Shown piece by piece: positions 1-64,000 of a stretch of DNA of 64,000 nt. How positions within the stretch are numbered: the first letter of the stretch is position 1; every line of letters begins with the position of its first letter. This DNA comes from Ruminococcus sp. GTDB taxonomy: Bacteria; Bacillota; Clostridia; Oscillospirales; Ruminococcaceae. The DNA lies in the NCBI GenBank assembly GCA_015066665.1, contig SVNX01000003.1:39074-103073 (forward strand), read 5' to 3'. The translations under genes and the position numbers were made by a program. The notes under the pieces are model-generated. The model searched no databases. It was not told where the DNA came from and saw only the letters and a list, made by a program, of their open reading frames with translations.

Positions 1-921
1 GTAATGGACATCGCAAACCAGATGACCAATGAACAGCAGATGGCAAGCATCCGTATGCATAAGGATACGGACTTCTCCTTCCAGAGCTCTTCCGGCTATC
101 GTCACCGTGTTAACGTATATTTCCAGAGAGGCAAGACTGCAATTGCAATCCGTCTTCTCCGCAACGATATCCCCACACTGGAGGATCTGAGCCTGCCGCC
201 CGTACTTGCGGACTTCGCAATGCGTCCCCGTGGCCTTGTGCTCGTAACCGGCCCTACCGGTTCCGGTAAGTCCACCACACTGGCCGGCATGATCGACTTT
301 ATTAACGTAAACCGCAGTGCACATATCATCACCATCGAGGACCCGATCGAGTATGTGCATCAGCATAAGCTCTGCATGATCAACCAGAGAGAAGTCGGCG
401 ATGACGTTCCGGACTTCGCAAGTGCCCTCCGTGCTGCACTTCGTGAAGACCCCGACGTTATCCTCGTAGGTGAGATGCGTGACTTCGAGACCATCACCGC
501 TGCCGTAACCGCTGCGGAAACCGGTCACCTTGTGCTCTCCACCCTGCATACCACTTCCGCTGCCGATACCATCAACCGTATCATCGACGTATATCCCGAG
601 CATCAGCAGGGTCAGATCAGAACCCAGCTTGCAAATACGCTCGTCGGCGTTGTATCCCAGACACTGCTCCCGAAGCGTGATGGCTCCGGCCGAATCGCCG
701 CAATGGAGATCCTGAGCGTTACTGACGCCTGCGCCGCTATGATCCGTGATGACAAGGTGCATCTGCTGCTCTCCGCAATCCAGTCCGGTAAGCAGCACGG
801 CATGATGTGTCTCGACCAGGAGCTGGCTCGTCTCGTAAGACGCGGCATTGTTACTGAGCCCGACGCGATTGACAAGTGCCAGAGCAAGCAGGAATTCTAC
901 CGTTACCTGAACGGTCAGTAA
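1..921 (+). CDS. pilT: Type IV pilus retraction ATPase PilT; 5' end cut by the window edge
   Basis: The ORF at 4..921 stays open to base 1. It has Walker A GPTGSGKST, Asp box EDPDVILVGEMRD and His box TGHLVLSTLHT. About 50 N-terminal residues of a typical PilT are missing. Confidence 0.85.
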   Translation, partial: VMDIANQMTNEQQMASIRMHKDTDFSFQSSSGYRHRVNVYFQRGKTAIAIRLLRNDIPTLEDLSLPPVLADFAMRPRGLVLVTGPTGSGKSTTLAGMIDFINVNRSAHIITIEDPIEYVHQHKLCMINQREVGDDVPDFASALRAALREDPDVILVGEMRDFETITAAVTAAETGHLVLSTLHTTSAADTINRIIDVYPEHQQGQIRTQLANTLVGVVSQTLLPKRDGSGRIAAMEILSVTDACAAMIRDDKVHLLLSAIQSGKQHGMMCLDQELARLVRRGIVTEPDAIDKCQSKQEFYRYLNGQ

Positions 922-931
922 GACAATATGT

Positions 932-961
932 AAAGCCCTCCCATGCGGGAGGGCTTTTTTT
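932..961. terminator. Rho-independent terminator hairpin after pilT, shared with the convergent minus-strand ORF
   Basis: aaagccctccc-atgc-gggagggcttt followed by a T-run. Confidence 0.8.
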
Positions 962-1820
962 ACGCAGTCGGTGCGATAATGGGAAATCCCACAGTTTCGA
1001 GCAGATAGACCGGATCCTGCATCTGCGCTGTCGTCAGTCCCAGACGATTTGTGCCTGTCAGGTTCACCGTCAGCGATGTGTCGAGCAGATTCGTATCCAC
1101 AATGCAGACTTCTTCCGCATTTGCCGTCAGATCGACCGTGCCCGTGCCCGTGACCGCCATTGCCGTGACGGTGTTCCTGTCCTGCGGTGCGCCGGAGAGC
1201 ACAAGCGTCCCGCCATCCAGCCGCAGTGCCCCCGTCAGCAGGCAGTCCTGCAGGCAGGTCAGGGTGTTCGGCGTGATGATGGAAACCGGTGCCCTGCCCT
1301 CGAGGTGAATGTGACAGTTTGTCATCTGCTGGTTGGACAGCACCGCATGTGTGCTGCTGCCCCAGAGCTGCAGGTGCATGCCGCAGCGGTTGAATGTGCC
1401 GCCCGCCGTCAGGACTGAGCGGAAGAGCGTCGCATCGTTCAGCATCAGCCCGGAAAAGCTGCAGTCCTCGAAATGGAACGAGCCGTAGAACACACGCTCC
1501 TGCATGCCGATGACATTGCGAAAGTGCAGATTCTTGCAGAGCCGCTTCACATTATCCGGATGGAAGGTGATATAATATCCGTTCTTGGCAACGTAATTGC
1601 GGATCTCCCAGCCGCTGCCGTCCACATAGGCATAGATGTTGAGGCTGCTCTTCATGCCGCCGCGGTCTTCGGTGTCGTTGAGGTCGATGACCTTGTTCTC
1701 CGCATTGGGGTCGAGCACCACATAGCAGTTGCGGTAGGTGCTGTAGTACTTGAAATCCTCCCAGGTGTCGACGATATACGGGTCGGTCTGCGTACCCGAG
1801 CCGGAATGTGCCATATGCAT
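960..1820 (-). CDS. Hypothetical protein, possibly a beta-helix-like repeat protein
   Basis: Long ORF with coding-like composition. The start was chosen after the AAAGGGGA RBS (MHMAHSGSGTQTDPYIV...). No signal peptide or catalytic motif was recognised. Confidence 0.5.
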   Translation of the reverse strand: MHMAHSGSGTQTDPYIVDTWEDFKYYSTYRNCYVVLDPNAENKVIDLNDTEDRGGMKSSLNIYAYVDGSGWEIRNYVAKNGYYITFHPDNVKRLCKNLHFRNVIGMQERVFYGSFHFEDCSFSGLMLNDATLFRSVLTAGGTFNRCGMHLQLWGSSTHAVLSNQQMTNCHIHLEGRAPVSIITPNTLTCLQDCLLTGALRLDGGTLVLSGAPQDRNTVTAMAVTGTGTVDLTANAEEVCIVDTNLLDTSLTVNLTGTNRLGLTTAQMQDPVYLLETVGFPIIAPTA

Positions 1821-1894
1821 TTCCCCTTTCGTTGTTTTGGAAAGCAGTGCTTTCACTTTACGCATAAAAAGGGGAGAAGTTGTACATACTCATA

Positions 1895-1930
1895 CAACAA
1901 AAAGAAAACGCCTCCGGAATGGAGGCGTTT
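1895..1930 (-). terminator. Rho-independent terminator for the minus-strand pilin gene
   Basis: Hairpin aaacgcctcc-ggaa-tggaggcgttt with a U-run on the minus strand. It lies 35 nt beyond the stop at 1965 of the extended pilin frame. Confidence 0.7.
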
Positions 1931-2045
1931 TGAGTGTTTTGTTTAGAAATAAACTTCAGTTCACTTACGGAGTGGTTTTGTAGCCAGTAGCAGCTGCTGT
2001 CAGAGCAGCACCAGATGTTGTCATAGTGGCAGACTGATCTTCAGG

Positions 2046-2453
2046 TCATGCATTGGGATTAGTACCGCAGTACTTACCATCGAATACGGCAGTAGCCTTG
2101 ATTGCAGTACCATTTGTATCAATCTCATAAGCAGCCCAGCCGCTCTTCTTACCGAACTGATCTACGCCATCAAAGTACTTCTTAACCTTGGCATCAAAAT
2201 CCTTGTTGCCCTTACCCCATTCCTTCTGACCATAATCAGCTGCTACCATGGGCTTACCCTCAGCGTCCATCTCAGTCAGAGCGGTAGCGCAAGCGTTCAT
2301 CATGGTCTTCGCATTGGAGTTTGCAGAAGCAACCTTGGACTTCTTAACATAACCCAGCATGGAAGGCACCAGAATAGCTGCCAGTACGCCGATGATTGCG
2401 ATTACAACGATCAGCTCAACGAGTGTGAAACCCTTCATCTTTCTTGTTTTCAT
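2046..2453 (-). CDS. Type IV pilin (prepilin-type N-terminal cleavage/methylation domain), copy 1
   Basis: MKTRKMKG|FTLVELIVVIAIIGVLAAILVP is a class III signal peptide with G-F cleavage and Glu+5. An AGGAGG RBS is present. The ORF ends at a TGA where the paralog has Cys. Confidence 0.85.
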   Translation of the reverse strand: MKTRKMKGFTLVELIVVIAIIGVLAAILVPSMLGYVKKSKVASANSNAKTMMNACATALTEMDAEGKPMVAADYGQKEWGKGNKDFDAKVKKYFDGVDQFGKKSGWAAYEIDTNGTAIKATAVFDGKYCGTNPNA

Positions 2454-2479
2454 AATGAAAACCTCCTTAAATAAATAAT
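2256..2479. repeat. Inverted repeat, left arm (pilin 5' CDS plus RBS)
   Basis: Its reverse complement matches 3855..4078, with 3 mismatches seen in the 198-nt coding part and identity over 26 nt upstream of the ATG. Confidence 0.9.
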
Positions 2480-3424
2480 TTAAGGAGATGCCATCAGTTC
2501 CACCGCCCGCCGCTTCTGCTCCATCTGCGGGTGGACATAGAGATGCAGTGTCAGATTGACATTGGCATGGCCAAGCAGCTCGCTCACCGTCTTGTAGTCG
2601 GCCCCATGCTCGATCAGCCTTGTTGCAAATGTGTGCCGCAGACCGTGGAACGTGATGTGCCCAAGCCCAAGCTCCCGCAGCAGCCGGTCATAGCTCTCCC
2701 GATAGGTACGGGGTTCGGTGTATTTCCGTGAACCTGTGAGTACATAGGCCTCGGGGTCGGGGACACGCATCTCCTCAAGAATCGGGAAAATCATCGAGGA
2801 CAGCGGTATCGTCCTGCGGGATGTGCGGGATTTGGGCGGGGTGATGATGACCCGTGTCTCACCGCTGCCGTCCCCGTGCGGCTCGTAAATGCGCTGAATT
2901 GTGCGGCTGACCGTCAGCGTCCGTTCGGAAAAGTCGATGTCCTTCCACTGCAGTGCGCACAGCTCACCGATGCGCAGTCCCGTGTGCAGGCAGAGCAGCA
3001 CCCCCATCCGCCGCGGCGTCGGATGCTGTAGAATGTACTCCGTGAGCACCTGCTGCTGTTCCTGCGAAAAGACCCGCAGCCGTTCATGCGGGTCGGATTT
3101 CGGGTACCGGATTTCAAGCGGCATGGGCGCAGTGTATCCCGCCCGTGCGGCGGATTTCAGACTCATCCGGATAATGGCCACAAGTCCCCGCACCGTCCGT
3201 TCCGACAGTCCGCCCCGACCGTCACGCCGTCCGGCGGTGAGCCATGCCAGCACCGTCTCCTGAAGACGCTCCTCCGTGACCTCAGAAACGGGCAGCCCGC
3301 CGAGCTGCGGTACAATGTGATTGGTCACCGCCGTGCTGTATCCCGCAAGAGTCGCTTCCTTGACAAATCCCTCCCGCTGTGCAAGCCAGCCGGAGAGCCA
3401 GTCCTTGTACAGAATTGCTTTCAT
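2480..3424 (-). CDS. Tyrosine site-specific recombinase/integrase
   Basis: Catalytic motifs TGLRIGEL (Arg), HGLRHTFATRL (H-x-x-R) and LLGHANVNLTLHLYVH (His/Tyr). Start taken at MKAILYKDWL after the GAAAGGA RBS; the ORF is open up to 3484. Confidence 0.85.
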   Translation of the reverse strand: MKAILYKDWLSGWLAQREGFVKEATLAGYSTAVTNHIVPQLGGLPVSEVTEERLQETVLAWLTAGRRDGRGGLSERTVRGLVAIIRMSLKSAARAGYTAPMPLEIRYPKSDPHERLRVFSQEQQQVLTEYILQHPTPRRMGVLLCLHTGLRIGELCALQWKDIDFSERTLTVSRTIQRIYEPHGDGSGETRVIITPPKSRTSRRTIPLSSMIFPILEEMRVPDPEAYVLTGSRKYTEPRTYRESYDRLLRELGLGHITFHGLRHTFATRLIEHGADYKTVSELLGHANVNLTLHLYVHPQMEQKRRAVELMASP

Positions 3425-3741
3425 TTGCATCCATCCTTTCTTATTATATGTATCCATCTTATCGCATCTTTTCCGGATGCGCAAATGGTTCGCATCCTAT
3501 TTTCTACGGTTTGGAATATTCATAATTACATGTACGAAATGTGAACAGCTCATTTTGAAAAAATCGCCGGAATTTCTATGGAAAGTTCAAATATCAGCCA
3601 TAATTCAACGGAACGCACGCCTTAAACCGTGCATTTGTTCGTTTTCTTTGTTGATTTTGACGGAAAAAGGGTCTACTTAAACGATTTAAATTTCGTAAAC
3701 GTAAAAAACTGTTCATAATTTATTTTTTTTACGGAAAACTA

Positions 3742-3770
3742 TTGACAAAAGATTAGACATATGCTATACT
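3742..3770 (+). promoter_or_regulatory. Sigma-70 type promoter directed into pilin copy 2
   Basis: TTGACA, 17-nt spacer, TATACT, about 110 nt upstream of the ATG at 3881. Confidence 0.65.
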
Positions 3771-3854
3771 TAGTACATAAGGAACACACCAGACCGATAA
3801 TAGATGGTGTGGTCCGGAGAAGGGGGACGGGTTACCTGTTCCGACTACAATTAT

Positions 3855-4078
3855 ATTATTTATTTAAGGAGGTTTTCATTATGAAAACAAGAAAGATGAA
3901 GGGTTTCACACTCGTTGAGCTGATCGTTGTAATCGCAATCATCGGCGTACTGGCAGCTATTCTGGTGCCTTCCATGCTGGGCTATGTTAAGAAGTCCAAG
4001 GTTGCTTCTGCAAACTCCAATGCGAAGACCCTGATGAACGCTTGCGCTACTGCTCTGACTGAGATGGACGCTGAGGGT
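3855..4078. repeat. Inverted repeat, right arm (pilin 5' CDS plus RBS)
   Basis: Matches the reverse complement of 2256..2479. Confidence 0.9.
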
Positions 4079-4366
4079 CTGACTCTGGACGTTACTGCTG
4101 GTGCTGTTGTTACTTACAGTACATCCACTGACACAGATACAATGAATGGTAAGATTGCTAAGTACTTTGATGGCGTTGATTCCTTCACAGGTACTAATCA
4201 GTTCGCTGCTTATCAGATCAGCTCTGATGGTACTGCAATTGAGGGTTGTGCAGTTCGTGATGGTAAGTACACAGGTACAAACCCCCACGCTTGCCCCGAG
4301 GATAAGTCTGCTGGTCTGTCCACAGCTGCTGATGCAGTTGGAAAGGCTATCTCCGGCTCCTTCTAA
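3881..4366 (+). CDS. Type IV pilin, copy 2 (promoter-proximal in this orientation)
   Basis: Its first 66 residues match copy 1 except for one substitution. The C-terminal part is divergent and has two Cys (GCAVRDGKYTGTNPHAC). True start is MKTRKMKGF after the AGGAGG RBS, not the tracked start at 3761. Confidence 0.85.
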   Translation: MKTRKMKGFTLVELIVVIAIIGVLAAILVPSMLGYVKKSKVASANSNAKTLMNACATALTEMDAEGLTLDVTAGAVVTYSTSTDTDTMNGKIAKYFDGVDSFTGTNQFAAYQISSDGTAIEGCAVRDGKYTGTNPHACPEDKSAGLSTAADAVGKAISGSF

Positions 4367-4386
4367 GAATCACTTATGTGAACACA

Positions 4387-4416
4387 AAGACCTCCCATAT
4401 CGGGAGGTCTTTTTTT
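4387..4416 (+). terminator. Rho-independent terminator after pilin copy 2
   Basis: aagacctccc-atatc-gggaggtctt followed by a T-run. Confidence 0.8.
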
Positions 4417-4561
4417 ACATGTCTTTTGCAGTATTTTGCACAAATTTCTGCCAATCCCTTGCAATTGCCTGTGAAGTATGCTATAATGTAAGTATCACTT
4501 TGCCCGATTAAAACGGGCAGGCGAGAATCAATGAACGTTTCACCGTGAAAGGAGATCCATT

Positions 4562-5977
4562 ATGGGACTGATTAAAGCAGGTCTGGCCGCTGTCGGCGGC
4601 ACTCTGGGCGATGCCTGGAAGGAATTTTTCTACTGTGACGCCATCGATAAGGATGTGCTCGTGCTCAAGGCAAAGAAGCGTACAAACGGCAAATCCTCCA
4701 ATACAAAGGGCAATGACAACATCATCACCACCGGAAGCGGCATCGCTGTTGCGGACGGCCAGTGCATGATCATTGTCGATCAGGGTCAGGTTGTGGAAAT
4801 CTGTGCCGTGCCCGGTGAGTATACATACGATATGTCCACAGAGGCAAGCGTTTTCTCCGGCAGCCTCGGCTCCGGTATTGTTGAGACCTTCAAGACCATG
4901 GGCAGACGCCTTGCCTATGGCGGCGACACCGGCAAGGATCAGCGCATCTACTTCTTCAACACCAAGGAGCTGATGGGCAATATGTTCGGCACCCAGAACC
5001 CCGTGCCCTTCCGTGTGGTTGACAAGAACATCGGCCTCGATATCGACATCACCGTTCGCTGCAATGGTACTTATTCCTATAAGATCACAGACCCCATGCT
5101 GTTCTATGCCAATGTATGCGGCAACGTATCCGGCGAGTTCAGAAGAAGCGAGATCGACGCACAGCTCAAGAGCGAGTTCCGCAATGCGCTGCAGCCGGCC
5201 TTCGCCAAGATTTCTGAAATGGGCATCCGCTACAGTGCTCTGCCCGGCCATACCATGGAGCTGACCGATGCCCTCAACGAGGTGCTCTCTCCCAAGTGGG
5301 CTGAGACCAGAGGTCTGAGTCTGGTATCCGTTGCCATCAACTCCATCACTGCCCCCAAGGAAGACGAGGACATGATCAAGCAGGCACAGCGTCTGGCCCT
5401 GAACCGCAATCCCGGCATGGCTGCCGCAACCATGGTTGAGGCACAGGCTGCCGCAATGAAGGCAGCGGCCAGCAACAGCGGCGGAGCCATGATGGGCTTC
5501 ATGGGCCTGAACATGGCGCAGCAGCAGGGCGGTATGAGCGCACAGAATCTCTTTGCCATGGATCAGCAGCAGCAGATGATGCAGCAGCAGATGATGCAGC
5601 AGCAGCCTGCCGCACCGGCAGCCAATACATGGAAGTGCAGCTGCGGTACAGACAACACCGGCAAGTTCTGCATGAACTGCGCATCCCCCAAGCCCGCTCC
5701 GGCCGGCCAGTGGACCTGCCAGTGCGGCACTGTGAATTCCGGTAAGTTCTGCATGAACTGTGCATCTCCCAAGCCCGGTGCGCCTGCAGAAGGCTGGACA
5801 TGCCAGTGCGGCACGCTCAACACCGGCAAGTTCTGCATGAACTGCGCATCCCCCAAGCCCGCCGGTGCACCCCTGTACCGCTGCGACAAGTGCGGCTGGG
5901 AACCCGCCGACCCGAAGAATCCGCCCAAGTTCTGTCCGGAATGCGGCGATGTATTCGATGAGGCAGACATCAAGTAA
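4562..5977 (+). CDS. SPFH-domain (YdjI / 'virion core protein'-like) protein with C-terminal zinc-ribbon repeats
   Basis: N-terminus MGLIKAGLAAVGGTLGDAWKEFFYCD, a Q/M-rich linker, three W-x-C-x-C-G-x5-KFCMNC-ASPKP units and one C-x2-C...C-x2-C ribbon. Confidence 0.6.
   Translation: MGLIKAGLAAVGGTLGDAWKEFFYCDAIDKDVLVLKAKKRTNGKSSNTKGNDNIITTGSGIAVADGQCMIIVDQGQVVEICAVPGEYTYDMSTEASVFSGSLGSGIVETFKTMGRRLAYGGDTGKDQRIYFFNTKELMGNMFGTQNPVPFRVVDKNIGLDIDITVRCNGTYSYKITDPMLFYANVCGNVSGEFRRSEIDAQLKSEFRNALQPAFAKISEMGIRYSALPGHTMELTDALNEVLSPKWAETRGLSLVSVAINSITAPKEDEDMIKQAQRLALNRNPGMAAATMVEAQAAAMKAAASNSGGAMMGFMGLNMAQQQGGMSAQNLFAMDQQQQMMQQQMMQQQPAAPAANTWKCSCGTDNTGKFCMNCASPKPAPAGQWTCQCGTVNSGKFCMNCASPKPGAPAEGWTCQCGTLNTGKFCMNCASPKPAGAPLYRCDKCGWEPADPKNPPKFCPECGDVFDEADIK
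5627..5875 (+). repeat. Three in-frame tandem ~83-bp units encoding zinc-ribbon modules
   Basis: WKCSCGTDNTGKFCMNCASPKP / WTCQCGTVNSGKFCMNCASPKP / WTCQCGTLNTGKFCMNCASPKP. Confidence 0.85.
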
Positions 5978-6059
5978 ATGACGGACGGTGGTTCCATGCC
6001 GGCTCGCCGGCGGAACCATCTGCCTTTATTGTCAGTTTGAGAAGAATTGAGGTAGAGAA

Positions 6060-7139
6060 ATGGGAAATCTGAAGGAATTTGAATGCCCCTGCTGCGGCGG
6101 TAAGATCGAATTCGACAGCGCCAGCCAGCAGATGCAGTGCCCCTATTGTGACTCCACGTTCGATATGGCGGCCATGCAGGATCTGGAGGAAGACATCCAG
6201 ACACAGAATGATACATCGATCGAGTGGGCGGATTCCGCCGGCTCGGAATGGGGAGAGGGCGAACAGCAGGGCATGAGCGTGTACCGCTGTCAGTCCTGCG
6301 GCGGTGAGATCGTAGCGGAGGAGACGCTTGGTGCGTCTGCCTGCCCGTACTGCGACAATCCGATCGTCATGACAGGTAAATTCGCCGGCGATCTGCGTCC
6401 GGATGTGGTCATTCCGTTCAAGCTCGATAAGGAAGCTGCCAAGGCTGCCCTTTCGAAGCATCTCAAGGGCAAGGTGCTCCTGCCCAAGGCCTTTAAGGAT
6501 GAGAACCACATCGACGAAGTCAAGGGCGTGTATGTCCCCTTCTGGCTGTTCGATGCGAAAGCACAGGGCAGAGTCCGCTTCAAGGGACAGAAGGTTCGCC
6601 GCTGGGAGGATGCCCGCTATGAGTATAAGGAAACCAGCTATTACTCCCTCGTGCGTGAGGGCAGAATGGCCTTCGAGCATGTGCCGGTGGACGGCTCCTC
6701 CAAGATGGATGACGAACTGATGGAATCCGTTGAGCCGTATCATTACAGCGATACTGTGGATTTCAAGACTGCGTATCTGTCCGGCTATCTGGCCGATAAG
6801 TACGATGTGACCGCCGAGCAGAGCGAGGCGCGTGCCAATGAGCGTATCACCAACAGCATGGTGCAGTCGCTCAAGGATACCACCGACGGCTTCCAGAATG
6901 TGACCGTCGATTCCAAGCGCATCAGCCTGGAAAGCGGCAAGGCGCAGTATGCGCTCTATCCCGTATGGCTGCTCAATACCACATGGAACGATCAGAAATT
7001 CACCTTTGCCATGAACGGTCAGACCGGCAAGTTCGTCGGCAATCTGCCGATGGATAAGGGCAAGTTCTGGACAATGGCACTCTCACTCGGCGTTGGCCTG
7101 AGTGTTGTTGCGACCATTGTGATGACGCTGATAGGATAA
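6060..7139 (+). CDS. Double zinc-ribbon protein with a C-terminal TM anchor (YdjG-like)
   Basis: CPCCGGK..CPYCDS and CQSCGG..CPYCDN motifs. C-terminal hydrophobic helix FWTMALSLGVGLSVVATIVMTLI. Confidence 0.55.
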   Translation: MGNLKEFECPCCGGKIEFDSASQQMQCPYCDSTFDMAAMQDLEEDIQTQNDTSIEWADSAGSEWGEGEQQGMSVYRCQSCGGEIVAEETLGASACPYCDNPIVMTGKFAGDLRPDVVIPFKLDKEAAKAALSKHLKGKVLLPKAFKDENHIDEVKGVYVPFWLFDAKAQGRVRFKGQKVRRWEDARYEYKETSYYSLVREGRMAFEHVPVDGSSKMDDELMESVEPYHYSDTVDFKTAYLSGYLADKYDVTAEQSEARANERITNSMVQSLKDTTDGFQNVTVDSKRISLESGKAQYALYPVWLLNTTWNDQKFTFAMNGQTGKFVGNLPMDKGKFWTMALSLGVGLSVVATIVMTLIG

Positions 7140-7153
7140 GGAGGGAGGCCATT

Positions 7154-7585
7154 ATGAAAAAGATTCTTGCATGTCTTGCATGTGCACTGACAATGTGTAT
7201 GGCACCCGCTGTGTCCGCATCGGCTGCACAGGATATGGAGCCGGCAGTCATCGTCTGCGCAGCGGAGGATGAGATCCTCACTGCGGATGTGTCGGTTGCA
7301 GCTGTGACAGCAAACGGCGTGTCCATCGTGGCAGAAGCGGCGGGCGAGGAAAGCAGTGCGGATGAAGGCGGTTTCGATGTGATGAATCTCGTCATCGGCG
7401 TCATCGCCGGCGTGATCATCACTGCAATTATCATGGCGATTCTGGCAGGCCAGCTCAAGAGCGTGAAGAGCGAGGAGCAGGCCAAGGAATATGTGGTGCG
7501 CGGCAGCTTCAAGCTGACCGGCAAGCGTGATATCTTCCTCTACAAGCGTTTGGAAAAGAAGGAAAAACCCCAAAACAATGATTGA
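7154..7585 (+). CDS. Small signal-peptide/TM protein, third gene of the SPFH module
   Basis: N-terminal signal-like MKKILACLACALTMCMAPAVSASA, an internal TM helix and a basic C-terminal tail. It starts 14 nt after the preceding gene. Confidence 0.5.
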   Translation: MKKILACLACALTMCMAPAVSASAAQDMEPAVIVCAAEDEILTADVSVAAVTANGVSIVAEAAGEESSADEGGFDVMNLVIGVIAGVIITAIIMAILAGQLKSVKSEEQAKEYVVRGSFKLTGKRDIFLYKRLEKKEKPQNND

Positions 7586-7662
7586 CGGAACAAGTGAGTC
7601 TGACATGGTAGCCGGCCGTATCTGCCGATGGGAAAATGAAGAATTAAAGGAGAACATCAGTT

Positions 7663-8571
7663 ATGTACGGTTCATCCAATGAGTACAGAAGACGATTCCG
7701 ATGGGAATATGTCGCTGTTTTGGCGATTGTGGCGGTGTTGGCATTCGGCATCATTCTGATGCTGCGCCGGCCCGATCCGGAGTCACAGGAAACAGCGATG
7801 AATATGACGGACACCACGGGCGCATCCGATGAGACCGCACCTTCCGGAACCGCTGCCTTGACAAGTGCCGATGCGTCTGCCGAAACGGCAGTGAACGAGC
7901 AGCCGGAACCGAGCGAAACACCGGCCACCGAGCCGACGGATCCCCCCACGGAGCCGCCGAAGTGCGTGGAGATCAATGTGCCCTACATCTCACAGAAGGG
8001 CCTGCTGCCCACGGGCTGCGAGCTGGTCAGCGCACTGATGCTGCTGCAGTTCTATGACTGTGACGTCACGATCGATGATGTCGTGGAGGCGACGCCCAGC
8101 CAGTATCCCGTCACCAAGGAGGGCAAGGCCTGCGGGCCGCATCCGGAGGATGCCTTCATCGGCAGTCCGCATGATGAAACAAGCTTCGGCTGTTTTGCAC
8201 CGGTTATCACGGATATGATGAACAGTTTTCTGCCGGAGGATCTGAAAGCGAAGGACATCTCCGGCATGGATCTTGACGAGATTGCACAGAAATATCTGCC
8301 CGAGGGCAAGCCTGTGCTTGTCTGGGGGACAATCAATATGATGGAGTCCTTTGAAAATCTGGGCTGGTATCTGGAGGATGAGAACGGCAATCCCACGGAC
8401 GAATGGTACGATTGGCGTGCCAATGAGCACTGTATGGTGCTGGTTGGCTATGATGAGACGTATTACTATGTGAACGATCCCTATGGCAACAAGGGTACGG
8501 TTTCCTATAAACGGTCGCTGATGGAACAGCGGTACGAGGAGATCGGCGGCTATGCTGTGGTCGTAGAATAA
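7663..8571 (+). CDS. Membrane-anchored C39-like cysteine peptidase domain protein (YvpB-like)
   Basis: N-terminal TM, a T/P/E-rich linker, then INVPYISQKGLLPTGCELVSALMLLQFY (candidate catalytic Cys) and a downstream EHCMVLVGYD His motif. Confidence 0.6.
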   Translation: MYGSSNEYRRRFRWEYVAVLAIVAVLAFGIILMLRRPDPESQETAMNMTDTTGASDETAPSGTAALTSADASAETAVNEQPEPSETPATEPTDPPTEPPKCVEINVPYISQKGLLPTGCELVSALMLLQFYDCDVTIDDVVEATPSQYPVTKEGKACGPHPEDAFIGSPHDETSFGCFAPVITDMMNSFLPEDLKAKDISGMDLDEIAQKYLPEGKPVLVWGTINMMESFENLGWYLEDENGNPTDEWYDWRANEHCMVLVGYDETYYYVNDPYGNKGTVSYKRSLMEQRYEEIGGYAVVVE

Positions 8572-8578
8572 GAAAATC

Positions 8579-8612
8579 GGAGCCGCCCACCCTCAGGGCG
8601 GTTCCTTTTTTG
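8579..8612 (+). terminator. Rho-independent terminator
   Basis: ggagccgccc-loop-gggcggttcc followed by a T-run. Confidence 0.7.
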
Positions 8613-8642
8613 TTTCAATTTAAATTTTTTTTGAAATAGCTC

Positions 8643-8671
8643 TTGACAAATGAATCACAAAGTGGTATAAT
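8643..8671 (+). promoter_or_regulatory. Consensus sigma-70 promoter of the sdpR-like operon
   Basis: TTGACA, 17-nt spacer, TATAAT. Confidence 0.75.
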
Positions 8672-8695
8672 CTATTTAAAGAAATATTTAAATAG
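8672..8695. promoter_or_regulatory. Candidate operator palindrome for the ArsR/SdpR-type autorepressor
   Basis: Perfect 9-bp inverted arms CTATTTAAA-N6-TTTAAATAG immediately downstream of the -10 element. Confidence 0.55.
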
Positions 8696-8708
8696 ATGGA
8701 GGAGACCG

Positions 8709-8984
8709 ATGGGACTTGCAGAAACATTCAAGGCATTGTCCGACCCGCAGCGGCGGGAAATTCTGACCATGCTGCGCAGCGGCAGGCTGAATGCCGGTGA
8801 GATCGCAGAGCGGCTCGGGGTGACGGCAGCGGCACTGTCCTATCACCTGAAGCTGCTGAAAAAAGCTGATCTTGTGATGGAGTATAAGGAGAAGAATTTC
8901 GTCTATTATGAGCTGAATACCAGCGTCTTTGACGAGATGATTCTGTGGATGAAACAATTTGGAGGGAACGATCATGAAGAATAA
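8709..8984 (+). CDS. ArsR/SdpR-family winged-helix transcriptional repressor
   Basis: FKALSDPQRREILTMLRSGRLNAGEIAERLGVTAAALSYHLKLLKKADLV. GGAGGA RBS 6 nt upstream. Confidence 0.8.
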   Translation: MGLAETFKALSDPQRREILTMLRSGRLNAGEIAERLGVTAAALSYHLKLLKKADLVMEYKEKNFVYYELNTSVFDEMILWMKQFGGNDHEE

Positions 8985-9666
8985 ATGGATCTGGATTCTG
9001 GCGGCGGTTTCGGTACTGGCAGCAGCGGTGGGCATACACTTTCTGCCGGACACAATTCCGATGCATTTTGATTTTGCTGGCAATGTTGACCGCTATGGCT
9101 CGAAGTATGAGTTGTTCTTGTTTTCCGGAATCAACTTGTTTTTTGCCTTGTTCTGGCACCTGTTCATCCGGTATTATGACCGGCTGCTTGCAGAGAGTAC
9201 CGAGGATAAGAAACGTGCGGAGCTGCACACAAACCGCAAGGTGCTGGGGGTTGTATCCGTCATGACGATGCTGTTTATGCTTGCCATGCAGGCTGCTGTC
9301 ATGGTGATGGCGCTGCGTGCCGGTGAGAAGATTCAGACCATGCCGCACGATTTCAGCACATGGATTCTTGCGGCATTGGGCGTGATGCTTGCAGTGCTTG
9401 GCAATCTCATGCCCAAGTCCCGCAGAAATGCGGTGTTCGGTCTGCGCATTTCGTGGACACTGGCCAATGACCGCACATGGCAGGCGGCACACAGGTTCAG
9501 CGGCGTGCTGCTCTGTGTGACCGGCATTCTGATTGCGGTCTGCGCACTCGTTCTCGGGGGCATGATGGCGGTGTACGTCTGTATCGGTCTGCTGACTGCG
9601 GCGATGATCGCCGTCTTTGTTCAGGCCTATCTTGTCTACAAAAAATACGGAAAGGAAGAAAACTGA
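8974..9666 (+). CDS. SdpI/YhfL-family (DUF1648-containing) integral membrane protein
   Basis: MKNKWIWILAAV..HFLPDTIPMHFDFAGNVDRYGSKYELF plus multiple TM helices. It overlaps the repressor gene by 11 nt. Confidence 0.65.
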   Translation: MKNKWIWILAAVSVLAAAVGIHFLPDTIPMHFDFAGNVDRYGSKYELFLFSGINLFFALFWHLFIRYYDRLLAESTEDKKRAELHTNRKVLGVVSVMTMLFMLAMQAAVMVMALRAGEKIQTMPHDFSTWILAALGVMLAVLGNLMPKSRRNAVFGLRISWTLANDRTWQAAHRFSGVLLCVTGILIAVCALVLGGMMAVYVCIGLLTAAMIAVFVQAYLVYKKYGKEEN

Positions 9667-9667
9667 T

Positions 9668-10465
9668 ATGAGTGAACTGCATTTTTCCATGGGGACCATG
9701 CTCGGCTATGTGGCGGAGGGCATCATGGTCATTCTGATTCCCGTGCTGCTGCTGATTTTCTGGAAGCGCAAGACCAAGGCCAGCCTGATACCGGCCATTG
9801 TCGGCATGGTGATCTTTCCGCTGTTCGGCATCCTGCTGAAGACGATTCCTGCCTACTTCCTGCTGATCATGGACAATCCTGTCTCCCGTGCGATTACCGG
9901 AAATGTGTGGCTCTATTCGATCATCGGCGGCGGTCTGCTGGCAGGTCTGTTCGAGGAAGGCGGCCGCTTTGTGGCGTTCCGATTCCTGCTGAAGAAACAC
10001 ACCGACCGCAAGACCGCCATTTCCTACGGCATCGGTCACGGCGGCTTTGAGAGTGCCTATGTCGGCGTGAGCGTCATGAGCTATCTGATGATCGGCCTGA
10101 TGGTCAATACCGGCAATACCTCGCTCCTGTTCGAGGGCCTTGACGAAGCGAATGCCGCCGCACTCACAGCACAGCTTGAGACGATTGCCGCAACGCCCTT
10201 CTGGACACCGGCTGTGCTTGGCGTGCTGGAGCGCTGCTCAGCGATTGTGTTCCACATTTCCATGTCCGTTTTCGTGTTTGCAGCGGCAAGGGAAAAGAAG
10301 TATATCTTCCTGTTTCCGACAGCCATTCTGCTGCATACCATGCTCAACGGCTCCACGGTATTCGTCCAGCTGGGCTGGATCAATACCATCGGCATGGAGT
10401 GCTTCATTGCGGCATTTGCTGCAGCGACGGCCTATCTTGCAAGCCGGATTTATAAGAAGCTCTGA
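9668..10465 (+). CDS. YhfC-family intramembrane metalloprotease-like protein
   Basis: Polytopic membrane protein with GLFEEGGRF and GIGHGGFES motifs. Its ATG is 1 nt after the preceding stop. Confidence 0.6.
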   Translation: MSELHFSMGTMLGYVAEGIMVILIPVLLLIFWKRKTKASLIPAIVGMVIFPLFGILLKTIPAYFLLIMDNPVSRAITGNVWLYSIIGGGLLAGLFEEGGRFVAFRFLLKKHTDRKTAISYGIGHGGFESAYVGVSVMSYLMIGLMVNTGNTSLLFEGLDEANAAALTAQLETIAATPFWTPAVLGVLERCSAIVFHISMSVFVFAAAREKKYIFLFPTAILLHTMLNGSTVFVQLGWINTIGMECFIAAFAAATAYLASRIYKKL

Positions 10466-10469
10466 TGCG

Positions 10470-10506
10470 GCAGCCCGCACGAATCACCGTGCGGGCTGAT
10501 TTTTTA
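10470..10506 (+). terminator. Rho-independent terminator
   Basis: cagcccgcacg-loop-cgtgcgggctg followed by a T-run. Confidence 0.8.
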
Positions 10507-10542
10507 TTGTATCCGAAGTACCCGCATATTTCCCCCGCCCCC

Positions 10543-10571
10543 TTGCAGGGCGCAGCGATTTGTGGTATAAT
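10543..10571 (+). promoter_or_regulatory. Candidate polA promoter
   Basis: TTGCAG, 17-nt spacer, TATAAT with a TG-extended -10. Confidence 0.5.
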
Positions 10572-10603
10572 AAACATAGAAATACTGAATCGGAGGTCAT
10601 CCC

Positions 10604-13144
10604 ATGCGTTTACTTGTCATTGACGGCAACAGTATCGTGAACCGTGCGTATTACGGCGTGCGGGCGCTTTCCAATAAAAAGGGCGTGTTCACCAATGCCC
10701 TCTTCGGTTTTATCAATATGTATCTCAAGGAATACGGCGAGGTGCAGCCCGATGGCGTAGCGGTTGCCTTCGACCTGAAAAGCCCCACATTCCGCCATAA
10801 GGCTGTGGCAAGCTACAAGGCCAACCGTAAGGGCATGCCCGAGGAGCTGGCCATGCAGATGCCGTATCTGAAGGAGATCCTTGCTGCCATGGGCATTGCC
10901 TGCCTGAGCTGCGAGGGCTTTGAGGCGGATGATATTCTCGGTACGCTTGCCCGCAGCTGCAGCGAGCGGGGTGATGACTGCATCGTCATGACCGGCGACC
11001 GTGACAGTCTTCAGCTCATTGATGACCATGTCACCGTGCATCTCGTGACGAACCGTGAGACCGTGCCCTATACCCCCGAGCGGTTCCGGGCGGATTATGG
11101 CTTTGCCCCCATCCACCTCATCGATCTCAAGGCGCTCATGGGCGACAGCTCCGATAACATTCCCGGTGTCAAGGGCATCGGTGAAAAGACGGCCACAGCA
11201 TTGATTCAGCAGTGGCAGAGCATCGAAGAAATGTATGCACATATGGACGAGGTGCAGGCAACGCCCCGCATCCGGCAGAAGCTGCTCGACGGCAGGCCCG
11301 ATGCCGAGCAGAGCAAGTGGCTTGCCACCATTCGCACCGATGTGCCCGTTCCGGTCGGATTCGAGGACTATCGTCCCCGTCCCATGGAGGAGGATACCCT
11401 CCGCCGGATTCTGACCGAGCTTGAAATGTACAAAATCCTCGAGCGATTCCATCTGGCACCGCTCGGCAGCATCGAGGTGACTGAGGTGCAGCCCGAAGCC
11501 CCCGCTGCTGCCCCGTCCGTCACGGAAACAAACTGGCAGCCCGATGCTGTTTGCGCACTGGCACAGCCCATTGCCTATACCCTGCAGGATGGCGTGCTCC
11601 GTGTCTGCGGCGGCGATGTGGTCTATCGTACGGACAATCCTGCGGATATCGCCGCTTTTCTCCATACACCCTTGCAGAAAGCAACGGACGATGCCAAGGC
11701 ACATTATCACTATGCACTCGGACAGGGGACAACCCTTGAGGGACTTGTCTTTGATGCGGCTGTCTGCGGCTATCTTCTCAATCCCTCGGCCTCGGATTAC
11801 AGCGTGGCAGCACTCTGCGCACAGCTGCATGTGCCCTATTTTGCTGAGCTGGAAGCACTTGCCGATGTGCAGGCACTCTCCGCTCTTGCCCAAAGCGGCA
11901 TCCGCCAGCTGGAAGAGGATGGCATGATCGCACTCTGGCAGGAAATTGAGCTGCCCCTGACAAGAGTGCTGGCCGATATGGAGCATGCGGGTATTCTGGT
12001 CGATCAGGAGGGCATCCGCACCTTCGGTGCACAGCTGTCCGATGAGATCGCCTCGCTTCAGGCGCAGATCTATGATTATGCGGGCGGGGAATTCAATATT
12101 TCTTCCCCCAAGCAGCTGGGCGTGGTGCTCTTTGAAACACTCGGCCTGCCTGCCAAGAAAAAGACCAAGACCGGCTATTCCACCAATGCCGAGGTGCTTG
12201 AGGAGCTGCGGCCGAAGCATCCCATCATCGACCTGATCCTGCTCTACCGGCAGTACACCAAGCTCCTGTCCACCTATGTGGACGGCCTGCTCAAAGCAGT
12301 GGCTGAGGATGGCCGGATCCACACGAATTACAAGCAGACCGAAACCCGTACGGGACGCATTTCTTCCACCGAGCCGAACCTCCAGAACATTCCTGTCCGG
12401 ACGGAGCTGGGCAGAAATATGCGTAAATTTTTCCGTGCACAGGAGGGACATGTTCTGCTTGATGCCGACTACAGCCAGATCGAACTGCGTTTGATGGCAC
12501 ATCTGAGCGGTGATGCGGCCATGCAGGAGGCCTTCCGCAGCGGTGCGGACATCCATACCGCCACGGCTGCCAAGGTCTTTGACATGCCCGAAGATTTTGT
12601 GACACCCGAAATGCGAAGTGCCGCCAAGGCTGTGAATTTCGGCATTCTCTACGGTATGGGAGCCTTCTCCCTGTCCAAGGACATCCATGTGAGCCTGGCA
12701 CAGGCCAAGAAGTATATTGAGGACTATCTCGGTTCCTATCCGAATGTCTCCGCCTTCCTCGACCGTGTCGTGGAAAACGGCACGGAAAAGGGCTATGTCT
12801 GCACCATGCACGGCCGCAGACGCTATGTGCCGGAGCTGTCCTCCAAGAATAAAATGATGCAGGCAGCCGGCAAGCGCATTGCCATGAATACGCCCGTGCA
12901 GGGCACGGCGGCGGACATCATCAAGCTTGCCATGGTGCATGTCCATGACCGTCTCGGACGGGAAGTCCCGTCGGCACGCCTGCTTCTGCAGGTGCATGAC
13001 GAACTGATTGTTGAGGTGCCGCTGGCTGATGCCGATGCGGCTGCAAAGGTGCTCCATGAGGAGATGGAGCGTGTTTGTGAGCTGGCTGTGCCGCTCACAG
13101 CGGACGTGAACAGAGGGGAGACGTGGTACGATGCCAAAGGTTAA
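10604..13144 (+). CDS. polA: DNA polymerase I
   Basis: N-terminal 5' nuclease domain. Polymerase motif A DYSQIELR, motif B RSAAKAVNFGILYG, motif C QVHDEL. Confidence 0.95.
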   Translation: MRLLVIDGNSIVNRAYYGVRALSNKKGVFTNALFGFINMYLKEYGEVQPDGVAVAFDLKSPTFRHKAVASYKANRKGMPEELAMQMPYLKEILAAMGIACLSCEGFEADDILGTLARSCSERGDDCIVMTGDRDSLQLIDDHVTVHLVTNRETVPYTPERFRADYGFAPIHLIDLKALMGDSSDNIPGVKGIGEKTATALIQQWQSIEEMYAHMDEVQATPRIRQKLLDGRPDAEQSKWLATIRTDVPVPVGFEDYRPRPMEEDTLRRILTELEMYKILERFHLAPLGSIEVTEVQPEAPAAAPSVTETNWQPDAVCALAQPIAYTLQDGVLRVCGGDVVYRTDNPADIAAFLHTPLQKATDDAKAHYHYALGQGTTLEGLVFDAAVCGYLLNPSASDYSVAALCAQLHVPYFAELEALADVQALSALAQSGIRQLEEDGMIALWQEIELPLTRVLADMEHAGILVDQEGIRTFGAQLSDEIASLQAQIYDYAGGEFNISSPKQLGVVLFETLGLPAKKKTKTGYSTNAEVLEELRPKHPIIDLILLYRQYTKLLSTYVDGLLKAVAEDGRIHTNYKQTETRTGRISSTEPNLQNIPVRTELGRNMRKFFRAQEGHVLLDADYSQIELRLMAHLSGDAAMQEAFRSGADIHTATAAKVFDMPEDFVTPEMRSAAKAVNFGILYGMGAFSLSKDIHVSLAQAKKYIEDYLGSYPNVSAFLDRVVENGTEKGYVCTMHGRRRYVPELSSKNKMMQAAGKRIAMNTPVQGTAADIIKLAMVHVHDRLGREVPSARLLLQVHDELIVEVPLADADAAAKVLHEEMERVCELAVPLTADVNRGETWYDAKG

Positions 13145-13610
13145 ACGACTGACGGAGCGGGATATCCCGCTGCTGGAACAGGCTGCTTCGCTTGAACGAA
13201 AGTGTTTTGCCGATCCTTGGAGCTATGAGATGTTCCAGCTTGAGGCCACCCGACGCGGTGGTATGGTGCTGGCGGCAGTGAATGAATCCGGCAAGCTCAT
13301 GGGCTTTCTGACGGCAAGCTATGTGATGGATACGGCCGATCTGACCAATGTGGCAGTGCATCCGGAATTCCGCCGGCAGGGCGTTGGAGGAATGCTGATC
13401 GAAGCAATGCTGCAGGAGCTGGGCGATGGCGTTGAGGTGCTGCTTGAGGTGCGTGTCTCCAATCAGGCTGCCATCGGGATGTATGAGAGCTTCGGATTTG
13501 TGCCTGTCGGCACGAGGAAAAATTACTACGACCATCCCGTTGAGGATGCCATCCTGATGAAGCGGGATGCCCGCAGGGATGCTTCATCCGATGGGAATGA
13601 GGAGGTATAG
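13131..13610 (+). CDS. rimI: Ribosomal-protein-alanine N-acetyltransferase (GNAT)
   Basis: GNAT acetyl-CoA motif VHPEFRRQGVGGMLI. Sits directly upstream of tsaD, the usual context. Confidence 0.8.
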   Translation: MPKVKRLTERDIPLLEQAASLERKCFADPWSYEMFQLEATRRGGMVLAAVNESGKLMGFLTASYVMDTADLTNVAVHPEFRRQGVGGMLIEAMLQELGDGVEVLLEVRVSNQAAIGMYESFGFVPVGTRKNYYDHPVEDAILMKRDARRDASSDGNEEV

Positions 13611-13618
13611 AGTGATAC

Positions 13619-14653
13619 ATGTTAATTCTTGGAATTGAAAGCTCCTGTGATGAAACCGCAGCAAGCGTCGTGAAGGACTGCACCGAGACGCTTTCCTCTG
13701 TGATCGCTTCGCAGGCAGCGGAGCATGGATTGTACGGCGGCGTGGTGCCGGAGCTGGCTTCCCGCCGGCATTGTGAGAATATTCTTGCCGTGGTGCAGCA
13801 GGCACTGGCGGATGCCCATGTCACCGTGGAAGATCTTGACGGCATTGCCGTGACCCATACACCGGGCCTCATCGGTGCATTGCTTGTGGGTGTGAATTTC
13901 GCAAAGGGCCTGGCCATGGCTGCGGATAAGCCCCTGATTCCCGTGCATCATCTTACGGGACATATTGCGGCCAATTATCTGGCACACCCCCAGCTCAAGC
14001 CTCCCTATCTCTGCCTTGTGGTCAGCGGCGGTCATACGCTGCTGTGTGAGGTGAAGAGCCATACGGAGTATGAGATCATCGGCACGACCCGTGACGATGC
14101 CGCCGGCGAATGCTTTGACAAATGCGCCCGTGTGCTGGGCTACCCCTATCCGGGCGGCGTGCACATTGACCGTGCTGCGCAGCAGGGAGACAGCACAAAG
14201 TATGTTCTGCCCCGGCCGAAGGTGGCAGGCAGCGAGCTGGACTGCAGCTTCTCCGGCCTGAAGACGGCCGTCATCAATATGGTGCATCATGCCGAGCAGA
14301 AGGGTGAGACGATCGATACGGCATCGATGGCAGCAAGTCTCCAGCATACAGTCTCGGAGATTCTGGCCGAAAAGACCCTCCTTGCCGCAAAGCAGACAGG
14401 CTATACGACCATTGCCATGGCGGGCGGTGTGTCGGCGAATTCCGGTCTGCGCAGTGCGATGGAGAAGATGTGCCGGAAGCATGGCTATACGCTCTATATG
14501 CCGCCGCTTTCACTCTGCGGTGACAATGCAGCAATGATTGCCTGTCAGGGCTCGTACAATTATCTGGCCGGTGTCCGTGCGGATGAGAGCCTCAATGCCT
14601 ATGCCAGCAGCAAGCTGTCAATTGCAGCGGCCAAAGGCACAGCGATTCTGTAA
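13619..14653 (+). CDS. tsaD: tRNA N6-adenosine threonylcarbamoyltransferase
   Basis: ILGIESSCDETAASVV and the VHHLTGHI metal-binding motif. Full-length Kae1/Gcp-like protein. Confidence 0.92.
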   Translation: MLILGIESSCDETAASVVKDCTETLSSVIASQAAEHGLYGGVVPELASRRHCENILAVVQQALADAHVTVEDLDGIAVTHTPGLIGALLVGVNFAKGLAMAADKPLIPVHHLTGHIAANYLAHPQLKPPYLCLVVSGGHTLLCEVKSHTEYEIIGTTRDDAAGECFDKCARVLGYPYPGGVHIDRAAQQGDSTKYVLPRPKVAGSELDCSFSGLKTAVINMVHHAEQKGETIDTASMAASLQHTVSEILAEKTLLAAKQTGYTTIAMAGGVSANSGLRSAMEKMCRKHGYTLYMPPLSLCGDNAAMIACQGSYNYLAGVRADESLNAYASSKLSIAAAKGTAIL

Positions 14654-14663
14654 CATAATGATC

Positions 14664-14700
14664 AAACGCCCCTCCGGCTGGAGGGGCGTTTGCATTTTTT
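14664..14700 (+). terminator. Rho-independent terminator after tsaD
   Basis: aaacgcccctcc-ggct-ggaggggcgttt followed by a T-run. Confidence 0.85.
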
Positions 14701-14913
14701 GAAAAATAAAAAGATATTGTAAAGCAGCCTGGGGATTCCAAAGGGAATCATTCCCTTTGGCAGGGGGTCAAGGGGGACGGCGTCCCCCTTGTATGGCTGT
14801 GAGCAAAATAACAGCTGAGTTTTTCCGAAAGACATATTTGTCCTTTAGTTTGTATTTTCTTTCCTCTGCGATGCGTAAGCGAGCAGACGCACTGACCCGT
14901 TGCCCCCTCAAAG

Positions 14914-14941
14914 AAACGCCCCTCCGGCCGGAGGGGCGTTT
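14914..14941 (-). terminator. Hairpin immediately downstream of the acyl-CoA synthetase gene
   Basis: aaacgcccctcc-ggcc-ggaggggcgttt, a near-identical copy of the hairpin at 14664. Confidence 0.6.
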
Positions 14942-14944
14942 GTT

Positions 14945-16594
14945 TTATTTCTGTGCATCCTTCTCACGGATGACATTATAGCGGATCTTACCGCTGATGG
15001 TCTTGGGCAGCTCGGTCACGAACTCCACAATTCTCGGGTACTTATAGGGCGCAGTGCGGTCCTTCACGAATACCTGCAGTTCCTTGGCAAGGGCATCGGA
15101 TGCCGCATAGCCCTCGGCCAGTACGACAGATGCCTTGATGATGTTGCCGCGCTGCTCGTCCGGCACGCCGGTCACAGCACATTCTATAACGGCAGGATGC
15201 TTGATCAGGGCACTTTCCACCTCGAACGGCCCGATGCGGTAGCCGCTGGATTTGATGATGTTGTCCGCACGGCTGATGTAGAAGTAATAGCCGTCCTCGT
15301 CACGATAGGCCATGTCACCTGTGCGGAACAGACCATTCTTCCAGTAACGGGCATTGGCGTCGGGATTGTTGGAATAGCCCATGCAAAGGCCCTCGGGCAT
15401 GCGTTCACGGGTGTTGATGACGATCTCGCCGGCTTCGCCGTCGGGTACGGGATTGTCATCGGCATCGACCAGCATGACATCATAGAGGGGGGAGGGCTTG
15501 CCCATGGAGCCGCGCTTGGGGCTGGCACCGGTGAAATTGCCGATGATGAGCGTTGTTTCTGTCTGGCCATAGCCTTCCATGATCTCCAGACCCGTGCTCT
15601 CATGGAACATGCGGATGATTTCCTTCTGCAGTGCTTCGCCCGCAGTGGAAACATGCTTGACCGACCGGAATGCCTCGGGGCGGATGCCCGTCTTGGCCAT
15701 CAGTCTGTAAACCGTGGGCGGTGCACAGAAGGTGGTCACGCCGTACTTTTCGAGGATGTTCATCATTGCTTTGCCGTCGAACCGGTCATAGTCATAGACC
15801 ATGACGGCACTGCCGCAGAGCCACTGGCCGTAGATCTTGCCCCAGGAGGCCTTTGCCCAGCCGGTATCAGCCACGGTCAGATGCAGTCCGTCATCCATGA
15901 CGCACTGCCAGTATCTTGCGGTCACGATGTGACCGAGGGGATAGGTGTAGTTGTGGGTGACCATCTTCGGATAGCCAGTGGTGCCGGAGGTAAAATACAT
16001 CAGCATCGGCTCGGTCACATGGGTGTCCACACGGGGGAAGCTGGTGGTTTCCGCAGCCATGGCTGTATCAAGGCGCACAAAGCCTTCCTGCTCACTGCGG
16101 ACGCAATAGAGATGGTTGATGATCTTGACTTCCTGTGCAGCCTCACGCACCTTGCTGCAAAGCTCGTCTTCGCCTGCGCAGATGATGGTGCGGATGTTGG
16201 CGGAATTGGCACGGTATACAATATCCGATGCACTCAGCATGTGGGTGGCCGGTACAGCCACTGCACCAATCTTGTGCAGGGCGGGCAGTACATACCAGTA
16301 TTCAAAATAACGCTTGAGCAGGAGCAGAACACGGTCGCCCTTCTTTACGCCCTGTTTTGACAGAAAAGCAGCTGCCTGAGAGGACAGCGCACTGATCTCG
16401 GCAAAGGTGAGGGTGCGGTCGGCACCGGTTTCATCGCACCAGACAACAGCACGCTTTTCCGGTGCTTCTGCGGCGATGACATCCACTACATCATAGCCGA
16501 AATTAAAATTCTCGGGATAGGACAGCGAGAAGGATGTGAATGTGCCGTCTTCCTTTCTCTCTGCATGACAAAATGTTTGGCATAATGCTTTCAT
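14945..16594 (-). CDS. AMP-forming acyl-CoA synthetase/ligase
   Basis: AMP-binding signature YFTSGTTGYPK, downstream TGD motif GLFRTGDMAY and C-terminal GKI. Confidence 0.85.
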   Translation of the reverse strand: MKALCQTFCHAERKEDGTFTSFSLSYPENFNFGYDVVDVIAAEAPEKRAVVWCDETGADRTLTFAEISALSSQAAAFLSKQGVKKGDRVLLLLKRYFEYWYVLPALHKIGAVAVPATHMLSASDIVYRANSANIRTIICAGEDELCSKVREAAQEVKIINHLYCVRSEQEGFVRLDTAMAAETTSFPRVDTHVTEPMLMYFTSGTTGYPKMVTHNYTYPLGHIVTARYWQCVMDDGLHLTVADTGWAKASWGKIYGQWLCGSAVMVYDYDRFDGKAMMNILEKYGVTTFCAPPTVYRLMAKTGIRPEAFRSVKHVSTAGEALQKEIIRMFHESTGLEIMEGYGQTETTLIIGNFTGASPKRGSMGKPSPLYDVMLVDADDNPVPDGEAGEIVINTRERMPEGLCMGYSNNPDANARYWKNGLFRTGDMAYRDEDGYYFYISRADNIIKSSGYRIGPFEVESALIKHPAVIECAVTGVPDEQRGNIIKASVVLAEGYAASDALAKELQVFVKDRTAPYKYPRIVEFVTELPKTISGKIRYNVIREKDAQK

Positions 16595-16732
16595 TCAAAT
16601 GACCTCCAGTTGCATGCGCCCGCCGCTTTTATCATTCAAAGCGCCAAAGCGGGCGGAAATGCAGATACCCTGCACCATTTGTGGATGCAGGGATGCATAC
16701 CCTCCGCCGCAGCGGAGGATAACAGCGTCAGA

Positions 16733-17527
16733 TTAGTAGGGACGATCGGAATTATAAATACCGAACTTGCGGAAGCGCATGTAACGTTCTTCCATGAGCT
16801 GATCCTCGGACTTGGCGCACAGCTCATCGAGCATGGCAGCCAGCTGATTCTTCATGCCCTTGCACATCTTGGAGAAGTGATCGAAGTCCTCGGGGATGAT
16901 CGCCTCGGCAACACCGAATTCCTTCATGTCCTCAGCAGTGATGTGCAGGCAGTCAGCAGCATCTGCCACCTTGCCGGAATCCTTCCAGAGGATGCTTGCG
17001 CAGCCCTCGGGGGAGATGACGGAGTAAACCGCATTTTCCAGAATCAGTACTCTGTCCGCAGAAGCCAGTGCCAGTGCACCGCCGCTGCCGCCTTCGCCGA
17101 TGACAACGGAGATCACAGGGGTACGCAGGCCCATCATTTCCATGATGTTTTCTGCAATGGCCTGACCCTGACCGCGCTCCTCAGCATCCGCACCGCAGTA
17201 GGCACCCAGTGTGTCCACGAAGCAGATGACCGGACGATGGAACTTTTCGGCCTGCTTCATCAGACGCAGAGCCTTGCGGTAGCCCTCGGGCTTGGGACAG
17301 CCGAAATTGCGAGCCAGACGGCTGGGCAGATCGGTACCCTTTTCCATTGCAATAAAGGTAACAGGACGCTTGCCGATGTAGGCAAGGCCGGCCATAATGG
17401 CAAGGTCATCGCCGAAACGACGGTCACCGTGCAGCTCAATCGGGAACTCAAAGATTTCCTTGACATAGGCACCGCCGGTGGGTCTGCCGTTCTTTCTTGC
17501 AGTTTTCAGTTTTTCGTAGGAATTCAT
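16733..17527 (-). CDS. accA: Acetyl-CoA carboxylase carboxyltransferase alpha subunit
   Basis: PVICFVDTLGAYCG and VVIGEGGSGGALAL motifs. Confidence 0.88.
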   Translation of the reverse strand: MNSYEKLKTARKNGRPTGGAYVKEIFEFPIELHGDRRFGDDLAIMAGLAYIGKRPVTFIAMEKGTDLPSRLARNFGCPKPEGYRKALRLMKQAEKFHRPVICFVDTLGAYCGADAEERGQGQAIAENIMEMMGLRTPVISVVIGEGGSGGALALASADRVLILENAVYSVISPEGCASILWKDSGKVADAADCLHITAEDMKEFGVAEAIIPEDFDHFSKMCKGMKNQLAAMLDELCAKSEDQLMEERYMRFRKFGIYNSDRPY

Positions 17528-17541
17528 AACGGCAGCCTCCT

Positions 17542-18357
17542 TTATCTCTTATGAATGTGAAGCAGCTCTGCGAGGGTATCACGCAGCTCGCCTCTGGGAA
17601 TAATGGCATCGATGAAGCCGTGCTCCATAACGAATTCCGCACTCTGGAAATTGTCCGGAAGCTGGCTCTTGGTGGTCTGTTCTACGACACGGCGGCCGGC
17701 AAAGCCAACCAGTGCACCCGGCTCTGCAAGGATAATGTCACCCTGCATGGCAAAGCTTGCGGTCACACCGCCGGTGGTGGGGTCGGTCAGAACGGCAATG
17801 TACAGGAGACCTGCATTGCTGTGATTCTTGACAGCACCGCTCACCTTGGCCATCTGCATCAGGGAGATGATACCCTCCTGCATTCTGGCACCGCCGGATG
17901 CGGTGAAGCCGATGACGGGGAGATTGTGCTCGGTTGCATATTCAAACAGACGGGTAATCTTTTCGCCGACAACGGAACCCATGCTCGCCATGATGAACTT
18001 CGGCTCCATCACGAAGGTTGCGAAGGAATTGCCGCCGATGGAAGCAATGCCGCATACAACAGCGTCATCCTCATTGGTGGATTCTCTTGCCTTGTCGAGC
18101 TTGTTCTGGTACATGGGGAAGTGCAGGAAGTCCTTGCTGGTCAGACCGGTGAACAGCTCGTGGAAGCTGTGCTTGTCGGTCAGCATGCTGATGCGGTCGC
18201 GTGCTGTGAGACGATAGTGCGCACCGCACTCTGTGCAGACGCCGCAGCTCTTGTGCAGTTCGTAGGCAGTATCCTCGTGGCCGCACTTCTTGCAGGTGAC
18301 CTTCTGCTCTTCGCCGGTCAGCCCCTTGTTCTGAAGAAAATCTTTAATAAAACTCAT
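17542..18357 (-). CDS. accD: Acetyl-CoA carboxylase carboxyltransferase beta subunit
   Basis: N-terminal zinc ribbon CKKCGH..CGVCTECG and the GGARMQEG motif. Start is MSFIKDF after a GGAGG RBS. Confidence 0.88.
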   Translation of the reverse strand: MSFIKDFLQNKGLTGEEQKVTCKKCGHEDTAYELHKSCGVCTECGAHYRLTARDRISMLTDKHSFHELFTGLTSKDFLHFPMYQNKLDKARESTNEDDAVVCGIASIGGNSFATFVMEPKFIMASMGSVVGEKITRLFEYATEHNLPVIGFTASGGARMQEGIISLMQMAKVSGAVKNHSNAGLLYIAVLTDPTTGGVTASFAMQGDIILAEPGALVGFAGRRVVEQTTKSQLPDNFQSAEFVMEHGFIDAIIPRGELRDTLAELLHIHKR

Positions 18358-18358
18358 G

Positions 18359-18778
18359 TTATGCCTCCGCTCCGACCAGTGCAAAGGAGAACTCGGCAGA
18401 AACTGCCAGCTTGCCGTTCACAAAGCCCTTGCCCTTGGCAAAGTAGAACGGTCCCTTGGATCTGGTGATTTCGCATTCGGTTTCGTATGTATCGCCGGGG
18501 TGTACGGGGGTTCTGAACTTGACCTTGTCAAGACCCGTGAAATAGGGTGTGCAGCCGGAGCACTGCTCAGCGAGCAGCACGCAGGCGGACTGTGCGAGGA
18601 TCTCGCACAGGATCACACCGGGCACGACAGGATTGCCCGGAAAATGGCCCTTGAGGAACCATTCATCACCGGTGATGTGCAGCTTGCCGTGCGCCTTGCC
18701 GTCCTCGGCAGTGGCTTCATCGAGCAGCAGCATATTATCACGATGGGGGAGAATCTGCTTCAGTTCTTCTTGCAGCAT
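18359..18778 (-). CDS. fabZ: 3-hydroxyacyl-ACP dehydratase
   Basis: LPHRDNMLLLD and GHFPGNPVVPGVILCE hot-dog motifs. Confidence 0.9.
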   Translation of the reverse strand: MLQEELKQILPHRDNMLLLDEATAEDGKAHGKLHITGDEWFLKGHFPGNPVVPGVILCEILAQSACVLLAEQCSGCTPYFTGLDKVKFRTPVHPGDTYETECEITRSKGPFYFAKGKGFVNGKLAVSAEFSFALVGAEA

Positions 18779-18789
18779 ACTGTGCCTCC

Positions 18790-20013
18790 TCAGATCTTCT
18801 TGAATGCCACAACGGCATTGTGACCGCCGAAGCCCAGATTGGAGGACATTGCCAGCTCCAGATCGGCCTTCACAGCAGTGTTGGGTGTATAGTCCAGATC
18901 GCAGTCCGGATCGGCTTCCTTATAGTTGATGGTGGGGGGAACGAGACCCTCAGTCAGTGCGAGTACAGCGGCAATGGCCTCAACGGTACCGGTGGCACCG
19001 AGCATATGACCGGTCATGGACTTGGTGGAGCTGATGTGCAGCTTCTTTGCATCCTCGCCGAAGGCACGCTTGAGACCTGCAGTCTCCGTCTTGTCGTTCA
19101 GGGGTGTGCTGGTGCCGTGTGCATTGACATAGATCTTCTCAGCAGGCACGCCGCAGTCACCGTAAGCATCGAGGAAAGCCTTTGCGATGTACTTGGCATC
19201 CGGATCGGGAGCAGTCACATGATGGGCATCGCAGGTGGAGCCATAGCCGCAGACTTCGGCGATGATGTTGGCACCTCTTGCCACAGCGTGATCATAGTCC
19301 TCAAGTACCATAACACCGGCACCCTCAGCCATAACAAAGCCGCTTCTGCGCTTGTCGAAGGGTACGCATGCTTCGTTCTTATCGGAAGCAGGTGTCAGAG
19401 CCTGGCAGTTGCCGAAGCCTGCTACGGTCAGGGGATTGATGGCAGCCTCGGCGCCGCCGCAGATCATGGCATCCGCATAGCCATGGAGAATGGTACGGTA
19501 TGCTTCACCGATGGCAGTGGCACCGGTGGCACATGCTGTGGAAACAGCGGTGCAGGGGCCGTTTGCCTCAAAACGGATGGCAATGTTGCCGGCTGCAATA
19601 TTGTAGATCATCTTGGGTACGAACTGGGGAGAAACACGTCTTACGCCCTTTTCGAGGAGATTGACATGCTCGCCGCAGAGTGTCTCGATGCCGCCGATAC
19701 CGGAACCAAAGCATACACCCAGACGATCGCTCTCGATGTTGCCCTTGAGGCCGCTCTGTGCCATCGCCTCATCCGCAGCCACCATTGCATACTGTGTGAA
19801 GGCATCGGTCTTGCGGGCGGTCATCTTGTCGAGCAGAGCCACAGCGTCGAAGTCCTTGACTTCGCCGGCCATGGTGTACTTGGACTCGGAAACATCAAAC
19901 TTTGTGATGGTGTCAATACCATTCTTGCCGGCAAACATAGCTTCCTTGAAAGCAGCGACATTGTTGCCGATGGGTGTTACAGCACCCATGCCTGTAATTA
20001 CAACTCTTCTCAT
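18790..20013 (-). CDS. fabF: 3-oxoacyl-ACP synthase II
   Basis: MRRVVITGMGAVTPIG start after a GGAGGA RBS. Active-site context ACATG and HGTSTP..GH. Confidence 0.9.
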   Translation of the reverse strand: MRRVVITGMGAVTPIGNNVAAFKEAMFAGKNGIDTITKFDVSESKYTMAGEVKDFDAVALLDKMTARKTDAFTQYAMVAADEAMAQSGLKGNIESDRLGVCFGSGIGGIETLCGEHVNLLEKGVRRVSPQFVPKMIYNIAAGNIAIRFEANGPCTAVSTACATGATAIGEAYRTILHGYADAMICGGAEAAINPLTVAGFGNCQALTPASDKNEACVPFDKRRSGFVMAEGAGVMVLEDYDHAVARGANIIAEVCGYGSTCDAHHVTAPDPDAKYIAKAFLDAYGDCGVPAEKIYVNAHGTSTPLNDKTETAGLKRAFGEDAKKLHISSTKSMTGHMLGATGTVEAIAAVLALTEGLVPPTINYKEADPDCDLDYTPNTAVKADLELAMSSNLGFGGHNAVVAFKKI

Positions 20014-20370
20014 CTTTTTCCTCCTACATACTGTGAAAGAATCTATTTGTATCTTGAATCGTCCGAAGGGACGATGCAGTCTGTCGAAAAAGCCCCGTCC
20101 AGCCACTGCACCTGAACGGCGCAGGGCTGGACTCGTATTTTTAGTTTAGTTGCGCCTTCGGCGCATATAGGGGGCTGTGCCCCCTATAACCCTCAATAAA
20201 TAGCCAAAAAGCACTCTGCAAGAGGGCGGGTTGAGGGTGCGGCAGCACCCTCCCTCTTTCCCCCTCCCCTTTGGGTAGGGGGTAGGGGGTGGGGCAAAAT
20301 TAAGCGAAATCATACTTTTTTGACAAGCTGAATCGTCCGAAGGGACGATGAATGTTCTTGTGTCAGGGCG

Positions 20371-21105
20371 TTACATTGCCATGCCGCCGTCAATGCGGAT
20401 GACTTCGCCTGTGATGTAATCCGATGCGGGGGAAGCCAGGAACAGGGCAAGGCCTGCTACTTCCTCGGGCTTGCCGAAACGGCCGCAGGGGATGGACTTC
20501 TTCAGATCCTCGTTCTCCTGGAAGCTGGTGGTCATGGGTGTGGCAATGAAGCCGGGGGCGATTGCATTGCAGGTCACGCCTCTGGCAGCCAGTTCCTTGG
20601 CAGTGGACTTTGTCAGACCGATGATGCCTGCCTTGGAAGAGGAGTAGTTTGCCTGACCGGCATTGCCGAACAGACCGGATACGGAGCTGATGTTGATGAT
20701 CTTGCCGTACTTCTTCTTCATCATGGGACGATAGAACTGCTTGATCATGTAGAATGCACCCTTGAGGTTCACATCGATAACGGCATCAAAATCAGCCTCG
20801 GACATCTTCAGGATCAGATTATCCCTTGTGATGCCAGCGTTGTTGACGAGAATATCCACACCGCCGAAATCTGCCAGGATCTGCTTGCAGGTGTCGGCAA
20901 CAGCAGCGCTGTCGGCCACATTGCACTGATAGGTTCTGACTGTCACGCCCAGTGCGGCGATGGTGTCCGCAGCAGCCTGTGCCTTTTCGGGTGCACAGAT
21001 ATCAACGAGTGCAATGTCTGCACCGTTCTCTGCCATCTTCTTACAAATTTCCAAACCGATGCCCTGGGATCCGCCAGTGACTACGGCAACCTTTCCTTTC
21101 AGCAT
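20371..21105 (-). CDS. fabG: 3-oxoacyl-ACP reductase
   Basis: SDR motifs VTGGSQGIG, NNAG and Y-x3-K (YSSSKAG). Start is uncertain (21105, 21114 or 21123). Confidence 0.88.
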   Translation of the reverse strand: MLKGKVAVVTGGSQGIGLEICKKMAENGADIALVDICAPEKAQAAADTIAALGVTVRTYQCNVADSAAVADTCKQILADFGGVDILVNNAGITRDNLILKMSEADFDAVIDVNLKGAFYMIKQFYRPMMKKKYGKIINISSVSGLFGNAGQANYSSSKAGIIGLTKSTAKELAARGVTCNAIAPGFIATPMTTSFQENEDLKKSIPCGRFGKPEEVAGLALFLASPASDYITGEVIRIDGGMAM

Positions 21106-21175
21106 TGCTGTCATTCCTCTCAATCAATTTATTTCAATGAAACGGGCGGCAGAGTGCCGCCCGACGGGACCAGTC

Positions 21176-22090
21176 TTAGCCCTTGAGTGCGGCCAGTGTC
21201 TCTGCAAGACCCGCTGCATTCTCCACGCAGTAGCACTTGGCCTCGGGGAGAATCTGGGAAACCAGCTTCTGCAGGGTGTTGCCTGCACCGCATTCCACGA
21301 AGGTATCAAAGCCTTCAGCGGCCATACCGCGGATGAGCTGTGTCCACTTGACGGGATTGTTGATCTGACTGCACATCAGTGCCTTGGGGTCGCCCTCATA
21401 GGGCTGGGAAGTGAAGTTGGAGTATACGGGGATCTCCGGCAGCTTCACATCAAATTCCTCCAGAGCCTTGGCAAACGGCTCCACAGCAGGGGTCATGTAG
21501 GGGGAGTGGAATGCACCGCTGACTGCGAGCGGCACAGCACGGCCCTTGACAGCCTTGACATCGGCACTGAGGGCAGCAAGCTGCTCCTTATCGCCGGATA
21601 CAACCAGCTGCATGGGGGAATTGTAGTTTACGGGATAAACCTTGTCATACTTGGCGGCCAGCTCCTCAGCCTGCTCGCTGGGGATTCTGACAATGGCAGC
21701 CATGGATGCAATGTCTGCATCGGAGGCAGCTGCCATGCAGGCACCTCTCTTTGTGGCAATGGCAAAGCCATCTGCTGCACTGTATGCACCGGCAAAGGCA
21801 AGTGCAGGGATCTCACCGAGGGAGAAGCCGGCAACCGCATCGGGGGTGATGCCGTTTTCCTTCAGTGCCACAGCAGCGGCAAGATCAGCCAGATACAGAC
21901 AGGGCTGTGTGTTTTCTGTCTGCTTGAGTGCCGTGCCGTCGCCTGTGAAGCACTGCGCAAGTGTGCCGGGACGAATGGCCTCGGCGGCCTCATAGATGGC
22001 CTTCACTGCCGGAACGGTCTCATAGAAATCCTGACCCATGCCCACATGCTGTGCGCCCTGGCCGGAAAATACGAATGCTACTTTACCCAT
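21176..22090 (-). CDS. fabD: Malonyl-CoA-ACP transacylase
   Basis: FVFSGQGAQ and AGFSLGE active-site serine motif. Confidence 0.9.
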   Translation of the reverse strand: MGKVAFVFSGQGAQHVGMGQDFYETVPAVKAIYEAAEAIRPGTLAQCFTGDGTALKQTENTQPCLYLADLAAAVALKENGITPDAVAGFSLGEIPALAFAGAYSAADGFAIATKRGACMAAASDADIASMAAIVRIPSEQAEELAAKYDKVYPVNYNSPMQLVVSGDKEQLAALSADVKAVKGRAVPLAVSGAFHSPYMTPAVEPFAKALEEFDVKLPEIPVYSNFTSQPYEGDPKALMCSQINNPVKWTQLIRGMAAEGFDTFVECGAGNTLQKLVSQILPEAKCYCVENAAGLAETLAALKG

Positions 22091-23028
22091 GCTGCTGCTC
22101 CTTTCAGGATGGCTTCCGCCTCCTGCATGATCTCAGTGATGATCTCCTCGCAGGTCTGTTCCTTCTTGACAAGGCCGGAGATCTGACCCGCCAGTACGCT
22201 GCCCTGCTTCACATCGCCGTCCACTGCAGCCTTGCGCAGGGAACCGGCACCGAGCATGGCAATGCTGTCAGGTGTGGCCTCGGGGGCGTATTCTTCCTTG
22301 ATGAAGTTGCGGGTAAAATTGTTCTTGATGCCGCGGCAGGTGTTGCCGCCGAAGCGTCTGCCGGTCACCTGTGTGGAAATATCCTTGGCGCCCAGAACCA
22401 TATCCTTGTAATTCTGATGTACGCCGCATTCCTTGGCAACGAGGAAGCGTGTGCCCATCTGTACACCGCAGGCACCCAGCATCAGGGAGGCGGCAATGCC
22501 TCTGCCGTCAGCAATGCCGCCGGCTGCCAGAACGGGGATGCTTACGGCATCCACAACCTGGGGTACCAGTGCCATGGTGGTCAGCTCACCGATGTGGCCG
22601 CCGGACTCCTGTCCTTCGGCAATCACAGCATCGGCACCGGCCTTTTCAGCCTGCTTTGCCATGGCTGCGGAAGCAACAACCGGAATCACCTTGATGCCGG
22701 CTTCCTTCCACATGGGAATGTACTTTGCCGCACTGCCGGCACCTGTTGTGACCACAGCGGGCTTCATATCTGCACAAACCTGTGCACATTCGTCCGCAAA
22801 GGGACTCATCAGCATAATATTCACGCCAAAGGGACGATCTGTCAGGCCCTTTGCGATGGTAATCTGTTCTTTCAAATATTCTGCGTTTGCATTCATAGCG
22901 GAGATGATGCCAAGACCGCCGGCATTGGAAACCGCTGCGGCAAGCTTGCCGTCAGCGATCCATGCCATGCCGCCCTGAAATACAGGGTACTGAATGCCGA
23001 GAATTTCACAAATCGGCGACTGCATCAT
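22078..23028 (-). CDS. fabK: Enoyl-ACP reductase II (FMN-dependent, nitronate monooxygenase fold)
   Basis: IQYPVFQGGMAWI and AEGQESGGHIG motifs. Positioned between acpP and fabD. Confidence 0.85.
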   Translation of the reverse strand: MMQSPICEILGIQYPVFQGGMAWIADGKLAAAVSNAGGLGIISAMNANAEYLKEQITIAKGLTDRPFGVNIMLMSPFADECAQVCADMKPAVVTTGAGSAAKYIPMWKEAGIKVIPVVASAAMAKQAEKAGADAVIAEGQESGGHIGELTTMALVPQVVDAVSIPVLAAGGIADGRGIAASLMLGACGVQMGTRFLVAKECGVHQNYKDMVLGAKDISTQVTGRRFGGNTCRGIKNNFTRNFIKEEYAPEATPDSIAMLGAGSLRKAAVDGDVKQGSVLAGQISGLVKKEQTCEEIITEIMQEAEAILKGAAAWVK

Positions 23029-23030
23029 AC

Positions 23031-23258
23031 TTATGCCTCGTCAACCAGTGCTTCTACTGCAGCAACCAGCTTGCCAACTGTGTTCAGCTCAGGATTCATT
23101 TCCAGAGTAATGCCGAACTCGTCTTCCAGATCCATGGTCATCTCAGTGATGTCCAGAGAATCAATGCCCAGATCAGCAAACTTTGTGTCTGCGGTGATCT
23201 CAGAAGCGTCTACGTCAGTTGTCTCTGCCAGCATCTCGATAATTTTTTCCTGTACCAT
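23031..23258 (-). CDS. acpP: Acyl carrier protein
   Basis: 75 aa with the LGIDSLDITEM phosphopantetheine serine motif. Confidence 0.92.
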   Translation of the reverse strand: MVQEKIIEMLAETTDVDASEITADTKFADLGIDSLDITEMTMDLEDEFGITLEMNPELNTVGKLVAAVEALVDEA

Positions 23259-23315
23259 TGTTTTTTCTCCTTTTATATGATATAATGTGTATATGTGAAC
23301 CGGTTCGTCCGGTAA

Positions 23316-24269
23316 TCACCATTCAATGAGGCAAGCCATGTTGGACAGGCCGCCGCCGAAGGCTGTGAGGATCAGCTTGTCACCGCGCTTGAGATTGCCG
23401 CTCATGTGCAGCTCGTGCAGTGCGATCGGCACGGAAGCACTGGATGTGTTGCCGTACTTATCAATGTTGACCATCATCTTGTCCTCGGAAATCTTGAGCT
23501 TCTTGCAGGCAAAGTCGATGATTCTCTTATTTGCCTGATGCGGTACGATGTAAGCGATATCATCCATGGTCAGGCCGTTGCGGTCAAGCAGGCTCTGAAT
23601 ATCATCGCAGATGGCGCTGACTGCATACTTGAAGGTCTCCTGACCCTGCATGTGGATGTAGGGGGTATCCTGCTCCGTCTTGAAGAAGGGAGAACAACCC
23701 AGTGCATGGGGGATCTTGATGACATCATCGCCGCCCTTTACAGTGCAGACAACGTCCAGATAATTGCTGCCCTGTTCCAGAACAGCTGCGCCCGCACCGT
23801 CACCGAAGATGACACAGGTGCCGCGGTCGCTCCAGTCGAGGATGCCGCTCATACGCTCGCAGCCGACGACCAGGATCTTCTTGTAGCGGCCAAGTGCAAA
23901 ATAGGCAGCTGCGGTATCCAGCAGATACAGGAATGCAGCGCACGCTGCATTGATTTCCAGTGCGGGGCAGGTGGCACCGATCCGGTTCTGGATCATGCAG
24001 GCCATGGACGGGGAAACGGTCTCGCCGCTGACGGAAGCTGCCAGAATCAGATCCACATCCGCTGCGGTGCAGCCGGCGTTGTCCAGTGCAGCCTGTGCTG
24101 CCTTGGCACCCATCTCGGAAGTGAATTCTGTCTCGGAGATGCGGCGTTCCTTGATGCCGACTCTCTTGGTGATCCACTCGTCGTTGGTTTCCACGATCTG
24201 TGCCAGATCATCATTGGTTACGACCTTTTCAGGTACATACATACCTGTACCGATAATTTTAAAACTCAT
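23316..24269 (-). CDS. fabH: 3-oxoacyl-ACP synthase III
   Basis: Start MSFKIIGTGMYVPEK after an AAGGAGG RBS. Cys context NAACAAF and PHQAN His motif. Confidence 0.9.
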   Translation of the reverse strand: MSFKIIGTGMYVPEKVVTNDDLAQIVETNDEWITKRVGIKERRISETEFTSEMGAKAAQAALDNAGCTAADVDLILAASVSGETVSPSMACMIQNRIGATCPALEINAACAAFLYLLDTAAAYFALGRYKKILVVGCERMSGILDWSDRGTCVIFGDGAGAAVLEQGSNYLDVVCTVKGGDDVIKIPHALGCSPFFKTEQDTPYIHMQGQETFKYAVSAICDDIQSLLDRNGLTMDDIAYIVPHQANKRIIDFACKKLKISEDKMMVNIDKYGNTSSASVPIALHELHMSGNLKRGDKLILTAFGGGLSNMACLIEW

Positions 24270-24479
24270 TGTATTGCCTCCTTGTGCACGGTCGTGCACA
24301 TCACTTTCTGCAAAGTCTGTTTACTGATTAGTACCGGATTGATACCGTTTTGTTACAAAAATGCAGTACAAACTTTGGGCGTGTGACATATCAGTTTTTG
24401 GTGATTATGCCAAATGCAGCCGTTGTAACGTTTTGGCGTGCAGACGGTACTAACCTATTAAGAAAGCGTAGGTGCATTC

Positions 24480-24992
24480 ATGAAACGTGAATTCGAAGCC
24501 TTGTATGAAGAATATTTCCCCCGGATCTATGCGTTCCTTTTCAAACTGACGAACCAGCGGGATCTGGCGGAGGAGCTGACGCAGGAGACGTTCTATCAGG
24601 TGTTTATTTCGTTCCACCGGTTCCGCGGTGACAGCGATGTGTTCACATGGCTTGCGTCGATCGCAAAGCATACATATTATAAACATCTGCGGAAGAACCG
24701 GCATCAGACGGATGCCATCAGCACGGAGCTGCTTGCTGAGGTCTATTACAGTGAGAATGCGGAGCATCTGGAGGATGCTGTGGAAAAACAGCTGCTGCTG
24801 GAGAGCATACGGCGTGCATTGACAACGCTGCCGAAGAAATATCAGGATGTGACCATTCTGCGGATCTATGCGGATATGTCGTATGCACAGATCGGTGATG
24901 CGCTGCATATCAGTGAGAATTCCGCACGAGTGATTTATTACAGAGCAAAGAAAATGATGATGGAGGCGATCCGGAATGAATATGACATGTAA
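24480..24992 (+). CDS. ECF-type RNA polymerase sigma factor
   Basis: Sigma-70 region 2 (EELTQETFYQVF) and region 4 HTH (MSYAQIGDALHISENSARVIYYRAKKMM). Confidence 0.85.
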   Translation: MKREFEALYEEYFPRIYAFLFKLTNQRDLAEELTQETFYQVFISFHRFRGDSDVFTWLASIAKHTYYKHLRKNRHQTDAISTELLAEVYYSENAEHLEDAVEKQLLLESIRRALTTLPKKYQDVTILRIYADMSYAQIGDALHISENSARVIYYRAKKMMMEAIRNEYDM

Positions 24993-25323
24993 AATTGCAA
25001 TGGATCTTGCAGAACTATATAAAGCGGGCATTGTCAGCAAGGAGAGCGCAGAGGCCATCAAGCGCCATCTTCGCAGCTGCGAGTCCTGCCGGAAGTACTA
25101 TAAGGATTGTGAAGCGGCCAGCAGACACCGCTTCCTCGTAAATAATGCCCTCTCCGAGAACGATGTTACCCATGCCGAAGCAAGGGGCTATGCCGCAATT
25201 TCCCGCAAGCTCCGCAGACATCGCATGCTCCAGCTCATGGGCATCGGTGCTGCCATGGGCATTGGTGCCGCTGCACTGACGGCCGGTATCGTCATGATGC
25301 ACAAAGGCAGCACAGAACACTGA
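24976..25323 (+). CDS. Anti-sigma factor (zf-HC2) with a C-terminal TM helix
   Basis: H-x3-C-x2-C motif HLRSCESCRKY. Overlaps the sigma gene by 17 nt. TM helix GIGAAMGIGAAALTAGIVMM. Confidence 0.7.
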   Translation: MNMTCKIAMDLAELYKAGIVSKESAEAIKRHLRSCESCRKYYKDCEAASRHRFLVNNALSENDVTHAEARGYAAISRKLRRHRMLQLMGIGAAMGIGAAALTAGIVMMHKGSTEH

Positions 25324-25327
25324 TTCC

Positions 25328-25360
25328 AAAGGCCCCCGCACCCATGCGGGGGCCTTTTGT
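25328..25360 (+). terminator. Rho-independent terminator
   Basis: aaaggcccccgca-loop-tgcgggggccttt. Confidence 0.8.
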
Positions 25361-25502
25361 ATGCGCTTCAATGTTTTGTACAAATAGTCTCATATTTCAT
25401 AAAAATACGGAATGGAATACGTCGTATTGCACAAATAAGGGCGGTTTTTCTTATTTAAAAAGACGTTTTTGTGCAAGCGGATGGGAAATCTGTAAATACG
25501 GC

Positions 25503-25531
25503 TTGACTTTTAGCTAAATTTGTACTATAAT
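25503..25531 (+). promoter_or_regulatory. Sigma-70 type promoter
   Basis: TTGACT, 17-nt spacer, TATAAT. Confidence 0.65.
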
Positions 25532-25623
25532 GGTATGGTAAGTTGAGGGAGAAAAAGAGGCCTCAATCATGTCGGAGAACAGGCGTTTTCCGGAAAAATA
25601 AATAAGAATGAGGAGAAATTGAC

Positions 25624-26307
25624 ATGAGAAATGCAAAGAAGATGTTTGCGGCTGCCGCAATGTGTGCAGCTGTTGCTTCCATGGGCTGCATGGCTCTGAC
25701 CTGCAGTGCCGCTGAGGTACCCGCAGCAGATGCATATGTGTACTACCGCAGCGTGGATGAGGCAATTCGTTTTGAGGGCGTCGGCAATGAGGTCAACACA
25801 CTGGAAGCGACTCCGGTTTCCGTTGCAGCTGACGGCACCTATACAGTAGAACTGACTGCTGACAGCCTTGGCGAGATCGCAGTGCTGAAGCTCTATGTGG
25901 CTTCTGCTGAGGATCTTGGCGCTGCCGAGGTAACAGTGAACACCGTAAAGATCAACGGTGAAGAGGTGACTCTGGCAGAGACACCCGCAGCAGCAAAGTC
26001 CGAAAATGATATCTATCTCGACATCTGGGATACAAATGGCAAGCAGCTGTTTGACCGTACCGCATATCAGGATGCCACAAGCATCAGCATTGATTTTACG
26101 GTTGTCAACTGGCCTGTCGCTGAGACAACAACTGAGGAAACAACGACAGCACCTGAAACAACCACAACGGCAGCAGCTACCACAACAGCTGCCGCAACCA
26201 CTGCAGCAACAGTTTCCAACGCTGCAACCGGTGATCATGGAATGGTTATAGGCGGTGTACTCGCAGCGGCTGCAGCATGTGCGCTGCTTGCGATGAAGAA
26301 GAGATAA
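25624..26307 (+). CDS. Secreted cell-surface protein with a Thr-rich stalk and a C-terminal membrane/sorting-like anchor
   Basis: Signal peptide (..CSAAEV), ETTTEETTTAPETTTTAAATTT linker and C-terminal NAATGD followed by a hydrophobic helix and KKR. Confidence 0.6.
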   Translation: MRNAKKMFAAAAMCAAVASMGCMALTCSAAEVPAADAYVYYRSVDEAIRFEGVGNEVNTLEATPVSVAADGTYTVELTADSLGEIAVLKLYVASAEDLGAAEVTVNTVKINGEEVTLAETPAAAKSENDIYLDIWDTNGKQLFDRTAYQDATSISIDFTVVNWPVAETTTEETTTAPETTTTAAATTTAAATTAATVSNAATGDHGMVIGGVLAAAAACALLAMKKR

Positions 26308-26397
26308 GAACTGAAGAAGGCATTGCTTTTTAACTGATTACAGACGATGGTTTGATAATGGTTAGAAGCAATGCCGTTTTTTTAAGGAGGAGTAACG

Positions 26398-28152
26398 GTG
26401 AATATGCATCGATTCAAACGCCTGACGGCGGCTGTGCTGACGGCATCAGCACTTTTTCTGACTGCATGCGGCGCATTGCCGGCGGAGTACCCCGGCATTG
26501 TAGAGGAGCCTGAGGAGATTCTGATGGGCGAGAAGTTCCGTGTGAACTTCTTTTATCAGAACAACGAGAATACCTACTGCATCAGACAGAGCGGCAATGC
26601 CAACAAGTTCTTCAAGGCACTGCGTGATACTTATGCGGAGATGCACTACAGCGCACTCTCCAAGGACTATATCCTGGAGTACAACAATTCGGACGAGGCC
26701 TATCGGATCGCTGAGTTCAATCCGGCTGATTATGAGGGCACACCGCTTTGGGAAACCGCTCGTTCCTCCTACAGCGTCGAGGGTGATTTTGCTGACAATG
26801 AAGAGAGCTTCTATGTGATGGAAGGTAAGAACGGCGTCAGTATCATTCCGGATGAAAGCCGTACGGAAGGCGGCATTCTGTCCCTCTTCATGGATGAGGT
26901 GATCCGTGCTGATGTCCGGGGCTTCCGTGCTGCGGCAGAGGCCGAGGGTGAGACGGCGGATGCGCAGTCCGCCGCTCCGACAGCAGAGACGGCCGCACCG
27001 GCCGGCGATGCAGCGGAGGATTCCTTCTTCCAGAGCGAGGCCATCAACGTGATCTTCACGGATCTGAGCGAAAATGATATCACATACCTCGGCAAGCAGA
27101 TGCATGATTACTACACTGCCGACAATCGTTATGATGCCTGTGTCATGGCCATCAAGCTTGAGGTGGAAAAGAACAGCATGCTCTACTTCTCCGGCAAGGA
27201 GTCCGATAAGCTGACCGCCAAGCCCTCCGGCAATACCCGCTGGTATTACCTCGTGATGACCGGCCCCACAACGGATCTGGCCATCTTCGTGCAGAAGCTG
27301 ACACTGCAGCTCAAGGAAATCAATATTCCCGAGGGTATCGAGTACGGCGGCTATGAGCTGTCCGATCTGAATTTCACACCGGAAAACTTTGATCTGGAAA
27401 ACGATGTGGCCTTCCGGTCACTCGACGCTTCCGACGAGACCCTCACAGCGCTTGTCGAGGCAGAAGGCAAGGATGCGCTGTTTGAGAATGCCAATGTACG
27501 TCTTATGCCGGTTGAGGATAAGGCTTCTATTTTCCCCGTCGGACTTTATCGTGATGAAACGATTGAATTCCGCTATGATGCCTCCGAAAAGGCATTCGGT
27601 CTGAAGGGCTATCAGGGCGCTTCCACAAAGGACTGGGCACTGAATATCGACCTGCTCAAGGAGATCGAGAGTGCGGATGTCATTGCCGAATCCACTGATC
27701 TTGGCTATGTGTTCGGTGATCCCGTCATCTATTATCCCGAAAAGGGCAAGTGGGTGGAGATGGATCCCAACCATCAGGAACGCTTCTTCAAGAAGGTGGC
27801 CATTGATGAAGAGGATGGCAGACACCTGACCATCATTTCGGATAACGCCGACGAGTGCGGCATCCATACACTGTATATCACCGTACCCGTGCTGCAGCGT
27901 GCGACCGTCAGTCAGGTGGTCAGCGGCGATGCTGAAGCGGACACCGCATGGATTCTCAATGACTGCACCATCAAGGGCACCGACCCCAAGATGGAGGTCG
28001 TGCAGACCAATTTCTTCGATAAGTTCTACATCAATCTGATGGACATGCAGATCGAAGGGGCAAGAGATGAGAATAACAATGTGTATGAGGAGTACCGTGA
28101 TGTCTATGCACAGGTCGACGAGGTGAAGATCGTCATCGAAAACATTCACTGA
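26398..28152 (+). CDS. Hypothetical lipoprotein
   Basis: Lipobox ALFLTAC|G. GTG start after an AGGAGG RBS, with an alternative ATG at 26404. No recognised domain. Confidence 0.6.
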   Translation: MNMHRFKRLTAAVLTASALFLTACGALPAEYPGIVEEPEEILMGEKFRVNFFYQNNENTYCIRQSGNANKFFKALRDTYAEMHYSALSKDYILEYNNSDEAYRIAEFNPADYEGTPLWETARSSYSVEGDFADNEESFYVMEGKNGVSIIPDESRTEGGILSLFMDEVIRADVRGFRAAAEAEGETADAQSAAPTAETAAPAGDAAEDSFFQSEAINVIFTDLSENDITYLGKQMHDYYTADNRYDACVMAIKLEVEKNSMLYFSGKESDKLTAKPSGNTRWYYLVMTGPTTDLAIFVQKLTLQLKEINIPEGIEYGGYELSDLNFTPENFDLENDVAFRSLDASDETLTALVEAEGKDALFENANVRLMPVEDKASIFPVGLYRDETIEFRYDASEKAFGLKGYQGASTKDWALNIDLLKEIESADVIAESTDLGYVFGDPVIYYPEKGKWVEMDPNHQERFFKKVAIDEEDGRHLTIISDNADECGIHTLYITVPVLQRATVSQVVSGDAEADTAWILNDCTIKGTDPKMEVVQTNFFDKFYINLMDMQIEGARDENNNVYEEYRDVYAQVDEVKIVIENIH

Positions 28153-28195
28153 TCCGCTGTGCGAGTAAGATGCGACAATAAGGAGTTTTTCCGTT

Positions 28196-29581
28196 ATGAA
28201 ATTTGATTTGAAGAAAAATGTTTCGGTTCCGGCATGGGGGCTTCTGGTAGGCTTCTGTATTGTGATCCTCTGCCTTTCATTCTCGCTGTTCATGGGCGTG
28301 TACATGCTTACCCATAATCAGCGGGAGAGTGCCGTGCCGAGCGGCAATGTGACTGTGGCTACGGGTGACGGCATGCAGGACGATTCCCAGCAGCCCACCG
28401 GTGAAACCAATCCGCAGGGCGGACTGCTCGGTGTGATCCCCGGCGATGAGACCGACAGCAAGGCACCTGCCGCAGAGGGTACCGATGAGGTGCCCACCGA
28501 CAATACGCCCGTACCCGATGGCAGGGTGGAACAGCTTCTTGCTGAGATGAGCGTCGAGGATAAGGTTTACCAGATGTTCATCGTCACCCCCGAGGCACTC
28601 GTGAACAACGAGGTCAGCTGTGTGACGGTTTCGGGTGAGACCACAAAGAAATATATTGAACAGCGTCCCGTCGGCGGTGTCATCTATTTCACACAGAATC
28701 TGGAGGATACCCAGCAGACCACGGACATGATCTCCAAGCTTCAGGAATATGCCGGTGCCAGCAACGACGGCATCGGACTGTTCATCGCTGTCGATGAAGA
28801 AGGCGGCCGTGTGGCAAGAGCCGCCAGCAAGCTCGGCACCACAAAGCATCCCGCTATGAGCTTCTTCGGTGACGGCAACGATCCGGATGCACCGCAGGCT
28901 GTGTATGATGCAGGTGCGGATATTGCACAGGATATCCGGCAGTTCGGCTTCAATCTGGACTTTGCGCCGGTGGCCGATGTGAACATCGACCCGAATAATG
29001 AGCTGGGCGATCGTATCTTCAGCAGCGATCCGCAGCTTGTCTCCGACCTGAGCGCACAGTTCGTCAAGGGTCTGCAGGACAACGGCGTGAGCGCAACGCT
29101 CAAGCATTTCCCGGGTCTCGGTGCAGCCAATGCCAACACCCACAACAGTTCCTTCGTACGCATCAACCGTACCATTGAGGAGCTGCGTGCCGAAGAGTTC
29201 AAGGCCTTCAAGGGCGGCGTGGATGCCGGTTCGGATTTTGTCATGCTCGGTCATCAGATCGTAAGCGCCGCCGGCGATGAAACACCTTCCTCCATGTCCG
29301 CTGTTGTTGTCGGCGACTGGCTGAGAGGGGAGCTGGGCTATCAGGGCATTATCGTGACCGACGCACAGAATATGGGTGCCATCACACAGGTGTACACATC
29401 CGAGCAGGCCGCTGTGAAGGCCATTCAGGCGGGTGTGGATGTTGTGCTGATGCCTGCAGATTTTCAGAGTGCCTACAACGGCGTGCTCAGTGCTGTCAAG
29501 AACGGCACCATCCCGGAGGAGCGTCTTGATGAGAGCGTCCGCCGCATCCTGACCGTGAAAGAAAAGCATGGCTTAATATAG
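28196..29581 (+). CDS. Glycoside hydrolase family 3 (beta-N-acetylhexosaminidase/NagZ-like), membrane-anchored
   Basis: N-terminal TM, KHFPGLG motif and GIIVTDA (candidate nucleophile Asp). Confidence 0.8.
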   Translation: MKFDLKKNVSVPAWGLLVGFCIVILCLSFSLFMGVYMLTHNQRESAVPSGNVTVATGDGMQDDSQQPTGETNPQGGLLGVIPGDETDSKAPAAEGTDEVPTDNTPVPDGRVEQLLAEMSVEDKVYQMFIVTPEALVNNEVSCVTVSGETTKKYIEQRPVGGVIYFTQNLEDTQQTTDMISKLQEYAGASNDGIGLFIAVDEEGGRVARAASKLGTTKHPAMSFFGDGNDPDAPQAVYDAGADIAQDIRQFGFNLDFAPVADVNIDPNNELGDRIFSSDPQLVSDLSAQFVKGLQDNGVSATLKHFPGLGAANANTHNSSFVRINRTIEELRAEEFKAFKGGVDAGSDFVMLGHQIVSAAGDETPSSMSAVVVGDWLRGELGYQGIIVTDAQNMGAITQVYTSEQAAVKAIQAGVDVVLMPADFQSAYNGVLSAVKNGTIPEERLDESVRRILTVKEKHGLI

Positions 29582-29594
29582 GAGGGAATCGAAT

Positions 29595-30173
29595 ATGGCA
29601 GCAAAAAAGAAACCTGCAAGGAGGGCAGCCGGAGGCGGTGCTGCATCCGCATCCATGGGCGGCGGCCGATCCGCTGTCGCCAGAAGAGCCCTGCAGGAAC
29701 GAAATAAAGGCATTGTCTTCGGACTTGTGGCCGCACTGATCGGCATGCTGGTGATTACCGTGATCATGCTGTTCGGTTTTCAGGGCAAGCTCCCTGTGCT
29801 TGACCGCTGCAATTGCTCGTGGGAAAAGGTGATCGTTTTCTCCGTTGCTGCATTTGCGGCACTGGCACTGCAGACGGTGGGATACCTCATGTATCAGAGC
29901 AAATGTGCCCACTTCAAGACCATTACCAATCCCAGACAGAAGGAGAGATGGAGAAAGCAGCAGATGCCCTTCTTTGTGATGACCACGCTCCTGATTGCGG
30001 TGATTCCGGTAGTGATTGTTTATCTTGTTCTGCCGCTTCTGGTTGATCAGAATGGCAATATGCTCTGGTTTGTACAGCGCGGCATGGGCATTGTCTGCAT
30101 CCTCGTGACATTTGTAGAATCCGGTGCCATCGGCGTTCTGCAAAAAATCATCTTTACAAAAGAAGTCGCATAA
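29595..30173 (+). CDS. Hypothetical polytopic membrane protein with an Arg/Ala-rich N-terminus
   Basis: 4 predicted hydrophobic helices. Starts 13 nt after the GH3 gene. Confidence 0.5.
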   Translation: MAAKKKPARRAAGGGAASASMGGGRSAVARRALQERNKGIVFGLVAALIGMLVITVIMLFGFQGKLPVLDRCNCSWEKVIVFSVAAFAALALQTVGYLMYQSKCAHFKTITNPRQKERWRKQQMPFFVMTTLLIAVIPVVIVYLVLPLLVDQNGNMLWFVQRGMGIVCILVTFVESGAIGVLQKIIFTKEVA

Positions 30174-30188
30174 AAGGAGGGAACGTCA

Positions 30189-30671
30189 ATGGCAAGACGC
30201 AGAAACAGAAACAGAGCCGCTGCACGCAGAGGCCCCCGTACGATATGGAATGCCTATCGCCATAAGGGCGTGTCCAGTATTGTGATCTGCCTGATCCTCT
30301 GGATCATTTACTGTGTGGCAGCATGGTTCCTCATCGGCGAAAAAATGGGCTATTACAGCGGCGAGCTGGATAATTACCTCAAGGAAATCTATTCCGATGA
30401 GCGCTGGAAGCGTACCATCATCAACGGCATCATCCAGTTTCTTCTGATGATCTGGCCGATGTGCGAATATCTCTTTGTATTCCACAGACCTGTGGGTCTG
30501 AAGGATCGCTATAAGTGGTATGTGCCGTTCATTGTGATGATCTGCATTACACTGGCCGTCGTGATTCTGGTCAATGCACTGACGCTCACACTCGGCTGGC
30601 TGACACTGGTACAGATCCTGCTGGCAATGGCTGTCATCATGATCCCCCGCTTTGCTTTCCCGCCCAGATAA
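30189..30671 (+). CDS. Hypothetical polytopic membrane protein with an Arg-rich N-terminus
   Basis: MARRRNRNRAAARRGPR followed by 4 hydrophobic helices. AGGAGGG RBS. Confidence 0.5.
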   Translation: MARRRNRNRAAARRGPRTIWNAYRHKGVSSIVICLILWIIYCVAAWFLIGEKMGYYSGELDNYLKEIYSDERWKRTIINGIIQFLLMIWPMCEYLFVFHRPVGLKDRYKWYVPFIVMICITLAVVILVNALTLTLGWLTLVQILLAMAVIMIPRFAFPPR

Positions 30672-30720
30672 TTTCCATCATCCCACCATAGAACCGGTCT
30701 TCGGACCGGTGACAACGATG

Positions 30721-30748
30721 TTCATTCCGTAAACGGAGTAACGATAAT
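30721..30748 (+). promoter_or_regulatory. Weak candidate promoter ahead of the 11-gene cluster
   Basis: TTCATT, 16-nt spacer, GATAAT. Preceded by the hairpin accggtc-ttcg-gaccggt at 30693..30710. Confidence 0.25.
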
Positions 30749-30760
30749 AAGAAAGGTTGC

Positions 30761-32539
30761 GTGATATCCATGAAAAGAATCGAATTCAAGGCGTACGGCG
30801 GTACCGGTACGCTGATCGGAAGGAGCTTTGTGACGCTCATGGCGCTCAATGCCTGCGACCTGGCCGGCAGCGAGCATCAGGACGATGAGTGCGTGATTTA
30901 TCAGCTCGACTACGACGATCAGAGACCCGTCGGCAACACCACAAACGATGCTACCTACTTTAAACATGTCATCAGCTGCTATAACCAGCTGCACAACCGC
31001 GGTCTGAAATTTATCGCACCCATCAGCATGAAGATTGCACCGTACACATTGAAAAATGTCAGAGCGCACGCATACGGTGCCAATGAGGATCTGTACAGCC
31101 TGGAATCCCTGTTCTGCAGCGGCAGAAACAAGCAGGAGATCCGTGAGCTGCTCTCCTCCGCCTTTACCACCGATCCGGAATCCACAACCGAAGAGCTGGA
31201 GCGTTCCAACCGTGACGGCTGCTATGGTGACCTTGCCGTCAACGGCTTCATCAGCAAGAGACTGCTCGTGCGCCGTTCGTTCCATAATGTGGGCATGTAC
31301 AGGGATCTGGCCGGCCGTCTGGATGGTGCACAGGTGTTCTATGCCGGCTCTACCGACGGCGGTACTGCCAATACCATGATCGATAAGGACATTGAGTCCC
31401 TGCTGGACTTTCTTGCAGCAACCGGTGTTGACACCGGACACAATCGTCCCTTCCGCCTGTACGGACTGAGAACCACCCCCTACAGCAAGTTTGAACTGAA
31501 CGGCAACGATGCCGATGTTGCCATCACAGCCCCGATCCTGCGTGATAAGTTCGAAATGTCCAAGGGCGTATTCATGAACATCCAGCGTCAGAATGACAAT
31601 CCGGACAGAGAAAGCTACTACTATCTGGATCCCAACCGCTCCTACTGGCTCGATGGTCTGTTCATCGGTGCAAGCAGCACGCTCGACCTCACCTCCGCCG
31701 AGGCCAAGAAGGATAATCAGTACCACCCGTCCCATCTGGTGGAATTTGCACTGGCACAGCAGGCCATGGATGCCATTGCCGGCCGTCTGCCCCAGCTGCC
31801 CGAGTCCACCCCCCATATCTATGGCTATAACGACAGCGCCGAGGACTTCATCACACTTGACGGTTTCTTCAAGGAGAGCCGTGTGAAGTATTCCTATGAG
31901 GTGCTCACCGACAATAAGCCGCCGGAGTCCACCATTGAACTTTCCAAGTATATCCGTGCCATTCTGCTGACACTGGTGACCATCCGCGGCCAGATGATTG
32001 CTGACTTTGCCAATTATAACGACTGCCCCGACTATGTGGACGATATTTTCCATAAGTGCCATGGTGATGAGCCGACCGTGTGCCCGCTCGTTGCCACAGA
32101 GCTGAAGAAGTTCCTCGATGAATCCAAGTTCATCGTTATGACCTTCATGAACATCATGGAGTATTCCAAGTTCGACCATGGTGCACAGATCGTCCGCTTT
32201 ATGGAAAATGCCATCCAGTATATCTATGATGTGGACAATATGGGCAGACCGATCACCCGTCCGGCAGAACGCACTCTCGCAGTGATCCAGAACGATGCCG
32301 GTACCGATTTTGAAGTGCGCTTTGAGGCATTCCCCGAATTCTGGGCACTCGATGAGATGTCCCGCATCCGCTTTGAACGCGGCGGCGTATTCGGCGGCGG
32401 CAAGCTGAAGAATGAGATGTTCTACCTGAATCATCAGGGTCAGAGTGCACAGGACAGCGCTTCCATCATCGCCAATAACATGATCAAGCGTACATTTGAA
32501 ATGTATCTGTCCGTACTGAATCCCGACGGCGGTTTCTAA
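30761..32539 (+). CDS. Cluster gene A: candidate divergent tubulin/FtsZ-superfamily (Tubulin_2-like) protein
   Basis: N-terminal FKAYGGTGTLIG (T1-like), RDGCYGDLAVNG near residue 155 and FYAGSTDGGTANTMID near residue 198 (T4-like GGT). Alternative ATG start at 30770. Confidence 0.4.
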   Translation: MISMKRIEFKAYGGTGTLIGRSFVTLMALNACDLAGSEHQDDECVIYQLDYDDQRPVGNTTNDATYFKHVISCYNQLHNRGLKFIAPISMKIAPYTLKNVRAHAYGANEDLYSLESLFCSGRNKQEIRELLSSAFTTDPESTTEELERSNRDGCYGDLAVNGFISKRLLVRRSFHNVGMYRDLAGRLDGAQVFYAGSTDGGTANTMIDKDIESLLDFLAATGVDTGHNRPFRLYGLRTTPYSKFELNGNDADVAITAPILRDKFEMSKGVFMNIQRQNDNPDRESYYYLDPNRSYWLDGLFIGASSTLDLTSAEAKKDNQYHPSHLVEFALAQQAMDAIAGRLPQLPESTPHIYGYNDSAEDFITLDGFFKESRVKYSYEVLTDNKPPESTIELSKYIRAILLTLVTIRGQMIADFANYNDCPDYVDDIFHKCHGDEPTVCPLVATELKKFLDESKFIVMTFMNIMEYSKFDHGAQIVRFMENAIQYIYDVDNMGRPITRPAERTLAVIQNDAGTDFEVRFEAFPEFWALDEMSRIRFERGGVFGGGKLKNEMFYLNHQGQSAQDSASIIANNMIKRTFEMYLSVLNPDGGF

Positions 32540-32561
32540 AAAACAGAGAAGGAGTAAAGCT

Positions 32562-35500
32562 ATGAGTTATACATTTCCAGGTCAGCAATTTGCGCAGCCC
32601 GGTACACAGCCGATTGACCTTGTACAGCTGCTGGGCAACCTCCCCGAATGGGGCAAGGCCCTGAAGCTCGGCGTGGCCGGTGCACCTACATACAGAGCGT
32701 TCAATACATCCGCTGCTTACTTTGAATTCATGAACAAGCAGAATCGGGATTTCAGCGACAGTGAAGCCAACGAGTTCATCCTCTCTCCCGACCTGCCCAA
32801 GTTCCAGGATCTCAGAAAATATATGATCATCCTGGCCAATGTCCTGCTGAAGGAATACTGCGATCTGAATCTGGCTGCCAGAAAGATCGACTACATGACC
32901 GTCTGCGATTATGACGGCCAGAACGATGACCTCAAGAAGCTCATCGGTGAATGGGCCAAGGAGATCGATTCCAGAAATAACCGGGATCTCACCGAAATCT
33001 ACATCAAGGTCGACGGCACTGCCTATCCGATTGCCTTCTACTCCGAGACCAAGATGCGTGTGTATCCCTTCAATACCATCAATCGTGTTGCCCTGCAGAA
33101 GCTTCTCGGCTGGGATGAGGAGAAGAAGGACTTCACAATGGAAGCCCTTGCCAAGGATTTCAATGCCCGTCCCACCTCCGACAGAGTGCTCTATGCCGCA
33201 CTCTATGACACCAATGCAGGCCTCACCACCATCAATGCCGCAAAGGCACTGGCACTCTGGCTGACCAGAAACAGAGCCGGCATCCGTATGGAAAACGGTG
33301 CACCCTATCCGATTCAGTGCGTGGAGGTTGTCATCGACGATCAGGTGCAGAGCCTCAATCTGCCCATCCCCGCCATGCCCTACGGCCTGAAGAAGCACAA
33401 TGCCTTCTCCGAGCAGCTGCTGATCATCAAGTCCAATTCCAATGCCAGAAATCATGAGTGCGGCCTGTGCACCATCCCCAACGCCAGCATTGGTATCAAG
33501 GATGCATCCGCACCGGAGCATGCCATCGTACCTCCGCTCAGTGATTATCTGATCGGTCTGATCCGTTCCCAGCAGGTGGAATTCAAGGGTGCTGAAGTGG
33601 CCAAGAACGGCGGCGATTATCAGGCAACCATCCATCTGTGCATCCAGGGTGCGGACTGCAGCTTCACCTGGGACTATGCGGCCGGGGATGTGAGAAAGTG
33701 TGACAACTTCCCGCTGGTATCCGTCCTCAAGTGCCCCAATGAAGCCACCATTGCCCGTCTCTACCGCTGCGACTATGAGCCGGTCGACAGAACACCTGCC
33801 TCCTATCTGGACGGCTATGAGATCAAGCTGGGTCTCGCACAGGGCCATGACAATAATTATGAGCTCCAGTTCAATGTGAATGTCACCGTGAACCAGGATG
33901 AGCTGTATTACTTCGGCGTGCGTTATCACAATTCCGATGAGGGCCGCACCTATTCCTGCGGTTACCTGTTCTATGATAGGGCGCACTCCCTCTACAATGC
34001 CACCAATGCATCCGATTCCACTTCTGTTCTGATCGATGACTCCAACAACATCGCACAGATCGCAGTACTCGATACGGACACCAACAAGGTGAGCGCCTAT
34101 AACGTATACAACGACCGCATCTTCTTCTTCAACCGCAACAGCCGCAATGACTTCGATGCAAGAAACGGCAAGATCTGGGGTGAACCCAATACCACCATCT
34201 TTGAAGTGGCCGGCGGCAGCATGTTTGCACTGGCACCCTTCAGCAGCGAGTTTGCTGACATGGTGGCCAATAAGCAGATCAGACTGACTCGTGCCGACCT
34301 GAAGCAGGACGGCCATAACTGGGAGTTCTTCGTTGAGTTTGAGTACAAACGCAGAAACATGAAGACCAAGACCAGAGTCTACAAGCCCGAGGAGCAGTAC
34401 ACCTCTCCCAATCCGCCCTTCCTGTATGCTGTGCAGACCGTGAATGCCCAGACTGCAAAGCCCGGCTATGATGTCATCATGGTGCAGAATATGCGTGTGG
34501 CAGGCGGCGTGTCCCAGAGCGGCAAGTCCAATGTCCTCGATTCCAACGACCTGCAGTTCCAGATCGGCAAGAAGAGCATTGTTTCCACACTCTTTGTGGA
34601 TCAGCAGGAGCTGGATCAGCACAACCCCAGAACCTATATCAAAATCTACGGCAGCCCCTCCGACGGCAAGCCCTATTATGGTCAGATCTCCCTGCCTCTG
34701 GCATCCTACAGCCTGCTTGACGGTTTCCACGCACTGAAGGATGATTCCACCGACTGTGCCGCCGTTCTGCTCGTGAACAATATGGGTGCCGGCCAGCCCA
34801 AGCAGATCATCACCGGCCGTGTATTCGATGACAATCTCTTCCTGATTGCAAGAGAATCCTCCCGCAGTGCCTACACAGAGTATAAGTCCTGGCGCAACAG
34901 CGGTCTGTTTGTCGATGTGGAAGACATGCCCATGGAGCATCGTGACGGTAAGGAATATGAGGCTATCTTCCCGTTCAGCCTGCAGATGCTGCGTAATCTG
35001 AACAGCGGCAATCTCCAGCTGTCCCAGGGCCACAGACCCGTTGTGAGATATGACCGTGAATCCAAGTGCTACCGTGTGTCCATCTTCATCGAAAAGGGCA
35101 ACGGTGAGCAGGATCCCTTCACCATGTCCTACCGTGAAAGCCAGATCGTCCGCTGTGACAATCTGCCCTTCATCGTGCCGCTGAAGGATAACGAGAACCA
35201 TATGCACATTGTCCGCTTCAACAACGAGGCGCAGCAGCATCTGCGTGACCACGCCGACGGTACCCGCATGATCATCGACTGCATGAACGGCGAGAAGGCT
35301 GTTCCTGTGGAAAAGGAGAAGATCGTGTCGCTCGACGGCAGTAATGTGATTCTGCGTGTGGCTGCCCCCAAGGAGAATGCACAGTGCGTATGCCATGTGC
35401 TGTATCAGGCAGCAGAGCCCTTCGGTGACGGCGTGTATTCCGTGCATTCCGATGCCACCGGTGCACAGCATGTATTCGATTACAATGCCAAGGAAAACCG

Positions 35501-38285
35501 TGTCAGAGAGATCACTGTCTTCACGGATTATATCATGTGGACAAGCCTCTTTGCTGACACCTTCGCAAACGGTACAGAGCCGGTTTCCGTTTCTGACAGA
35601 GGCCGCCGTGATTCCCGTATCTATTCCATCCCGATCACAATGGAATTCTCCCGCCTCATGGAGGAGAGAGGCCTGAAGATTGCGGATTACTCCCATGTCA
35701 AGTACCACACCGATGTGAACGATGTGGACAGCGGCATCACCGACAGCAATGCCGATCTCTATGTCACCATCAGTCTCACCGGCCTGAAGGGCGGATCGTC
35801 CACCGTTCAGAAGTGCTTCGATAAGAGCCACATCGTCGGCTTCGGCCGTTACCCGCTGCCGACACTGACGGTATTCCCGTTTGTGAATTTCGTGGCCAAC
35901 CATACTTATGGCGAAAAGCTGCGCGGCAAGAGCCTCTGGCAGCAGTATTCCTACGCCAAGTTCACAAAGGAAACCGAAACCGCAGAACGTGACAGCAATG
36001 CCCGTACCGAGGCACTCGGTGCCCGTGTTGAGTTCTGGATCAACGGCAAGAAGGTTGAGTTCCAGAAGAGAAGCACCAAGATCATGGACTCCATGGAGGT
36101 CAATGAGCAGACCCGTATGGAAGTTGCCAAGGTTTCCGGATGGGGTCACTACATCCATATGAAGTACGATGGATCCAATACAGTTGCTCCCACAAAGCCC
36201 GTGGACAGCCAGTGGAACGGCAAGGAGCTCGGCTGCATCATCATGAAGCCGGCGCCTACCAAGGAGGTCGATTCCACCCGCAATGCCACTGTCGGTGTGG
36301 ACTTCGGTACCAGAAATTCCATCGTGGCCATCTATCCCGACGGCGTGACAGCTGTGAGCTTCCCGTACCACGGTCATCAGGAGCTGCAGAAGATCGTCAT
36401 CCCCGGCATGGATGATGTCGCCTTCAAGGATTTCTCCAACCTGAGCTATATTCCGCACTTTGACGGCAGAGCCGATATGGGCGTGGGCTGCGGTAAGTTC
36501 GCTTCCACCGTTATGGCCTACTCCGTTGTTGAAGCTGCCAATGAAGTGCTCACTCCCTATGACCGTGGCTTCGTGCCCAATGTACAGGGCGACGTGCTCA
36601 AGAGAATCATGAACCGCATGACCCGTCCCGGTTCCATGGCCGACCTGCTCGGCTTCTACAGCGATCTGAAGATCTCCACAAGTGCAGATACTGCCGATCC
36701 GAATCTGATCCGCATCATGGACCGCAATGTGCGTCTGTTCATCAAGAGCGTTATGTTCCATACCGCACTCAACTGCTATCAGGCAGGCTGCGGCAAGATC
36801 AATGTCCGCTTCTCCGTACCGTCCGAGATGTTCGTCAAGAATCTCAAGCCCGTATGGCTCGAGGCACAGAAATATATCGATTCCTACTTCCCCGAGCAGG
36901 CACGAGGCAATATCACCGTGGGTGAGTATGCAACCGAGGCCAAGGCCCTGTTCAAGCATCTGAGCAGCAATATGAACGGCACACCGCCCAAGTATTCTGC
37001 CATCACCGACGGCGGTGACGGTACCTATGACTTCACCATCAACAAGCTCGTCGGCAACCAGCTGACCAATCCCAATGCCTTCTCCCTGCGTTATGCCGGT
37101 CAGCAGATCATGACCGATAGCGTGAATGCCTTCTATGACCATCTGGTACGCCGCAACGGCGGTCAGCGCAGTGAGGAAGTCAAGTCCGTCTTCAGAGGCC
37201 TCTGGAAGTCCGGTGACGGCTCCGAGGCTGTGCTGGAAACCCGTGAGCAGCTGATCACGCAGCTCTCCGATTACCGCAATATCCCCGGCGGCACCGACCG
37301 TGAACGTGAGAAGACCATGGTGCTGATGCTCGTTGAGCAGTTCGGCATCGACTGCCAGAAGCTGCGCAACCCCAATGCCCGCAACCTGATGCAGATCGTG
37401 ACCCCCGAATATACCAACTTCGTCAGAATGATCCAGTACAAGTTCCTGTTCCTCTTCAACGTACTGGGTGAACAGATCCGCAAGAATATCCGTCTGGAAG
37501 AGGACGATGTGACAAGCTTCAACATCTACCTCTACGGCGGTACCGCACAGGCACTGACCATTGCAGAACCGCTCTGTCAGGGCAATCTGGCCGTATACGG
37601 CAGCCCCGGTGCCGGCAACCTGCCCATGGTGGTCTTCATTGATGCAATGCTGGATCTGCCGAGAAATGTCAACGGCGAAAAGATCATCCTCAAGTTCATC
37701 CCCGCAAAGGACTCTGAGAAGCGTGAGATCGCAAGCGGTCTGATCGCAATGCAGAGAACCGAGCTGCATAACTTCAATGTGGATGGCGGCCAGAATGTGG
37801 AGATCCCGAGCTTTGCCGGTGCAGCCCCCGCTGCTCAGCAGCAGGAACCCGCAGAAGGCGGATTCGGTGATTTCTTCAGCGGATTCGGCAATATGGGCGG
37901 CATGGGCTTCGATATGAATCCCGCACCGCAGCCCGCAGCCCCCGGTATGGATACGGGCGCAGAGAGAAACGCCAGAAAGCCCAGAACGCTCGATGGCTTC
38001 ATCGACAGCCTCAAGGAAGTACTCTGCAACCGTACCGTAGAGCTGCCGCAGGGTGAGTATTCCATCGACAACTTCCTGCCCTTCATGGACGAGAACGGCC
38101 AGCCCATCTACCTGTCCCGCATTCTCGATGATCAGATTGTCAGAAATGCAATGCTCTCCGAGCTCACAACACTGTGGAATACCGTATGCACTGAGAACAG
38201 CGACATCGACGATCCCGATATGCTCTACCATATCTACACACTGAAGATGGTAGGCCTTGCCATTGAGGCATATCTCAGAAAGTAA
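32562..38285 (+). CDS. Cluster gene B: 1907-aa giant protein with a C-terminal actin/Hsp70-like (ASKHA) ATPase domain
   Basis: GAAGGAG RBS. Ordered motifs VGVDFGTRNSIVA (phosphate 1), RFSVPS, YATEAKA, ITDGGDGTYDFTI (phosphate 2) and IYLYGGTAQ (adenosine). The N-terminal ~1230 aa have no recognised domain. Confidence 0.7.
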   Translation: MSYTFPGQQFAQPGTQPIDLVQLLGNLPEWGKALKLGVAGAPTYRAFNTSAAYFEFMNKQNRDFSDSEANEFILSPDLPKFQDLRKYMIILANVLLKEYCDLNLAARKIDYMTVCDYDGQNDDLKKLIGEWAKEIDSRNNRDLTEIYIKVDGTAYPIAFYSETKMRVYPFNTINRVALQKLLGWDEEKKDFTMEALAKDFNARPTSDRVLYAALYDTNAGLTTINAAKALALWLTRNRAGIRMENGAPYPIQCVEVVIDDQVQSLNLPIPAMPYGLKKHNAFSEQLLIIKSNSNARNHECGLCTIPNASIGIKDASAPEHAIVPPLSDYLIGLIRSQQVEFKGAEVAKNGGDYQATIHLCIQGADCSFTWDYAAGDVRKCDNFPLVSVLKCPNEATIARLYRCDYEPVDRTPASYLDGYEIKLGLAQGHDNNYELQFNVNVTVNQDELYYFGVRYHNSDEGRTYSCGYLFYDRAHSLYNATNASDSTSVLIDDSNNIAQIAVLDTDTNKVSAYNVYNDRIFFFNRNSRNDFDARNGKIWGEPNTTIFEVAGGSMFALAPFSSEFADMVANKQIRLTRADLKQDGHNWEFFVEFEYKRRNMKTKTRVYKPEEQYTSPNPPFLYAVQTVNAQTAKPGYDVIMVQNMRVAGGVSQSGKSNVLDSNDLQFQIGKKSIVSTLFVDQQELDQHNPRTYIKIYGSPSDGKPYYGQISLPLASYSLLDGFHALKDDSTDCAAVLLVNNMGAGQPKQIITGRVFDDNLFLIARESSRSAYTEYKSWRNSGLFVDVEDMPMEHRDGKEYEAIFPFSLQMLRNLNSGNLQLSQGHRPVVRYDRESKCYRVSIFIEKGNGEQDPFTMSYRESQIVRCDNLPFIVPLKDNENHMHIVRFNNEAQQHLRDHADGTRMIIDCMNGEKAVPVEKEKIVSLDGSNVILRVAAPKENAQCVCHVLYQAAEPFGDGVYSVHSDATGAQHVFDYNAKENRVREITVFTDYIMWTSLFADTFANGTEPVSVSDRGRRDSRIYSIPITMEFSRLMEERGLKIADYSHVKYHTDVNDVDSGITDSNADLYVTISLTGLKGGSSTVQKCFDKSHIVGFGRYPLPTLTVFPFVNFVANHTYGEKLRGKSLWQQYSYAKFTKETETAERDSNARTEALGARVEFWINGKKVEFQKRSTKIMDSMEVNEQTRMEVAKVSGWGHYIHMKYDGSNTVAPTKPVDSQWNGKELGCIIMKPAPTKEVDSTRNATVGVDFGTRNSIVAIYPDGVTAVSFPYHGHQELQKIVIPGMDDVAFKDFSNLSYIPHFDGRADMGVGCGKFASTVMAYSVVEAANEVLTPYDRGFVPNVQGDVLKRIMNRMTRPGSMADLLGFYSDLKISTSADTADPNLIRIMDRNVRLFIKSVMFHTALNCYQAGCGKINVRFSVPSEMFVKNLKPVWLEAQKYIDSYFPEQARGNITVGEYATEAKALFKHLSSNMNGTPPKYSAITDGGDGTYDFTINKLVGNQLTNPNAFSLRYAGQQIMTDSVNAFYDHLVRRNGGQRSEEVKSVFRGLWKSGDGSEAVLETREQLITQLSDYRNIPGGTDREREKTMVLMLVEQFGIDCQKLRNPNARNLMQIVTPEYTNFVRMIQYKFLFLFNVLGEQIRKNIRLEEDDVTSFNIYLYGGTAQALTIAEPLCQGNLAVYGSPGAGNLPMVVFIDAMLDLPRNVNGEKIILKFIPAKDSEKREIASGLIAMQRTELHNFNVDGGQNVEIPSFAGAAPAAQQQEPAEGGFGDFFSGFGNMGGMGFDMNPAPQPAAPGMDTGAERNARKPRTLDGFIDSLKEVLCNRTVELPQGEYSIDNFLPFMDENGQPIYLSRILDDQIVRNAMLSELTTLWNTVCTENSDIDDPDMLYHIYTLKMVGLAIEAYLRK

Positions 38286-38420
38286 AATGCCGTCCCCGTC
38301 CGGCCGGATGTGTCCATTCCGGACGCATCCGCCGGTGCGGCGGTGTGAAAATCGCAGTCCCTCGCTGCTTCGCAAGGTGCGGACAGTGCAGGGATCCAGT
38401 ATCTGAAAAGTGGTGATAGA

Positions 38421-39836
38421 ATGAACGCAGAAAGCGTGACACTGAACATTGCCGGCGAAGAAATGCCCGGCGCCTGGGCGGCAGGGGCAACCTATGCCAT
38501 CACCAGAGCCAATACGCCGTTTCTGCTGATCGTGGCAGAACGTGAGGATGCATTTCTGGACGCCATTCTGTATCAGAAGGGCGGTGCCGGACTGCTGGCA
38601 CAGGTCAAAATCCCCATGCAGATGATGCAGTGCCTGACGGATAAGCTGACGGGTGCATTCATGCAGCAGATTCTTCTGCGGCAGAAGCATGCACCGACGC
38701 GTGTGAATGAAGTGCTGCGTGATTTTTCCGCACTCTTCCGCCGGTCTCCCGAGGCGCAGCAGCTGTTTCAGCAGCTGGCAGGCATTGTCACAGCCGATCC
38801 GAATCAGCTGACGTTTTCCGGCATTCAGCCGGTCTTCCGCAAGCTGGTGCAGACCTGCGAGCTTGAGCCCGTCATGTATCCCCAGATCCTTCGGAAAAGG
38901 GGCATCGAAAATACAATGATGCAGCTCTATGCGGCCTCTTTGACAGAATGGAATCAGCTGACAGCCCTGCTTCGTGATTTTCTGCGCAGGCAGGCCGTCT
39001 GGCTGAATGAACCGAATGCCGATCTGCAGATCCATTTCTGCGGCAGTATCCGTAAGCTGGCCGTACTGGCCGAGCCCTCTGCCGTGCACAAGTCCACGAT
39101 ACAGATGAATCAGAACAGCCGTGACATGCTCTATGGCATGACCATGGAAATGCTCCGTGTACCTGAAAAACAAACGCCGTGGCGGATGCAGATGGCTATT
39201 TATGCCGGAGATTACGAAAAAATGATGCTGGAAGGCTATCACAATTTCCAGGCGAGAACGGCCGGTGCGCAGAATGCGGAAACCCATCCGGCAAACGTCC
39301 GTGTTTTCCACGATACTGTGCTCTCGCTGCCGGCGGAGTTTGGCATCTATGCAGGCAGTGTACAGGGGAGAAAGCTTCCTGTGAACGGCAGCCTCGTGCA
39401 GACCTCACCGCTTGACGGCAGTCTTTTGATTGCTCCCTTTTCTGATGCATTTTCGACCCTGATTGCGCAGGGCAAGGTCACTGTACAGAACATGCAGTGG
39501 ACGGCCGAGGGCGACAATCTGCAGTTCACCGTGGAATTCACCCATGAGGGACGCAGCATCCGTCCGGCACCGCGTATCTATACACCACAGGATGTGTGCC
39601 GTGTAACGACACCCCCTGAACTGATTTTGTTCCGCACGCCGGGCACCTCCGGGATGCATGTGCGGATGGAGAATACCACCATGCAGGCTGCACTTTACGG
39701 CGGCATCCGGCGAGGAAAGGCTGTTCAGGCGCAGGCCGGCATGTATCGGTATTATTTTAAACTGTATCGGGATGATGCATTCCTTGGGCAGTTCGATTAT
39801 CTCCTGGCGAAAGGAGTGAGTGCAGGCAATGAATGA
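38421..39836 (+). CDS. Cluster gene C: hypothetical protein sharing a ~75-aa module with giant protein B
   Basis: [20 protein letters not shown]...[26 protein letters not shown] aligns with ALAPFSSEFADMVANKQIRL...WEFFVEFEYKRRNMKTKTRVYKPEEQ in B. Confidence 0.6.
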
Positions 39837-41544
39837 TGAGAATCAGATGGGTTTTAACCCGTGGGGCATGGATTTCGGTGACCTCGGCGAACCCGTGAAA
39901 AAGAAAACGTCCCCGCCGGCACCGCAGCCCAGCCCCGAACCGGAAGCAGAAGCCCTTCCCGAAATCCCGAATTTCTTCGGCGGCTTCGGCGATCTCGGCG
40001 AGCCTGTGAAGAAGGCCGAACCGAAACCGGAACCCAAGCCGGAACCCGAGCCAACGCCCGAACCGGAAGCAGAAGCCCTTCCCGAAATCCCGAATTTCTT
40101 CGGCGGCTTCGGCGATCTCGGCGAGCCTGTGAAGAAGGCCGAACCGAAACCGGAACCCAAGCCCGAGCCGAGCCCCGAACCGGAAGCAGAAGCCCTTCCC
40201 GAAATCCCGAATTTCTTCGGCGGCTTCGGCGATCTCGGGGAGCCTGTGAAGAAGGCCGAACCGAAACCGGAACCCAAGCCCGAACCCGAGCCGACGCCTG
40301 AACCGGAAGCAGAAGCTCTTCCCGAAATCCCGAATTTCTTCGGCGGCTTCGGCGATCTCGGGGAGCCTGTGAAGAAGGCCGAACCGAAACCGGAATCCAA
40401 GCCGGAACCCGAGCCGACGCCTGAACCGGAAGCAGAAGCCCTTCCCGAAATTCCGAATTTCTTCGGCGGTTTCGGCGATCTCGGCGAGCCTGTGAAGAAG
40501 GCCGAACCGAAACCGGAACCCAAGCCCGAACCCGAGCCGACGCCCGAACCGGAAGCAGAAGCCCTTCCCGAAATCCCGAATTTCTTCGGCGTCTTCGGCG
40601 ACCTCGGCGAGCCTGTGAAGAAGGCCGAACCGAAACCGGAACCCAAGCCGGAACCCGAGCCGACGCCTGAACCGGAAGCAGAAGCTCTTCCCGAAATTCC
40701 GAATTTCTTCGGCGGCTTCGGCGATCTCGGTGAGCCTGTGAAGAAGGCTGAACCGAACCCGGAACCCAAGCCTGAACCCGAACCGAGCCTCGAACCGGAA
40801 GCAGAAGCCCTTCCCGAAATCCCGAATTTCTTCGGCGGCTTCGGCGATCTCGGCGAGCCTGTGAAGAAGGCCGAACCGAAACCGGAACCCAAGCCCGAAC
40901 CCGAGCCGACGCCCGAACCGGAAGCTGCTGCTATGGATGAGTGCACAGGCACGGAGGATGTACAGGAAGAACCGGCTGTCGGCTTTGATACACCTTTTGC
41001 TGCAGAAACGGAGGAAGCCCCTGCATCTCCCGCCCTCCCGGATGCACCGGACGAGGCGGATCTGGCCTTGTTTGACGCAGCGGAGACGGAAGAACCCGTC
41101 GGGGAAGAAGCTTCAGTCTGGGATGATGCGGTCATGGAGCCGTGCTATGATTCCGATGAAATCACCGCAGCACTGCCGGACAAGGATCCCTACTGCCGAC
41201 TGACTGTGCCCGCCGTTTCGGAGGATGCCCTCTGGAAGGCAGAATGCCGCAGTGCCATGCCGGCCGACGGCGAAGCCATGCTCGAAAGCGTGCTGCAATG
41301 GATGCAGGGAAGTGAGAAGGTCTTCCATTATCCGAGAATCCCGCTGGGTGACCGCGGATGGAGTGTGGAGGAGATTCTGAAGCATCCGGCTGTCCGCAGC
41401 GAAATCACCCGCAGCGGTGCCAAGCTCTGGGAGGAAACCATCCGCCAGTCCGAGACGGGAACCGCACCCGACTGGATTCGTCTGGCATGGAACCGCAAAA
41501 TGATGCAGCATGCGGTGGACTACTTCATGATCTGTATGCGATAA
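39829..41544 (+). CDS. Cluster gene D: FG-motif / PEPK-spacer tandem-repeat protein with a globular C-terminal domain
   Basis: 9 [10 protein letters not shown] motifs, 8 of them preceded by [14 protein letters not shown] is 12 nt after an AAGGAG RBS and overlaps the end of gene C by 8 nt. Confidence 0.7.
39874..40926 (+). repeat. In-frame tandem repeat: 8 full copies of 123 bp (one is 117 bp) plus a partial first copy
   Basis: Copy starts measured at 39961, 40084, 40201, 40324, 40447, 40570, 40693 and 40816. Only scattered substitutions between copies. Confidence 0.95.
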
Positions 41545-41573
41545 AAATAAATAGGAATAGGAGGAGATTTGAT

Positions 41574-43145
41574 TTGGCAAAGTTGATGTATGAAAATGAA
41601 GTCGACGGCGACGGCTTTCCGGAGTGCAAAGATCAGACAAACACAATGCAGCTGTCGTTCAGCGAAGTCAGGGAACACAACTACATCTTTGATACTGTGC
41701 TTGTCGGAGACGGCACAATGATGAAATTCTGCTACAATGAGGAGCAGGATCAGCTCTATGCATTCGAAGTGAATCCCGAAACCGGCGAGGCAGCGGAGAA
41801 TGTGACCGTGCATGCGATCTTCGATCAGGAGCTTGAACTTGAAAAGGGCACCTATACCATCGAGCTGGAAGGCGATACCTTTGCGGTGACAAAGGAAGAG
41901 CAGTCCGTTCTTAAGGGCGGCAGCGTCAGTGCGCTTGTCAGCGGCAGGGATGCCAACAAGATGGTGCTGAAGAACAATGTCGAAGCCGGCAAGGAATATC
42001 TCGCTGAGAATCAGTCCGGTGACGCCGTCACCGATGCACCGGCTGCCGAAGTTCAGACCGATGCCCCTGCTGCGGAGACTCCGCAGGCAACTGAGGAAAC
42101 TTTTGCGACACTTTCAGTGGAGCAGCCGTCCACAGAAACCGCTGCAGCAGGCGATGAGGGCGGCGGCAGTCCTGTTCTTGTGATTCTGCTTATCGTGGCA
42201 GCTGTCGCCGCACTGCTGGCATGCGGTGCTGCGGCTGTGTTTGCTGTGATGTTCAAAAAAGCCAAGAGTGAAACGGATATGCTCAAAAAGAAGGTGCGTG
42301 CACTTCAGAATGAGAGCAGCAGCAAGACCATGCTGATTGATGAAGCCAAGGCAAGCAGACATCAGAGCGAAGGTGCCATCGAGACGCTTGAATCCGAAAA
42401 TAACGAGCTGAGAGCCATGAACCAGAAGCTGATGCAGAACGAAAAGGCATGGGAACAGAAGCTCAATGATATGCATGCCGATGCCACACAGAAGCTCGAG
42501 GAGAAGGACGCACAGCTTGCCAAGATGCGCAGCACTGCCGAGGCGTGGAAGGAATACGCCGAAAAATGGAAAAATTATGCCGATCAGCTGAAGCAGTATT
42601 CGGATCGTATGGAAGGCAATGTGCAGCAGCTCGTACAGAGACTGATCAATTACGAGCAGGTCAATGCCGAACTTCTGGCATCGCAGGCACCCGCTGCACC
42701 CGATGCACCGGAACAGACCGAGCAGACGGCCCCTGCTGCAGAACCCGAGTTCACACCGGAACCCGAGGAGACACTGGAGGACAGAGCACTGCGGATCTCT
42801 CTTGATCTCGATGAGGTCGACCGCTATCCGGAAGCCGTCTTCCTGAATGTGGCCAATATGATGACCGGTGAGGTGCGCCTGAGTGCCGCTTCCTCCTACA
42901 GAACGGCACCCATCGTGCTGATCGGCCGGTATCTGTACCTGAATCCCTATTTCTTTGTGGATCTGCCCAAGCGCAGAGAGTCGGTCAATAACCTCAGAAG
43001 TGTGGAGGCCATTTATGAGATTTCCGGACTGGGCGGCGGCAATCTGCCCTATGGACTGGATTACATCAGCCCGGCACAGGCCACCGATATTGACGGCAAG
43101 AGCTTCCGTCTTGACAGCAAGGGCCGCATGACCGTCAGTGCGTAG
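41574..43145 (+). CDS. Cluster gene E: single-pass membrane protein (N-terminal domain, TM, coiled coil, conserved C-terminal domain)
   Basis: TTG start 7 nt after a GGAGGAG RBS, with an alternative ATG at 41586. TM PVLVILLIVAAVAALLACGAAAVFAVMF followed by KK. Heptad-rich segment. C-terminal domain is paralogous to gene F. Confidence 0.65.
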   Translation: MAKLMYENEVDGDGFPECKDQTNTMQLSFSEVREHNYIFDTVLVGDGTMMKFCYNEEQDQLYAFEVNPETGEAAENVTVHAIFDQELELEKGTYTIELEGDTFAVTKEEQSVLKGGSVSALVSGRDANKMVLKNNVEAGKEYLAENQSGDAVTDAPAAEVQTDAPAAETPQATEETFATLSVEQPSTETAAAGDEGGGSPVLVILLIVAAVAALLACGAAAVFAVMFKKAKSETDMLKKKVRALQNESSSKTMLIDEAKASRHQSEGAIETLESENNELRAMNQKLMQNEKAWEQKLNDMHADATQKLEEKDAQLAKMRSTAEAWKEYAEKWKNYADQLKQYSDRMEGNVQQLVQRLINYEQVNAELLASQAPAAPDAPEQTEQTAPAAEPEFTPEPEETLEDRALRISLDLDEVDRYPEAVFLNVANMMTGEVRLSAASSYRTAPIVLIGRYLYLNPYFFVDLPKRRESVNNLRSVEAIYEISGLGGGNLPYGLDYISPAQATDIDGKSFRLDSKGRMTVSA

Positions 43146-43178
43146 AATCAAATAACATGATACGGAGAAGAGGATGCT

Positions 43179-44621
43179 ATGGTCGTTTCAATTATTTTCA
43201 ACGTCATTCTGCTCCTGTTCGGCGCTTTCTGCGTGTGGAGCATTTATGTGTACAACGGCAGACTGCGGCAGCTGGATGAGGATAAGCAGCGTCTGCGTGA
43301 AGAACGCAACGCTGCCGTTCAGGAGCTGAACGAGAAGAAATTCCTGCATTCCTATCATAACCGTCCTGAGGCTGTGCAGCAGCAGGAGGAACAGATGAAG
43401 ACACTGTCCGATGAGAATCGCAGACTCCGTCAGGCACTTGCGCAGTATCATCAGGGACATGTTCCCGGAATCCAGGAAATGACAAAGCAGATCAATTCCA
43501 TGAAGATGCGTAATCAGGCACTGGATGATCAGATCAAGCAGATGAAGAACCGGGAGTTCTCCCTCGAGTCGGAGATCAAGGGCCTCAAGAATACCATTGA
43601 TGCCCTCGAACGGACAACACCGGGTTCGTCCGCAGCGGCCGGCAGTGCGGAAACCGTACAGCTTCGAGCCAGAGCGCAGGAGCTGGAGGAGGCACTGGCA
43701 CGCAAGACCAAAGAATGGAATGAGCTTGACATCCGCTGCAGGAAGCTGGAAGCCCGCATCGATCAGGATAACGAGGACGATAAGGTGCTCCGCCGCCAGC
43801 AGACCGAGGAAACCGAGGTACTGCAGAACCGTGTGCAGACACTGAACCGTCAGATTGAGACGGAACGGGATCAGTTCAGGGAGAAGTATGCAGAGCTGAT
43901 GCAGCAGCAGAAGGCGCTTGAGGAACAGAGCCGTGTGCGTGAGCAGGAGCTGGAAGCCCTGCAGAGCCGCATCCGGAGTATGGAATCGGCACTCTATGAC
44001 GCCCAGATGGGCAAGGATGCTGCCCCCGAAAGCGCTTATGACCGCCGCACTGTGGAGGCGGCCCTGAGACAGAAGGAAGATGAAATTACCCGTCTTGAGC
44101 AGCGTGTGGCTTCCATGGAACGGGATGTGACCTACCTGCAGAAGGAGTGCCGTGCCAAGACCAGAGCCTATGAGGAGCTGCAGAAGGATCAGACAGCACT
44201 CGAGAGAGCATATGAACGTCTTCTTGCAGAGCAGGAAGAAATTGTGCCCGAGGAGGTGGAAGATGCATCGGCAGACTATCTGCGGATGGCAACGGACTGC
44301 GATGCCCTTGATGAGGAAACGGAGGCACTGTATCTGCACATGAGTGTGGATCTGTCCGGCGGTGTGCGTCTGACCAATTCCGGCAGCTTCCGGAATGCAG
44401 CCGTTGTCCTTTTGCCGGACGGTGCGCTGATCCCCAATCCCTATTACTACAGAATGCCCGTGAGCGGACTTGATCTGATGGGTCTGGAGCGGCTGTTTGC
44501 CCTGCCGGAAGGTCTGGTGAAAGCGGAGCATTACCGTCTGACCGAGGTGGAACCGGCACGGGCCGAAGACCGCAGCGGCAGCATTGTGGTAACGGCACGG
44601 GGGCGTCTCGGAATCGGATAA
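43179..44621 (+). CDS. Cluster gene F: N-terminally anchored coiled-coil protein with the same C-terminal domain as gene E
   Basis: TM at residues 2-25, about 330 aa of E/Q/R/L-rich coiled coil and a C-terminal ..GGVRLTNSGSFRNAAVVLLPDGALIPNPYYY.. domain. Confidence 0.7.
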   Translation: MVVSIIFNVILLLFGAFCVWSIYVYNGRLRQLDEDKQRLREERNAAVQELNEKKFLHSYHNRPEAVQQQEEQMKTLSDENRRLRQALAQYHQGHVPGIQEMTKQINSMKMRNQALDDQIKQMKNREFSLESEIKGLKNTIDALERTTPGSSAAAGSAETVQLRARAQELEEALARKTKEWNELDIRCRKLEARIDQDNEDDKVLRRQQTEETEVLQNRVQTLNRQIETERDQFREKYAELMQQQKALEEQSRVREQELEALQSRIRSMESALYDAQMGKDAAPESAYDRRTVEAALRQKEDEITRLEQRVASMERDVTYLQKECRAKTRAYEELQKDQTALERAYERLLAEQEEIVPEEVEDASADYLRMATDCDALDEETEALYLHMSVDLSGGVRLTNSGSFRNAAVVLLPDGALIPNPYYYRMPVSGLDLMGLERLFALPEGLVKAEHYRLTEVEPARAEDRSGSIVVTARGRLGIG

Positions 44622-44719
44622 TATCCCCCTGCGGTGCAGGGTACAAATCGTTACGGAAAATGGCCATGCTGCGTCGTGGCCATGCCGTAGCGCATTTTGC
44701 ATTTATGGAGTGCTGATAT

Positions 44720-46258
44720 GTGAGGCCGGAGACCGGCGGCAGATATCAGTACTGCAATCAAATATATATCAGCAGAATGGAGGCGTTACGCTTGGATAAA
44801 GCAAGACCGAATATCGCTTTGGTGGAAGAAAACAAAGCAATGAAGCAGGAAATTCGTGCCATGGAGGAGCACCATCGCAAGCAGCTGGCCGAAGTGAAGG
44901 CTGCACTGGAACAAAAAGAACAGGCACTTGCCGCACTGCGTCAGCAGACGGAGAGCATGGAGCAGCAGACCGCCCAGCTGCAGGCTGCTGCCGCACAGGC
45001 ACAGTCCGAGGCAGCCGCACTGCGTGAGGGAAGTGAAAAGCTGCAGAACCAGAGTGCCCGCTTCAAGAGGGATTATGCTGCCCTGCAGGAGAAATATTAT
45101 AAGCTCAACGACAGCTCAAGAGAACGCATTGCGGCACTCCAGAAGGAACTGGCCGCAGTACATGCAGAGAATCCCGAAAGTCCGCAGGAACAGCTGCAGG
45201 CACTGCAGCAGGAGAAGGAAGACCTTCAGCAGAAGCTTGCGGCACAGAAAACAAGATACACCCGTGAGCTGAGCTTCTGGGAGGAGAAGTACCGGAAGTT
45301 CTATGATGATGCCATGCTCAAGATCAGTGCGAGAGACAATGCCATTGCCGTTCTCCGCCGCCAGAACCAGACCGATGAGACGGAAAAGCTGATCGCAGCC
45401 AAGAACGAGGAAATCACCGTTCTGCGTAAGGAACTGACCGAGCGCACCCAGGCCTTCCAGCGTGAAATGAGCCTGCTTGAACAGCGCCACCGCAAGCTGT
45501 ATGAAAGTGCCATGGCAAAGCTTAATGCCAAGGACAGAGAGATCGCAGAGCTGCGTCACCGCTATGAGACATCCGACATGGCAAGAGCAACGGATGCCCT
45601 GCGTCAGGAGAATGAACGCCTCAGCAATGAGCTGGAAATGCGTAAGGATACTCATGCAAGAGAAATCAAAACCTGGCAGAAACGCCACAAGAAGCTCTAT
45701 GAGGATACCATGGAGCAAATCCGTCGCCTTGAGAATGAGCTGGCCGCTTACCGCAAGGAAGAGCCCGGCCGGAAGGGCTTTGCTACCCCCGAAGAGGAAT
45801 TGCTCGCCTGGGATCTGGAATACCAGCGTGAGCTGAGCGGCTGGGAGACCCAGTACCGCAAGCCCGCAGAGGATACCTCTGTGCAGGAAGAGAATCAGCC
45901 GGTATCTCTTTCGGATATTCAGTCCATCGCAAGGGACGAGGCGCATGCCGGAAAGCGCATTCCCACCGCTCAGAAGCCTGCGGCCAAGCCCGCAGTGCTC
46001 AGCCCCGTGGATGTGCTCCGACAGGAGAACGAGAAGCTCCGTCAGGCACTCGAGGCTGAACAGCAGGCACATCAGCAGGACAAGGCCGCACTCACCGCAG
46101 AGCGTGAGAAGCTCGCATCCCAGATGCTCTCGGGTCTTGATCAGCGAGACCGCATCATCGAGGCACTGCAGACAAGCCTTGCTGCATGGCAGACTTCTTC
46201 CGCAGAGCTGAGAAATCTTTGTCAGCCCGCCGATCGGGAGCAGGGCGGCAAGGCATAA
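44720..46258 (+). CDS. Cluster gene G: soluble coiled-coil protein with ~65-aa internal repeats
   Basis: GTG start after GGAG, with an alternative ATG at 44777. Repeated R-E-x-(S/K)-x-W-x-x-(K/R)-(Y/H)-(R/K)-K-(F/L)-Y-(D/E)-x-(A/T)-M units. Confidence 0.65.
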   Translation: MRPETGGRYQYCNQIYISRMEALRLDKARPNIALVEENKAMKQEIRAMEEHHRKQLAEVKAALEQKEQALAALRQQTESMEQQTAQLQAAAAQAQSEAAALREGSEKLQNQSARFKRDYAALQEKYYKLNDSSRERIAALQKELAAVHAENPESPQEQLQALQQEKEDLQQKLAAQKTRYTRELSFWEEKYRKFYDDAMLKISARDNAIAVLRRQNQTDETEKLIAAKNEEITVLRKELTERTQAFQREMSLLEQRHRKLYESAMAKLNAKDREIAELRHRYETSDMARATDALRQENERLSNELEMRKDTHAREIKTWQKRHKKLYEDTMEQIRRLENELAAYRKEEPGRKGFATPEEELLAWDLEYQRELSGWETQYRKPAEDTSVQEENQPVSLSDIQSIARDEAHAGKRIPTAQKPAAKPAVLSPVDVLRQENEKLRQALEAEQQAHQQDKAALTAEREKLASQMLSGLDQRDRIIEALQTSLAAWQTSSAELRNLCQPADREQGGKA

Positions 46259-46288
46259 CCTACATATTGACAGAAAGGAGCCGCACTG

Positions 46289-47716
46289 ATGCAGGATCTG
46301 TTTGAACGTGTGCGTGAATATTATTATCAGGAGCGCGGCCGGAGCTGGGAACAGAACTGGGAGCCGTATCAGGTGGAATCCCAGGGCCGCTGGACACGGA
46401 TTTCGTCTCGGAATCGGGATGATCTGCGCAGACTGCATGCGGCAGTGTTTCTGTTTGCGAAAAACGGCGTGCTCGGGCAGGAGGAAGCCCGTGCCATGCT
46501 GGAGGAAAAAATGGAGCTGGCCGGCCGGATCCGCACGCTTGGCAGTGCATCGAACTTTACGGTTACTGTGGATTATGCCGCCGTGTATCCCATTATGGAA
46601 GAGAATGTGACGGTTGGCTATGATGTACTGCTGCGGTACATGCCGGAGCAGAGCGTGTGTGAACGTCTCGGCCGTGATATTCCCTTGCAGGAACGTGTCC
46701 GCTGCCTTCTTCGGACAGATACGCCCGAAGCGGCAGCCCAGCGTGATGCACTTGGAGCACAGCTTGTCCGCAGCATTGCCATGGCCATACAGGAGATGGC
46801 ACATGCCGGACTGCACCACGGCCACATCAGCCCCGATACCCTCCTTGCACGCAGCAGCGAGGGTGTGACTGAATTTGCACTGCAGGTGCCGGGGCTGGAG
46901 CGCTTTCTGAAAAGCGATGCGGAGGATCGTCTGGTGACGGATCTGTATACTGCTCCCGAGCTGCTGCTTGATCCGGCGCAGAATTTTGACATGCAGACCG
47001 ATCTGTATGCCGCCGGTCTGCTGCTCTATCAGCTGCTCAATGAGGGAAAGCTGCCGTTCGAGTCGGAGAAGGTTTCGCCGGATGAGGCCGCACGCATCCG
47101 CATGCAGGGTGCAGAGGAATTGCCCCTCCCGAGAAACGGCTGCCGTCTTTTGCAGTACATCGCAAGAAAATGCTGTGCTCACGACAGGTCGCATCGCTAT
47201 GCGGATGCGGCGGAGCTGCTTGAAGATCTGCGGCGTATGGGCAGCAGCTTCCTGACCGGATATGATCCGGCAGAAGTGGTGACCCGTTCGGAACGTGCCT
47301 GCACAGAAGCGACAGAGGCGGCTGCTGCGGAAGAAGCCTCCTGGGCTGAGAAGTACCATGCGCTCGAAGAAGAGACCGCCCGTCTTCTCAGAGAAAAGGA
47401 TGAGCAGCTCCGCAGACTGCACGAAACCGCCGCACAGTGGCGTGCCTACAGTGAAAAATATCAGGAGAATGCAAAGATGTGGCAGAACTACGCCAATCAG
47501 CTCAAGCAGCAGGTGGATTATCTGCAGCAGAGTCTCCAGCAGAATCCGCAGCCGGTTCGTCAGGATATGATGGCCCAGCGTATGGCATCACCCATGCCTG
47601 CGGACGGCGGCGTTAAGGATACACTGAACAATGTCTTCTCCTCCATTTTTGGCGGAGAACAGAACAAGCCCCCCATGCCGGACGGGGATATCTTCAAAAT
47701 GCTCGGCGGAAAGTAA
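46289..47716 (+). CDS. Cluster gene H: kinase-fold protein lacking catalytic residues (pseudokinase candidate) with a coiled-coil tail
   Basis: Kinase C-lobe pattern GLHHGHISPDTLL..QVPGLERF..YTAPELL..DLYAAGLLLYQLLNEGKLPF..HDRSHRY. HRD is replaced by HGH and DFG by PGL, and there is no G-loop. Confidence 0.65.
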   Translation: MQDLFERVREYYYQERGRSWEQNWEPYQVESQGRWTRISSRNRDDLRRLHAAVFLFAKNGVLGQEEARAMLEEKMELAGRIRTLGSASNFTVTVDYAAVYPIMEENVTVGYDVLLRYMPEQSVCERLGRDIPLQERVRCLLRTDTPEAAAQRDALGAQLVRSIAMAIQEMAHAGLHHGHISPDTLLARSSEGVTEFALQVPGLERFLKSDAEDRLVTDLYTAPELLLDPAQNFDMQTDLYAAGLLLYQLLNEGKLPFESEKVSPDEAARIRMQGAEELPLPRNGCRLLQYIARKCCAHDRSHRYADAAELLEDLRRMGSSFLTGYDPAEVVTRSERACTEATEAAAAEEASWAEKYHALEEETARLLREKDEQLRRLHETAAQWRAYSEKYQENAKMWQNYANQLKQQVDYLQQSLQQNPQPVRQDMMAQRMASPMPADGGVKDTLNNVFSSIFGGEQNKPPMPDGDIFKMLGGK

Positions 47717-47740
47717 CACGGAAGGAAAGGAGCCTTGGAA

Positions 47741-49453
47741 ATGCAGGATCTGTTTGAACGTGTAAGAGAATATTATTATCAGGAACGCGGCAGAGGCTGG
47801 GAAATGAACTGGGAACCGCATCAGCTCGATCTTTCCGACCGCTGGAGCTGTATTGCGCCAAGAAATAAAAATGACCTGCGCCGGATGTTTGTCGGCACGC
47901 TTCTGTATGCAAAGGCAGGTCTGACCTCCCGAGAGGAGGCCGAGGCACTCTTCATTGAAAAGAATCGTCTGGCCGGAAAAATTCAGGATCTCGGTGACTA
48001 CACGCTGTATACGACCAAAGTGGATTATGCCGTTGTCAAGGATATCGAGGAGGACGGCGAATATGTCGGCTTCGATGTGCTCCTGCGCTATGAACCGGAG
48101 CAGTCCGCTGTGGAGCAGGCTGCCGCAAGTGCCGCACAGCGTGACCGCATCCGGCATGTTCTGCATGATGGTTCACCCGATGCGGAAAAGCTGAGAAACC
48201 GGATCGGCGAGCAGCTTGTGCACAGCATTGCACTCGCCTTGCAGGAAATGGAGCGTGTCGGGCTGCATCACGGTCATATCAATCCCGAACATCTCATGCC
48301 CTATGAGCACGACGGCACACTTGAATTCCGTCTGCATATTCCGGGCTTTGACAGTCTGCTCAAATCCGATGCGGATGACCGCATGGTCGTCGATTACTAC
48401 AGTGCACCGGAGCTGATCAATGACAGCGCACAGCCATTCGATGTCAGCACGGATCTGTATTCCATGGGCATTCTTCTCTATCAGCTGCTCAATGAGGGGA
48501 AGCTGCCGTTTGAATCGGATACCGTTTCTCCCGACCAAGCTGCCCAGCTGCGCAGCCAGGGTACAAAGGAGATACCGCTGCCGAAGCACGGCTGTCGGCT
48601 GCTTCAGTATATCGCACGCAAGGCCTGTGCCTTTAGCAGGGTGCATCGTTATGCCAATGCCGCCGATGTTCTGGAAGATCTCAAGCGCATCGACAGCAAG
48701 GTGCTCACGGGCTATGACCCCATGGAGATTGTGACCTCCGGCGGAAAAGTCCCCGCACCGAATCAGGTCGGTACAGCGGATGCCCGTGCACTGCAGGCTG
48801 CCCGTGCAGAAGCAGAAATGCTGCGTGCCGAGCTTGCCAGAATGAAAGCCGAGGCGGACAGCGCCCTTCAGGCCGCAAAAGCCTGTGAGACACTGCACAG
48901 GGAAAAATCCGTGCTGGAAGTGAAGAATAAACAGCTTGAAGCCAAGAATAAGCAGCTTGAAGCCAAGAATAAGCAGCTTGAGAGTAAGTGCAGCAAGCTT
49001 GAAGTTGCCTGCAATATGTTGGAAATGAGCACCATTGTCAGTCAGAAGGATCGTGATGACAGGGAAGCGGCTCTCAGGCGTGAGTCGGCACTCCGGAAGG
49101 AGAACGATACGCTCAAAGCTGCCTGTGAACAGCTCAGACACGAACTGGCCGACTGTCGGAAGCAGGCAGAACAGGCCAAAGCGAAGCCCGCACCGGTGGA
49201 TACGGGACTGCAGAAAAAAATGCAGAGCCTTGAGACCCAGCTTGCCGAAGCCCGTGCAGAACTGGATGTGTGGCAGAAACGTGCTGAAAAATGGAAGAAC
49301 CACGCCTGGATGATGTATGCCCGTCAAGGCAGCGGTGCCCCCATGCCGTCCCATGAGAATACATCAGGGGTGACGCATGAGGAAACCATGCGCAAAAAGC
49401 GTGAGGCAGTCATTGATGCACGTTTTGAGCAGGAGCTGAGACAGAAAAAATGA
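47741..49453 (+). CDS. Cluster gene I: pseudokinase-candidate paralog with a long coiled-coil tail
   Basis: The first ~85 nt are nearly identical to gene H (MQDLFERVREYYYQERGR). GLHHGHINPEHLM..IPGFDSL..YSAPELI. Confidence 0.65.
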   Translation: MQDLFERVREYYYQERGRGWEMNWEPHQLDLSDRWSCIAPRNKNDLRRMFVGTLLYAKAGLTSREEAEALFIEKNRLAGKIQDLGDYTLYTTKVDYAVVKDIEEDGEYVGFDVLLRYEPEQSAVEQAAASAAQRDRIRHVLHDGSPDAEKLRNRIGEQLVHSIALALQEMERVGLHHGHINPEHLMPYEHDGTLEFRLHIPGFDSLLKSDADDRMVVDYYSAPELINDSAQPFDVSTDLYSMGILLYQLLNEGKLPFESDTVSPDQAAQLRSQGTKEIPLPKHGCRLLQYIARKACAFSRVHRYANAADVLEDLKRIDSKVLTGYDPMEIVTSGGKVPAPNQVGTADARALQAARAEAEMLRAELARMKAEADSALQAAKACETLHREKSVLEVKNKQLEAKNKQLEAKNKQLESKCSKLEVACNMLEMSTIVSQKDRDDREAALRRESALRKENDTLKAACEQLRHELADCRKQAEQAKAKPAPVDTGLQKKMQSLETQLAEARAELDVWQKRAEKWKNHAWMMYARQGSGAPMPSHENTSGVTHEETMRKKREAVIDARFEQELRQKK

Positions 49454-49475
49454 TCGTTGAAAGGAGCGAAGGAAT

Positions 49476-51626
49476 ATGCAGGATCTGTTCGACCGTATCG
49501 CCGAATATGAAGTGCTGGAACGATATAAAGGTTGGGGCGCAGACTGGAAGCCCTATAAAGAGGAAAGAGAAGGACGCTGGGTAAGAATCGCACCGAAGAA
49601 TCCGGATGACCGCCGCCGTCTCTATGTGAGTCCCTTCCGTTTTGATGAGAAGGGCATCTACGATCAGAATGAAGCACTCACTTTGCTTGAGGAAAAGCGT
49701 GCTTACATGGAAAAGGTGCAGAACCTCGGCAAAACCGCAGTCTATACCTGCGGAGTGGATTATGCCGCAGTGAAGGAACTGGAGGAGGGCGGACAGACCG
49801 TCGGGTTTGATGTGCTGCTGCGCCATGTACCCATGGTTCCGGTGCAGACATATCTGCGGACGAATGACGCTGCCGCCCGTAAAGCAAAGCAGCTGATGCA
49901 GGGAACCGATCCTGATACGGAGGAGGCCAGAAACCGTGCCGGTGAAATGCTGGCCGGCCACCTGACACTTGCACTGCAGGAAGTGTACCATGCCGGCCTC
50001 AGCCATGGACATATCAATCCTGAGCATATCCTGATGGAAGCGGACGGCAGCAGTGAGGAGATCCGTCTGAGCATTCCCGGTGAGGATGCCCTTTTCAAAT
50101 CCGCAGCCGATGATCGGAAGACAACGGATTACTATACCGCCCCCGAGCTGATTGCGGATGAATCGAGACCGGTGGACATGCAGTCGGATCTGTATTCCGT
50201 CGGCCTGCTGCTTTATCAGCTGCTCAATGAGGGGAGGATGCCCTTTGAATCGGATGCCGTGTCCCGTGAGGAGGCCGCTCACATCCGAAACAGCGGCGAG
50301 CAGCCGATTCCAGCACCGAAGAACGGCAGCCGGCTTCTGCAGTACATCGCTGTCAAGTCCTGTGCCCATGACCGTGCGGATCGCTATCAGGATGCGCCCC
50401 AGCTTCTTGAGGATCTCAAGCATGCCGACAGCAAGGTGCTCAACGGGTTTGCGCTGTCTTCACTTGTGACCATCGGTGCAGCAGCCAAGCAGAGAAGAGC
50501 CGCCGCTGCTGCGGATAAGCAGCGTCAGGCGGAACAGGTCAGAGCAGAAGCCGCCCGCATGCAGCAGGCACAGAAAAGTGCACAGGCAGCTCCTGTCGAT
50601 CTTAGCAAGAAGACGAAAGCAAAGAAGGAGCCGCCGAAGCCCGCCCCCATGCCCGTGAATATGCCGCAGCAGCATCCGTCGGCCTCCGGCGGCAGTGCAT
50701 ATCAGAATGCAGCCGCTTCCTCCGGCGGTGCTCCCGTACAGAATGCCCCCATGCATCAGGGGGCCATGCAGGCAGCGCCCCGTCCGCAGCCCATGCCGCA
50801 GCCCGGCTATGCCGGCGGTCAGGCGGGCCCCCGCAAGCGTTTCAATCCTGCATGGATTCTTGTGCCCATCATTCTTGTTGTCATCATTACCATTGCACTT
50901 CTCATTGGTGCCATCAGCATGATGAGCAAGCTCGGTTCCGATCAGGGCAGTCTTTCGGCGAACAGCAGTGGTTCCGTTTCCGCAGAAAGGGCTGAAAGTG
51001 CCGCACCCAAGGAGAGCCTTGCCCCCACAGAGGCACCGACCGCCATCCCCACCGAACCGCCGACGCAGCCCCCCACGGATCCGCCCACGGAACCGCCGAC
51101 CACCGAACCGCCCTATGTGCCCCCGACGTACATCGTGGTACAGGGCAAGTATACATGGGAAGAGGCACAGGCGGAATGTAAGGCAAGGGGCGGCCATCTT
51201 GCGACAGTCCACTCCAATGAAGAGTGGCTTCTGCTGATGGATACCGTCAGCAATGCACAGCTGTCCAACAGCAATCTCAAGTACCTCTGGATGGGTGGCC
51301 TGTCCGAGCTGAAGGAACGTCCCGACGGTGAAATGTATGCCGAATTCAAGTGGGTTGACGGTTCCGATGTTACCTATATTACTGATAAGTCCCGCTTTGG
51401 CCATTGGTTCTATAATGCCGAGCTGGATATCTATGAGCCTTCCGGATACGATGCCTATGAGTATCTGAAGAACAACAAAAAAATCGCAGAGCCGTATCTG
51501 CTGCTCTGGAACGTGGCAGCCAAGAAGGGAGCCGATCTGAAGTGGTCGCTCAATGATGTGGGCGACGTCTCCCCCTATCCGCAGTACAAGGAGAGCAATA
51601 TGGGCTTTGTCATGGAGCTTGACTGA
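49476..51626 (+). CDS. Cluster gene J: pseudokinase-candidate paralog, TM helix, Pro/Thr linker, extracellular C-type lectin-like domain
   Basis: GLSHGHINPEHIL..IPGEDAL..YTAPELI. RKRF followed by TM WILVPIILVVIITIALLIGAISMM. Then YTWEEAQAECKARGGHLATVHSNEEWLLL..LWMGG..WVDGS. Confidence 0.65.
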   Translation: MQDLFDRIAEYEVLERYKGWGADWKPYKEEREGRWVRIAPKNPDDRRRLYVSPFRFDEKGIYDQNEALTLLEEKRAYMEKVQNLGKTAVYTCGVDYAAVKELEEGGQTVGFDVLLRHVPMVPVQTYLRTNDAAARKAKQLMQGTDPDTEEARNRAGEMLAGHLTLALQEVYHAGLSHGHINPEHILMEADGSSEEIRLSIPGEDALFKSAADDRKTTDYYTAPELIADESRPVDMQSDLYSVGLLLYQLLNEGRMPFESDAVSREEAAHIRNSGEQPIPAPKNGSRLLQYIAVKSCAHDRADRYQDAPQLLEDLKHADSKVLNGFALSSLVTIGAAAKQRRAAAAADKQRQAEQVRAEAARMQQAQKSAQAAPVDLSKKTKAKKEPPKPAPMPVNMPQQHPSASGGSAYQNAAASSGGAPVQNAPMHQGAMQAAPRPQPMPQPGYAGGQAGPRKRFNPAWILVPIILVVIITIALLIGAISMMSKLGSDQGSLSANSSGSVSAERAESAAPKESLAPTEAPTAIPTEPPTQPPTDPPTEPPTTEPPYVPPTYIVVQGKYTWEEAQAECKARGGHLATVHSNEEWLLLMDTVSNAQLSNSNLKYLWMGGLSELKERPDGEMYAEFKWVDGSDVTYITDKSRFGHWFYNAELDIYEPSGYDAYEYLKNNKKIAEPYLLLWNVAAKKGADLKWSLNDVGDVSPYPQYKESNMGFVMELD

Positions 51627-51627
51627 T

Positions 51628-52749
51628 ATGAAGAAATCGCTTATGATCACGCTTTGCGTCTGCATTCCCTGCAGCGTGGTGTGCCTTGCAGCTATTGTGC
51701 TTGGCAGCGTCTACCTGAGCAGCCGTGAGGCGGCCGGGCGGACAGAAGACGGAAAAGCTGCACTTGAAACGTATTTTTCACCGATGACAACGGAAACACC
51801 GGACGCAGCAGCCATGCAGACCGCCGAAACGGAAGCTCTCACCGAATCCGAAGTCCCCGCTGAAACCGAAGCCCCCACGGAAACAGCGCCCCCTGCGGAG
51901 ACGGGGCCTGTGGATTATTCCAATGCCGGCGGCGGTACCAGCAGTGCCAATGTGTTTAACGGCGGCTTCATCGCCACGGATGGCGAACGGGAATACTTCC
52001 GCGGCAACGACGGCGGAATGTATTACAATGAGATCGGATCGTCGGAAGCCTATAAGCTGCTGGACAATGCCATCTTGTATCTGAATGTCCAGGGCGGATG
52101 GCTGTACTTTGCCGATCAGACCAACCAGTGCATGGCGAAGATGCGCACGGATGGCACGGACTATCAGATCCTCTATCCGGCCAATGTGCACGAGGTCAAT
52201 GTCAGCGGCAGCTACATCTACTTCTGCAGCGATACGCAGCTGATGCGTATGCGTACGGACGGCATGGAGCTGGAGACACTGTGCGACGGCAAAATCTGGT
52301 TTCTGAACGTCGTCGGACAGGAGCTGTACTTCTGCCGGATCGGGGATGAGCGTGCCATGTGCCGGTGCAGTGTGGACGGATCGGACTTCGAGACCATCAT
52401 TGCCGCAGAGGTCTATGACATTCTGGTCTACGGCGGCTATATCTATTACTGCTTCGGCCGTGATGAGCGTTATCTTTACGCCCGCAGCCGTGATACCGGT
52501 GAAGTCACACAGATCACAAATAATTATACCCGCTGGATCAATACCGACGGCATTCATGTATATTACACGAACTTTGAAGGCCATACCGAAGAAGGTGTGG
52601 GTTACGGCAATACCATGTACCGTGTCGATCTCCACGGCGGCGGCAATGAACAGCTCTTCACAGATATCGTGGAGGGCATGTGCATCCAGAACGGCAAGCT
52701 GCACTACATGAATACCGACCTTGAAAAGAAATATGTGGAGCTGTATTGA
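51628..52749 (+). CDS. Cluster gene K: membrane-anchored DUF5050-like beta-propeller protein
   Basis: ATG is 1 nt after the gene J stop. N-terminal TM, an acidic T/E/A linker and repeated blades (..GGWLYF.., ..GSYIYF.., ..GQELYF.., ..GGYIYY.., ..GIHVYY.., ..NGKLHY..). Confidence 0.6.
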   Translation: MKKSLMITLCVCIPCSVVCLAAIVLGSVYLSSREAAGRTEDGKAALETYFSPMTTETPDAAAMQTAETEALTESEVPAETEAPTETAPPAETGPVDYSNAGGGTSSANVFNGGFIATDGEREYFRGNDGGMYYNEIGSSEAYKLLDNAILYLNVQGGWLYFADQTNQCMAKMRTDGTDYQILYPANVHEVNVSGSYIYFCSDTQLMRMRTDGMELETLCDGKIWFLNVVGQELYFCRIGDERAMCRCSVDGSDFETIIAAEVYDILVYGGYIYYCFGRDERYLYARSRDTGEVTQITNNYTRWINTDGIHVYYTNFEGHTEEGVGYGNTMYRVDLHGGGNEQLFTDIVEGMCIQNGKLHYMNTDLEKKYVELY

Positions 52750-52872
52750 TGAGAGGCATTTCCATTCACGCATCCATCACATGTACAACAGCAAAAAAAC
52801 ACTGTATACACGCAGATTTCCTGTATCATAATAATGTTGCAAATCATTCAAACAAAGGCCATATATAAGGGA

Positions 52873-52901
52873 TTGACAAATGGTCTGCAATATGGTACAA
52901 T
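52873..52901 (+). promoter_or_regulatory. Sigma-70 type promoter opening the next transcription unit
   Basis: TTGACA, 17-nt spacer, TACAAT. Confidence 0.65.
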
Positions 52902-52959
52902 GAGTCGACCGGCAGAGAGCCGGCACAAAAAAGAATACAACTCCGGGAGGAATTTTATC

Positions 52960-53574
52960 ATGAAAAAAGCAATTGTACTGCTGCTGATGGCAGCAATGAT
53001 GACTGCATTTGCAGCCTGCGGCGGCGGTGCCGAGACAAGCTCCGTGGCAGAGACCACTGCCCCCGCAGCAACAGAAGCACCTTCTGAAGAGGAAACTGAG
53101 GCTGAGACCGAGGCTGAATCCGAGTCCGAGTCCGCAGATGAGCCCCAGGGCGACAGCAATGCTGCTTCCGGCGACACGGTTGCACAGACACTGCTGCAGG
53201 ATTTCAAGGACAGAGTGGCTGCCGATCCCGCTGCCAACACCCAGACACTGGCCGATGGCCTGCTGACCAACAGTGTCATCCAGTTCAGCGGTGCAACCAT
53301 GCCCGTTGAGCCCGGTCTGCTGACAGGCTTTGGCAATGCTGAGATCACAGGCTTCAAGGAGGGCACCATGTTTGCCCCGATGATCGGTTCCATCGCTTTT
53401 GTCGGCTATGTATTCGAGCTGGAAGAGGGGGCCGATGCGGCTGCCTTCATCAGCACACTGGAGACCAATGCGGATCCCAGATGGAATATCTGCGTTGAAG
53501 CAGAGGAGACAGTTGTGGAGCAGGCAGAGAACAAGGTATTCTTTGTCATGAGCCCCAAGTCCATGACAGAATAA
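52960..53574 (+). CDS. Hypothetical lipoprotein
   Basis: Lipobox TAFAAC|GG after MKKAIVLLLMAAMM. GGGAGG RBS. Acidic linker followed by a globular domain. Confidence 0.6.
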   Translation: MKKAIVLLLMAAMMTAFAACGGGAETSSVAETTAPAATEAPSEEETEAETEAESESESADEPQGDSNAASGDTVAQTLLQDFKDRVAADPAANTQTLADGLLTNSVIQFSGATMPVEPGLLTGFGNAEITGFKEGTMFAPMIGSIAFVGYVFELEEGADAAAFISTLETNADPRWNICVEAEETVVEQAENKVFFVMSPKSMTE

Positions 53575-53647
53575 TCATGTCACAATGGCAAGGCTCTCCG
53601 TCCATGATGGAGAGCCTTTGCTGTATCCGGACAGGAGGTGCAGGTCC

Positions 53648-55042
53648 ATGCTTTTTTCCAGTATTCCGTTTCTTTTCTATTTTCTGCCCGCAGTGCTGAT
53701 CGTCTATTTTGCTGTGCCGAAGTGCCTGAAAAATACAGTGCTGCTGCTCTTCAGCCTGCTTTTCTATGGCTGGGGTGAGCCGCGGTACATCATTTTCATG
53801 CTCATCAGTGTTGTCTGCGGCTATGTCTCGGGTCTCTTGCTCGAAAAGTGGAAAGGCAGGCCCGCTGCAAAAGCCGTACTGTGGGGATCAGCGGCGGTTT
53901 TTCTCGGTATGCTCGGCTATTTCAAATATGCTGACTTCTTCATCGAAAATTTCAGTGCCGTTACGGGTCTGTCCGTGAAGCTGCTCGGGCTGACATTGCC
54001 CATCGGCATCAGCTTCTATACCTTCCAGATCCTCAGCTATACCATTGATGTATATCGGGGTGATGCCCCCGCACAGAGAAATCCCATTCATCTGGCGGCC
54101 TATATCGCCCTCTTCCCGCAGCTGATTGCCGGCCCCATTGTCCGTTATGCCGATGTTGCCGCACAGCTGACAGAGCGTCCGCATTCCTTCGAGAAGACAG
54201 CCCTCGGCATCCGGCGGTTCCTGCTTGGCCTGGGCAAGAAGGTGCTGATTGCGAACGCCCTCGGCGAGATCGCCCCGCTCTTTGCCGATTCCGGTGAGAA
54301 ATCCGTGCTGTTCTACTGGCTCTATGCGGTTTCTTATTCGCTCCAGATCTATTTCGATTTCTCCGGCTACAGCGACATGGCCATTGGACTTGGACATATT
54401 CTGGGCTTTACGTTCATGGAGAATTTCGACCATCCCTATATGTCCCGCAGCATCACGGAGTTCTGGCGCAGATGGCATATCTCCCTCGGCTCGTGGTTCA
54501 GGGATTATGTTTATATTCCTCTCGGCGGCAATCGTGTCGGCAAGGCACGGTGGCTGCTGAACATCCTGATCGTCTGGTTCCTGACGGGCTTCTGGCACGG
54601 TGCCGCATGGAATTTCATTGTATGGGGATTGTATTTTGCTGTGTTCCTTGTCGCAGAGAAGCTCTGGCTGAAGAAGTATCTGGACAAGTCCAAGGCCCTG
54701 TGCCATGTGTATGTGGTGCTGACGGTCGTGGTGAGCTTTGTGATCTTCGGTGCGGCCGATCTTGGTGCGGCGATGCATTGCCTCGGCGGTATGACGGGCT
54801 TTGCGGACGTACCGGCCGTGACAACGGAGTCACTCTATTATCTGCGCAGCTATGCCCCGCTGCTTGTGATTGCCTGCATCGGTGCAACGCCTTTCCCGAA
54901 GCAGTGCTTTGCCGCAATTGAAAAGAAGTGCGGAGGCGTCATGACCGTGCTCGAGCCCTGCCTGCTGGCAGTCCTGCTGCTTGTTGTGACAGGCAGCCTT
55001 GTGAACGGTTCGTTCAATCCGTTCCTGTATTTCCGTTTCTAA
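53648..55042 (+). CDS. MBOAT-family membrane O-acyltransferase (AlgI/DltB-like)
   Basis: Polytopic membrane protein with FWRRWHISLGSWFRDYVYIPLGGNR, which contains the MBOAT His motif. Confidence 0.88.
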   Translation: MLFSSIPFLFYFLPAVLIVYFAVPKCLKNTVLLLFSLLFYGWGEPRYIIFMLISVVCGYVSGLLLEKWKGRPAAKAVLWGSAAVFLGMLGYFKYADFFIENFSAVTGLSVKLLGLTLPIGISFYTFQILSYTIDVYRGDAPAQRNPIHLAAYIALFPQLIAGPIVRYADVAAQLTERPHSFEKTALGIRRFLLGLGKKVLIANALGEIAPLFADSGEKSVLFYWLYAVSYSLQIYFDFSGYSDMAIGLGHILGFTFMENFDHPYMSRSITEFWRRWHISLGSWFRDYVYIPLGGNRVGKARWLLNILIVWFLTGFWHGAAWNFIVWGLYFAVFLVAEKLWLKKYLDKSKALCHVYVVLTVVVSFVIFGAADLGAAMHCLGGMTGFADVPAVTTESLYYLRSYAPLLVIACIGATPFPKQCFAAIEKKCGGVMTVLEPCLLAVLLLVVTGSLVNGSFNPFLYFRF

Positions 55043-55055
55043 GGAGGGATCTCTT

Positions 55056-56150
55056 GTGAAGCATAAAATCACCACCATTTTCATGGCCGTGCTGCTGTTT
55101 GGCATGTCCCTGTGCTGCTGGTTCAGAAAGCCGGCAGAAAGCTCCGAAAGCGAGCGCCGTGTGCTGGCACAGTTTCCGGAGATCTCAGCCGATGCCATTC
55201 TGTCGGGCAAGTTCATGAAGGATTTTGAAAGCTATACTCTCGACCAGTTTCCGCTGCGTGACGGCTTCCGGAGCGTGAACAGCTTTACCACGCTCATGGT
55301 CTTCGGCCGGCAGGATACGAACGGACTCTATCTGGAGGACGGCTATCTCTCAAAGCTCGAATATCCCATGCAGCCGAAGATGCTTGACCACGCTGCCGAT
55401 CGTTTCCGCTTTATCTATGAGCAGTACCTCGCAGAGAAGGACAATCAGGTCTATTTCTCCATCGTGCCGGACAAGAACTGTTTCCTTGCCAGGGAAAGCG
55501 GACGGCTCTCCATGGATTATGAGGCACTTGTGCAGTACATGCGGGAACGTACGGACTATATGACCTATATCGACATCATGCCGCTGCTTTCGCTGGAGGA
55601 TTATTACTGCACCGACACCCACTGGCGGCAGGAATGCATCACGGATGCAGCTGCGGCCCTTGCAGAGGGCATGGGACAGCGTCTTTCGGCGTCGTATGAG
55701 GAGAGGACGCTTGACCACCCGTTTGAGGGTGTGTATTACGGACAGATGGCACTGCCGGTGCAGCCCGATACCATCCGGTATCTGACGAATGACACGCTGG
55801 AGGCGTGCCGTGTGTACATCCACGATACGGGCAAGCCTGTTGAAACGGATGTGTACAATATGGAAAAGGCCGTGAGCCGTGACCCGTATGAGATGTTCCT
55901 CTCGGGTGCCAATGCGCTGATGACCATTGAAAATCCGAATGCAAAGACGGATCGGGAGCTGCTGGTCTTCCGTGATTCGTTCGGCAGCAGCCTTGTACCG
56001 CTGCTTTGTGAGAATTACGCCAAGGTCACGCTTGTGGACATCCGGTATGTGCAGAGCGGTATGCTTGGCAATCTGATCGATTTTGAACAGCAGGATGTGC
56101 TCTTCCTGTACAGCACCCTGATTCTGAACAACAGCCTTGCACTGAAATAA
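55056..56150 (+). CDS. DHHW-family protein (AlgX/AlgJ-like partner of MBOAT)
   Basis: GTG start 7 nt after an AAGGAGGG RBS. N-terminal TM, CTDTHW motif and FRDSFG motif. Confidence 0.75.
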   Translation: MKHKITTIFMAVLLFGMSLCCWFRKPAESSESERRVLAQFPEISADAILSGKFMKDFESYTLDQFPLRDGFRSVNSFTTLMVFGRQDTNGLYLEDGYLSKLEYPMQPKMLDHAADRFRFIYEQYLAEKDNQVYFSIVPDKNCFLARESGRLSMDYEALVQYMRERTDYMTYIDIMPLLSLEDYYCTDTHWRQECITDAAAALAEGMGQRLSASYEERTLDHPFEGVYYGQMALPVQPDTIRYLTNDTLEACRVYIHDTGKPVETDVYNMEKAVSRDPYEMFLSGANALMTIENPNAKTDRELLVFRDSFGSSLVPLLCENYAKVTLVDIRYVQSGMLGNLIDFEQQDVLFLYSTLILNNSLALK

Positions 56151-56230
56151 TGCAGAAAGCCCCCGCCTAAAGGTGAGTACACATAAAGAACTATCTCAGG
56201 TTTTAATTGAAAGGTTATGTAGAAAATGCT

Positions 56231-57925
<1,695 letters not shown>

Positions 57926-57945
57926 TCAAGCCTGCCGTTATCTGT

Positions 57946-58119
57946 TCATGCAGACTTTTCTATCTCACGGGCGATAAGCCGGTTGATAATATCTTCCAGA
58001 CTTTCATCTGTATCTGAATTGAAACTGATCTTGACACGGTAAGTTGTCAGACCGATACGGTACTCCGAGTAGGAGCAGTCTACCTTCTCTTTCTCTGCGG
58101 TAGTTGTTGTCTCTTTCAA
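57946..58119 (-). CDS. Small TnpW-like transposon-encoded protein (57 aa, below the ORF-track cutoff)
   Basis: Hand-translated as LKETTTTAEKEKVDCSYSEYRIGLTTYRVKISFNSDTDESLEDIINRLIAREIEKSA. TTG start 5 nt after an AGGAG RBS. Confidence 0.5.
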   Translation of the reverse strand: MKETTTTAEKEKVDCSYSEYRIGLTTYRVKISFNSDTDESLEDIINRLIAREIEKSA

Positions 58120-58191
58120 TTGTCTCCTTTCCGCCTGCGATTATCTATCTCTACACGCATAGGCTTTTTGTTGCAGGGCGTTACTCCTGCA

Positions 58192-58232
58192 CAGTAATAT
58201 TATAGCGCGCACCGCCGAGACTTGTCCATAGG
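58192..58232 (-). promoter_or_regulatory. Candidate promoter (TGGACA-18-TATAAT) for the tnpW-like/recombinase operon
   Basis: Minus-strand reading is atggacaagtctcggcggtgcgcgctataat. One of two copies of a ~65-bp repeat. Confidence 0.45.
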
Positions 58233-58322
58233 TATCGCGCTCAAAGTTTCTGTATCTGATTTGTGCGCACCATACAGTAACCGACGGCATCACTATAATC
58301 GTTTTGTTGTCGGGTTTATATC

Positions 58323-58712
58323 TTAACCCGCATAGGGGTTCGGCTTCTCATCAAAGAACGAAGTCTGACCGTCGGCATCATCGTCCGACTTGTTGTTGGC
58401 ATTAGCAGAGTTATCGTCAGCCAGCTCGACGATCTGCTCATAGGTCATACCGCTTGTGGTCAGCTTTTCAATCAAACCGTGTTCGGCAGTCACGGCATCG
58501 AGAAGTTTCTGCCCCTCAGCACCGCCGTAAAGCTTCGAGAGCTTATCGTAGGTGTAGAGCTTGCTATCAATGATGACCTTGCGCCTGCGCTCTTGCACAG
58601 CCTTGATAGCCTTTTCATAGCTGTCGAGCTTTGCCTGATTCTCGGCAAGCACGGCATCCGTAATGATAACGGCAGACTCGTCAGCAATCTCAGCTTTTGC
58701 TTTCTTACTCAT
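58323..58712 (-). CDS. Hypothetical element-encoded protein with an acidic C-terminal tail
   Basis: 129-aa ORF with coding-like composition. No motif recognised. Confidence 0.5.
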   Translation of the reverse strand: MSKKAKAEIADESAVIITDAVLAENQAKLDSYEKAIKAVQERRRKVIIDSKLYTYDKLSKLYGGAEGQKLLDAVTAEHGLIEKLTTSGMTYEQIVELADDNSANANNKSDDDADGQTSFFDEKPNPYAG

Positions 58713-58761
58713 TCACATCACCTCACTTCATCTGATATTGCAGGATACTCACATACCCCAC

Positions 58762-58802
58762 GATAATATTATAGCGCGCAATAAAGCCGTTTGTCTACTG
58801 GT
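58762..58802 (-). promoter_or_regulatory. Candidate promoter (TAGACA-18-TATAAT), second copy of the repeat
   Basis: Minus-strand reading is gtagacaaacggctttattgcgcgctataat. Lies upstream of the ORF at 58323..58712. Confidence 0.45.
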
Positions 58803-59448
58803 ATTGCGCTCAAACTTTCTGTTTCATTAGAGTTTTGCGTTCGACAGAATGTTATGGGGAATTTCAAAAAGCTCCAGTGTGTTCGGCTTCACTTTTACCA
58901 CTAATGATACAGAGAAACTATGACCTTCTACATATCAATACCAAATTATTCTGCCATTCCTTAAGTACCGTCGAGATATTCTCCGTTATGCACAAACAGG
59001 CTATCACAAATTCAGAAAAAGTTTTCGCAGAATATGCTTAACGAAGCTATGATTATTTTGGTAATAACTATTGAGGGCGATTTTCACCAGATTGCCGCTC
59101 TCATTGCGCTAAAACTGCGCCGTACCAGTTTACAATTTTAGAGATGATGATACTAAGAGCATCACGCAGGAGCGTGAGCGAGATACCGCCGACCGAAGCG
59201 GCGGTGAGAGATGTCGCATTCGCTCCACGAATTCGCTGACGGAGCATCGAAAGCCTGAGCAGAGAGATAAGCTCAGGCGAAAAAAATATGCGCCATAGCG
59301 CAACAAAAATAACAAGCATTGTATTTTGCGCCGCACAGCGAGCGAAAATACCAAATGCTTGTTGGGGACACCCCAAGCCCCGAAATGACCGCACAGCGGT
59401 CAGAAAAAAATCGGCTTACGCCGAAATAGAAATAAAGGAGACACCACT

Positions 59449-60120
59449 ATGGAAACCGAGAAAAAGAAGCGTGGTAGACCGCCCAAGCGCAAGGCTATGG
59501 GGTTCGAGGGTATGACCTACGAGGGAGCAATCAACCACGCACTTGACCAAGAGGTCAAAGCCGACCTTGACAAGAGCCTTGCCGACAAGGACGAGAGCCA
59601 GCTTACGGACGATGAACGCAAGTACCTGAAACGCAAGAGGGAGAAGAAGTCTTACACCCTTAACGTGAGGTTCACCGAATCGGAAATGCAGGACATCTTA
59701 GCGAGGTGTGAGCAGTACGGGTACAAGAACAAAACGGAGTATATCCGTGATTGCGTTCGGGCGAGGGTTGATCTCACTCCCGACCGCACCGAGATTGCCG
59801 AATGCAATCGTCTGATGAAACGCATCGGAGCAAACGTCAATCAGATACTTGTCCGACTTTACAGCACAGGTCACATCTATGCCGAGGATATTACCGAGAT
59901 AAAGAGAGGGGTTAATGAAATTTGGCATACACTTCTATCCATACGATCAGGGCAACAGTCAGCGCAGCGATTGCTTACATCACAAACGGAGATAAGACCG
60001 TCAACGGTATATATGTCAACTCTTATGCTTGCCGAGCCGACAGCGCAGGAGCAAGCGAGGACTTCCGCACCGTCCGAGGAACAGGCACAGGGCGAACCCA
60101 AATCCTTGCATACCACATGA
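59449..60120 (+). CDS. mobC: MobC-family relaxosome accessory protein (ribbon-helix-helix); 3' extent uncertain
   Basis: YTLNVRFTESEMQDILARCEQYGYKNKTEYIRDCV and IGANVNQILVRLYSTG motifs. The ORF runs 199 nt into the relaxase gene. Confidence 0.7.
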   Translation: METEKKKRGRPPKRKAMGFEGMTYEGAINHALDQEVKADLDKSLADKDESQLTDDERKYLKRKREKKSYTLNVRFTESEMQDILARCEQYGYKNKTEYIRDCVRARVDLTPDRTEIAECNRLMKRIGANVNQILVRLYSTGHIYAEDITEIKRGVNEIWHTLLSIRSGQQSAQRLLTSQTEIRPSTVYMSTLMLAEPTAQEQARTSAPSEEQAQGEPKSLHTT

Positions 60121-61403
60121 TTCAGAGCTTTGCCTCTGGCGAAGTCACACCAGAACAAGCTATGCAGATCGGAGAGGAGTTGTGCAACCGTTATCTCAAG
60201 GGCGATTATCAGTATGTGATAGCCGTCCACCATGATAAGTCGCACCTGCACTGTCATGTGATTTTCAATAACACCAATCTGTATAACGGACTGAGCTTCA
60301 CCACTGAGCATAATCAGGGCAGAAAGTCTGAAAGAGCGTGGGCAGAGCTGCGTGAGATTTCGGACGAGATATGTGCCGAACACGGCATATCTGTTATTGA
60401 GCCGATTGGTAAGGGTGTATCTCATTACGAGAACAAAATGAAGAAAGAGGGTAAGTCATGGAAGGACAAGCTCCGCAGTATGCTCAGGGAGATTATTTCT
60501 TACAGCAGGAGCTTTGAGGAATTTATTAAAAACTGCACAGACAGCGGAATTGAGTATGTGTATACTCCGCAGAACAAAGTTAAGCTGAAATTCAAGTTAT
60601 CAGGAGAGAGACAGCAGAGATTTACAAGAGCCGACACGCTGGGCGAGGAATTTGAGCCGAGTGCTATCACCGAAACGATTGAAACCGCACAGAAGAAAGC
60701 TGCCGCCGAAGAAGCAATGGAAAAATTCCTTGTTGCCCGTCGTGCAAGACAGCAGGCAGAGCTTGCCCTGCTTAACCGAGCTTCTGCCAAGCCAGCCGAG
60801 CCGACACCAACTCCTACCACACCGACCAAGCCGACCATTGCAGAGCCGACCGAGAGCAAGCCACCTGAAAAGAAAGAAGATCCGTGGGTAGAGATCAGAG
60901 GTATGCGTGACAGCGATAAGATGATCGCCGACCTTGAAGCTGGCGGTATCACATCGCTTGACGATCTCAGTGGCTTCTTCTGGAATTTCAAGCACCCTGA
61001 TGACCACACGGACGAGCTTGCCGAGCTGAGAGCAAAGATTGAGCCGATAGACAAGTTCATTGCGATGATGGAACAGCATTCTCAGAACTATGCTATATAC
61101 AAGGAGTATCAGGAACGGTCAGCGTTTACGCAAAAGAGTTTCCGCAAGAAGAATTCTGCCGCTATCGACGCTTTTGAAGAAGCCGACAAGTATATTGCCG
61201 AGCATATCAAGGCTTACTACATCAAAGGAAAACCGCCTAAGCAGAGCGATTTGCAGGCGAAGTCCACCAAACTGAAAGAGAAATACAATGCGCTGGTGCC
61301 TGAGCATAATGCCTTTGTCACTAAGCGTGACACGGCACACAAGTACACCCGACAGGTGCGTAACTATCTCCAAAACAAGGAACAGCAGGAGCGTAACAGG
61401 TAG
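59922..61403 (+). CDS. Relaxase/mobilization nuclease (MobA/VirD2 family)
   Basis: N-terminal (M)AYTSIHTIRATVSAAIAYITNGDKT, ILAYHMIQSF and the histidine triad HHDKSHLHCHVIFN. Apparent TTG start. Confidence 0.85.
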   Translation: MAYTSIHTIRATVSAAIAYITNGDKTVNGIYVNSYACRADSAGASEDFRTVRGTGTGRTQILAYHMIQSFASGEVTPEQAMQIGEELCNRYLKGDYQYVIAVHHDKSHLHCHVIFNNTNLYNGLSFTTEHNQGRKSERAWAELREISDEICAEHGISVIEPIGKGVSHYENKMKKEGKSWKDKLRSMLREIISYSRSFEEFIKNCTDSGIEYVYTPQNKVKLKFKLSGERQQRFTRADTLGEEFEPSAITETIETAQKKAAAEEAMEKFLVARRARQQAELALLNRASAKPAEPTPTPTTPTKPTIAEPTESKPPEKKEDPWVEIRGMRDSDKMIADLEAGGITSLDDLSGFFWNFKHPDDHTDELAELRAKIEPIDKFIAMMEQHSQNYAIYKEYQERSAFTQKSFRKKNSAAIDAFEEADKYIAEHIKAYYIKGKPPKQSDLQAKSTKLKEKYNALVPEHNAFVTKRDTAHKYTRQVRNYLQNKEQQERNR

Positions 61404-61540
61404 TACAAAGAGAAAAAACGCACACAGCAGAGAAAGAAAGACACACTTGAATGATAACAGGCTCTCTGCCGAACGGAATAGTCCCTTTGAGCCGTCTGTG
61501 ACGGTTATGGGAGAAAGTTGTACCCCTGAAATTGCAAACG

Positions 61541-61568
61541 CTCTCTGAGCGTTCAGAGAGCGTTATTC
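61541..61568. terminator. Bidirectional hairpin between the relaxase and hsdS genes
   Basis: aacgctctctga-gcgt-tcagagagcgtt. Confidence 0.6.
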
Positions 61569-61587
61569 GAGTGATCTATTCACCGGC

Positions 61588-63033
61588 TTATTCAGCGTTT
61601 ATTACATCTAATATCACTTGATTTATATCTTGTCGTAATTTTGAGACTTGTAATGATATTTCATCTTGAGAGGATATTTTGCTTTGAATTTCACTTACTA
61701 TCGTTTTCTGCATATCAATACTGATGTTGGGAACAATGAAATTACGCACGTTATCTGGCGATATGTGTATTTGATTGGTTGTGCCTGTATATTCTCTCTC
61801 AAATTGTGCAGTACCAAATACACTTCTAAGATAATAAAGAAGAAAATAGGGATCATATTTTTCTTTATCCACTCTCACAATCATTGTTTCCGTTGCTGCG
61901 AAGAATCTATCGTTTGAATCGCATATATCAACTTTCCCTAAAGAACATTTACCGATATTGCAAATCAAAATATCCCCGGGTAATATTTGAGCATCGGGAG
62001 TATCATCATATTGACTTTTTGTCACATATTCAACCTCATTTAAGGAAATACCATTATTGCTAATATTTGTAGTCTTAATTACAGCAATTTCTTCTTCTGG
62101 TGAATAAATTGGCTTTTTCCCATTATGTATATCAGTGGTAATCTCGTCAATTGTCAAAACACCATTATCTTTGAGAATATTTAATATATTATCAATGATA
62201 GGGGTGTGGCTTCTTGCAGAGAATCGTAATCCAAAGTAATTGGGAAACGTGGTGATGGACGTTGTGAAAGTAGAAGCCCGTGTATTAGTTGATGATTGAG
62301 TACCAAACGTCATACCTTTATGCAGCTTGTTTCGCAAGTCGGGATCAAGTGAAAAGTGACGGTTGAATACCTCATCTACGATGATTTGAGTATCAACTTT
62401 TTGAGAATTAAGTGTTATAATTTCAGCTATGATAGCCTTGATTTTCTCGTTTGCTGTTTCAATCAAGTCTTTTTTTAATACAGGCACACATATTTTAAGG
62501 AATTCCGACGGATTAACTCTCTTATGAGATGGTGTTTTACCTGTTTCTAAGCACCTATAAGCATTACGCATTTGTGGCATAAGCAGCAAATAGAGATAAA
62601 ATAGTCCGTTGGATTTATCTTTTAATTTATAAGGTATAAATTCAGAAGAACCTATCAAATCTGATTTAGTTTCAGGCTTTAAGTAAATATAACCTCTTGT
62701 CATACCAAGTTTAGATACAAGAATATCGCAATCTGATAGAATAGTTTTGTCTGAATTCAGCGAATCAGCAATGGTGACATTATTCTCATCGACTATTCCG
62801 TCGCCTGGTACCTGATCTGAAATATTGATTAAATAGTAATCATCATTAAGCACGCCCTTGCTTACTTTTCTAATTTGGATAGGTGTGAGCAAATCAGATA
62901 ATGCTTGTATTTCCCCTTCATATTGGAAAGCATTCCAAAATTCTTGCGAGACAAAGATACCATACTTTGCATCACATCTACACTGACCGCTTATACTGAA
63001 AGACGAGCTTTTTATAGTAGCTTGCTTTATCAT
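61588..63033 (-). CDS. hsdS: Restriction-modification specificity subunit (HsdS-like, two target-recognition halves)
   Basis: Low-GC ORF 10 nt downstream of the methylase gene. Two similar halves, each ending in a helical spacer (..KDLIETANEKIKAIIAEI.. and ..MQKTIVSEIQSKISSQDEI..). Confidence 0.55.
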   Translation of the reverse strand: MIKQATIKSSSFSISGQCRCDAKYGIFVSQEFWNAFQYEGEIQALSDLLTPIQIRKVSKGVLNDDYYLINISDQVPGDGIVDENNVTIADSLNSDKTILSDCDILVSKLGMTRGYIYLKPETKSDLIGSSEFIPYKLKDKSNGLFYLYLLLMPQMRNAYRCLETGKTPSHKRVNPSEFLKICVPVLKKDLIETANEKIKAIIAEIITLNSQKVDTQIIVDEVFNRHFSLDPDLRNKLHKGMTFGTQSSTNTRASTFTTSITTFPNYFGLRFSARSHTPIIDNILNILKDNGVLTIDEITTDIHNGKKPIYSPEEEIAVIKTTNISNNGISLNEVEYVTKSQYDDTPDAQILPGDILICNIGKCSLGKVDICDSNDRFFAATETMIVRVDKEKYDPYFLLYYLRSVFGTAQFEREYTGTTNQIHISPDNVRNFIVPNISIDMQKTIVSEIQSKISSQDEISLQVSKLRQDINQVILDVINAE

Positions 63034-63043
63034 TTACTCACCT

Positions 63044-64000
63044 TCAATCCCATTCGATTTTTCTCATTTCATCAAGAACGGTTTCTATCACATTATCATC
63101 AACAACAGGTTCATTGTTATTAACCGAGCGATAAAGCTCGTTAATGGTTTCTTTCTCGGAACGAGTTGTTCTCTTATAGCCAATGCTGTCAACCTCAGCC
63201 ATAAAAATATCGTAAGAAAGCTGCTTTGCCACCTCGGAGAACACCCACCAAACATTTACATAGCCGAAATAATCCTGCAAATCCTTATCAATTTTTGTGA
63301 TAAGCGCAAGTTCCGAGCGATATTTGGTTACGAGCTCAACTGCACTCTTATCCTTATCAGCAGGAGAAAGATATGATTGAAGCATTGTCATTATAACATC
63401 TGCTTCTTCTTTTTCTGTCAGATTTTTTATAGACGGAAGTTTCGCCTTTGCTTTCTTGCCATCAACCACATCGATAATGTTTTCTGCTCTTGTTTTAAGC
63501 TGTGAATACCGTTTTGAAACATCTGCCCATATCTTATTCCATTGTTCAATTTCTGCTTGTGTTTTCTTTTGAGCAAATAATATGCTTGTCTTAGTAGAAG
63601 TAAATGGTTCAAAAGCAAGCTGTGGCAACGAGACAACAGCCTTCACCTTGAAATACTTGTATATAAATAGTCTGATATACTTATTTTCAGATGTGTCGAA
63701 CACGCTCTCAGGGAGTACTGCTGCAAGTCTTCCGTTTTCACGAAGCAACTGATACCATCTTTCGATAAATAGGTTTTCAGAGTTTTTCTTATCACCAAAC
63801 AAGAATCCCTTTTTCAAGGATTTTTTTGTATCGTTGTCAAGCTCAACGCTAAAAGGCGGATTTGTTAAAATTAAATCAAAATTGCCGTTTACAGCTTTAT
63901 CCTGGTACAAGGCGTCTTCGCTACTATCATGAAGTACGTTGGGAGATGACTCTTTAATGTACTGAGAGAAAGGGAGCAACCCGTCTTTTACAAATATATT
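63044..64000 (-). CDS. hsdM: N6-adenine DNA methyltransferase (HsdM-like); 5' end beyond the window
   Basis: Motif IV LTNPPFS. The ORF stays open to the window end. Confidence 0.7.
   Translation of the reverse strand, partial: NIFVKDGLLPFSQYIKESSPNVLHDSSEDALYQDKAVNGNFDLILTNPPFSVELDNDTKKSLKKGFLFGDKKNSENLFIERWYQLLRENGRLAAVLPESVFDTSENKYIRLFIYKYFKVKAVVSLPQLAFEPFTSTKTSILFAQKKTQAEIEQWNKIWADVSKRYSQLKTRAENIIDVVDGKKAKAKLPSIKNLTEKEEADVIMTMLQSYLSPADKDKSAVELVTKYRSELALITKIDKDLQDYFGYVNVWWVFSEVAKQLSYDIFMAEVDSIGYKRTTRSEKETINELYRSVNNNEPVVDDNVIETVLDEMRKIEWD

What the first reader, a model, noticed from the sequence alone, without database searches (positions are those of the whole stretch)
32562..38285. 1907-aa giant protein: ~1230 aa of unassignable sequence fused to a complete actin/Hsp70-type ATPase motif set and an FG-rich tail
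Seen in sequence: the five ASKHA motifs occur in canonical order.
- Phosphate 1: ATVGVDFGTRNSIVAIYPDG (nt 36285-36345).
- RFSVPS.
- YATEAKA, at the position of the Hsp70 E-P-x-A-A motif.
- Phosphate 2: ITDGGDGTYDFTI (nt 37000-37040).
- Adenosine: IYLYGGTAQ (nt 37524-37550).

This is followed by AAPAAQQQEPAEGGFGDFFSGFGNMGGMGFDM (nt 37855-37920) and a ~110-aa terminal domain.

Established knowledge: this motif set defines the sugar kinase/Hsp70/actin superfamily.

Inference: the protein is either a filament-forming actin-like domain or a chaperone-like ATPase, embedded in a very large scaffold. It sits next to a tubulin-like gene. A single bacterial operon pairing both cytoskeletal NTPase folds is not a combination I recognise.
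Basis: partly seen in the sequence, partly recalled or inferred. Interest (0 to 1): 0.8.

Follow-up and report, generated by a model that had tools for sequence, protein, structure and literature searches.

The report
Giant actin-fold ATPase with tubulin partner
This is a real 1,907-residue bacterial protein whose rear third is an actin/Hsp70-fold ATPase, encoded directly after a tubulin-like gene; it is an enlarged member of an unnamed gene module found in hundreds of bacterial species, and no one has tested what the module does (probably a membrane-linked defence or remodelling machine).

Summary
ORF 32562-38285 (+) is one conserved gene, with nine full-length orthologues at 45-58% identity in Oscillospiraceae/Ruminococcus.

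**Architecture**
- Residues ~1241-1750 carry all ASKHA (actin/Hsp70/sugar-kinase) motifs. The predicted fold matches only Hsp70-NBD, MreB and actin structures.
- The "unassignable" N-terminus resolves into a ~320-aa α/β domain with no detectable structural relative, plus four tandem ~220-245-aa β-rich repeats.
- The tail is an FG-rich linker plus a ~107-aa domain, also found in a neighbouring FG-repeat protein.

**Partner gene.** The upstream 592-aa gene is a divergent Tubulin_2 (FtsZl1) relative.

**Wider family**
- The pair is not unique. The giant is an expanded form of an unannotated ~1,100-aa family (N-domain, one repeat, ASKHA).
- In 70 of 72 testable loci, this family lies immediately downstream of the tubulin-like gene.
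- The tubulin-like gene occurs in at least 570 species genomes. The listed loci are mostly Bacteroidota, with some Firmicutes; copies also sit on cyanobacterial plasmids.
- Canonical loci add MotA/MotB (ZorAB)-like proteins and proteases, and one adds DO-GTPase/GAP1. The window has pseudokinase–lectin and coiled-coil membrane proteins instead.

**Interpretation.** The best reading is an NTP-driven, membrane-proximal assembly of the FtsZl1 / "GTPase-centric conflict system" kind. That kind is predicted computationally only and has not been tested. I rate it a new variant of a known kind, with moderate-to-high interest.

The parts
32562..38285 (+). Giant gene, 1,907 aa: N-domain, four repeats, ASKHA ATPase, FG linker, C-terminal domain
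   Evidence: ORF and translation. Nine full-length orthologues at 45-58% identity. No TM segment. Strongest codon bias in the window, Nc 36.7.
32562..33527 (+). N-terminal α/β domain (residues 1-322)
   Evidence: AF2 pLDDT is mostly above 85. No significant Foldseek match in PDB or BFVD. Homologous to the N-terminus of the ~1,100-1,250-aa relatives (HMM E down to 1e-15).
33528..34229 (+). Repeat R1 (residues 323-556), β-rich
   Evidence: hhalign self-comparison gives 271-577 vs 744-1042 at probability 96%, E 2.8e-9. AF2 shows mostly β-strands. The only Foldseek resemblance is weak, to tandem FNIII/Ig pairs (best E 5.5e-3, prob 0.3).
34230..34967 (+). Repeat R2 (residues 557-802)
   Evidence: hhalign gives 312-625 vs 546-875 at probability 92%, E 8.4e-7. 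Its first ~70 residues recur in the downstream 471-aa protein (blastp 1e-7, HMM 8e-17).
34968..35624 (+). Repeat R3 (residues 803-1021)
   Evidence: hhalign self-alignment.
35625..36281 (+). Repeat R4 (residues 1022-1240), abutting the ATPase
   Evidence: The R3-R4 junction (~1022-1042) aligns with the R1-R2 junction in the hhalign self-comparison. The motif PTLTVFPFVNF...LWQQYSYAKF corresponds to SxWPYV...WKxYY just before the ATPase in the wider family. The split-gene variant P0010 ends at about residue 1215, inside this repeat's tail.
36282..37811 (+). ASKHA (actin/Hsp70-fold) ATPase domain (residues ~1241-1750). P1 has D1247, E1459 is present, P2 is D1483-G-G-D-G-T (actin-like GDG), and the adenosine motif is G1659-G-T.
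   Evidence: Motifs are invariant in the nine orthologues that have this region. The Foldseek top 50 are all Hsp70, MreB or actin. The profile links to ~60 ASKHA-motif proteins and, weakly, to MreB, FtsA, BeeR, EutJ and HscA models. A ~130-residue conserved insert in lobe I (about residues 1250-1377) is not modelled confidently.
37812..37961 (+). FG/Gly/Pro-rich linker (residues ~1751-1800), predicted disordered
   Evidence: pLDDT below 30. Length and sequence vary among orthologues, but it is always F/G-rich.
37962..38285 (+). C-terminal ~107-aa domain (residues 1801-1907) plus stop
   Evidence: pLDDT ~85-94, mainly helical. The last 60 residues align with the C-terminus of the FG-repeat protein (hhalign probability 83%, E 1e-5).
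30761..32539 (+). Partner gene: divergent tubulin/FtsZ-like protein (592 aa; the true start is probably 3 codons in). It has invariant GGTG (T1-like) and S-x-DGGTANT (T4-like) motifs.
   Evidence: 29 homologues, none with a Pfam hit. The profile matches a Pfam Tubulin_2 protein of locus L005 (hhalign 96.9%, E 1.9e-10; HMM 35.6 bits). It ends 22 nt before the giant gene. Nc is 37.4.
26398..28152 (+). 584-aa lipoprotein-like component (LTACG lipobox)
   Evidence: Sequence. Conserved position in L001, L003 and L006. Linked through L5_594 to family f3 of the canonical loci.
28196..29581 (+). Membrane-anchored GH3 (NagZ-type) glycosidase, conserved in the giant-type loci
   Evidence: Pfam Glyco_hydro_3 E 5e-81. 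N-terminal TM. Synteny in L001-L004.
29595..30671 (+). Two small multi-TM proteins (192 aa and 160 aa) just upstream of the tubulin-like gene
   Evidence: 4-5 hydrophobic segments each. Conserved position.
38421..39836 (+). 471-aa cytoplasmic protein carrying one copy of the giant's repeat core
   Evidence: blastp 1e-7 and R2-HMM 8e-17. Orthologue in L001.
39820..41544 (+). 574-aa FG-repeat protein (8 x 41-aa units containing [11 protein letters not shown]) with a C-terminal domain like the giant's
   Evidence: Translation. 123-nt tandem repeat at 39934-40925. C-terminal similarity.
41358..46258 (+). Three coiled-coil proteins (595, 480 and 512 aa). The first two have one TM and a shared C-terminal domain.
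   Evidence: Paralogy. TM segments. The C-terminal domain is homologous to the gene that follows the ASKHA gene in canonical loci (families f6, f9, f10). The start of the first ORF is uncertain because it overlaps the previous gene.
46289..51626 (+). Three paralogous kinase-like proteins with degenerate catalytic motifs (HGH for HRD). The third has a TM and an external C-type lectin domain.
   Evidence: Pfam Pkinase matches the C-lobe only (E 1e-8 to 1e-10); Lectin_C E 1.8e-7. TM at 461-479. Motif reading.
51553..52749 (+). Membrane-anchored DUF5050 β-propeller protein. This domain is fused to the kinase-like protein in L001.
   Evidence: Pfam E 1e-38. The L001 846-aa fusion.

Best explanation
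**What it is.** The gene encodes the actin/Hsp70-fold (ASKHA) ATPase subunit of a conserved multi-gene module. The module core is: a secreted or lipoprotein component, small membrane protein(s), a cytoplasmic tubulin/FtsZ-like protein, a large protein built as N-domain + β-rich repeat + ASKHA ATPase, and a membrane/coiled-coil protein.

**How this copy differs.** The window's protein is a lineage-specific enlargement of the usual ~1,100-aa form.
- Its repeat has been quadruplicated.
- An FG-rich disordered linker and a small C-terminal domain, shared with an FG-repeat partner protein, have been added.

**Proposed mechanism (inferred).**
- The non-enzymatic N-domain and repeats are binding or sensor surfaces.
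- ATP binding and hydrolysis in the ASKHA domain, together with the tubulin-like partner, drive nucleotide-dependent assembly or switching of a higher-order complex. The complex forms at the inner face of the membrane.
- That complex is coupled to the cell envelope through the membrane partners. In canonical loci these are MotA/MotB-like stator proteins and proteases. Here they are coiled-coil membrane proteins and pseudokinase-lectin proteins.

**Likely role.** The system is of the FtsZl1 / "GTPase-centric conflict system" kind. It is most probably a response to invaders or to envelope damage, not a division or shape cytoskeleton.

**Shown versus inferred.**
- Shown: the gene is real, its domain architecture, its ASKHA fold class, and its fixed pairing with the tubulin-like gene.
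- Inferred: ATPase activity, co-assembly, and the defence or remodelling role.
For: **Gene and architecture**
- Real, conserved gene.
- A natural split just upstream of the ASKHA domain.
- ASKHA fold and motifs.
- Repeat architecture and a confident model of residues 1-556.
- The wider family has the N-domain, one repeat and the ASKHA domain.

**Pairing with the tubulin-like gene**
- The tubulin-like assignment of the neighbour.
- The pairing is seen in every locus type examined: L001, L003, L005-L009 and L013.
- It holds in 70 of 72 testable loci from a survey. In that survey at least 570 of the pattern-matched stretches in the 185,579 species genomes encode a relative of the tubulin-like protein.
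- Gene order is fixed, f3-f2-tubulin-ASKHA, in 75-80 of 80 loci.
- The window's 595-aa and 480-aa proteins are homologous to the gene that follows the ASKHA gene elsewhere.

**Conflict-system flavour**
- DO-GTPase2 and a weak GAP1-M hit in L005.
- ZorA/ZorB-like pair, Asp protease and SNase beside a type I R-M, Fic and PDDEXK genes in Cellulophaga.
- Retropepsin-like and trypsin-like proteases in 20 and 18 of 80 loci.
- Integrases at the left edge of L003 and L006.
- A TIR-domain gene about 3 kb upstream of the module in L009.
- Plasmid-borne copies.

**Membrane coupling and cytoplasmic NTPases**
- TM map.

**Literature frame**
- PMC2875224.
- PMC7159879.
Against: - No activity, interaction or phenotype has been tested for any member.
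- The window's own locus lacks DO-GTPase, GAP1, MotAB-like genes, proteases and nucleases.
- The window's locus sits beside housekeeping genes (fab operon, polA, tsaD).
- PADLOC has no model that matches the tubulin-like or ASKHA proteins.
- MotAB/OmpA-like pairs also serve non-defence envelope functions.
- The giant and its tubulin-like partner have the strongest codon bias in the window (Nc 36.7 and 37.4, versus 40-46 for the other long (>=200-codon) genes scored). That fits abundant structural proteins better than a rare sensor.
- Lobe I of the ASKHA model is low-confidence.
- The T4-like loop of the window's tubulin-like protein is altered (GGTANT instead of GGTGAS), so GTP binding is uncertain.
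Confidence: 0.5

Rival explanations
1. It is a housekeeping cytoskeletal or cell-envelope morphogenesis system. The tubulin-like protein and the ASKHA protein would act like FtsZ and FtsA (or MreB). They would position wall-remodelling enzymes, such as the linked GH3 glycosidase, lectin and β-propeller ectodomains, in these Oscillospiraceae.
For: - The ftsA-ftsZ adjacency is a direct analogue.
- A conserved GH3 gene and extracytoplasmic carbohydrate-binding domains lie in the giant-type loci.
- The chromosomal flank is housekeeping.
- The two NTPase genes have the strongest codon bias in the window.
- A single promoter-like site sits upstream of a long, terminator-poor gene array.
Against: - Distribution is sporadic. 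The survey found at least 570 relatives among 185,579 species genomes, and only 10 giant-type proteins exist among 5.8 billion sequences.
- Accessory genes are variable and effector-like.
- Integrases, IS elements, R-M systems and plasmids occur in the contexts.
Confidence: 0.2
2. The ASKHA domain is a non-polymerising, Hsp70-type conformational switch or chaperone. It would load, unfold or threshold partner proteins (the tubulin-like protein, the FG-repeat protein). This is what Kaur et al. propose for HSP70 components of GTPase-centric systems.
For: - The top Foldseek hit is mortalin NBD.
- Some relatives hit HscA and DnaK models.
- Hsp70-like VP(S/A) and TEAxA motifs are present.
- An FG/Gly-rich tail follows the domain.
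- Literature precedent for HSP70 domains without a peptide-binding domain.
Against: - No Hsp70 substrate-binding domain is present, and no DnaJ or GrpE gene is in any locus seen.
- The phosphate-2 loop is actin-like (GDG).
- More relatives hit MreB, FtsA and BeeR than Hsp70 models.
- Profile matches to DnaK, MreB and FtsA are equal and local.
Confidence: 0.15
3. It is a SrfABC-like secreted or vesicle-borne toxin complex. The giant would be the SrfB-like subunit, and the pseudokinase-TM-ectodomain proteins would be SrfA-like platforms.
For: - One of 42 relatives hits Pfam SrfB at E 0.0025.
- SrfA is described as pseudokinase + TM + ectodomain, flanked by vWA and FGE (C-type-lectin-fold) genes.
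- The window's three kinase-like proteins have a comparable layout.
Against: - The SrfB hit is a single sub-threshold match.
- The window protein has no SrfB hit.
- No SrfC-like gene was found.
- The giant has no signal peptide or TM segment.
- The last profile search returned no SrfB-annotated protein.
Confidence: 0.05
4. It is an artefact: a mis-assembled or read-through fusion of several genes, or the real gene is the 2,275-aa ORF on the opposite strand.
For: - A split form (1,222 aa + 639 aa) exists in two assemblies.
- A longer antisense ORF exists.
Against: - Nine independent full-length orthologues have end-to-end conservation.
- The antisense frame is open only because TTA, CTA and TCA codons are almost absent from this genome (4, 0 and 17 of 9,644 codons).
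- The antisense frame is closed in the orthologous loci, where the longest runs are 115 and 127 codons.
Confidence: 0.01

Closest known systems
FtsZl1 (Pfam Tubulin_2, PF13809) operons of Makarova & Koonin 2010 (PMC2875224)
   Same: - A divergent tubulin/FtsZ-like gene sits at the centre of a multi-gene, membrane-associated array.
- The frame [~450-aa protein][~110-150-aa protein][tubulin-like][...][MotA/TolQ/ExbB][OmpA-like] in Deinococcus matches the canonical loci found here.
- Ser/Thr-kinase genes are frequent neighbours.
- One listed neighbourhood (M. magneticum) holds a 1,626-aa COG0443/HSP70 protein.
   Different: - Typical FtsZl1 proteins are ~1,000-1,100 aa, with a coiled coil and an α-helical C-terminal part. 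Here the tubulin-like protein is ~465-600 aa and is followed by a separate large ASKHA protein.
- No vWA gene and no P-loop GTPase were found in the window.
- The ASKHA partner is not discussed in that paper.
- The function ("membrane remodelling") is a prediction only.
DO-GTPase/GAP1-N2 'GTPase-centric' conflict systems with tubulin, HSP70 or kinase themes (Kaur, Burroughs, Iyer & Aravind 2020, PMC7159879)
   Same: - They combine tubulin-superfamily and HSP70-superfamily NTPases, FNIII-type repeat proteins, kinases and membrane-proximal components.
- A relative of the giant (L005) sits in an operon with DO-GTPase2 and a weak GAP1-M match.
- The β-rich repeats in the giant resemble tandem FNIII only weakly.
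   Different: - The window has no DO-GTPase or GAP1, which are the defining core pair.
- That paper presents the tubulin, HSP70 and kinase themes as non-overlapping. Here all three kinds of component occur together.
- Its HSP70 components are bona fide HSP70 with GrpE or DnaJ, unlike this family.
FtsA-FtsZ pair of the division (dcw) cluster
   Same: An actin-fold ATPase and a tubulin-fold GTPase are encoded side by side. In the division system, the actin-fold protein tethers the tubulin-fold polymer to the membrane (established knowledge; gene adjacency seen).
   Different: - Gene order is reversed.
- There is no significant sequence match of either protein to FtsA or FtsZ beyond the nucleotide-binding loops.
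- The ASKHA protein is 3-5 times larger.
- Distribution is sporadic, and the locus is not part of a dcw cluster.
Zorya anti-phage systems (ZorA/ZorB plus effectors)
   Same: Canonical loci of the module carry a MotA-like protein with a long coiled coil and a MotB/OmpA-like protein. These hit ZorA/ZorB models (E 9e-6 and 2.7e-10). Proteases or a nuclease follow them.
   Different: - There are no ZorC/D/E/F/G matches.
- The window's own locus has no MotAB-like pair.
- PADLOC holds only defence models, so any MotAB relative would hit ZorAB.
Hsp70 (DnaK/HscA) and actin-like MreB/FtsA/BeeR/EutJ families
   Same: They share the ASKHA two-lobe fold and five nucleotide-binding motifs. The structural matches are to exactly these proteins.
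   Different: - No family model reaches its threshold for the window protein.
- A ~130-residue conserved insert lies in lobe I.
- There is no Hsp70 substrate-binding domain.
- About 1,240 residues of unrelated sequence precede the domain.

Membership tests
ASKHA (acetate/sugar kinase-Hsp70-actin) superfamily | Five nucleotide-binding motifs (phosphate 1, connect 1, phosphate 2, adenosine, connect 2) in canonical order | tested here: met
   DFGTRNS (D1247), VPS, TEA (E1459), DGGDGTYD (D1483) and YGGT (G1659) are all invariant in the nine orthologues that have this region. The same motifs are conserved in ~60 distant relatives.
ASKHA (acetate/sugar kinase-Hsp70-actin) superfamily | Two RNase-H-like lobes flanking the nucleotide cleft | tested here: met
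   The Foldseek top 50 PDB matches are all Hsp70 NBD, MreB, actin or Arp (best E 3.9e-4). Caveat: the model's mean pLDDT is 63.6, an insert in lobe I is below 50, and TM-scores are low.
ASKHA (acetate/sugar kinase-Hsp70-actin) superfamily | ATP binding and hydrolysis | not testable with these tools
   Only motif integrity can be shown.
Hsp70 family (DnaK/HscA) | Significant match of the NBD to Hsp70 family models | tested here: not met
   There is no Pfam or NCBIfam hit for the window protein. Only 2-3 of 42 relatives hit HscA or DnaK, at E 5e-4 to 0.09. The hhalign match to DnaK covers 29 columns around phosphate 2.
Hsp70 family (DnaK/HscA) | C-terminal substrate-binding β-sandwich and helical lid, with DnaJ/GrpE partners | tested here: not met
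   The ATPase is followed by a disordered FG-rich linker and a ~107-aa, mostly helical domain. No DnaJ or GrpE gene is in any locus.
Actin-like filament formers (MreB, FtsA, ParM, MamK, BeeR) | Family-level sequence membership | tested here: inconclusive
   Relatives hit MreB (10/42), FtsA (6/42), BeeR (5/42) and MamK (2/42) far below their cut-offs. The window protein itself has no hit. hhalign to MreB gives E 1.1e-5 over 55 columns only.
Actin-like filament formers (MreB, FtsA, ParM, MamK, BeeR) | Nucleotide-dependent polymerisation | not testable with these tools
   Needs purified protein, or at least multimer modelling.
Tubulin/FtsZ superfamily (for the 592-aa neighbour) | Match to a tubulin-superfamily model, with the T1 (GGxG) and T4 (GGGTG[ST]G) loops | tested here: met
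   The match is indirect. There is no Pfam hit for the window protein. Its 29-sequence profile matches the L005 protein (hhalign 96.9%, E 1.9e-10). That protein hits Tubulin_2 at E 1.1e-11 (above cut-off) and Tubulin at 1.8e-4. The T1-like GGTG is invariant. The T4-like loop is GGTGAS in canonical members but GGTANT here. A direct comparison with E. coli FtsZ is not significant.
DO-GTPase/GAP1 conflict systems (Kaur et al. 2020) | Presence of the DO-GTPase and GAP1 core pair | tested here: not met
   Neither is in the window (Pfam; tblastn best E 0.3-0.7). They are present, with GAP1-M weak, beside a relative in L005.
FtsZl1-centred operons (Makarova & Koonin 2010) | FtsZl1/Tubulin_2 gene with vWA, divergent GTPase, OmpA-like and/or kinase genes | tested here: inconclusive
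   A tubulin_2 relative and kinase-like genes are present. vWA, GTPase and OmpA-like genes are absent from the window. MotA-like and OmpA-like genes are present in 47 and 38 of 80 canonical loci.
SrfB (PF07520) | Match to the SrfB model | tested here: not met
   The window protein has no hit. One of 42 relatives hits at E 0.0025, below any cut-off.

The most novel reading that the evidence does not exclude
The tubulin-like protein and the large ASKHA protein form an obligate two-NTPase machine: a composite GTP- and ATP-driven polymer or ring at the membrane. This machine would be a previously unrecognised prokaryotic cytoskeleton-type immune or envelope-surveillance device, triggered through MotAB-like or coiled-coil membrane sensors. 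In Oscillospiraceae it would have been elaborated into a giant multivalent scaffold, with four sensor repeats and FG-rich tails that drive condensate-like clustering with an FG-repeat partner.
Probability: 0.2. Interest if true: 0.85.

Novelty: new variant of a known kind. Interest (0 to 1): 0.62.

Why it matters
- **An unnamed family.** The ~1,100-1,900-aa ASKHA proteins matched no model in the Pfam, NCBIfam or PADLOC libraries searched here. They are nevertheless locked to a tubulin-like gene in at least several hundred species, including gut Bacteroides, Parabacteroides and Prevotella.
- **A testable handle on old predictions.** Only two comparative-genomics papers touch the surrounding kind of system, and neither defines this pair. 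A fixed five-gene core with two cytoskeletal-fold NTPases gives a concrete system for testing what FtsZl1-type "membrane remodelling" or "conflict" systems actually do. It would also show whether bacteria use actin-fold and tubulin-fold proteins together outside cell division.
- **Domain evolution.** The window's giant form shows how such a subunit grows, by quadruplicating a repeat and gaining an FG-rich tail.
- **A new fold candidate.** The ~320-aa N-domain has no detectable structural relative in PDB or BFVD.

Tried and rejected
- **Direct annotation found nothing.** Pfam, NCBIfam and PADLOC scans, a PDB sequence search, and a profile search of PDB gave no hit apart from a chance FliJ match.
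- **Phages.** There is no homologue of the ASKHA part in the phage collection.
- **Fold of residues 1-556.** Despite a good model (pLDDT 83), Foldseek found no match with E below 1e-3 in PDB or BFVD. Only weak FNIII/Ig-pair resemblances appeared, which I do not treat as an assignment.
- **Hsp70 versus actin-like.** hhalign against E. coli DnaK, MreB and FtsA gave equal, local phosphate-2 matches, so the clade is unresolved.
- **Direct FtsZ link for the 592-aa protein.** Not significant. Only the transitive route through Tubulin_2 works.
- **SrfB lead.** It came from one weak Pfam hit. The last deep profile search returned only 9 proteins and none was SrfB-annotated. The lead could not be tested further and is kept as a low-probability rival.
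- **DO-GTPase/GAP1 in the window.** Searched by tblastn and not found.
- **Walker-A-like strings in the giant (residues 649 and 1117).** The first is not conserved, both lie in the β-rich repeat region, and I rejected them as P-loops.
- **Antisense 2,275-aa ORF.** Rejected as a gene.
- **First genome survey attempt.** The broad tubulin-like alignment had no conserved stretch to search with. A narrower alignment worked. It is therefore biased towards the canonical (Bacteroidota-type) subfamily.

Full report
**1. The observation**

ORF 32562-38285 on the + strand encodes 1,907 residues of ordinary, non-repetitive composition.

The gene is real. A search of 5.8 billion proteins returned ten relatives:
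- a 99%-identical copy;
- eight full-length orthologues of 1,892-1,936 aa at 45-57% identity, from Ruminococcus and Oscillospiraceae assemblies;
- a 1,222-aa protein that stops just before the ATPase part.

The alignment is conserved end to end, with mean column identity 57%.

In two assemblies the gene is naturally split into a 1,222-aa ORF and a 639-aa ORF, 33 nt apart. The second ORF starts just before the phosphate-1 motif. This marks a true domain boundary and rules out a chimeric assembly.

The longer ORF on the opposite strand (32484-39311, 2,275 aa) is a shadow.
- This genome almost never uses TTA, CTA or TCA: 4, 0 and 17 of 9,644 codons, and none in the giant gene. The codon-aligned antisense frame therefore has no stops.
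- In orthologous loci the same frame closes after 115-127 codons.

**2. The ATPase domain**

No family library and no PDB sequence search recognises the protein. Three independent lines still place residues ~1241-1750 in the ASKHA superfamily.

- *Structure.* An AlphaFold2 model of residues 1216-1907 has mean pLDDT 63.6. Lobe II and the C-terminal domain are well modelled. A ~130-residue conserved insert in lobe I is not. Foldseek matches are exclusively Hsp70 nucleotide-binding domains, MreB, actin and Arp2/3 through the top 50. The E-values are modest (best 3.9e-4) and the TM-scores low.
- *Relatives.* A profile search of 1.84 billion representative proteins found 72 relatives. About 60 are 1,000-1,450-aa proteins in which the matching region is the C-terminal half. 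Their consensus shows textbook motifs: AIDFGTxNT, SYP, TEAxA, DIGGGTxDxS, YAG and IxLxGGG.
- *Family models.* Those relatives, scanned one by one, hit MreB (10 of 42), FtsA (6), BeeR (5), EutJ (5), HscA, MamK, DnaK and ParM models at E 1e-5 to 1e-2. They hit nothing unrelated with any consistency.

In the giant orthologues the phosphate-2 loop reads D-G-G-D-G-T, the actin-type GDG variant (my own knowledge of the actin motif). All catalytic-site positions are invariant.

Whether the domain is nearer Hsp70 or the actin-like filament formers could not be settled. Profile comparison with E. coli DnaK, MreB and FtsA gives similar, short matches around phosphate 2 (E 5e-5, 1e-5 and 3e-5). The FtsZ control gives none.

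It is not an Hsp70 in the family sense. There is no substrate-binding domain and no DnaJ or GrpE gene nearby.

**3. The "unassignable" 1,230 residues**

A profile self-comparison shows tandem repeats:
- residues 271-577 align with 744-1042 (probability 96%, E 2.8e-9);
- residues 312-625 align with 546-875 (probability 92%, E 8.4e-7).

Taking the conserved "PFS" helix as the start, the units are 323-556, 557-802, 803-1021 and 1022-1240. The last unit runs straight into the ATPase.

The ~1,100-aa relatives have the same N-terminal domain (HMM E down to 1e-15) and a single repeat before the ATPase. The giant is therefore this architecture with the repeat quadruplicated.

I modelled residues 1-556 with 24 homologous N-terminal regions, and the model is confident (pLDDT 83.4, pTM 0.70). 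It shows an α/β N-domain followed by a mostly β repeat.

Neither PDB nor the viral structure library gives a match with E below 1e-3. The best resemblances are to tandem FNIII/Ig pairs such as the gp130 cytokine-binding region (E 5.5e-3, probability 0.3). I regard these as a hint, not an assignment.

**4. Tail**

Residues ~1751-1800 are F/G/P-rich and predicted to be disordered. Residues 1801-1907 form a well-predicted small domain.

The last 60 residues align with the C-terminus of the neighbouring 574-aa protein (hhalign probability 83%, E 1e-5). The body of that protein is eight 41-residue repeats, each containing [11 protein letters not shown]. They are encoded by a 123-nt tandem DNA repeat.

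The downstream 471-aa protein carries one copy of the giant's repeat core. The giant thus shares modules with both downstream neighbours.

**5. The tubulin-like neighbour**

The 592-aa protein ends 22 nt before the giant gene. It has no Pfam hit.

The link to tubulin/FtsZ runs in two steps:
- A 29-sequence profile of its family matches the protein encoded directly upstream of a giant relative in a Clostridium contig, locus L005 (hhalign probability 96.9%, E 1.9e-10 over 287 columns; HMM 35.6 bits).
- That protein hits Pfam Tubulin_2 at E 1.1e-11, above the curated cut-off, and Tubulin/FtsZ at 1.8e-4.

The N-terminal GGTG and a T4-like loop are invariant. The loop reads GGTGAS in canonical members and GGTANT in the window's clade. 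A direct comparison with E. coli FtsZ is not significant.

**6. The pair is a fixed module**

Every locus I could inspect has the tubulin-like gene directly upstream of the ASKHA gene. These are L001, L003 and L005-L009, plus a Picosynechococcus plasmid. In each, the pair is preceded by a ~410-600-aa secreted or lipoprotein-like gene and one or two small membrane proteins.

It returned 600 pattern matches, of which 570 encode relatives. The listed loci are mostly Bacteroidota, with Leptospiraceae, Sulfuricurvum and several Firmicutes.

Among the best 80 loci:
- 72 have at least 3.3 kb of sequence downstream;
- in 70 of those, the next ORF matches the ASKHA-family HMM;
- 66 of those are intact ORFs of at least 900 aa, and across all 80 loci the ASKHA-family ORFs have a median length of 1,132 aa.

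Clustering of all neighbours gives this order:

| Position | Family | Size | Loci (of 80) | Identity |
|---|---|---|---|---|
| 1 | f3 | ~440 aa | 75 | secreted/lipoprotein-like |
| 2 | f2 | ~147 aa | 78 | small membrane protein |
| 3 | tubulin-like | ~485 aa | 80 | Tubulin_2 relative |
| 4 | ASKHA | ~1,132 aa | 79 | this family |
| 5 | f6, f9 or f10 | ~300-400 aa | f6: 34 | no Pfam match (f10 coiled coil); related to the window's TM/coiled-coil proteins |
| later | f4 | ~537 aa | 47 | coiled-coil, MotA/ZorA-like |
| later | f5 | ~217 aa | 38 | OmpA/MotB/ZorB-like |
| later | f7 | ~182 aa | 20 | retropepsin-like protease |
| later | f8 | ~253 aa | 18 | trypsin-like protease |

The window's 595-aa and 480-aa membrane/coiled-coil proteins are homologous, through their C-terminal domain, to the gene at position 5. 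The window therefore keeps a five-component core.

It lacks the MotAB-like pair and the proteases. In their place it has a GH3 glycosidase, three kinase-like proteins and a DUF5050 propeller. The kinase-like proteins have degenerate catalytic motifs, and one carries an external C-type lectin domain.

**7. What it most likely does**

All five cytoplasmic proteins (tubulin-like, giant, 471-aa, FG-repeat, 512-aa coiled coil) lack TM segments. They are bracketed by membrane and extracytoplasmic proteins. The genes are tightly packed behind one good promoter-like site at 25503-25531, with no convincing internal terminator.

Contexts of relatives point to a conflict system:
- DO-GTPase2 plus a weak GAP1-M match in L005;
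- a type I R-M, Fic and PDDEXK genes upstream, and a ZorAB-like pair, Asp protease and SNase downstream, in Cellulophaga;
- integrases at the left edge of L003 and L006;
- a TIR gene about 3 kb upstream of the module in L009;
- plasmid-borne copies.

This matches two computational descriptions.
- The FtsZl1 "membrane-remodelling" operons (PMC2875224). The supplement shows the same gene frame in Deinococcus and a 1,626-aa HSP70-domain neighbour in Magnetospirillum.
- The GTPase-centric conflict systems with tubulin, HSP70 and kinase themes (PMC7159879).

I therefore propose the following.
- The giant is the ATP-driven subunit of a membrane-proximal, two-NTPase assembly. Its N-domain and repeats are binding or sensor surfaces.
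- The system responds to invaders or to envelope perturbation.

Points against this reading:
- nothing has been tested experimentally;
- the window's locus lacks recognisable effectors and sits among housekeeping genes;
- the giant and its partner have the strongest codon bias in the window (Nc 36.7 and 37.4, versus 40-46 for the other long (>=200-codon) genes scored), which would suit abundant structural proteins.

A housekeeping cytoskeletal or wall-remodelling role is the main rival. A chaperone-type switch is the main mechanistic alternative.

**8. Novelty and verdict**

The protein family has no name and matches no model in the family libraries searched here. The N-domain has no detectable structural relative in PDB or BFVD. 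The tight tubulin-like/ASKHA pairing across hundreds of species is not described in the literature I could search.

The kind of system it belongs to has been outlined twice by comparative genomics. Pairing of the two folds is also familiar from ftsA-ftsZ. I therefore rate it a new variant of a known, so far only predicted, kind. Interest is 0.62.

Noticed in passing
window 32484-39311 (- strand), and most other long genes in the window: Very long antisense ORFs shadow the real genes: 2,275 aa opposite the giant, 815 aa opposite polA, 570 aa opposite the tubulin-like gene. The cause is near-total avoidance of TTA, CTA and TCA codons (4, 0 and 17 of 9,644). Orthologous loci in other species do not share the open antisense frame.
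   Followed up: yes
window 30761-38285: The tubulin-like gene and the giant gene have the lowest effective number of codons in the window (37.4 and 36.7, versus 40-46 for the other long (>=200-codon) genes scored). The giant uses CTT for only 5 of 144 Leu codons. This may mean high expression, but no ribosomal-protein reference set was available in the window to calibrate it.
   Followed up: partly
window 39934-40925: A 123-nt tandem DNA repeat (8.1 copies, 93% matches) encodes 41-aa units ([41 protein letters not shown]) of the 574-aa protein. NCBIfam reports a spurious PorACj hit on the repeat.
   Followed up: partly
window 46289-51626: Three tandem paralogues have a protein-kinase C-lobe match but HGH in place of HRD and no DFG, so they are predicted pseudokinases. 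Each is followed by a coiled coil. The third has a TM helix and an extracellular C-type lectin domain. In L001 the equivalent single gene is fused to the DUF5050 propeller. This layout resembles what a 2026 preprint describes for SrfA.
   Followed up: partly
L003 10001-15622 and L004 6846-12467: A split-gene form of the giant (1,222 aa + 639 aa, 33-nt gap) occurs in two assemblies of one lineage. The break lies just upstream of the ASKHA domain.
   Followed up: yes
L008 (Cellulophaga algicola CP002453.1, 924856-948209): The canonical module (493, 134, 464 tubulin-like and 1,117 ASKHA = Celal_0824) lies between a type I R-M/Fic/PDDEXK block and ISL3 transposases. A ZorA/ZorB-like pair, an Asp protease and an SNase nuclease follow it. 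This organism is cultivable and has known phages (my own knowledge), so it is a good experimental entry point.
   Followed up: partly
window 56231-57910 (- strand) and 56000-64000: A large serine recombinase (Resolvase + Recombinase + Zn ribbon + DUF4368) sits at the start of a stretch where G+C falls from ~55% to 36-47%. This is probably an integrated mobile element to the right of the cluster.
   Followed up: partly
window 14945-24299 (- strand): An ordinary fatty-acid synthesis operon (FabH, FabK-type NMO, FabD, FabG, FabF, AccD/AccA) and an acyl-CoA ligase. The + strand ORFs listed there are shadows.
   Followed up: yes
protein P0054: A 7,652-aa protein matches positions 485-533 of the ASKHA-region profile in 14 separate stretches (E 8.7e-8). 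This looks like a short repeated motif, not an ASKHA domain.
   Followed up: no
window 41358-41544: The 595-aa ORF overlaps the end of the FG-repeat gene by 186 nt, and its first ~115 codons look non-coding-like. The true start is probably further downstream.
   Followed up: no
residues ~1250-1377 of the giant (window ~36309-36692): A ~130-residue insert in lobe I of the ATPase is among the most conserved stretches of the protein (FPYHG, SNLSYIPHF, GCGKFAS, PYDxGFVPNVQG). AlphaFold2 nevertheless gives pLDDT below 50. It may be a family-specific interface, for example for the tubulin-like partner.
   Followed up: no

Follow-up and report, generated by a model that had tools for sequence, protein, structure and literature searches.

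Organization of the locus

The window analysed here, a stretch of 64,000 nucleotides from a contig of a rumen bacterium, Ruminococcus sp., carries a rare and wholly unannotated operon of about 25 kb. Its parts may comprise an NTPase (A), a giant ASKHA protein (B), two coiled-coil membrane tethers that share a C-terminal domain (E and F), a coiled-coil protein (G), transmembrane pseudokinases and a GH3 wall hydrolase. This report concerns gene D, which holds a tandem array of short motifs, and its relation to the neighbouring genes. The features are as follows, with positions counted from the first letter of the window.

30770..32539, + strand, gene A, 589 aa, a conserved putative NTPase, put forward as a "tubulin-like" candidate receptor in a preliminary description of this DNA
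32562..38285, + strand, gene B, encoding a giant protein of 1907 aa
36291-36320, + strand, phosphate-1 motif VGVDFGTRNS of B, invariant in 9 orthologues
37002-37034, + strand, phosphate-2 motif ITDGGDGTYDF of B, invariant in 9 orthologues
37524-37553, + strand, adenosine motif IYLYGGTAQA of B, invariant in 9 orthologues
37770..37973, + strand, disordered linker of B, with a single matching motif GGFGDFFSGFGNMGGMGFDM at 37857-37916
37974..38282, + strand, C-terminal domain of B (aa 1805-1907), a probable homologue of the C-terminal domain of D
38421..39836, + strand, gene C, 471 aa, by its overlap translationally coupled to D
39811..39817, + strand, Shine-Dalgarno sequence AAAGGAG of D, read from the sequence
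39829..41544, + strand, gene D, 571 aa, from the open reading frame and its translation
39847..39903, + strand, degenerate N-terminal motif copy of D (aa 7-25)
39952..40929, + strand, eight tandem units of D, each a 21-residue Phe/Gly-acidic motif plus an EP/KP spacer
40927..41109, + strand, acidic disordered segment of D (aa 367-427), with secondary hydrophobic-acidic patches
41110..41541, + strand, conserved C-terminal domain of D (aa 428-571), from the orthologue alignment
47639..47713, + strand, C-terminal tail of pseudokinase H, SSIFGGEQNKPPMPDGDIFKMLGGK, matching no FG pattern

Searches of A, B, C and D against Pfam, NCBIfam, PADLOC, PHROGs and PDB returned compositional or coiled-coil noise and generic kinase matches, and our literature search found no account of this cluster or motif.

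Judged from the sequence, the likely start of D is the ATG at 39829 rather than the GTG at 39820, and gene calls for D on contigs of the same species begin at the equivalent ATG. From this start to the end of the stop codon of the upstream gene C (39834-39836), the two genes share 8 nt, an overlap implying that their translation is coupled. The overlap is likewise 8 nt in loci L006, L017, L018 and L021, and 4 nt in L026 and L028.

From its N-terminus onwards, D is made up of the single motif copy, the eight-unit array, the acidic disordered segment and a folded C-terminal domain. The protein had been proposed to be intrinsically disordered, and composition and charge-hydropathy bear this out for residues 1-427, which are predicted to be disordered. 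Residues 1-375 consist of 25% Pro and 20% Glu with a net charge of -54, and the charge-hydropathy boundary puts both them and the acidic segment 376-440 on its disordered side; by the same two measures the tail after residue 440 is folded-like. The patches of the acidic segment have counterparts in D orthologues, namely DDDLFxAP and DDEFTAP. Inspection of the sequence by eye shows an acidic, non-hydrophobic N-terminus, with no hydrophobic N-terminus, signal peptide or TM segment visible in D.

The repeat array

The eight units begin at 39952, 40075, 40192, 40315, 40438, 40561, 40684 and 40807. Each is 123 nt long apart from unit 2, which has one EP pair fewer and measures 117 nt. Tandem Repeats Finder delimits the array at 39934-40925 with a period of 123, 8.1 copies, 93% matches and a score of 1765. 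Together with the translation, this agrees with the eight near-identical copies, the 123-bp period and the one 117-bp copy recorded in the preliminary description, whose degenerate first copy is also present, the FGDLGEP of that copy beginning at 39874. Pairwise, the units are 3-13 nt apart, in keeping with the few-nucleotide differences reported before. When stop-free stretches of at least 100 aa were read in all six frames of the window, the pattern FGD[LFIM] occurred 10 times, nine times in D and once in B.

Codon variants within the array are distributed unevenly, the motif having 7 that are synonymous and 1 that is non-synonymous, the spacer 6 and 7 together with an indel (one-sided Fisher p ~0.07, computed by hand from small counts). 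Among strains, the spacers are altered (39-aa versus 41-aa units, KPQPSP, DPRP) and the 20-residue motif core is almost intact. The N-terminal copy, old and degenerate as it is, retains a 10-residue motif core. The comparison of sequences therefore supports the motif, not the spacer, as the conserved element of the array.

The copy number of D is unreliable, because short-read contigs with near-identical flanks (99.7-100% identity) show copy numbers of 8, 7, 3 or 1, or are interrupted within the array, and the differences between assemblies may reflect short-read collapse. Such collapsed or broken arrays are a trap for annotation. The array itself is real. Independent assemblies from different samples hold arrays of at least 2-7 copies with strain-specific unit variants, and arrays occur in other species too. 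An assembly artefact had been named beforehand as a possible undoing of the observation; the array is found both in independent assemblies of the same species and in all 10 members of the family.

Relatives of D in other genomes

Searches with phmmer and full HMMER among 1.84 billion (1.84e9) representative proteins yielded 10 true relatives of D, each with 2-8 motifs. A match to P0042, a Cna-B-like repeat protein, was discarded as spurious, and a word-indexed protein search with the C-terminal region of D gave no match. The relatives of the locus lie in Oscillospiraceae and Ruminococcus MAGs. All D orthologues have the N-terminal motif, within the first ~25 residues, plus 2-5 repeats, so that the motif array, whose absence from homologous clusters had been considered possible, is present in every one of them. 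The numbers of repeats are 8+1 in the window, 4-5 in L001, P0037 and P0054, 5 in L018, 4 in P0038, 3 in P0043, and 2 in L017 and P0036.

Spacers of the orthologues are P/A/E-rich and contain no KP, and in distant orthologues they are unrelated to those of the window; the aromatic/Gly-acidic patch is retained there. The motif is degenerate among lineages, being FG-rich in most (DPFAGLGGF, PAFTGLGGF) and of an SSFLDDDD type in some, and lineages without any FG carry SSSFLDDDDD, SFILDDDDDD or SSSFLDDDDDEEE.

Several assignments to known families were tried and rejected. Against the NCBIfam family PorACj_fam (NF038022), D scores 59.8 bits over a cutoff of 28, because a short partial match is summed over the nine repeats of the 571-aa protein; the best stretch (D residues 51-61) covers profile positions 9-19 of 32, and none passes alone. 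PorACj is a small channel-forming protein of the cell wall of mycolic-acid-containing Corynebacteriales, a host range to which the genomes with this locus do not belong. Since the array exceeds the cutoff, automated pipelines could misname D. The match to procyclin/PARP (Pfam PF05887, Trypan_PARP; E 1.3e-5) reflects EP composition; its 25.6 bits fall short of the cutoff of 100, and no stretch passes. An RTX GGxGxD calcium-binding repeat was rejected by eye, as the register is off by one residue and there is one nonapeptide per 41-aa unit. For the cluster as a whole, type VII secretion was rejected, the WXG100 match of F being weak, below cutoff and within a coiled coil, and the proteins scanned gave no Pfam or NCBIfam match to an FtsK/EssC-type ATPase. 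A phage or defence origin was likewise rejected, PADLOC and PHROG having returned generic kinase and coiled-coil matches only.

The giant protein B and its kinship with D

The putative ATPase domain of B extends over approximately aa 1230-1735, and the phosphate-1 (DxGxxxS), phosphate-2 (DxGGGTxD-like) and adenosine (GGxxx) motifs occur in it in the correct order. The top 50 Foldseek matches of the AF2 model consist of Hsp70 NBDs and the BeeR actin-like filament (E between 7e-6 and 2e-4, probability 1.0); the low TM-scores, 0.44 at most, are explained by the pLDDT of 64 of the model. At the sequence level, B gave no match in PDB or Pfam. Motifs and predicted fold together indicate that this domain is an ASKHA domain, Hsp70-NBD-like in type.

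About 30 residues past the ASKHA domain, the linker of B carries a single copy of the motif, and the related motif that had been reported for B is thus confirmed, at 37857-37916. AF2 gives pLDDT values of 22-29 over this linker and of 82-94 in the domain that follows. D residues 501-566 (41329-41526) align over 66 columns to that C-terminal domain with an hhalign probability of 87.9% and E 3.2e-6. The kinship had been missed in the preliminary description. The alignment makes a good but not overwhelming case that the C-terminal domains of D and B are homologous.

The motif in the B linker matches that of D genome by genome (DPFAGLGGFDIP versus DPFSALGGGLAGFSIG; SSSFLDDDDDEEE versus NSSLLDDEEEFED), a further match being that of SDPFDFG and ASPFGG with DDPSPFGDPFG. 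The score of the same-genome pairing was reached by 274 of 362,880 permutations with phylogenetic relatedness left in, and with hand-picked motifs by 6 of 5040. These pairings show that the motifs of B and D change together from one lineage to the next. Part of this co-variation could stem from an amino-acid bias common to the disordered regions of a genome. L022 and L023 possess neither C nor D, and the motif is absent from their B linker, a co-loss seen in one lineage represented by two MAGs; an extra B paralogue in L025 is without the motif as well. A Phe/Gly-acidic peptide that occurs once in the B tail and shifts with D between species looks, therefore, like a new docking-motif system.

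A related motif had also been described at the C-terminus of pseudokinase H. This part of the description found no support: the tail holds one 'DIF' only, outside the FG patterns, and the kinase orthologues of other genomes have no equivalent tail.

Candidate receptors

The preliminary description pointed to ASKHA or tubulin-like domains as candidate receptors of the motif. The first of these is present, in B, while the tubulin-like label of A is weak. The glycine-rich loops AYGGTG and GSTDGGTANT of A are conserved in the alignment, with no exact match to the T1/T4 signature (GGGTG[ST]G). Its AF2 model (pLDDT 84, pTM 0.89) gave no PDB match with E <0.01 in Foldseek, FtsZ/tubulin appearing at E 0.03-0.1 (probability up to 0.93) amid SDR Rossmann dehydrogenases. 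Pfam, PDB-profile and viral-structure searches with A gave no match. The predicted structure thus suggests only weakly that A is tubulin/FtsZ-like, and we consider A a less likely receptor.

Protein C is related to B through its C-terminal ~140 aa (39396-39812), which are homologous to B residues 546-715 (BLASTP E 6e-9; hhalign probability 97.6%, E 4.7e-12). A scan of JGI metagenomes with a profile of C returned no match. We favour C as a candidate receptor, because its translation appears to be coupled to that of D, and because the lineage without D and the B motif is also without C. Also among the favoured candidates is the ASKHA domain of B, by analogy with the hydrophobic-cleft ligands of actin, ParM and Hsp70.

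Proposed role of D

We propose, with a probability of roughly 60%, that D acts in the cytoplasm as a multivalent scaffold of short linear motifs, disordered over most of its length, and is an amplified paralogue of the B tail. D would have arisen from a copy of that tail, comprising the motif-bearing disordered linker and the small C-terminal domain, and the linker motif would then have been multiplied by tandem duplication. The C-terminal domain of D may plug the protein into the same site or assembly as that of B. Its motifs, 2-9 in number and ~25-30 residues apart on extended Pro-rich spacers, could each bind the pocket that receives the B linker motif, in which case D would bring several receptor molecules together at once, recruit them or compete for them, and would serve the B machine as scaffold, nucleator or regulator. 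That there is one receptor with one pocket is an assumption, because the motif is degenerate between lineages.

A more far-reaching version of the proposal is unlikely, if worth stating. The Phe/Gly-acidic peptide would be the ligand of a new bacterial motif-receptor pair, and D, as a multivalent nucleator or scaffold, would bring together several copies of an Hsp70/actin-fold ATPase, or of its partner C, at the membrane, within a new envelope-associated machine of ~25 kb in rumen Oscillospiraceae. If true, this would be a bacterial counterpart of the tandem-WH2 actin nucleators or of FtsZ-tail/FtsA docking.

Alternative explanations

The alternative that survives best, although we think it rather unlikely, is that D is a competitive decoy or regulator. 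The linker motif of B would bind its own molecule, in cis, or another B molecule, with autoinhibition or head-to-tail assembly as the outcome, and the copies in D would titrate the site and thereby switch the machine off or on. One co-varying motif class common to B and D, the copying of the B tail module by D, and the lack of the B motif in systems that lack D would all follow from such a role, and sequence data do not separate it from a scaffold. However, cis-docking of the motif on the ASKHA or C-terminal domain of B was rejected as a candidate, AF2 predicting none (pLDDT <30, with an alignment of 9 sequences), and the translational coupling to C points to a C-D complex and not to a free inhibitor.

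Quite improbable is a reading of D as a passive entropic tether or ruler, in which the repeats set the length and stiffness of a spacer, the Phe/Gly patch has no partner, and the identity between copies stems from recent duplication and gene conversion. The small distances between units are what a recent expansion, or concerted evolution, would leave; Pro is abundant in the spacers, whose charges alternate, and copy number seems free to vary. Yet it is the motif rather than the spacer that is kept, both within the array and among strains; the old N-terminal copy has held on to its core, distant orthologues retain the patch despite unrelated spacers, and a single co-varying copy resides in B.

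It had also been suggested that multivalent FG motifs could drive condensate-like assembly, cohesive Phe-Gly contacts concentrating the proteins of the cluster as in the FG domains of nucleoporins. Each chain of D does offer nine FG-containing patches, GLFG-like sequences occur in orthologues (GLGGF, FGGFG), and B has a similar patch. Cohesive FG domains, however, have uncharged, polar spacers, and self-condensation is disfavoured because the spacers of D, rich in Glu, Lys and Pro, are strongly charged and the motif of some lineages is free of FG; just 2 copies are present in some orthologues. We regard condensate formation as very improbable, and a cohesive nucleoporin-like domain was rejected.

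Barely credible, finally, is that assembly produced the array artificially or that D is a known Pro-rich wall or channel protein of the envelope (TonB-like, PorACj-like or procyclin-like), for which the many contigs broken within the array and the PorACj_fam and Trypan_PARP scores may be cited, but against which stand the recurrence of variant arrays in independent assemblies and other species, the partial and summed nature of the first match, the distance of the second from its cutoff, and the lack in D of a visible signal peptide or TM segment and of a TonB_C match.

Comparison with known systems

The C-terminal peptide of FtsZ, which follows a linker, binds the ASKHA protein FtsA as well as ZipA and SepF. 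As in D, a short hydrophobic peptide lies in or at the end of a variable disordered linker, and an ASKHA ATPase is part of the system. The motif of the window opens with E-I-P-N-F-F, resembling the FtsZ consensus D/E-I-P-x-F-L. Mimicry of this peptide was nevertheless rejected: of the class signature D/E-[IV]-P-x-F-[LI]-[RK], the first five positions agree with EIPNF in the window and DVPDF in L001, but not with the motifs of most orthologues, in which the I-P-x-F start is not conserved (DPFAGLGGF, SSSFLDDD). Further differences are that D has no FtsZ GTPase domain, that acidic and not basic residues follow its motif, and that the motif is present in up to 9 copies whereas the FtsZ peptide occurs once; binding of an ASKHA domain by the D motif is hypothetical.

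The WH2 nucleators Spire, Cordon-bleu and VopL/VopF also display repeated short motifs on one disordered chain, spaced by tens of residues, and D could similarly gather several actin-fold (ASKHA) subunits. There is, however, no sequence relation, the amphipathic helix and LKKT signature are not conserved in D, and the ASKHA domain of B is nearer to Hsp70 NBDs than to actin, its polymerisation being hypothetical. The Hsp70 linker (VLLLD-type), the DnaJ G/F region and GGMP-type tails share with this system a hydrophobic-acidic or Gly/Phe-rich disordered segment that follows or acts on an Hsp70-type NBD. Against this likeness, neither B nor D yields a J domain, an Hsp70 substrate-binding domain or any further family in Pfam, and a DnaJ G/F region was rejected after NCBIfam, too, gave no DnaJ or J-domain match for either protein. 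Moreover, B has 1907 aa with ~1200 unrelated N-terminal residues, and AF2 left its motif undocked.

The DPF/DPW repeats of Eps15 and epsin, which engage AP2 appendages, and the FG-nucleoporins resemble D in placing many aromatic motifs of 3-10 residues in a long disordered region, and DPF itself occurs in several D orthologues. They differ in that D is bacterial and predicted to be cytoplasmic, has charged Pro-rich spacers and candidate receptors only, and shares no homology with them. The spacers had been called TonB-like, which is apt for composition: each unit of D has a Pro-rich EP/KP spacer, with alternating Glu-Pro and Lys-Pro as in the (EP)n(KP)n spacer of TonB, and would be expected to form an extended polyproline-II rod. 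The likeness ends with composition, as KP is not kept in the orthologues and neither a Pfam TonB_C match nor, by eye, a hydrophobic N-terminal anchor is found in D, and a TonB identity was rejected.

Conclusions

In eukaryotes, arrays of short linear motifs within disordered proteins are central to how the cell is organised, and to our knowledge few well-defined bacterial examples exist. The array in D is legible from sequence and comes with an internal control, the single co-varying copy in the Hsp70-like B, and with a natural knockout, the lineage that lost the array, the upstream partner C and the single copy in B together. The motif-receptor hypothesis is therefore directly testable, and the motif of D provides an entry into an operon conserved in rumen and gut Oscillospiraceae and wholly unannotated.

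Repeat array and gene D

The array lies in gene D (571 aa), one of the genes A to J of a single operon, and Tandem Repeats Finder reported it as a single tandem array at 39934-40925 (period 123, 8.1 copies, 93% matches, score 1765). Together with the translation, this bears out the preliminary description of eight nearly identical 123-bp repeats, one of them of 117 bp, and of a degenerate first copy ahead of them. With the register set on ALPEIPNFF, the series of units runs from 39952 to 40929; unit 2 is 117 nt long and the other seven are 123 nt, and pairs of units differ by 3-13 nt.

Features of gene D and of the related motif in the giant protein B
39820-41544, + strand: open D reading frame with no stop; eight units and a preceding degenerate copy in translation
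39829, + strand: ATG, probable D start codon; Shine-Dalgarno AAAGGAG at 39811-39817; same start picked by gene callers in same-species contigs
37857-37916, + strand: B linker motif GGFGDFFSGFGNMGGMGFDM, within a linker of pLDDT 22-29

The start at 39829 overlaps the end of the upstream gene C, stop codon included, by 8 nt, and C and D are translationally coupled. Of the ten occurrences of FGD[LFIM] in stop-free stretches of ≥100 aa, counted over all six frames of the window, nine are in D and one is in B. Pro makes up 25%, Glu 20% and Gly 10% of residues 1-375 of D, whose net charge is -54; the charge-hydropathy boundary places this region, and also the acidic segment 376-440, among disordered sequences, in keeping with the disorder proposed earlier, and residues 441-571 look folded. 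When the units of the window and of another locus (L006) were pooled, synonymous and non-synonymous variants numbered 7 and 1 in the 22 motif codons and 6 and 7 in the 19 spacer codons, where an indel also occurs, a contrast that is suggestive only (one-sided Fisher p ~0.07, by hand). Among strain variants the motif is almost unaltered, the sole changes seen being GGYGD, GGFVD and GVFGD.

D also scored 59.8 bits against the PorACj channel-peptide profile (NCBIfam NF038022, curated cutoff 28), yet only 11 of the profile's 32 positions are matched, and the score adds this up across nine repeats; the assignment was rejected, and automated annotation could misname the gene. Opposite D lies a minus-strand ORF (39843-41135), antisense to B a 2275-aa ORF without stops (32484-39311, - strand), and many other minus-strand ORFs mirror plus-strand genes. 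Such frames lack stops because the cluster genes nearly never use TTA, CTA or TCA (0 of 1907 codons in B, 10 of 6811 across ten cluster genes), and we read them as shadow ORFs from codon bias, not genes.

Authenticity and copy number

The array was compared with eleven contigs from other samples that encode a B protein identical or 99% identical to that of the window, and that match its flanks at 98.3-100% (10 of 11 at ≥99.7%). The D proteins of these contigs have 7, 3 or 1 units and lengths of 532, 368 or 286 aa, respectively, and seven of the contigs stop within the array. More same-species fragments start within it, with ≥4 or ≥5 units, and strain-specific spacer variants occur among the fragments (39-aa units, KPQPSP, DPRP). 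Two assemblies of a second species encode D proteins of 402 and 442 aa, with 4 and 5 units. Since independent assemblies show multiple units and strain-specific spacer variants, the array is genuine and long in several of them, and the suspicion of an assembly artefact is not upheld. The window's exact 8-unit protein is absent from a collection of 15 billion proteins. Copy number differs between assemblies (8, 7, 3 and 1 units), but exact unit counts from short reads are not reliable; real variation between strains, as anticipated, is only likely. A RefSeq MAG record (L001, NZ_DXUU01000030.1) has a run of N at ~19200-19310 within its orthologous array, and its D is split into 'partial' proteins WP_295218015.1 and WP_295218016.1; same-species ENA assemblies carry it intact (402 and 442 aa).

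Relatives of D

A word-indexed protein search with the C-terminal region of D gave no match, and phmmer found only 10 true relatives among 1.84 billion representatives. Orthologous loci were collected in two ways, by scanning genomes with A and by taking contigs on which homologues of B or A are encoded. They all come from rumen or gut Oscillospiraceae/Ruminococcus, as MAGs or metagenome contigs. The D orthologues share one layout throughout: a motif lies in the first ~25 residues, 2-5 more copies follow on spacers rich in P/A/E, and after a disordered acidic stretch comes a conserved C-terminal domain of ~120 aa, so the motif is not peculiar to the window.

D motif in other loci (L) and in representative-protein relatives (P)
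L001/P0037: IPDFGFDNLPGVDFGDPEP
L018: DPFAGLGGFDIPADAIKP
L017: PDPFAGGGFGGFGGIPADMIK
P0038: FGGEFSNPAIPE
P0043: DDFGNAP
P0034: SFGLE
L026/P0039 and P0041: SSSFLDDDDDEEE, without FG

What is conserved is an aromatic/Gly patch with acidic residues after it rather than the window's exact peptide, and the EP/KP spacer is confined to the window's species.

Homology and co-variation with B

The 1907-aa B has no sequence match in Pfam, NCBIfam or PDB. Residues ~1230-1735 contain the three signature motifs of ASKHA proteins, none of which varies among nine orthologues, and the AF2 model of residues 1181-1907 (pLDDT 64, pTM 0.64) has Hsp70 nucleotide-binding domains as its best Foldseek matches (E 7e-6, probability 1.0), together with the BeeR actin-like filament. 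The ASKHA domain is followed by a linker (pLDDT 22-29), which does carry the related motif noted earlier, and then by a C-terminal domain of ~105 aa (pLDDT 82-94). By profile-profile comparison the C-terminal domain of D is homologous to that of B (probability 87.9%, E 3.2e-6, 66 columns); the last ~140 residues of C are homologous to B 546-715 (probability 97.6%, E 4.7e-12). Because of these homologies, C and D look like detached paralogues of the N-terminal and C-terminal modules of B, and D in particular like the motif-bearing linker of B together with its C-terminal domain, the motif having been multiplied. In one locus (L025 17632-20994, GCA_024684395.1) the C-terminal half of B has a further paralogue of 1120 aa, placed between B and C; it has ASKHA and C-terminal domains and lacks the linker motif.

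Per genome, the B-linker motif resembles the D motif of the same genome.

D motif and B-linker motif by genome
D DPFAGLGGFDIP; B DPFSALGGGLAGFSIG
D NPFSGLGGFDIP; B NPFGGLAGFAGFGIE
D DPFAGGGFGGFGG; B FPFPGGGFGGFNNFGGFGG
D VPDFGFDNL..DFGDPEP; B DDPFDFGDAFGDPFGDP
D SSSFLDDDDDEEE; B NSSLLDDEEEFED
D SDPFDFG / ASPFGGM; B DDPSPFGDPFGSD

In a permutation test over nine genomes, with regions cut by an objective rule, D minus its last 130 aa was aligned (Smith-Waterman) with the 80 residues ahead of the last 108 of B, and the same-genome score sum was reached by 274 of 362,880 permutations, with genome relatedness and shared compositional bias left in; an earlier test on hand-picked motifs gave 6 of 5040, with both likewise left in. 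Because these remain, the permutation fraction is no probability and the co-variation counts as supportive evidence.

A reduced cluster version occurs in two loci (L022 10001-15622, GCA_965298035.1; L023, GCA_965297555.1), where C, D and the coiled-coil protein G are missing. B is split there into an N-terminal protein of 1222 aa and a protein of 639 aa with the ASKHA domain and the tail, the B linker has no such motif, and a phage-type integrase lies upstream. The two loci provide a natural 'minus-D' variant that is useful for comparison.

Operon context

The conserved operon encodes an ECF-type sigma factor, a secreted protein, a lipoprotein, a GH3 hydrolase, two small membrane proteins, A, B, C, D, the membrane coiled-coil proteins E and F, coiled-coil G, three pseudokinases, one bearing an extracellular C-type lectin domain, and a DUF5050 protein. 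It has no annotation beyond generic domains.

Genes sharing a C-terminal domain
41583-43145: E, membrane-anchored coiled coil
43179-44621: F, membrane-anchored coiled coil

E and F share a C-terminal domain of ~110 aa (…R.A.VVL..G.L.PNPY[FY]…; BLASTP E 2e-13) that has no Pfam family and ends three proteins in the clusters of L017, L018 and L021. The GH3 (NagZ-like) hydrolase (28196-29581) is a member of the cluster in every case, and in some lineages a GH25-GH3 fusion is encoded upstream as well (upstream genes examined in L018, L019, L020 and L025); the presence of GH3/GH25 hints at a link to peptidoglycan remodelling.

The model of A (AF2 pLDDT 84, pTM 0.89) has no significant structural neighbour and no match in a viral library; FtsZ and tubulin chains match at E 0.03-0.1, interleaved with short-chain dehydrogenases, so that 'tubulin-like' is a possible label. 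H, I and J (46289-51626) are three tandem kinase-like paralogues with a common N-terminus MQDLFERVREYYYQERG. They match protein kinases in the C-lobe only, with HGHISPDT in place of the HRDxKxxN catalytic loop (HGHI(S/N)P across the three for HRD), and the pseudokinase label given to H appears reasonable for all three. The motif formerly placed at the C-terminus of H drops out: no FG pattern fits the tail, and in other genomes the kinase orthologues terminate with a transmembrane helix. J runs through a TM helix into the extracellular C-type lectin domain, and the counterpart in other species is a single TM-anchored copy.

A large serine recombinase (56231-57910, - strand; Resolvase, Recombinase, Zn_ribbon_recom and DUF4368 domains) lies where G+C falls from ~55% to 36-47% (56000-64000), and an integrated mobile element probably borders the cluster there.

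Proposed function of D

In its disordered part, D presents multiple copies of a peptide that B has once, in its own disordered linker; the two peptides change together, and both proteins share the domain that follows. We propose that the C-terminal domain of D docks at the site of B's C-terminal domain and that both peptides bind a common receptor, so that D would either gather as many as nine receptor molecules or act as a competitor of the peptide in B. Assuming about 3.1 Å per residue, the ~27 spacer residues, if polyproline-II-like, would set neighbouring motifs up to ~8 nm apart. C is a candidate receptor because of its co-loss and translational coupling with D. The ASKHA domain of B is a candidate on the analogy of actin, ParM and Hsp70, which have hydrophobic-cleft ligands; the AF2 model of B 1181-1907 shows no cis-docking of the linker motif. 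A is a further candidate. Self-condensation of D through FG cohesion, the condensate-like assembly first suggested, is unlikely given the charge of D and the lineages without FG.

Protein clusters for B and A number only about 10-22 in 5.8 billion proteins, and no paper describing the cluster was found in the literature. Disordered proteins with motif arrays are already known as a kind of device. What is new is the D family, the way it is paired with a giant Hsp70-like ATPase, and the single motif copy that co-varies. The interest would be higher if the receptor turned out to be an ASKHA-type or tubulin-like polymer.

Follow-up and report, generated by a model that had tools for sequence, protein, structure and literature searches.

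What does a kinase-like fold do once its catalytic residues have gone? This question is raised by three consecutive genes, here called H, I and J, in the 64,000-nucleotide stretch of Ruminococcus sp. DNA that we analysed (the window), which the original prediction read as a tandem triplet of pseudokinases. To our knowledge, bacterial pseudokinases are recognised and hardly studied, a scaffold role having been worked out for EssB/YukC only. The three open reading frames were found as described; all are intact, each has its own ribosome-binding site (for I, GGAGC 8 nt upstream of the start ATG), and the gaps between them are 24 nt (H to I) and 22 nt (I to J).

46289..47716, + strand: H, putative soluble pseudokinase, 475 aa (ORF; Pfam Pkinase 35.1 bits; AlphaFold2 model)
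47741..49453, + strand: I, putative soluble pseudokinase, 570 aa from the ATG (ORF; Pkinase 33.2 bits)
49476..51626, + strand: J, putative membrane pseudokinase, 716 aa (ORF; Pkinase 42.0 bits)

The fold itself is complete in the predicted structure. All three scores exceed the Pkinase gathering score of 31.7, and the matches span profile positions ~95-258, that is, the C-lobe only. The C-lobe landmarks listed by the original prediction are indeed kept, with the APE motif at aa 221-225 (TAPEL in H and J, SAPEL in I) and RY(A/Q)(D/N)A at aa 303-307; APE and D238, the alphaF Asp, are invariant. An AlphaFold2 model of the kinase-like domain of H, built from a 12-sequence family alignment, reached a pLDDT of 91.2 and a pTM of 0.89 and shows an N-lobe with five strands and alphaC, together with a complete C-lobe. 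Foldseek aligned ~300 columns of this model to PknB, Stk1, BTK and the MLKL pseudokinase (E ~1e-11 to 1e-9); MLKL is among the best matches in both sequence and fold, a general kinase-fold likeness only, at 14-20% identity. On the predicted structure, H, I and J belong to the protein kinase-like (Hanks/ePK) fold superfamily and retain both lobes.

The catalytic positions were located by four independent alignments, namely phmmer against StkP/PknB, the family profile against the PDB, MAFFT with 11 active relatives, and profile-profile comparison by hhalign (family versus active relatives, probability 100%, E 2e-40). A single register was obtained throughout, and a shift that would restore the canonical Asp, Asn and Asp appeared in none of the four, in agreement with the proposal that H, I and J lack the HRD Asp, the catalytic-loop Asn and the DFG Asp.

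46814..46840, + strand: catalytic-loop remnant of H, HHGHISPDT (alignments)
48266..48292, + strand: catalytic-loop remnant of I, HHGHINPEH (alignments)
50001..50027, + strand: catalytic-loop remnant of J, SHGHINPEH (alignments)
46886..46894, + strand: DFG equivalent of H, V200-P201-G202 (MAFFT, hhalign)
48338..48346, + strand: DFG equivalent of I, IPG (MAFFT)
50073..50081, + strand: DFG equivalent of J, IPG (MAFFT)

The counterpart of HRDxKxxN thus reads (H/S)HGHI(N/S)P(E/D)(H/T). These strings are the ones first proposed, although the nucleotide ranges given for them took in flanking codons and two were out of frame by 1-2 nt. The HRD Asp is replaced by His179 in all three proteins, and by His, Cys or Ser in 12/12 family representatives; the catalytic-loop Lys is replaced by Ser or Asn (S181 in H) and the Asn by Thr in H (T184) and His in I and J, the Asn being retained in MAFFT in only 3/12 family members (P0007, P0016 and P0018). 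For the DFG motif, the reading as PGL, PGF and PGE needed correction: in both MAFFT against active relatives and hhalign, G-D-F-G pairs with S-(I/V)-P-G, and the true equivalents lie one residue earlier. The position of the DFG Asp is occupied by Val in H and Ile in I and J and is never Asp across the family, and the family alignment has no conserved acidic residue within +/-2 of this register.

Assignments in the N-lobe are less certain. A motif scan bore out the reported absence of a G.G..G loop from the three kinase-like domains, and ~20 residues are missing where the active relatives carry GRGSFGAVYE in the MAFFT alignment. The AALK of those relatives aligns by MAFFT with W35, in a low-confidence region outside the confident hhalign block, and neither candidate beta3 strand (aa 35-40 or 48-58) has a conserved Lys. 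The counterpart of the alphaC Glu is K/R80 by MAFFT and E72/E73, conserved in most members, by hhalign; this Glu may therefore be retained. From these alignments, at least two, and probably all three, of the beta3 Lys, HRD Asp and DFG Asp are missing from H, I and J, which makes them pseudokinases in the operational sense. Most likely, the ATP-binding machinery has been lost along with the phosphotransfer machinery.

An exhaustive HMM search of 1.84e9 protein representatives returned ~11 full-length clusters as the whole family, in which HRD has become (H/Y)G(H/C/S) and DFG has become (I/V/P/F)P(G/S/L). By alignment, the HRD Asp, catalytic-loop Lys, DFG Asp and Gly-rich loop are missing in every member. 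The closest relatives are active clostridial receptor Hanks kinases (P0042, P0047, P0052, P0057 and others; PknB/PrkC/StkP-like), which are homologous to H, I and J over nearly the whole domain and often share the layout of J, in which one membrane helix joins a cytoplasmic domain to an outside one. Clade-specific strings common to these active kinases and to H, I and J are WPGW or W..W, G(W/Y/F)D in beta5, D(I/L)YS.G, LLNE..PF and a longer string, E.A...R..G...P.PK.GS..L..I..KA.A....RY, whereas GRGSFG, AALK, HRDIKPQN and DFG are intact in the active clade only. H, I and J also differ from it by an extra N-terminal helix (aa 4-15), a ~20-residue insert before alphaE and the ~20-residue deletion round the Gly-rich loop. 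The N-terminus, which had been called family-specific, is partly shared, since its W..W matches the WPGW of the active relatives. One relative, P0059, is partly degraded and reads HGG and DFA.

Several families of bacterial pseudokinases have been annotated, namely ActPs1-3, GLW, CP1, DYD and DLHK (O'Boyle et al. 2025, PMC12599244). As in H, I and J, all three motifs are degraded in these families and ATP binding is predicted to be absent. GLW further resembles them in its bulky Trp at the beta3-Lys position, a bulky hydrophobic residue there being read in GLW as an ATP block (PMC12599244), and in its membrane helix after the domain. In terms of published motifs, however, the annotated families, which occur in Actinobacteria, Proteobacteria and Cyanobacteria, have other substitutions (e.g. 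GLW for HRD) than the HGH for HRD and (I/V)PG for DFG seen here, and none has been described with a lectin ectodomain or this gene cluster (PMC12599244). Judged by published motifs and taxa, H, I, J and their relatives appear to constitute a new and small family of pseudokinases, apart from the annotated ones.

The commonest form in this family is that of J, in which the pseudokinase is followed by a membrane helix and a C-type lectin. H, I and J are 46-57% identical in protein sequence, and J has a closer counterpart in another species, whose J-type protein is 63% identical to it. Over their first 85 nt, described earlier as almost identical, H and I are 86% identical as compared with 61% over the whole domain, so similarity is raised, but with several synonymous differences. 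The recent duplication proposed from this stretch is not borne out, given the divergence of the paralogs, the nearer J type in the other species and the presence of the conserved 5' end in that species as well. Compared with a second strain, the kinase-like domains have dN/dS values of 0.14 (H), 0.07 (I) and 0.13 (J), which indicate purifying selection and hence genes that are not decaying.

Outside the kinase-like domain, which takes up aa 1-333 in each, the three proteins diverge, with the tails that had been proposed for them.

47333..47602, + strand: part of the H tail, aa 349-438, with homology to the coiled coil of the protein at 41574-43145 (blastp)
50850..50924, + strand: J membrane helix, aa ~459-483 (hydropathy scan)
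51108..51623, + strand: J C-type lectin domain, aa ~545-716 (Pfam Lectin_C)

H has a coiled-coil tail (aa ~335-440) and a short end containing FG, and a hydropathy scan found no hydrophobic helix in it; I has a long coiled coil (aa ~345-530), with a 21-nt (heptad) DNA repeat at 48923-48981. The Pfam and NCBIfam matches of both tails are to coiled-coil families only. In a blastp search within the cluster, the H tail matched the neighbouring protein at 41574-43145 (35% identity over 92 aa, E 6e-12), and both the H and the I tail show sequence homology to its coiled coil. In J, the kinase-like domain is followed by a low-complexity linker, a single membrane helix, a Pro/Thr-rich stalk and the lectin domain. 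The RKRF preceding the helix, together with the positive-inside rule, predicts a topology in which the lectin is outside and the kinase-like domain cytoplasmic. The lectin domain scores 32.3 bits against a Lectin_C threshold of 22.6, matches DEC-205 and snake-venom CTLDs among PDB sequences, and contains C..GGHLATVHS, WMGG, EPS and WSLND; the motifs C..GGHLA.(I/V)HS, W(M/L)G, EPS and W.xND are kept in five family members (P0005/6/7/11/16). By profile and motif, the C-terminus of J is a C-type lectin domain, with putative sugar binding. The arrangement recalls the logic of eukaryotic receptor pseudokinases, with sugar binding outside and a dead kinase inside, with no specific relationship to them.

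The genomic surroundings are conserved as well. In Oscillospiraceae, a locus of ~22 kb, to which the pseudokinase genes always belong, runs from a GH3 hydrolase through a 1,907-aa protein, an FG-repeat protein, membrane coiled-coil proteins and one to three pseudokinases to the lectin and a DUF5050 propeller. Synteny was observed in nine related loci (L002, L004-L007, L011, L012, L014 and L017), which hold one, two or three pseudokinase copies.

30761..39836, + strand: upstream half of the locus, encoding 592-aa, 1,907-aa and 471-aa proteins (synteny in L011, L012)
39820..41544, + strand: FG-repeat protein, 8 copies of a 41-aa unit and a conserved C-terminal domain (ORF, repeat analysis)
41574..43145, + strand: single-pass membrane coiled-coil protein, C-terminal domain as in the 43179-44621 protein (ORF, locus comparison)
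43179..44621, + strand: N-terminally anchored coiled-coil protein, conserved C-terminal domain (..NPYYY..) (ORF, locus comparison)
44720..46258, + strand: 512-aa coiled-coil protein directly upstream of H (ORF; ortholog kept in L018)
51628..52749, + strand: membrane-anchored DUF5050 beta-propeller (Pfam E 1e-38)

The protein at 43179-44621 is a core neighbour of the pseudokinases in all related loci, the C-terminal domain of the FG-repeat protein is conserved in L002, L004, L006 and L011, and most related loci (L004, L006, L012 and L014) have a DUF5050 gene after that of the pseudokinase. The 592-aa, 1,907-aa and 471-aa proteins had no match in Pfam, NCBIfam, PADLOC or PDB sequences; actin/Hsp70-like phosphate-binding strings are present in the 1,907-aa protein. 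A sister species retains a single pseudokinase-lectin gene but lacks both DUF5050 and the upstream half of the locus, which indicates that the link between pseudokinase and 1,907-aa protein is not obligatory.

We consider it probable that H, I and J descend from a clostridial receptor Ser/Thr kinase and now serve as non-catalytic docking modules of a conserved, hitherto undescribed envelope-associated Oscillospiraceae cluster. The fold of the ancestor would have been kept whole in these descendants and its phosphotransfer machinery lost. J would sit in the membrane, its C-type lectin binding glycan outside and its pseudokinase domain inside, and H and I would be lineage-specific soluble copies. 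Heads of the same type could let H and I pair with J or with one another, while their coiled-coil tails could join the membrane-anchored coiled-coil proteins; through such pairing and joining, the set would couple a sugar-binding module at the surface to the machine's cytoplasmic components, the 1,907-aa and FG-repeat proteins. An adaptor or scaffold role of this kind has a precedent in the membrane pseudokinase EssB/YukC (PMC12599244).

We regard it as unlikely that H, I and J instead work with an active Ser/Thr kinase whose gene lies elsewhere in the genome, either as its allosteric partners or as its decoy substrates. Pseudokinases act as allosteric partners in pairs such as HER3/EGFR and STRAD/LKB1, and here the C-lobe is very similar to that of the nearest relatives, active receptor kinases from the same bacterial group, the Thr residues before APE are kept in the activation segment, and tandem fusions of a kinase and a pseudokinase occur among the matches (P0012, P0013 and P0019). 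However, the cluster encodes no active kinase, phosphatase or FHA domain at any locus examined, synteny with non-kinase proteins is strict, and the tails of H and I have a homologue in a protein of the cluster itself.

Loss of canonical residues has misled before, since SelO, SidJ, POMK and WNK kept or moved activity. H, I and J might accordingly be atypical enzymes whose site has been rebuilt from the conserved His-Gly-His loop or from migrated residues, catalysing phosphorylation or some other reaction that depends on a nucleotide, such as AMPylation, glutamylation or sugar phosphorylation, for which SelO, SidJ and POMK are precedents (PMC12599244). The (H/Y)GH loop, N181/P182 and P201-G202 are conserved in the family, as are R47, F5 and R7 of the N-lobe, and this string and these residues could make up another kind of active or binding site, with the alphaC Glu possibly kept. 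Against this, the candidate beta3 strands carry no conserved Lys/Arg, the Gly-rich loop and a conserved acid at or beside the DFG position are lacking, two family members have Cys or Ser in place of H179, and the conserved D95 and D112, which come down from the active clade (CDD, GWD), are hence structural. We therefore think retained activity improbable.

The precedent of EssB/YukC, a membrane pseudokinase of type VIIb secretion in Bacillota that acts as a dimerising scaffold within a multi-gene membrane machine (PMC12599244, PMC11217815), also suggests that H, I and J might be EssB/YukC-like parts of a type VII secretion variant. In EssB/YukC, too, the three catalytic motifs and the Gly-rich loop are all degraded, and J has the same topology, a single membrane helix lying between the cytoplasmic pseudokinase and a domain outside. 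Type VII variants are known to include DUF5050 (TsgL) and membrane kinases (TscD) (PMC11217815), a weak, sub-threshold WXG100-like match (E 3e-4) lies in the 43179-44621 protein, and an EccA-like AAA gene is found downstream in L006. Nevertheless, this reading is very improbable: the window and related loci contain no FtsK/SpoIIIE (EssC) ATPase, YukD or bona fide WXG100 gene, no YukC match was obtained at E<=1 in Pfam or NCBIfam, and the nearest relatives are Hanks kinases. Unlike EssB, moreover, J has a C-type lectin ectodomain, H and I are soluble proteins carrying coiled-coil tails, and all three keep a full activation segment with APE where that of EssB is much reduced. Finally, although all catalytic residues are gone and copy number varies from one to three by lineage, decay into functionless duplicates is effectively refuted by intact reading frames with ribosome-binding sites, dN/dS of 0.07-0.14, a high-confidence fold predicted from family covariation and identical substitutions kept in distant family members.

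The findings matter in several respects. The public annotation of H and J orthologs as 'protein kinase' is corrected, and a conserved locus whose largest proteins match none of the databases searched is flagged in abundant gut and rumen Oscillospiraceae. The active parent clade, the partly degraded P0059 and the fully degraded family offer a natural series, the tandem array combines one receptor form with two soluble forms, and the fixed genomic partnership supplies candidate binding partners. More tentatively, the pseudokinases may be membrane-proximal coupling modules of an undescribed envelope-spanning apparatus found specifically in Oscillospiraceae, with lectin and DUF5050 outside and the stacked coiled-coil proteins, the 8-fold FG-repeat protein and the 1,907-aa protein inside, in which duplication of an ancestral J-type receptor gave two soluble adaptors beside one receptor. 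In that case the locus would encode not a signalling pathway but a novel type of machine at the bacterial cell surface.

The three kinase-like genes, here called H, I and J, lie in tandem:

46289-47716, same orientation as I and J: H, 475 aa
47741-49453, same orientation as H and J: I, 570 aa
49476-51626, same orientation as H and I: J, 716 aa

The gaps between them are short (24 nt for H-I, 22 nt for I-J), each gene is preceded by its own GGAG-type ribosome-binding site, and a search for terminators between H, I, J and their neighbours yielded no convincing one. The window is chromosomal and contains PolA, TsaD and fatty-acid synthesis genes. Deposited entries identical to H, I and J come from a Ruminococcus sp. 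MAG, as hypothetical proteins E7511_01650-01660; in Oscillospiraceae MAGs, their H and J orthologs carry the public label 'protein kinase'. Recent gene conversion between H and I, proposed from a seemingly near-identical 5' end, is unsupported; the identity is 86% over the first 85 nt, synonymous changes included, and this segment is also conserved in another species.

All three proteins pass the Pfam Pkinase gathering score, the match being confined to the C-lobe (profile positions ~95-258), and their best solved relatives are StkP and PknB. An AF2 run on the three paralogs alone was unusable (pLDDT 35). A second run used a 12-sequence family alignment that included relatives from a profile search which went exhaustively through 1.84 billion representatives; this search was needed because generic kinases saturated a word-indexed search with the family profile, filling its candidate list and leaving only the window's own proteins. 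The resulting model (pLDDT 91.2, pTM 0.89) has the full two-lobed kinase fold and runs from an extra N-terminal helix (aa 4-15) through three strands, a long alphaC (64-87) and two further strands to a complete C-lobe. Foldseek aligned ~300 columns of it to PknB, Stk1, BTK and the MLKL pseudokinase. On this model and these alignments, the N-terminal 150 aa, recognised by no profile, are a real N-lobe.

The register of the catalytic residues was tested by phmmer against StkP, by searching PDB with the family profile, by a MAFFT alignment that took in 11 active relatives, and by hhalign between profiles of the family and of the active clade (probability 100%, E 2e-40, 248 columns). The four alignments agree and none restores the canonical Asp/Asn/Asp, whose loss was the core of the original prediction. 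In H, I and J, H-R-D-I-K-P-Q-N is replaced by H-G-H-I-(N/S)-P-(E/D)-(H/T), so that the catalytic Asp is His, the Lys is Asn or Ser, and the Asn is His or Thr. Similarly, G-D-F-G is replaced by S/Q/H-(I/V)-P-G; the DFG Asp is absent as claimed, and the equivalent motif is (V/I)PG at aa 200-202, one residue ahead of the 'PGx' originally read. The GxGxxG loop is also missing, together with ~20 residues where the active relatives have GRGSFGAVYE in the MAFFT alignment. Trp35 is the tentative sequence-alignment partner of the beta3 Lys, and neither candidate beta3 strand carries a conserved Lys. The position of the alphaC Glu is ambiguous, falling on K/R80 by MAFFT versus the conserved E72/E73 by hhalign. 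These results show a whole kinase fold in H, I and J that lacks the residues for phosphotransfer; they confirm the observation and support the reading as pseudokinases.

The exhaustive search recovered ~11 full-length relatives, beyond which generic kinases matched via the C-lobe. The HRD and DFG aspartates are absent in every family member, and the catalytic-loop Asn is kept in three. The nearest relatives are active clostridial receptor kinases, with which the family shares clade-specific strings throughout the domain (WPGW, GWD, LLNE..PF, PKNGS and RY.SA.EML.DL). The related protein P0059 reads HGG and DFA and keeps part of the Gly-rich loop; it seems to be a case of independent or intermediate degradation, and its genomic surroundings are unrelated. 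P0003, considered as a fourth family type, was rejected: at the end of a contig (L001 7374-8495), the first ~260 aa of I pass at the PFESD string into a C-lobe of canonical PrkC-like type, and it is probably an assembly chimera formed via a shared k-mer. Separately, the bacterial proteins P0012, P0013, P0017, P0019, P0027 and P0029 contain 2-7 tandem kinase-like domains, often with degraded domains (HGA, HCA, HRN) after one intact HRD domain; P0017 starts with an HHGH loop similar to that of the window proteins.

Beyond the kinase-like domain, the three proteins differ in their tails, as originally described. H and I have no hydrophobic helix, and their tails match coiled-coil families only, that of I with a heptad-period repeat (KNKQLEA). 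In a within-cluster comparison, 90 residues of the H tail (E 6e-12) and 31 of the I tail (E 1e-4) proved homologous to the coiled coil of the neighbouring membrane protein at 41574-43145. In J, basic residues precede a single membrane helix (aa ~459-483), after which come a Pro/Thr stalk and a C-type lectin domain, whose CTLD landmarks include EPS and W..ND. P0005, P0006, P0007, P0011 and P0016 share this layout, the commonest in the family; in the related locus L012, the lectin has a gene of its own and the pseudokinase is a fused double domain.

At L002, L004-L007 and L017, there are always one to three coiled-coil proteins encoded ahead of the pseudokinase gene, sharing a C-terminal domain with 41574-43145 and 43179-44621, and a DUF5050 propeller usually lies downstream of this gene. 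Two longer Oscillospiraceae contigs, L011 and L012, carry the full locus in the window's gene order:

Position 1: GH3 hydrolase
Position 2: two small membrane proteins
Position 3: ~590-aa protein
Position 4: 1,200-1,900-aa protein
Position 5: (471-aa protein and FG-repeat protein)
Position 6: coiled-coil proteins
Position 7: pseudokinase(s)
Position 8: lectin, then DUF5050 or transglutaminase

The pseudokinases, present in one, two or three copies per locus by lineage, are shown to be fixed in a conserved cluster. Sister species L018 (GCA_054266795.1) shares the flanks with window 20494-56167 at 77-90% nt identity but has lost 29581-43164 and the gene for DUF5050. Its only pseudokinase-lectin gene has a J-type body and H/I-type first ~28 residues, which suggests that the tandem array underwent deletion or recombination. 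Searches of phage, plasmid and viral contigs produced no hits and therefore gave no sign of a mobile or phage origin; a JGI metagenome scan found generic kinases only.

In some related loci, L006 (9559-13511) and L002 (7566-11340), the cluster extends further and encodes a transglutaminase-core protein, a YbjN-like protein and, of the CbbX/EccA/SpoVK type, an AAA ATPase with AAA_lid_6; none of these is encoded in the window's locus. Just downstream of the cluster in the window, at 53585-56150, an MBOAT (AlgI/DltB-like) gene is paired with a DHHW-family gene; the pair, which may serve surface-polymer acylation, keeps its position in L014 and L018 but not in L012. A large serine recombinase gene follows (56231-57910, minus strand), beyond which G+C drops from ~55% to 36-47%; window 56231-64000 is probably an integrated mobile element that borders the MBOAT/DHHW genes, with no relation to the cluster.

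Pfam, NCBIfam, PADLOC and PDB sequences offer no match for any of the large upstream proteins, and relaxed Pfam scans of the 1,907-aa protein (32562-38285) in pieces and of the conserved domains of neighbouring proteins found nothing. By eye, the 1,907-aa protein contains actin/Hsp70-like (ASKHA) phosphate-binding strings (VGVDFGTRNS, ITDGGDGTYDF, YLYGGTAQ); one of its internal domains is a paralog of ORF 38421-39836, and the gene is duplicated in L011 and split in L012. The 592-aa protein (30761-32539), 51-53% identical to its L011 and L012 counterparts, has Gly-rich strings, AYGGTGSLVGR and AGSTDGGTANTMIDKD, reminiscent of tubulin/FtsZ loops; that identity is not supported, with an hhalign probability of only 2% against B. 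subtilis FtsZ. ORF 39820-41544, which encodes the FG-repeat protein, includes 8.1 tandem copies of a 123-nt unit (39934-40925), and every short-read assembly of a related locus breaks within it. The 1,907-aa protein (GGFGDFFSGFGNMGGMGFDM) and H (VFSSIFGG...FKMLGGK) terminate in similar FG-rich strings, and this resemblance suggests a common short linear motif.

In the arrangement that we propose, J would be a receptor-like anchor with its lectin outside and its dead kinase domain inside, and H and I would be soluble paralogs whose same head pairs with J or with each other and whose tails join the membrane-anchored coiled coils. Together, the three would connect a sugar-binding module at the surface with the locus's cytoplasmic proteins. 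A working precedent is EssB/YukC, a membrane pseudokinase that acts as a secretion-machine scaffold; unlike that system, H, I and J have no YukC match and are accompanied by neither an EssC ATPase nor a WXG100 gene, and so do not belong to it. An allosteric partnership with an active kinase encoded elsewhere is unlikely. Still less probable is an active site rebuilt at the conserved His-Gly-His loop; there is no conserved acidic residue near (V/I)PG, and the conserved Asp95 and Asp112 are structural rather than a migrated catalytic pair, because they are inherited from the active clade (CDD, GWD). A type VII secretion variant is rejected as highly improbable, EssC being absent. That H, I and J are decaying genes is effectively excluded: their kinase-like domains show dN/dS of 0.14, 0.07 and 0.13, respectively, against a second strain, L014 (97.6-98.5% nt identity), the triplet is intact in L014 and L015, and the genes are under selection. 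Anti-phage defence was also considered and rejected; the PADLOC hits (MkoA, mad6, PD-T4-6) match kinase domains only generically and come with no further component of a defence system.

The literature searched contained nothing on this family. Bacterial pseudokinases with all motifs degraded have been described as relatively common (PMC12599244), and H, I and J are a new small family within this known kind. The more unusual part is the conserved, entirely unannotated locus that surrounds the pseudokinases, outside the interval of the original prediction (46289-51626).
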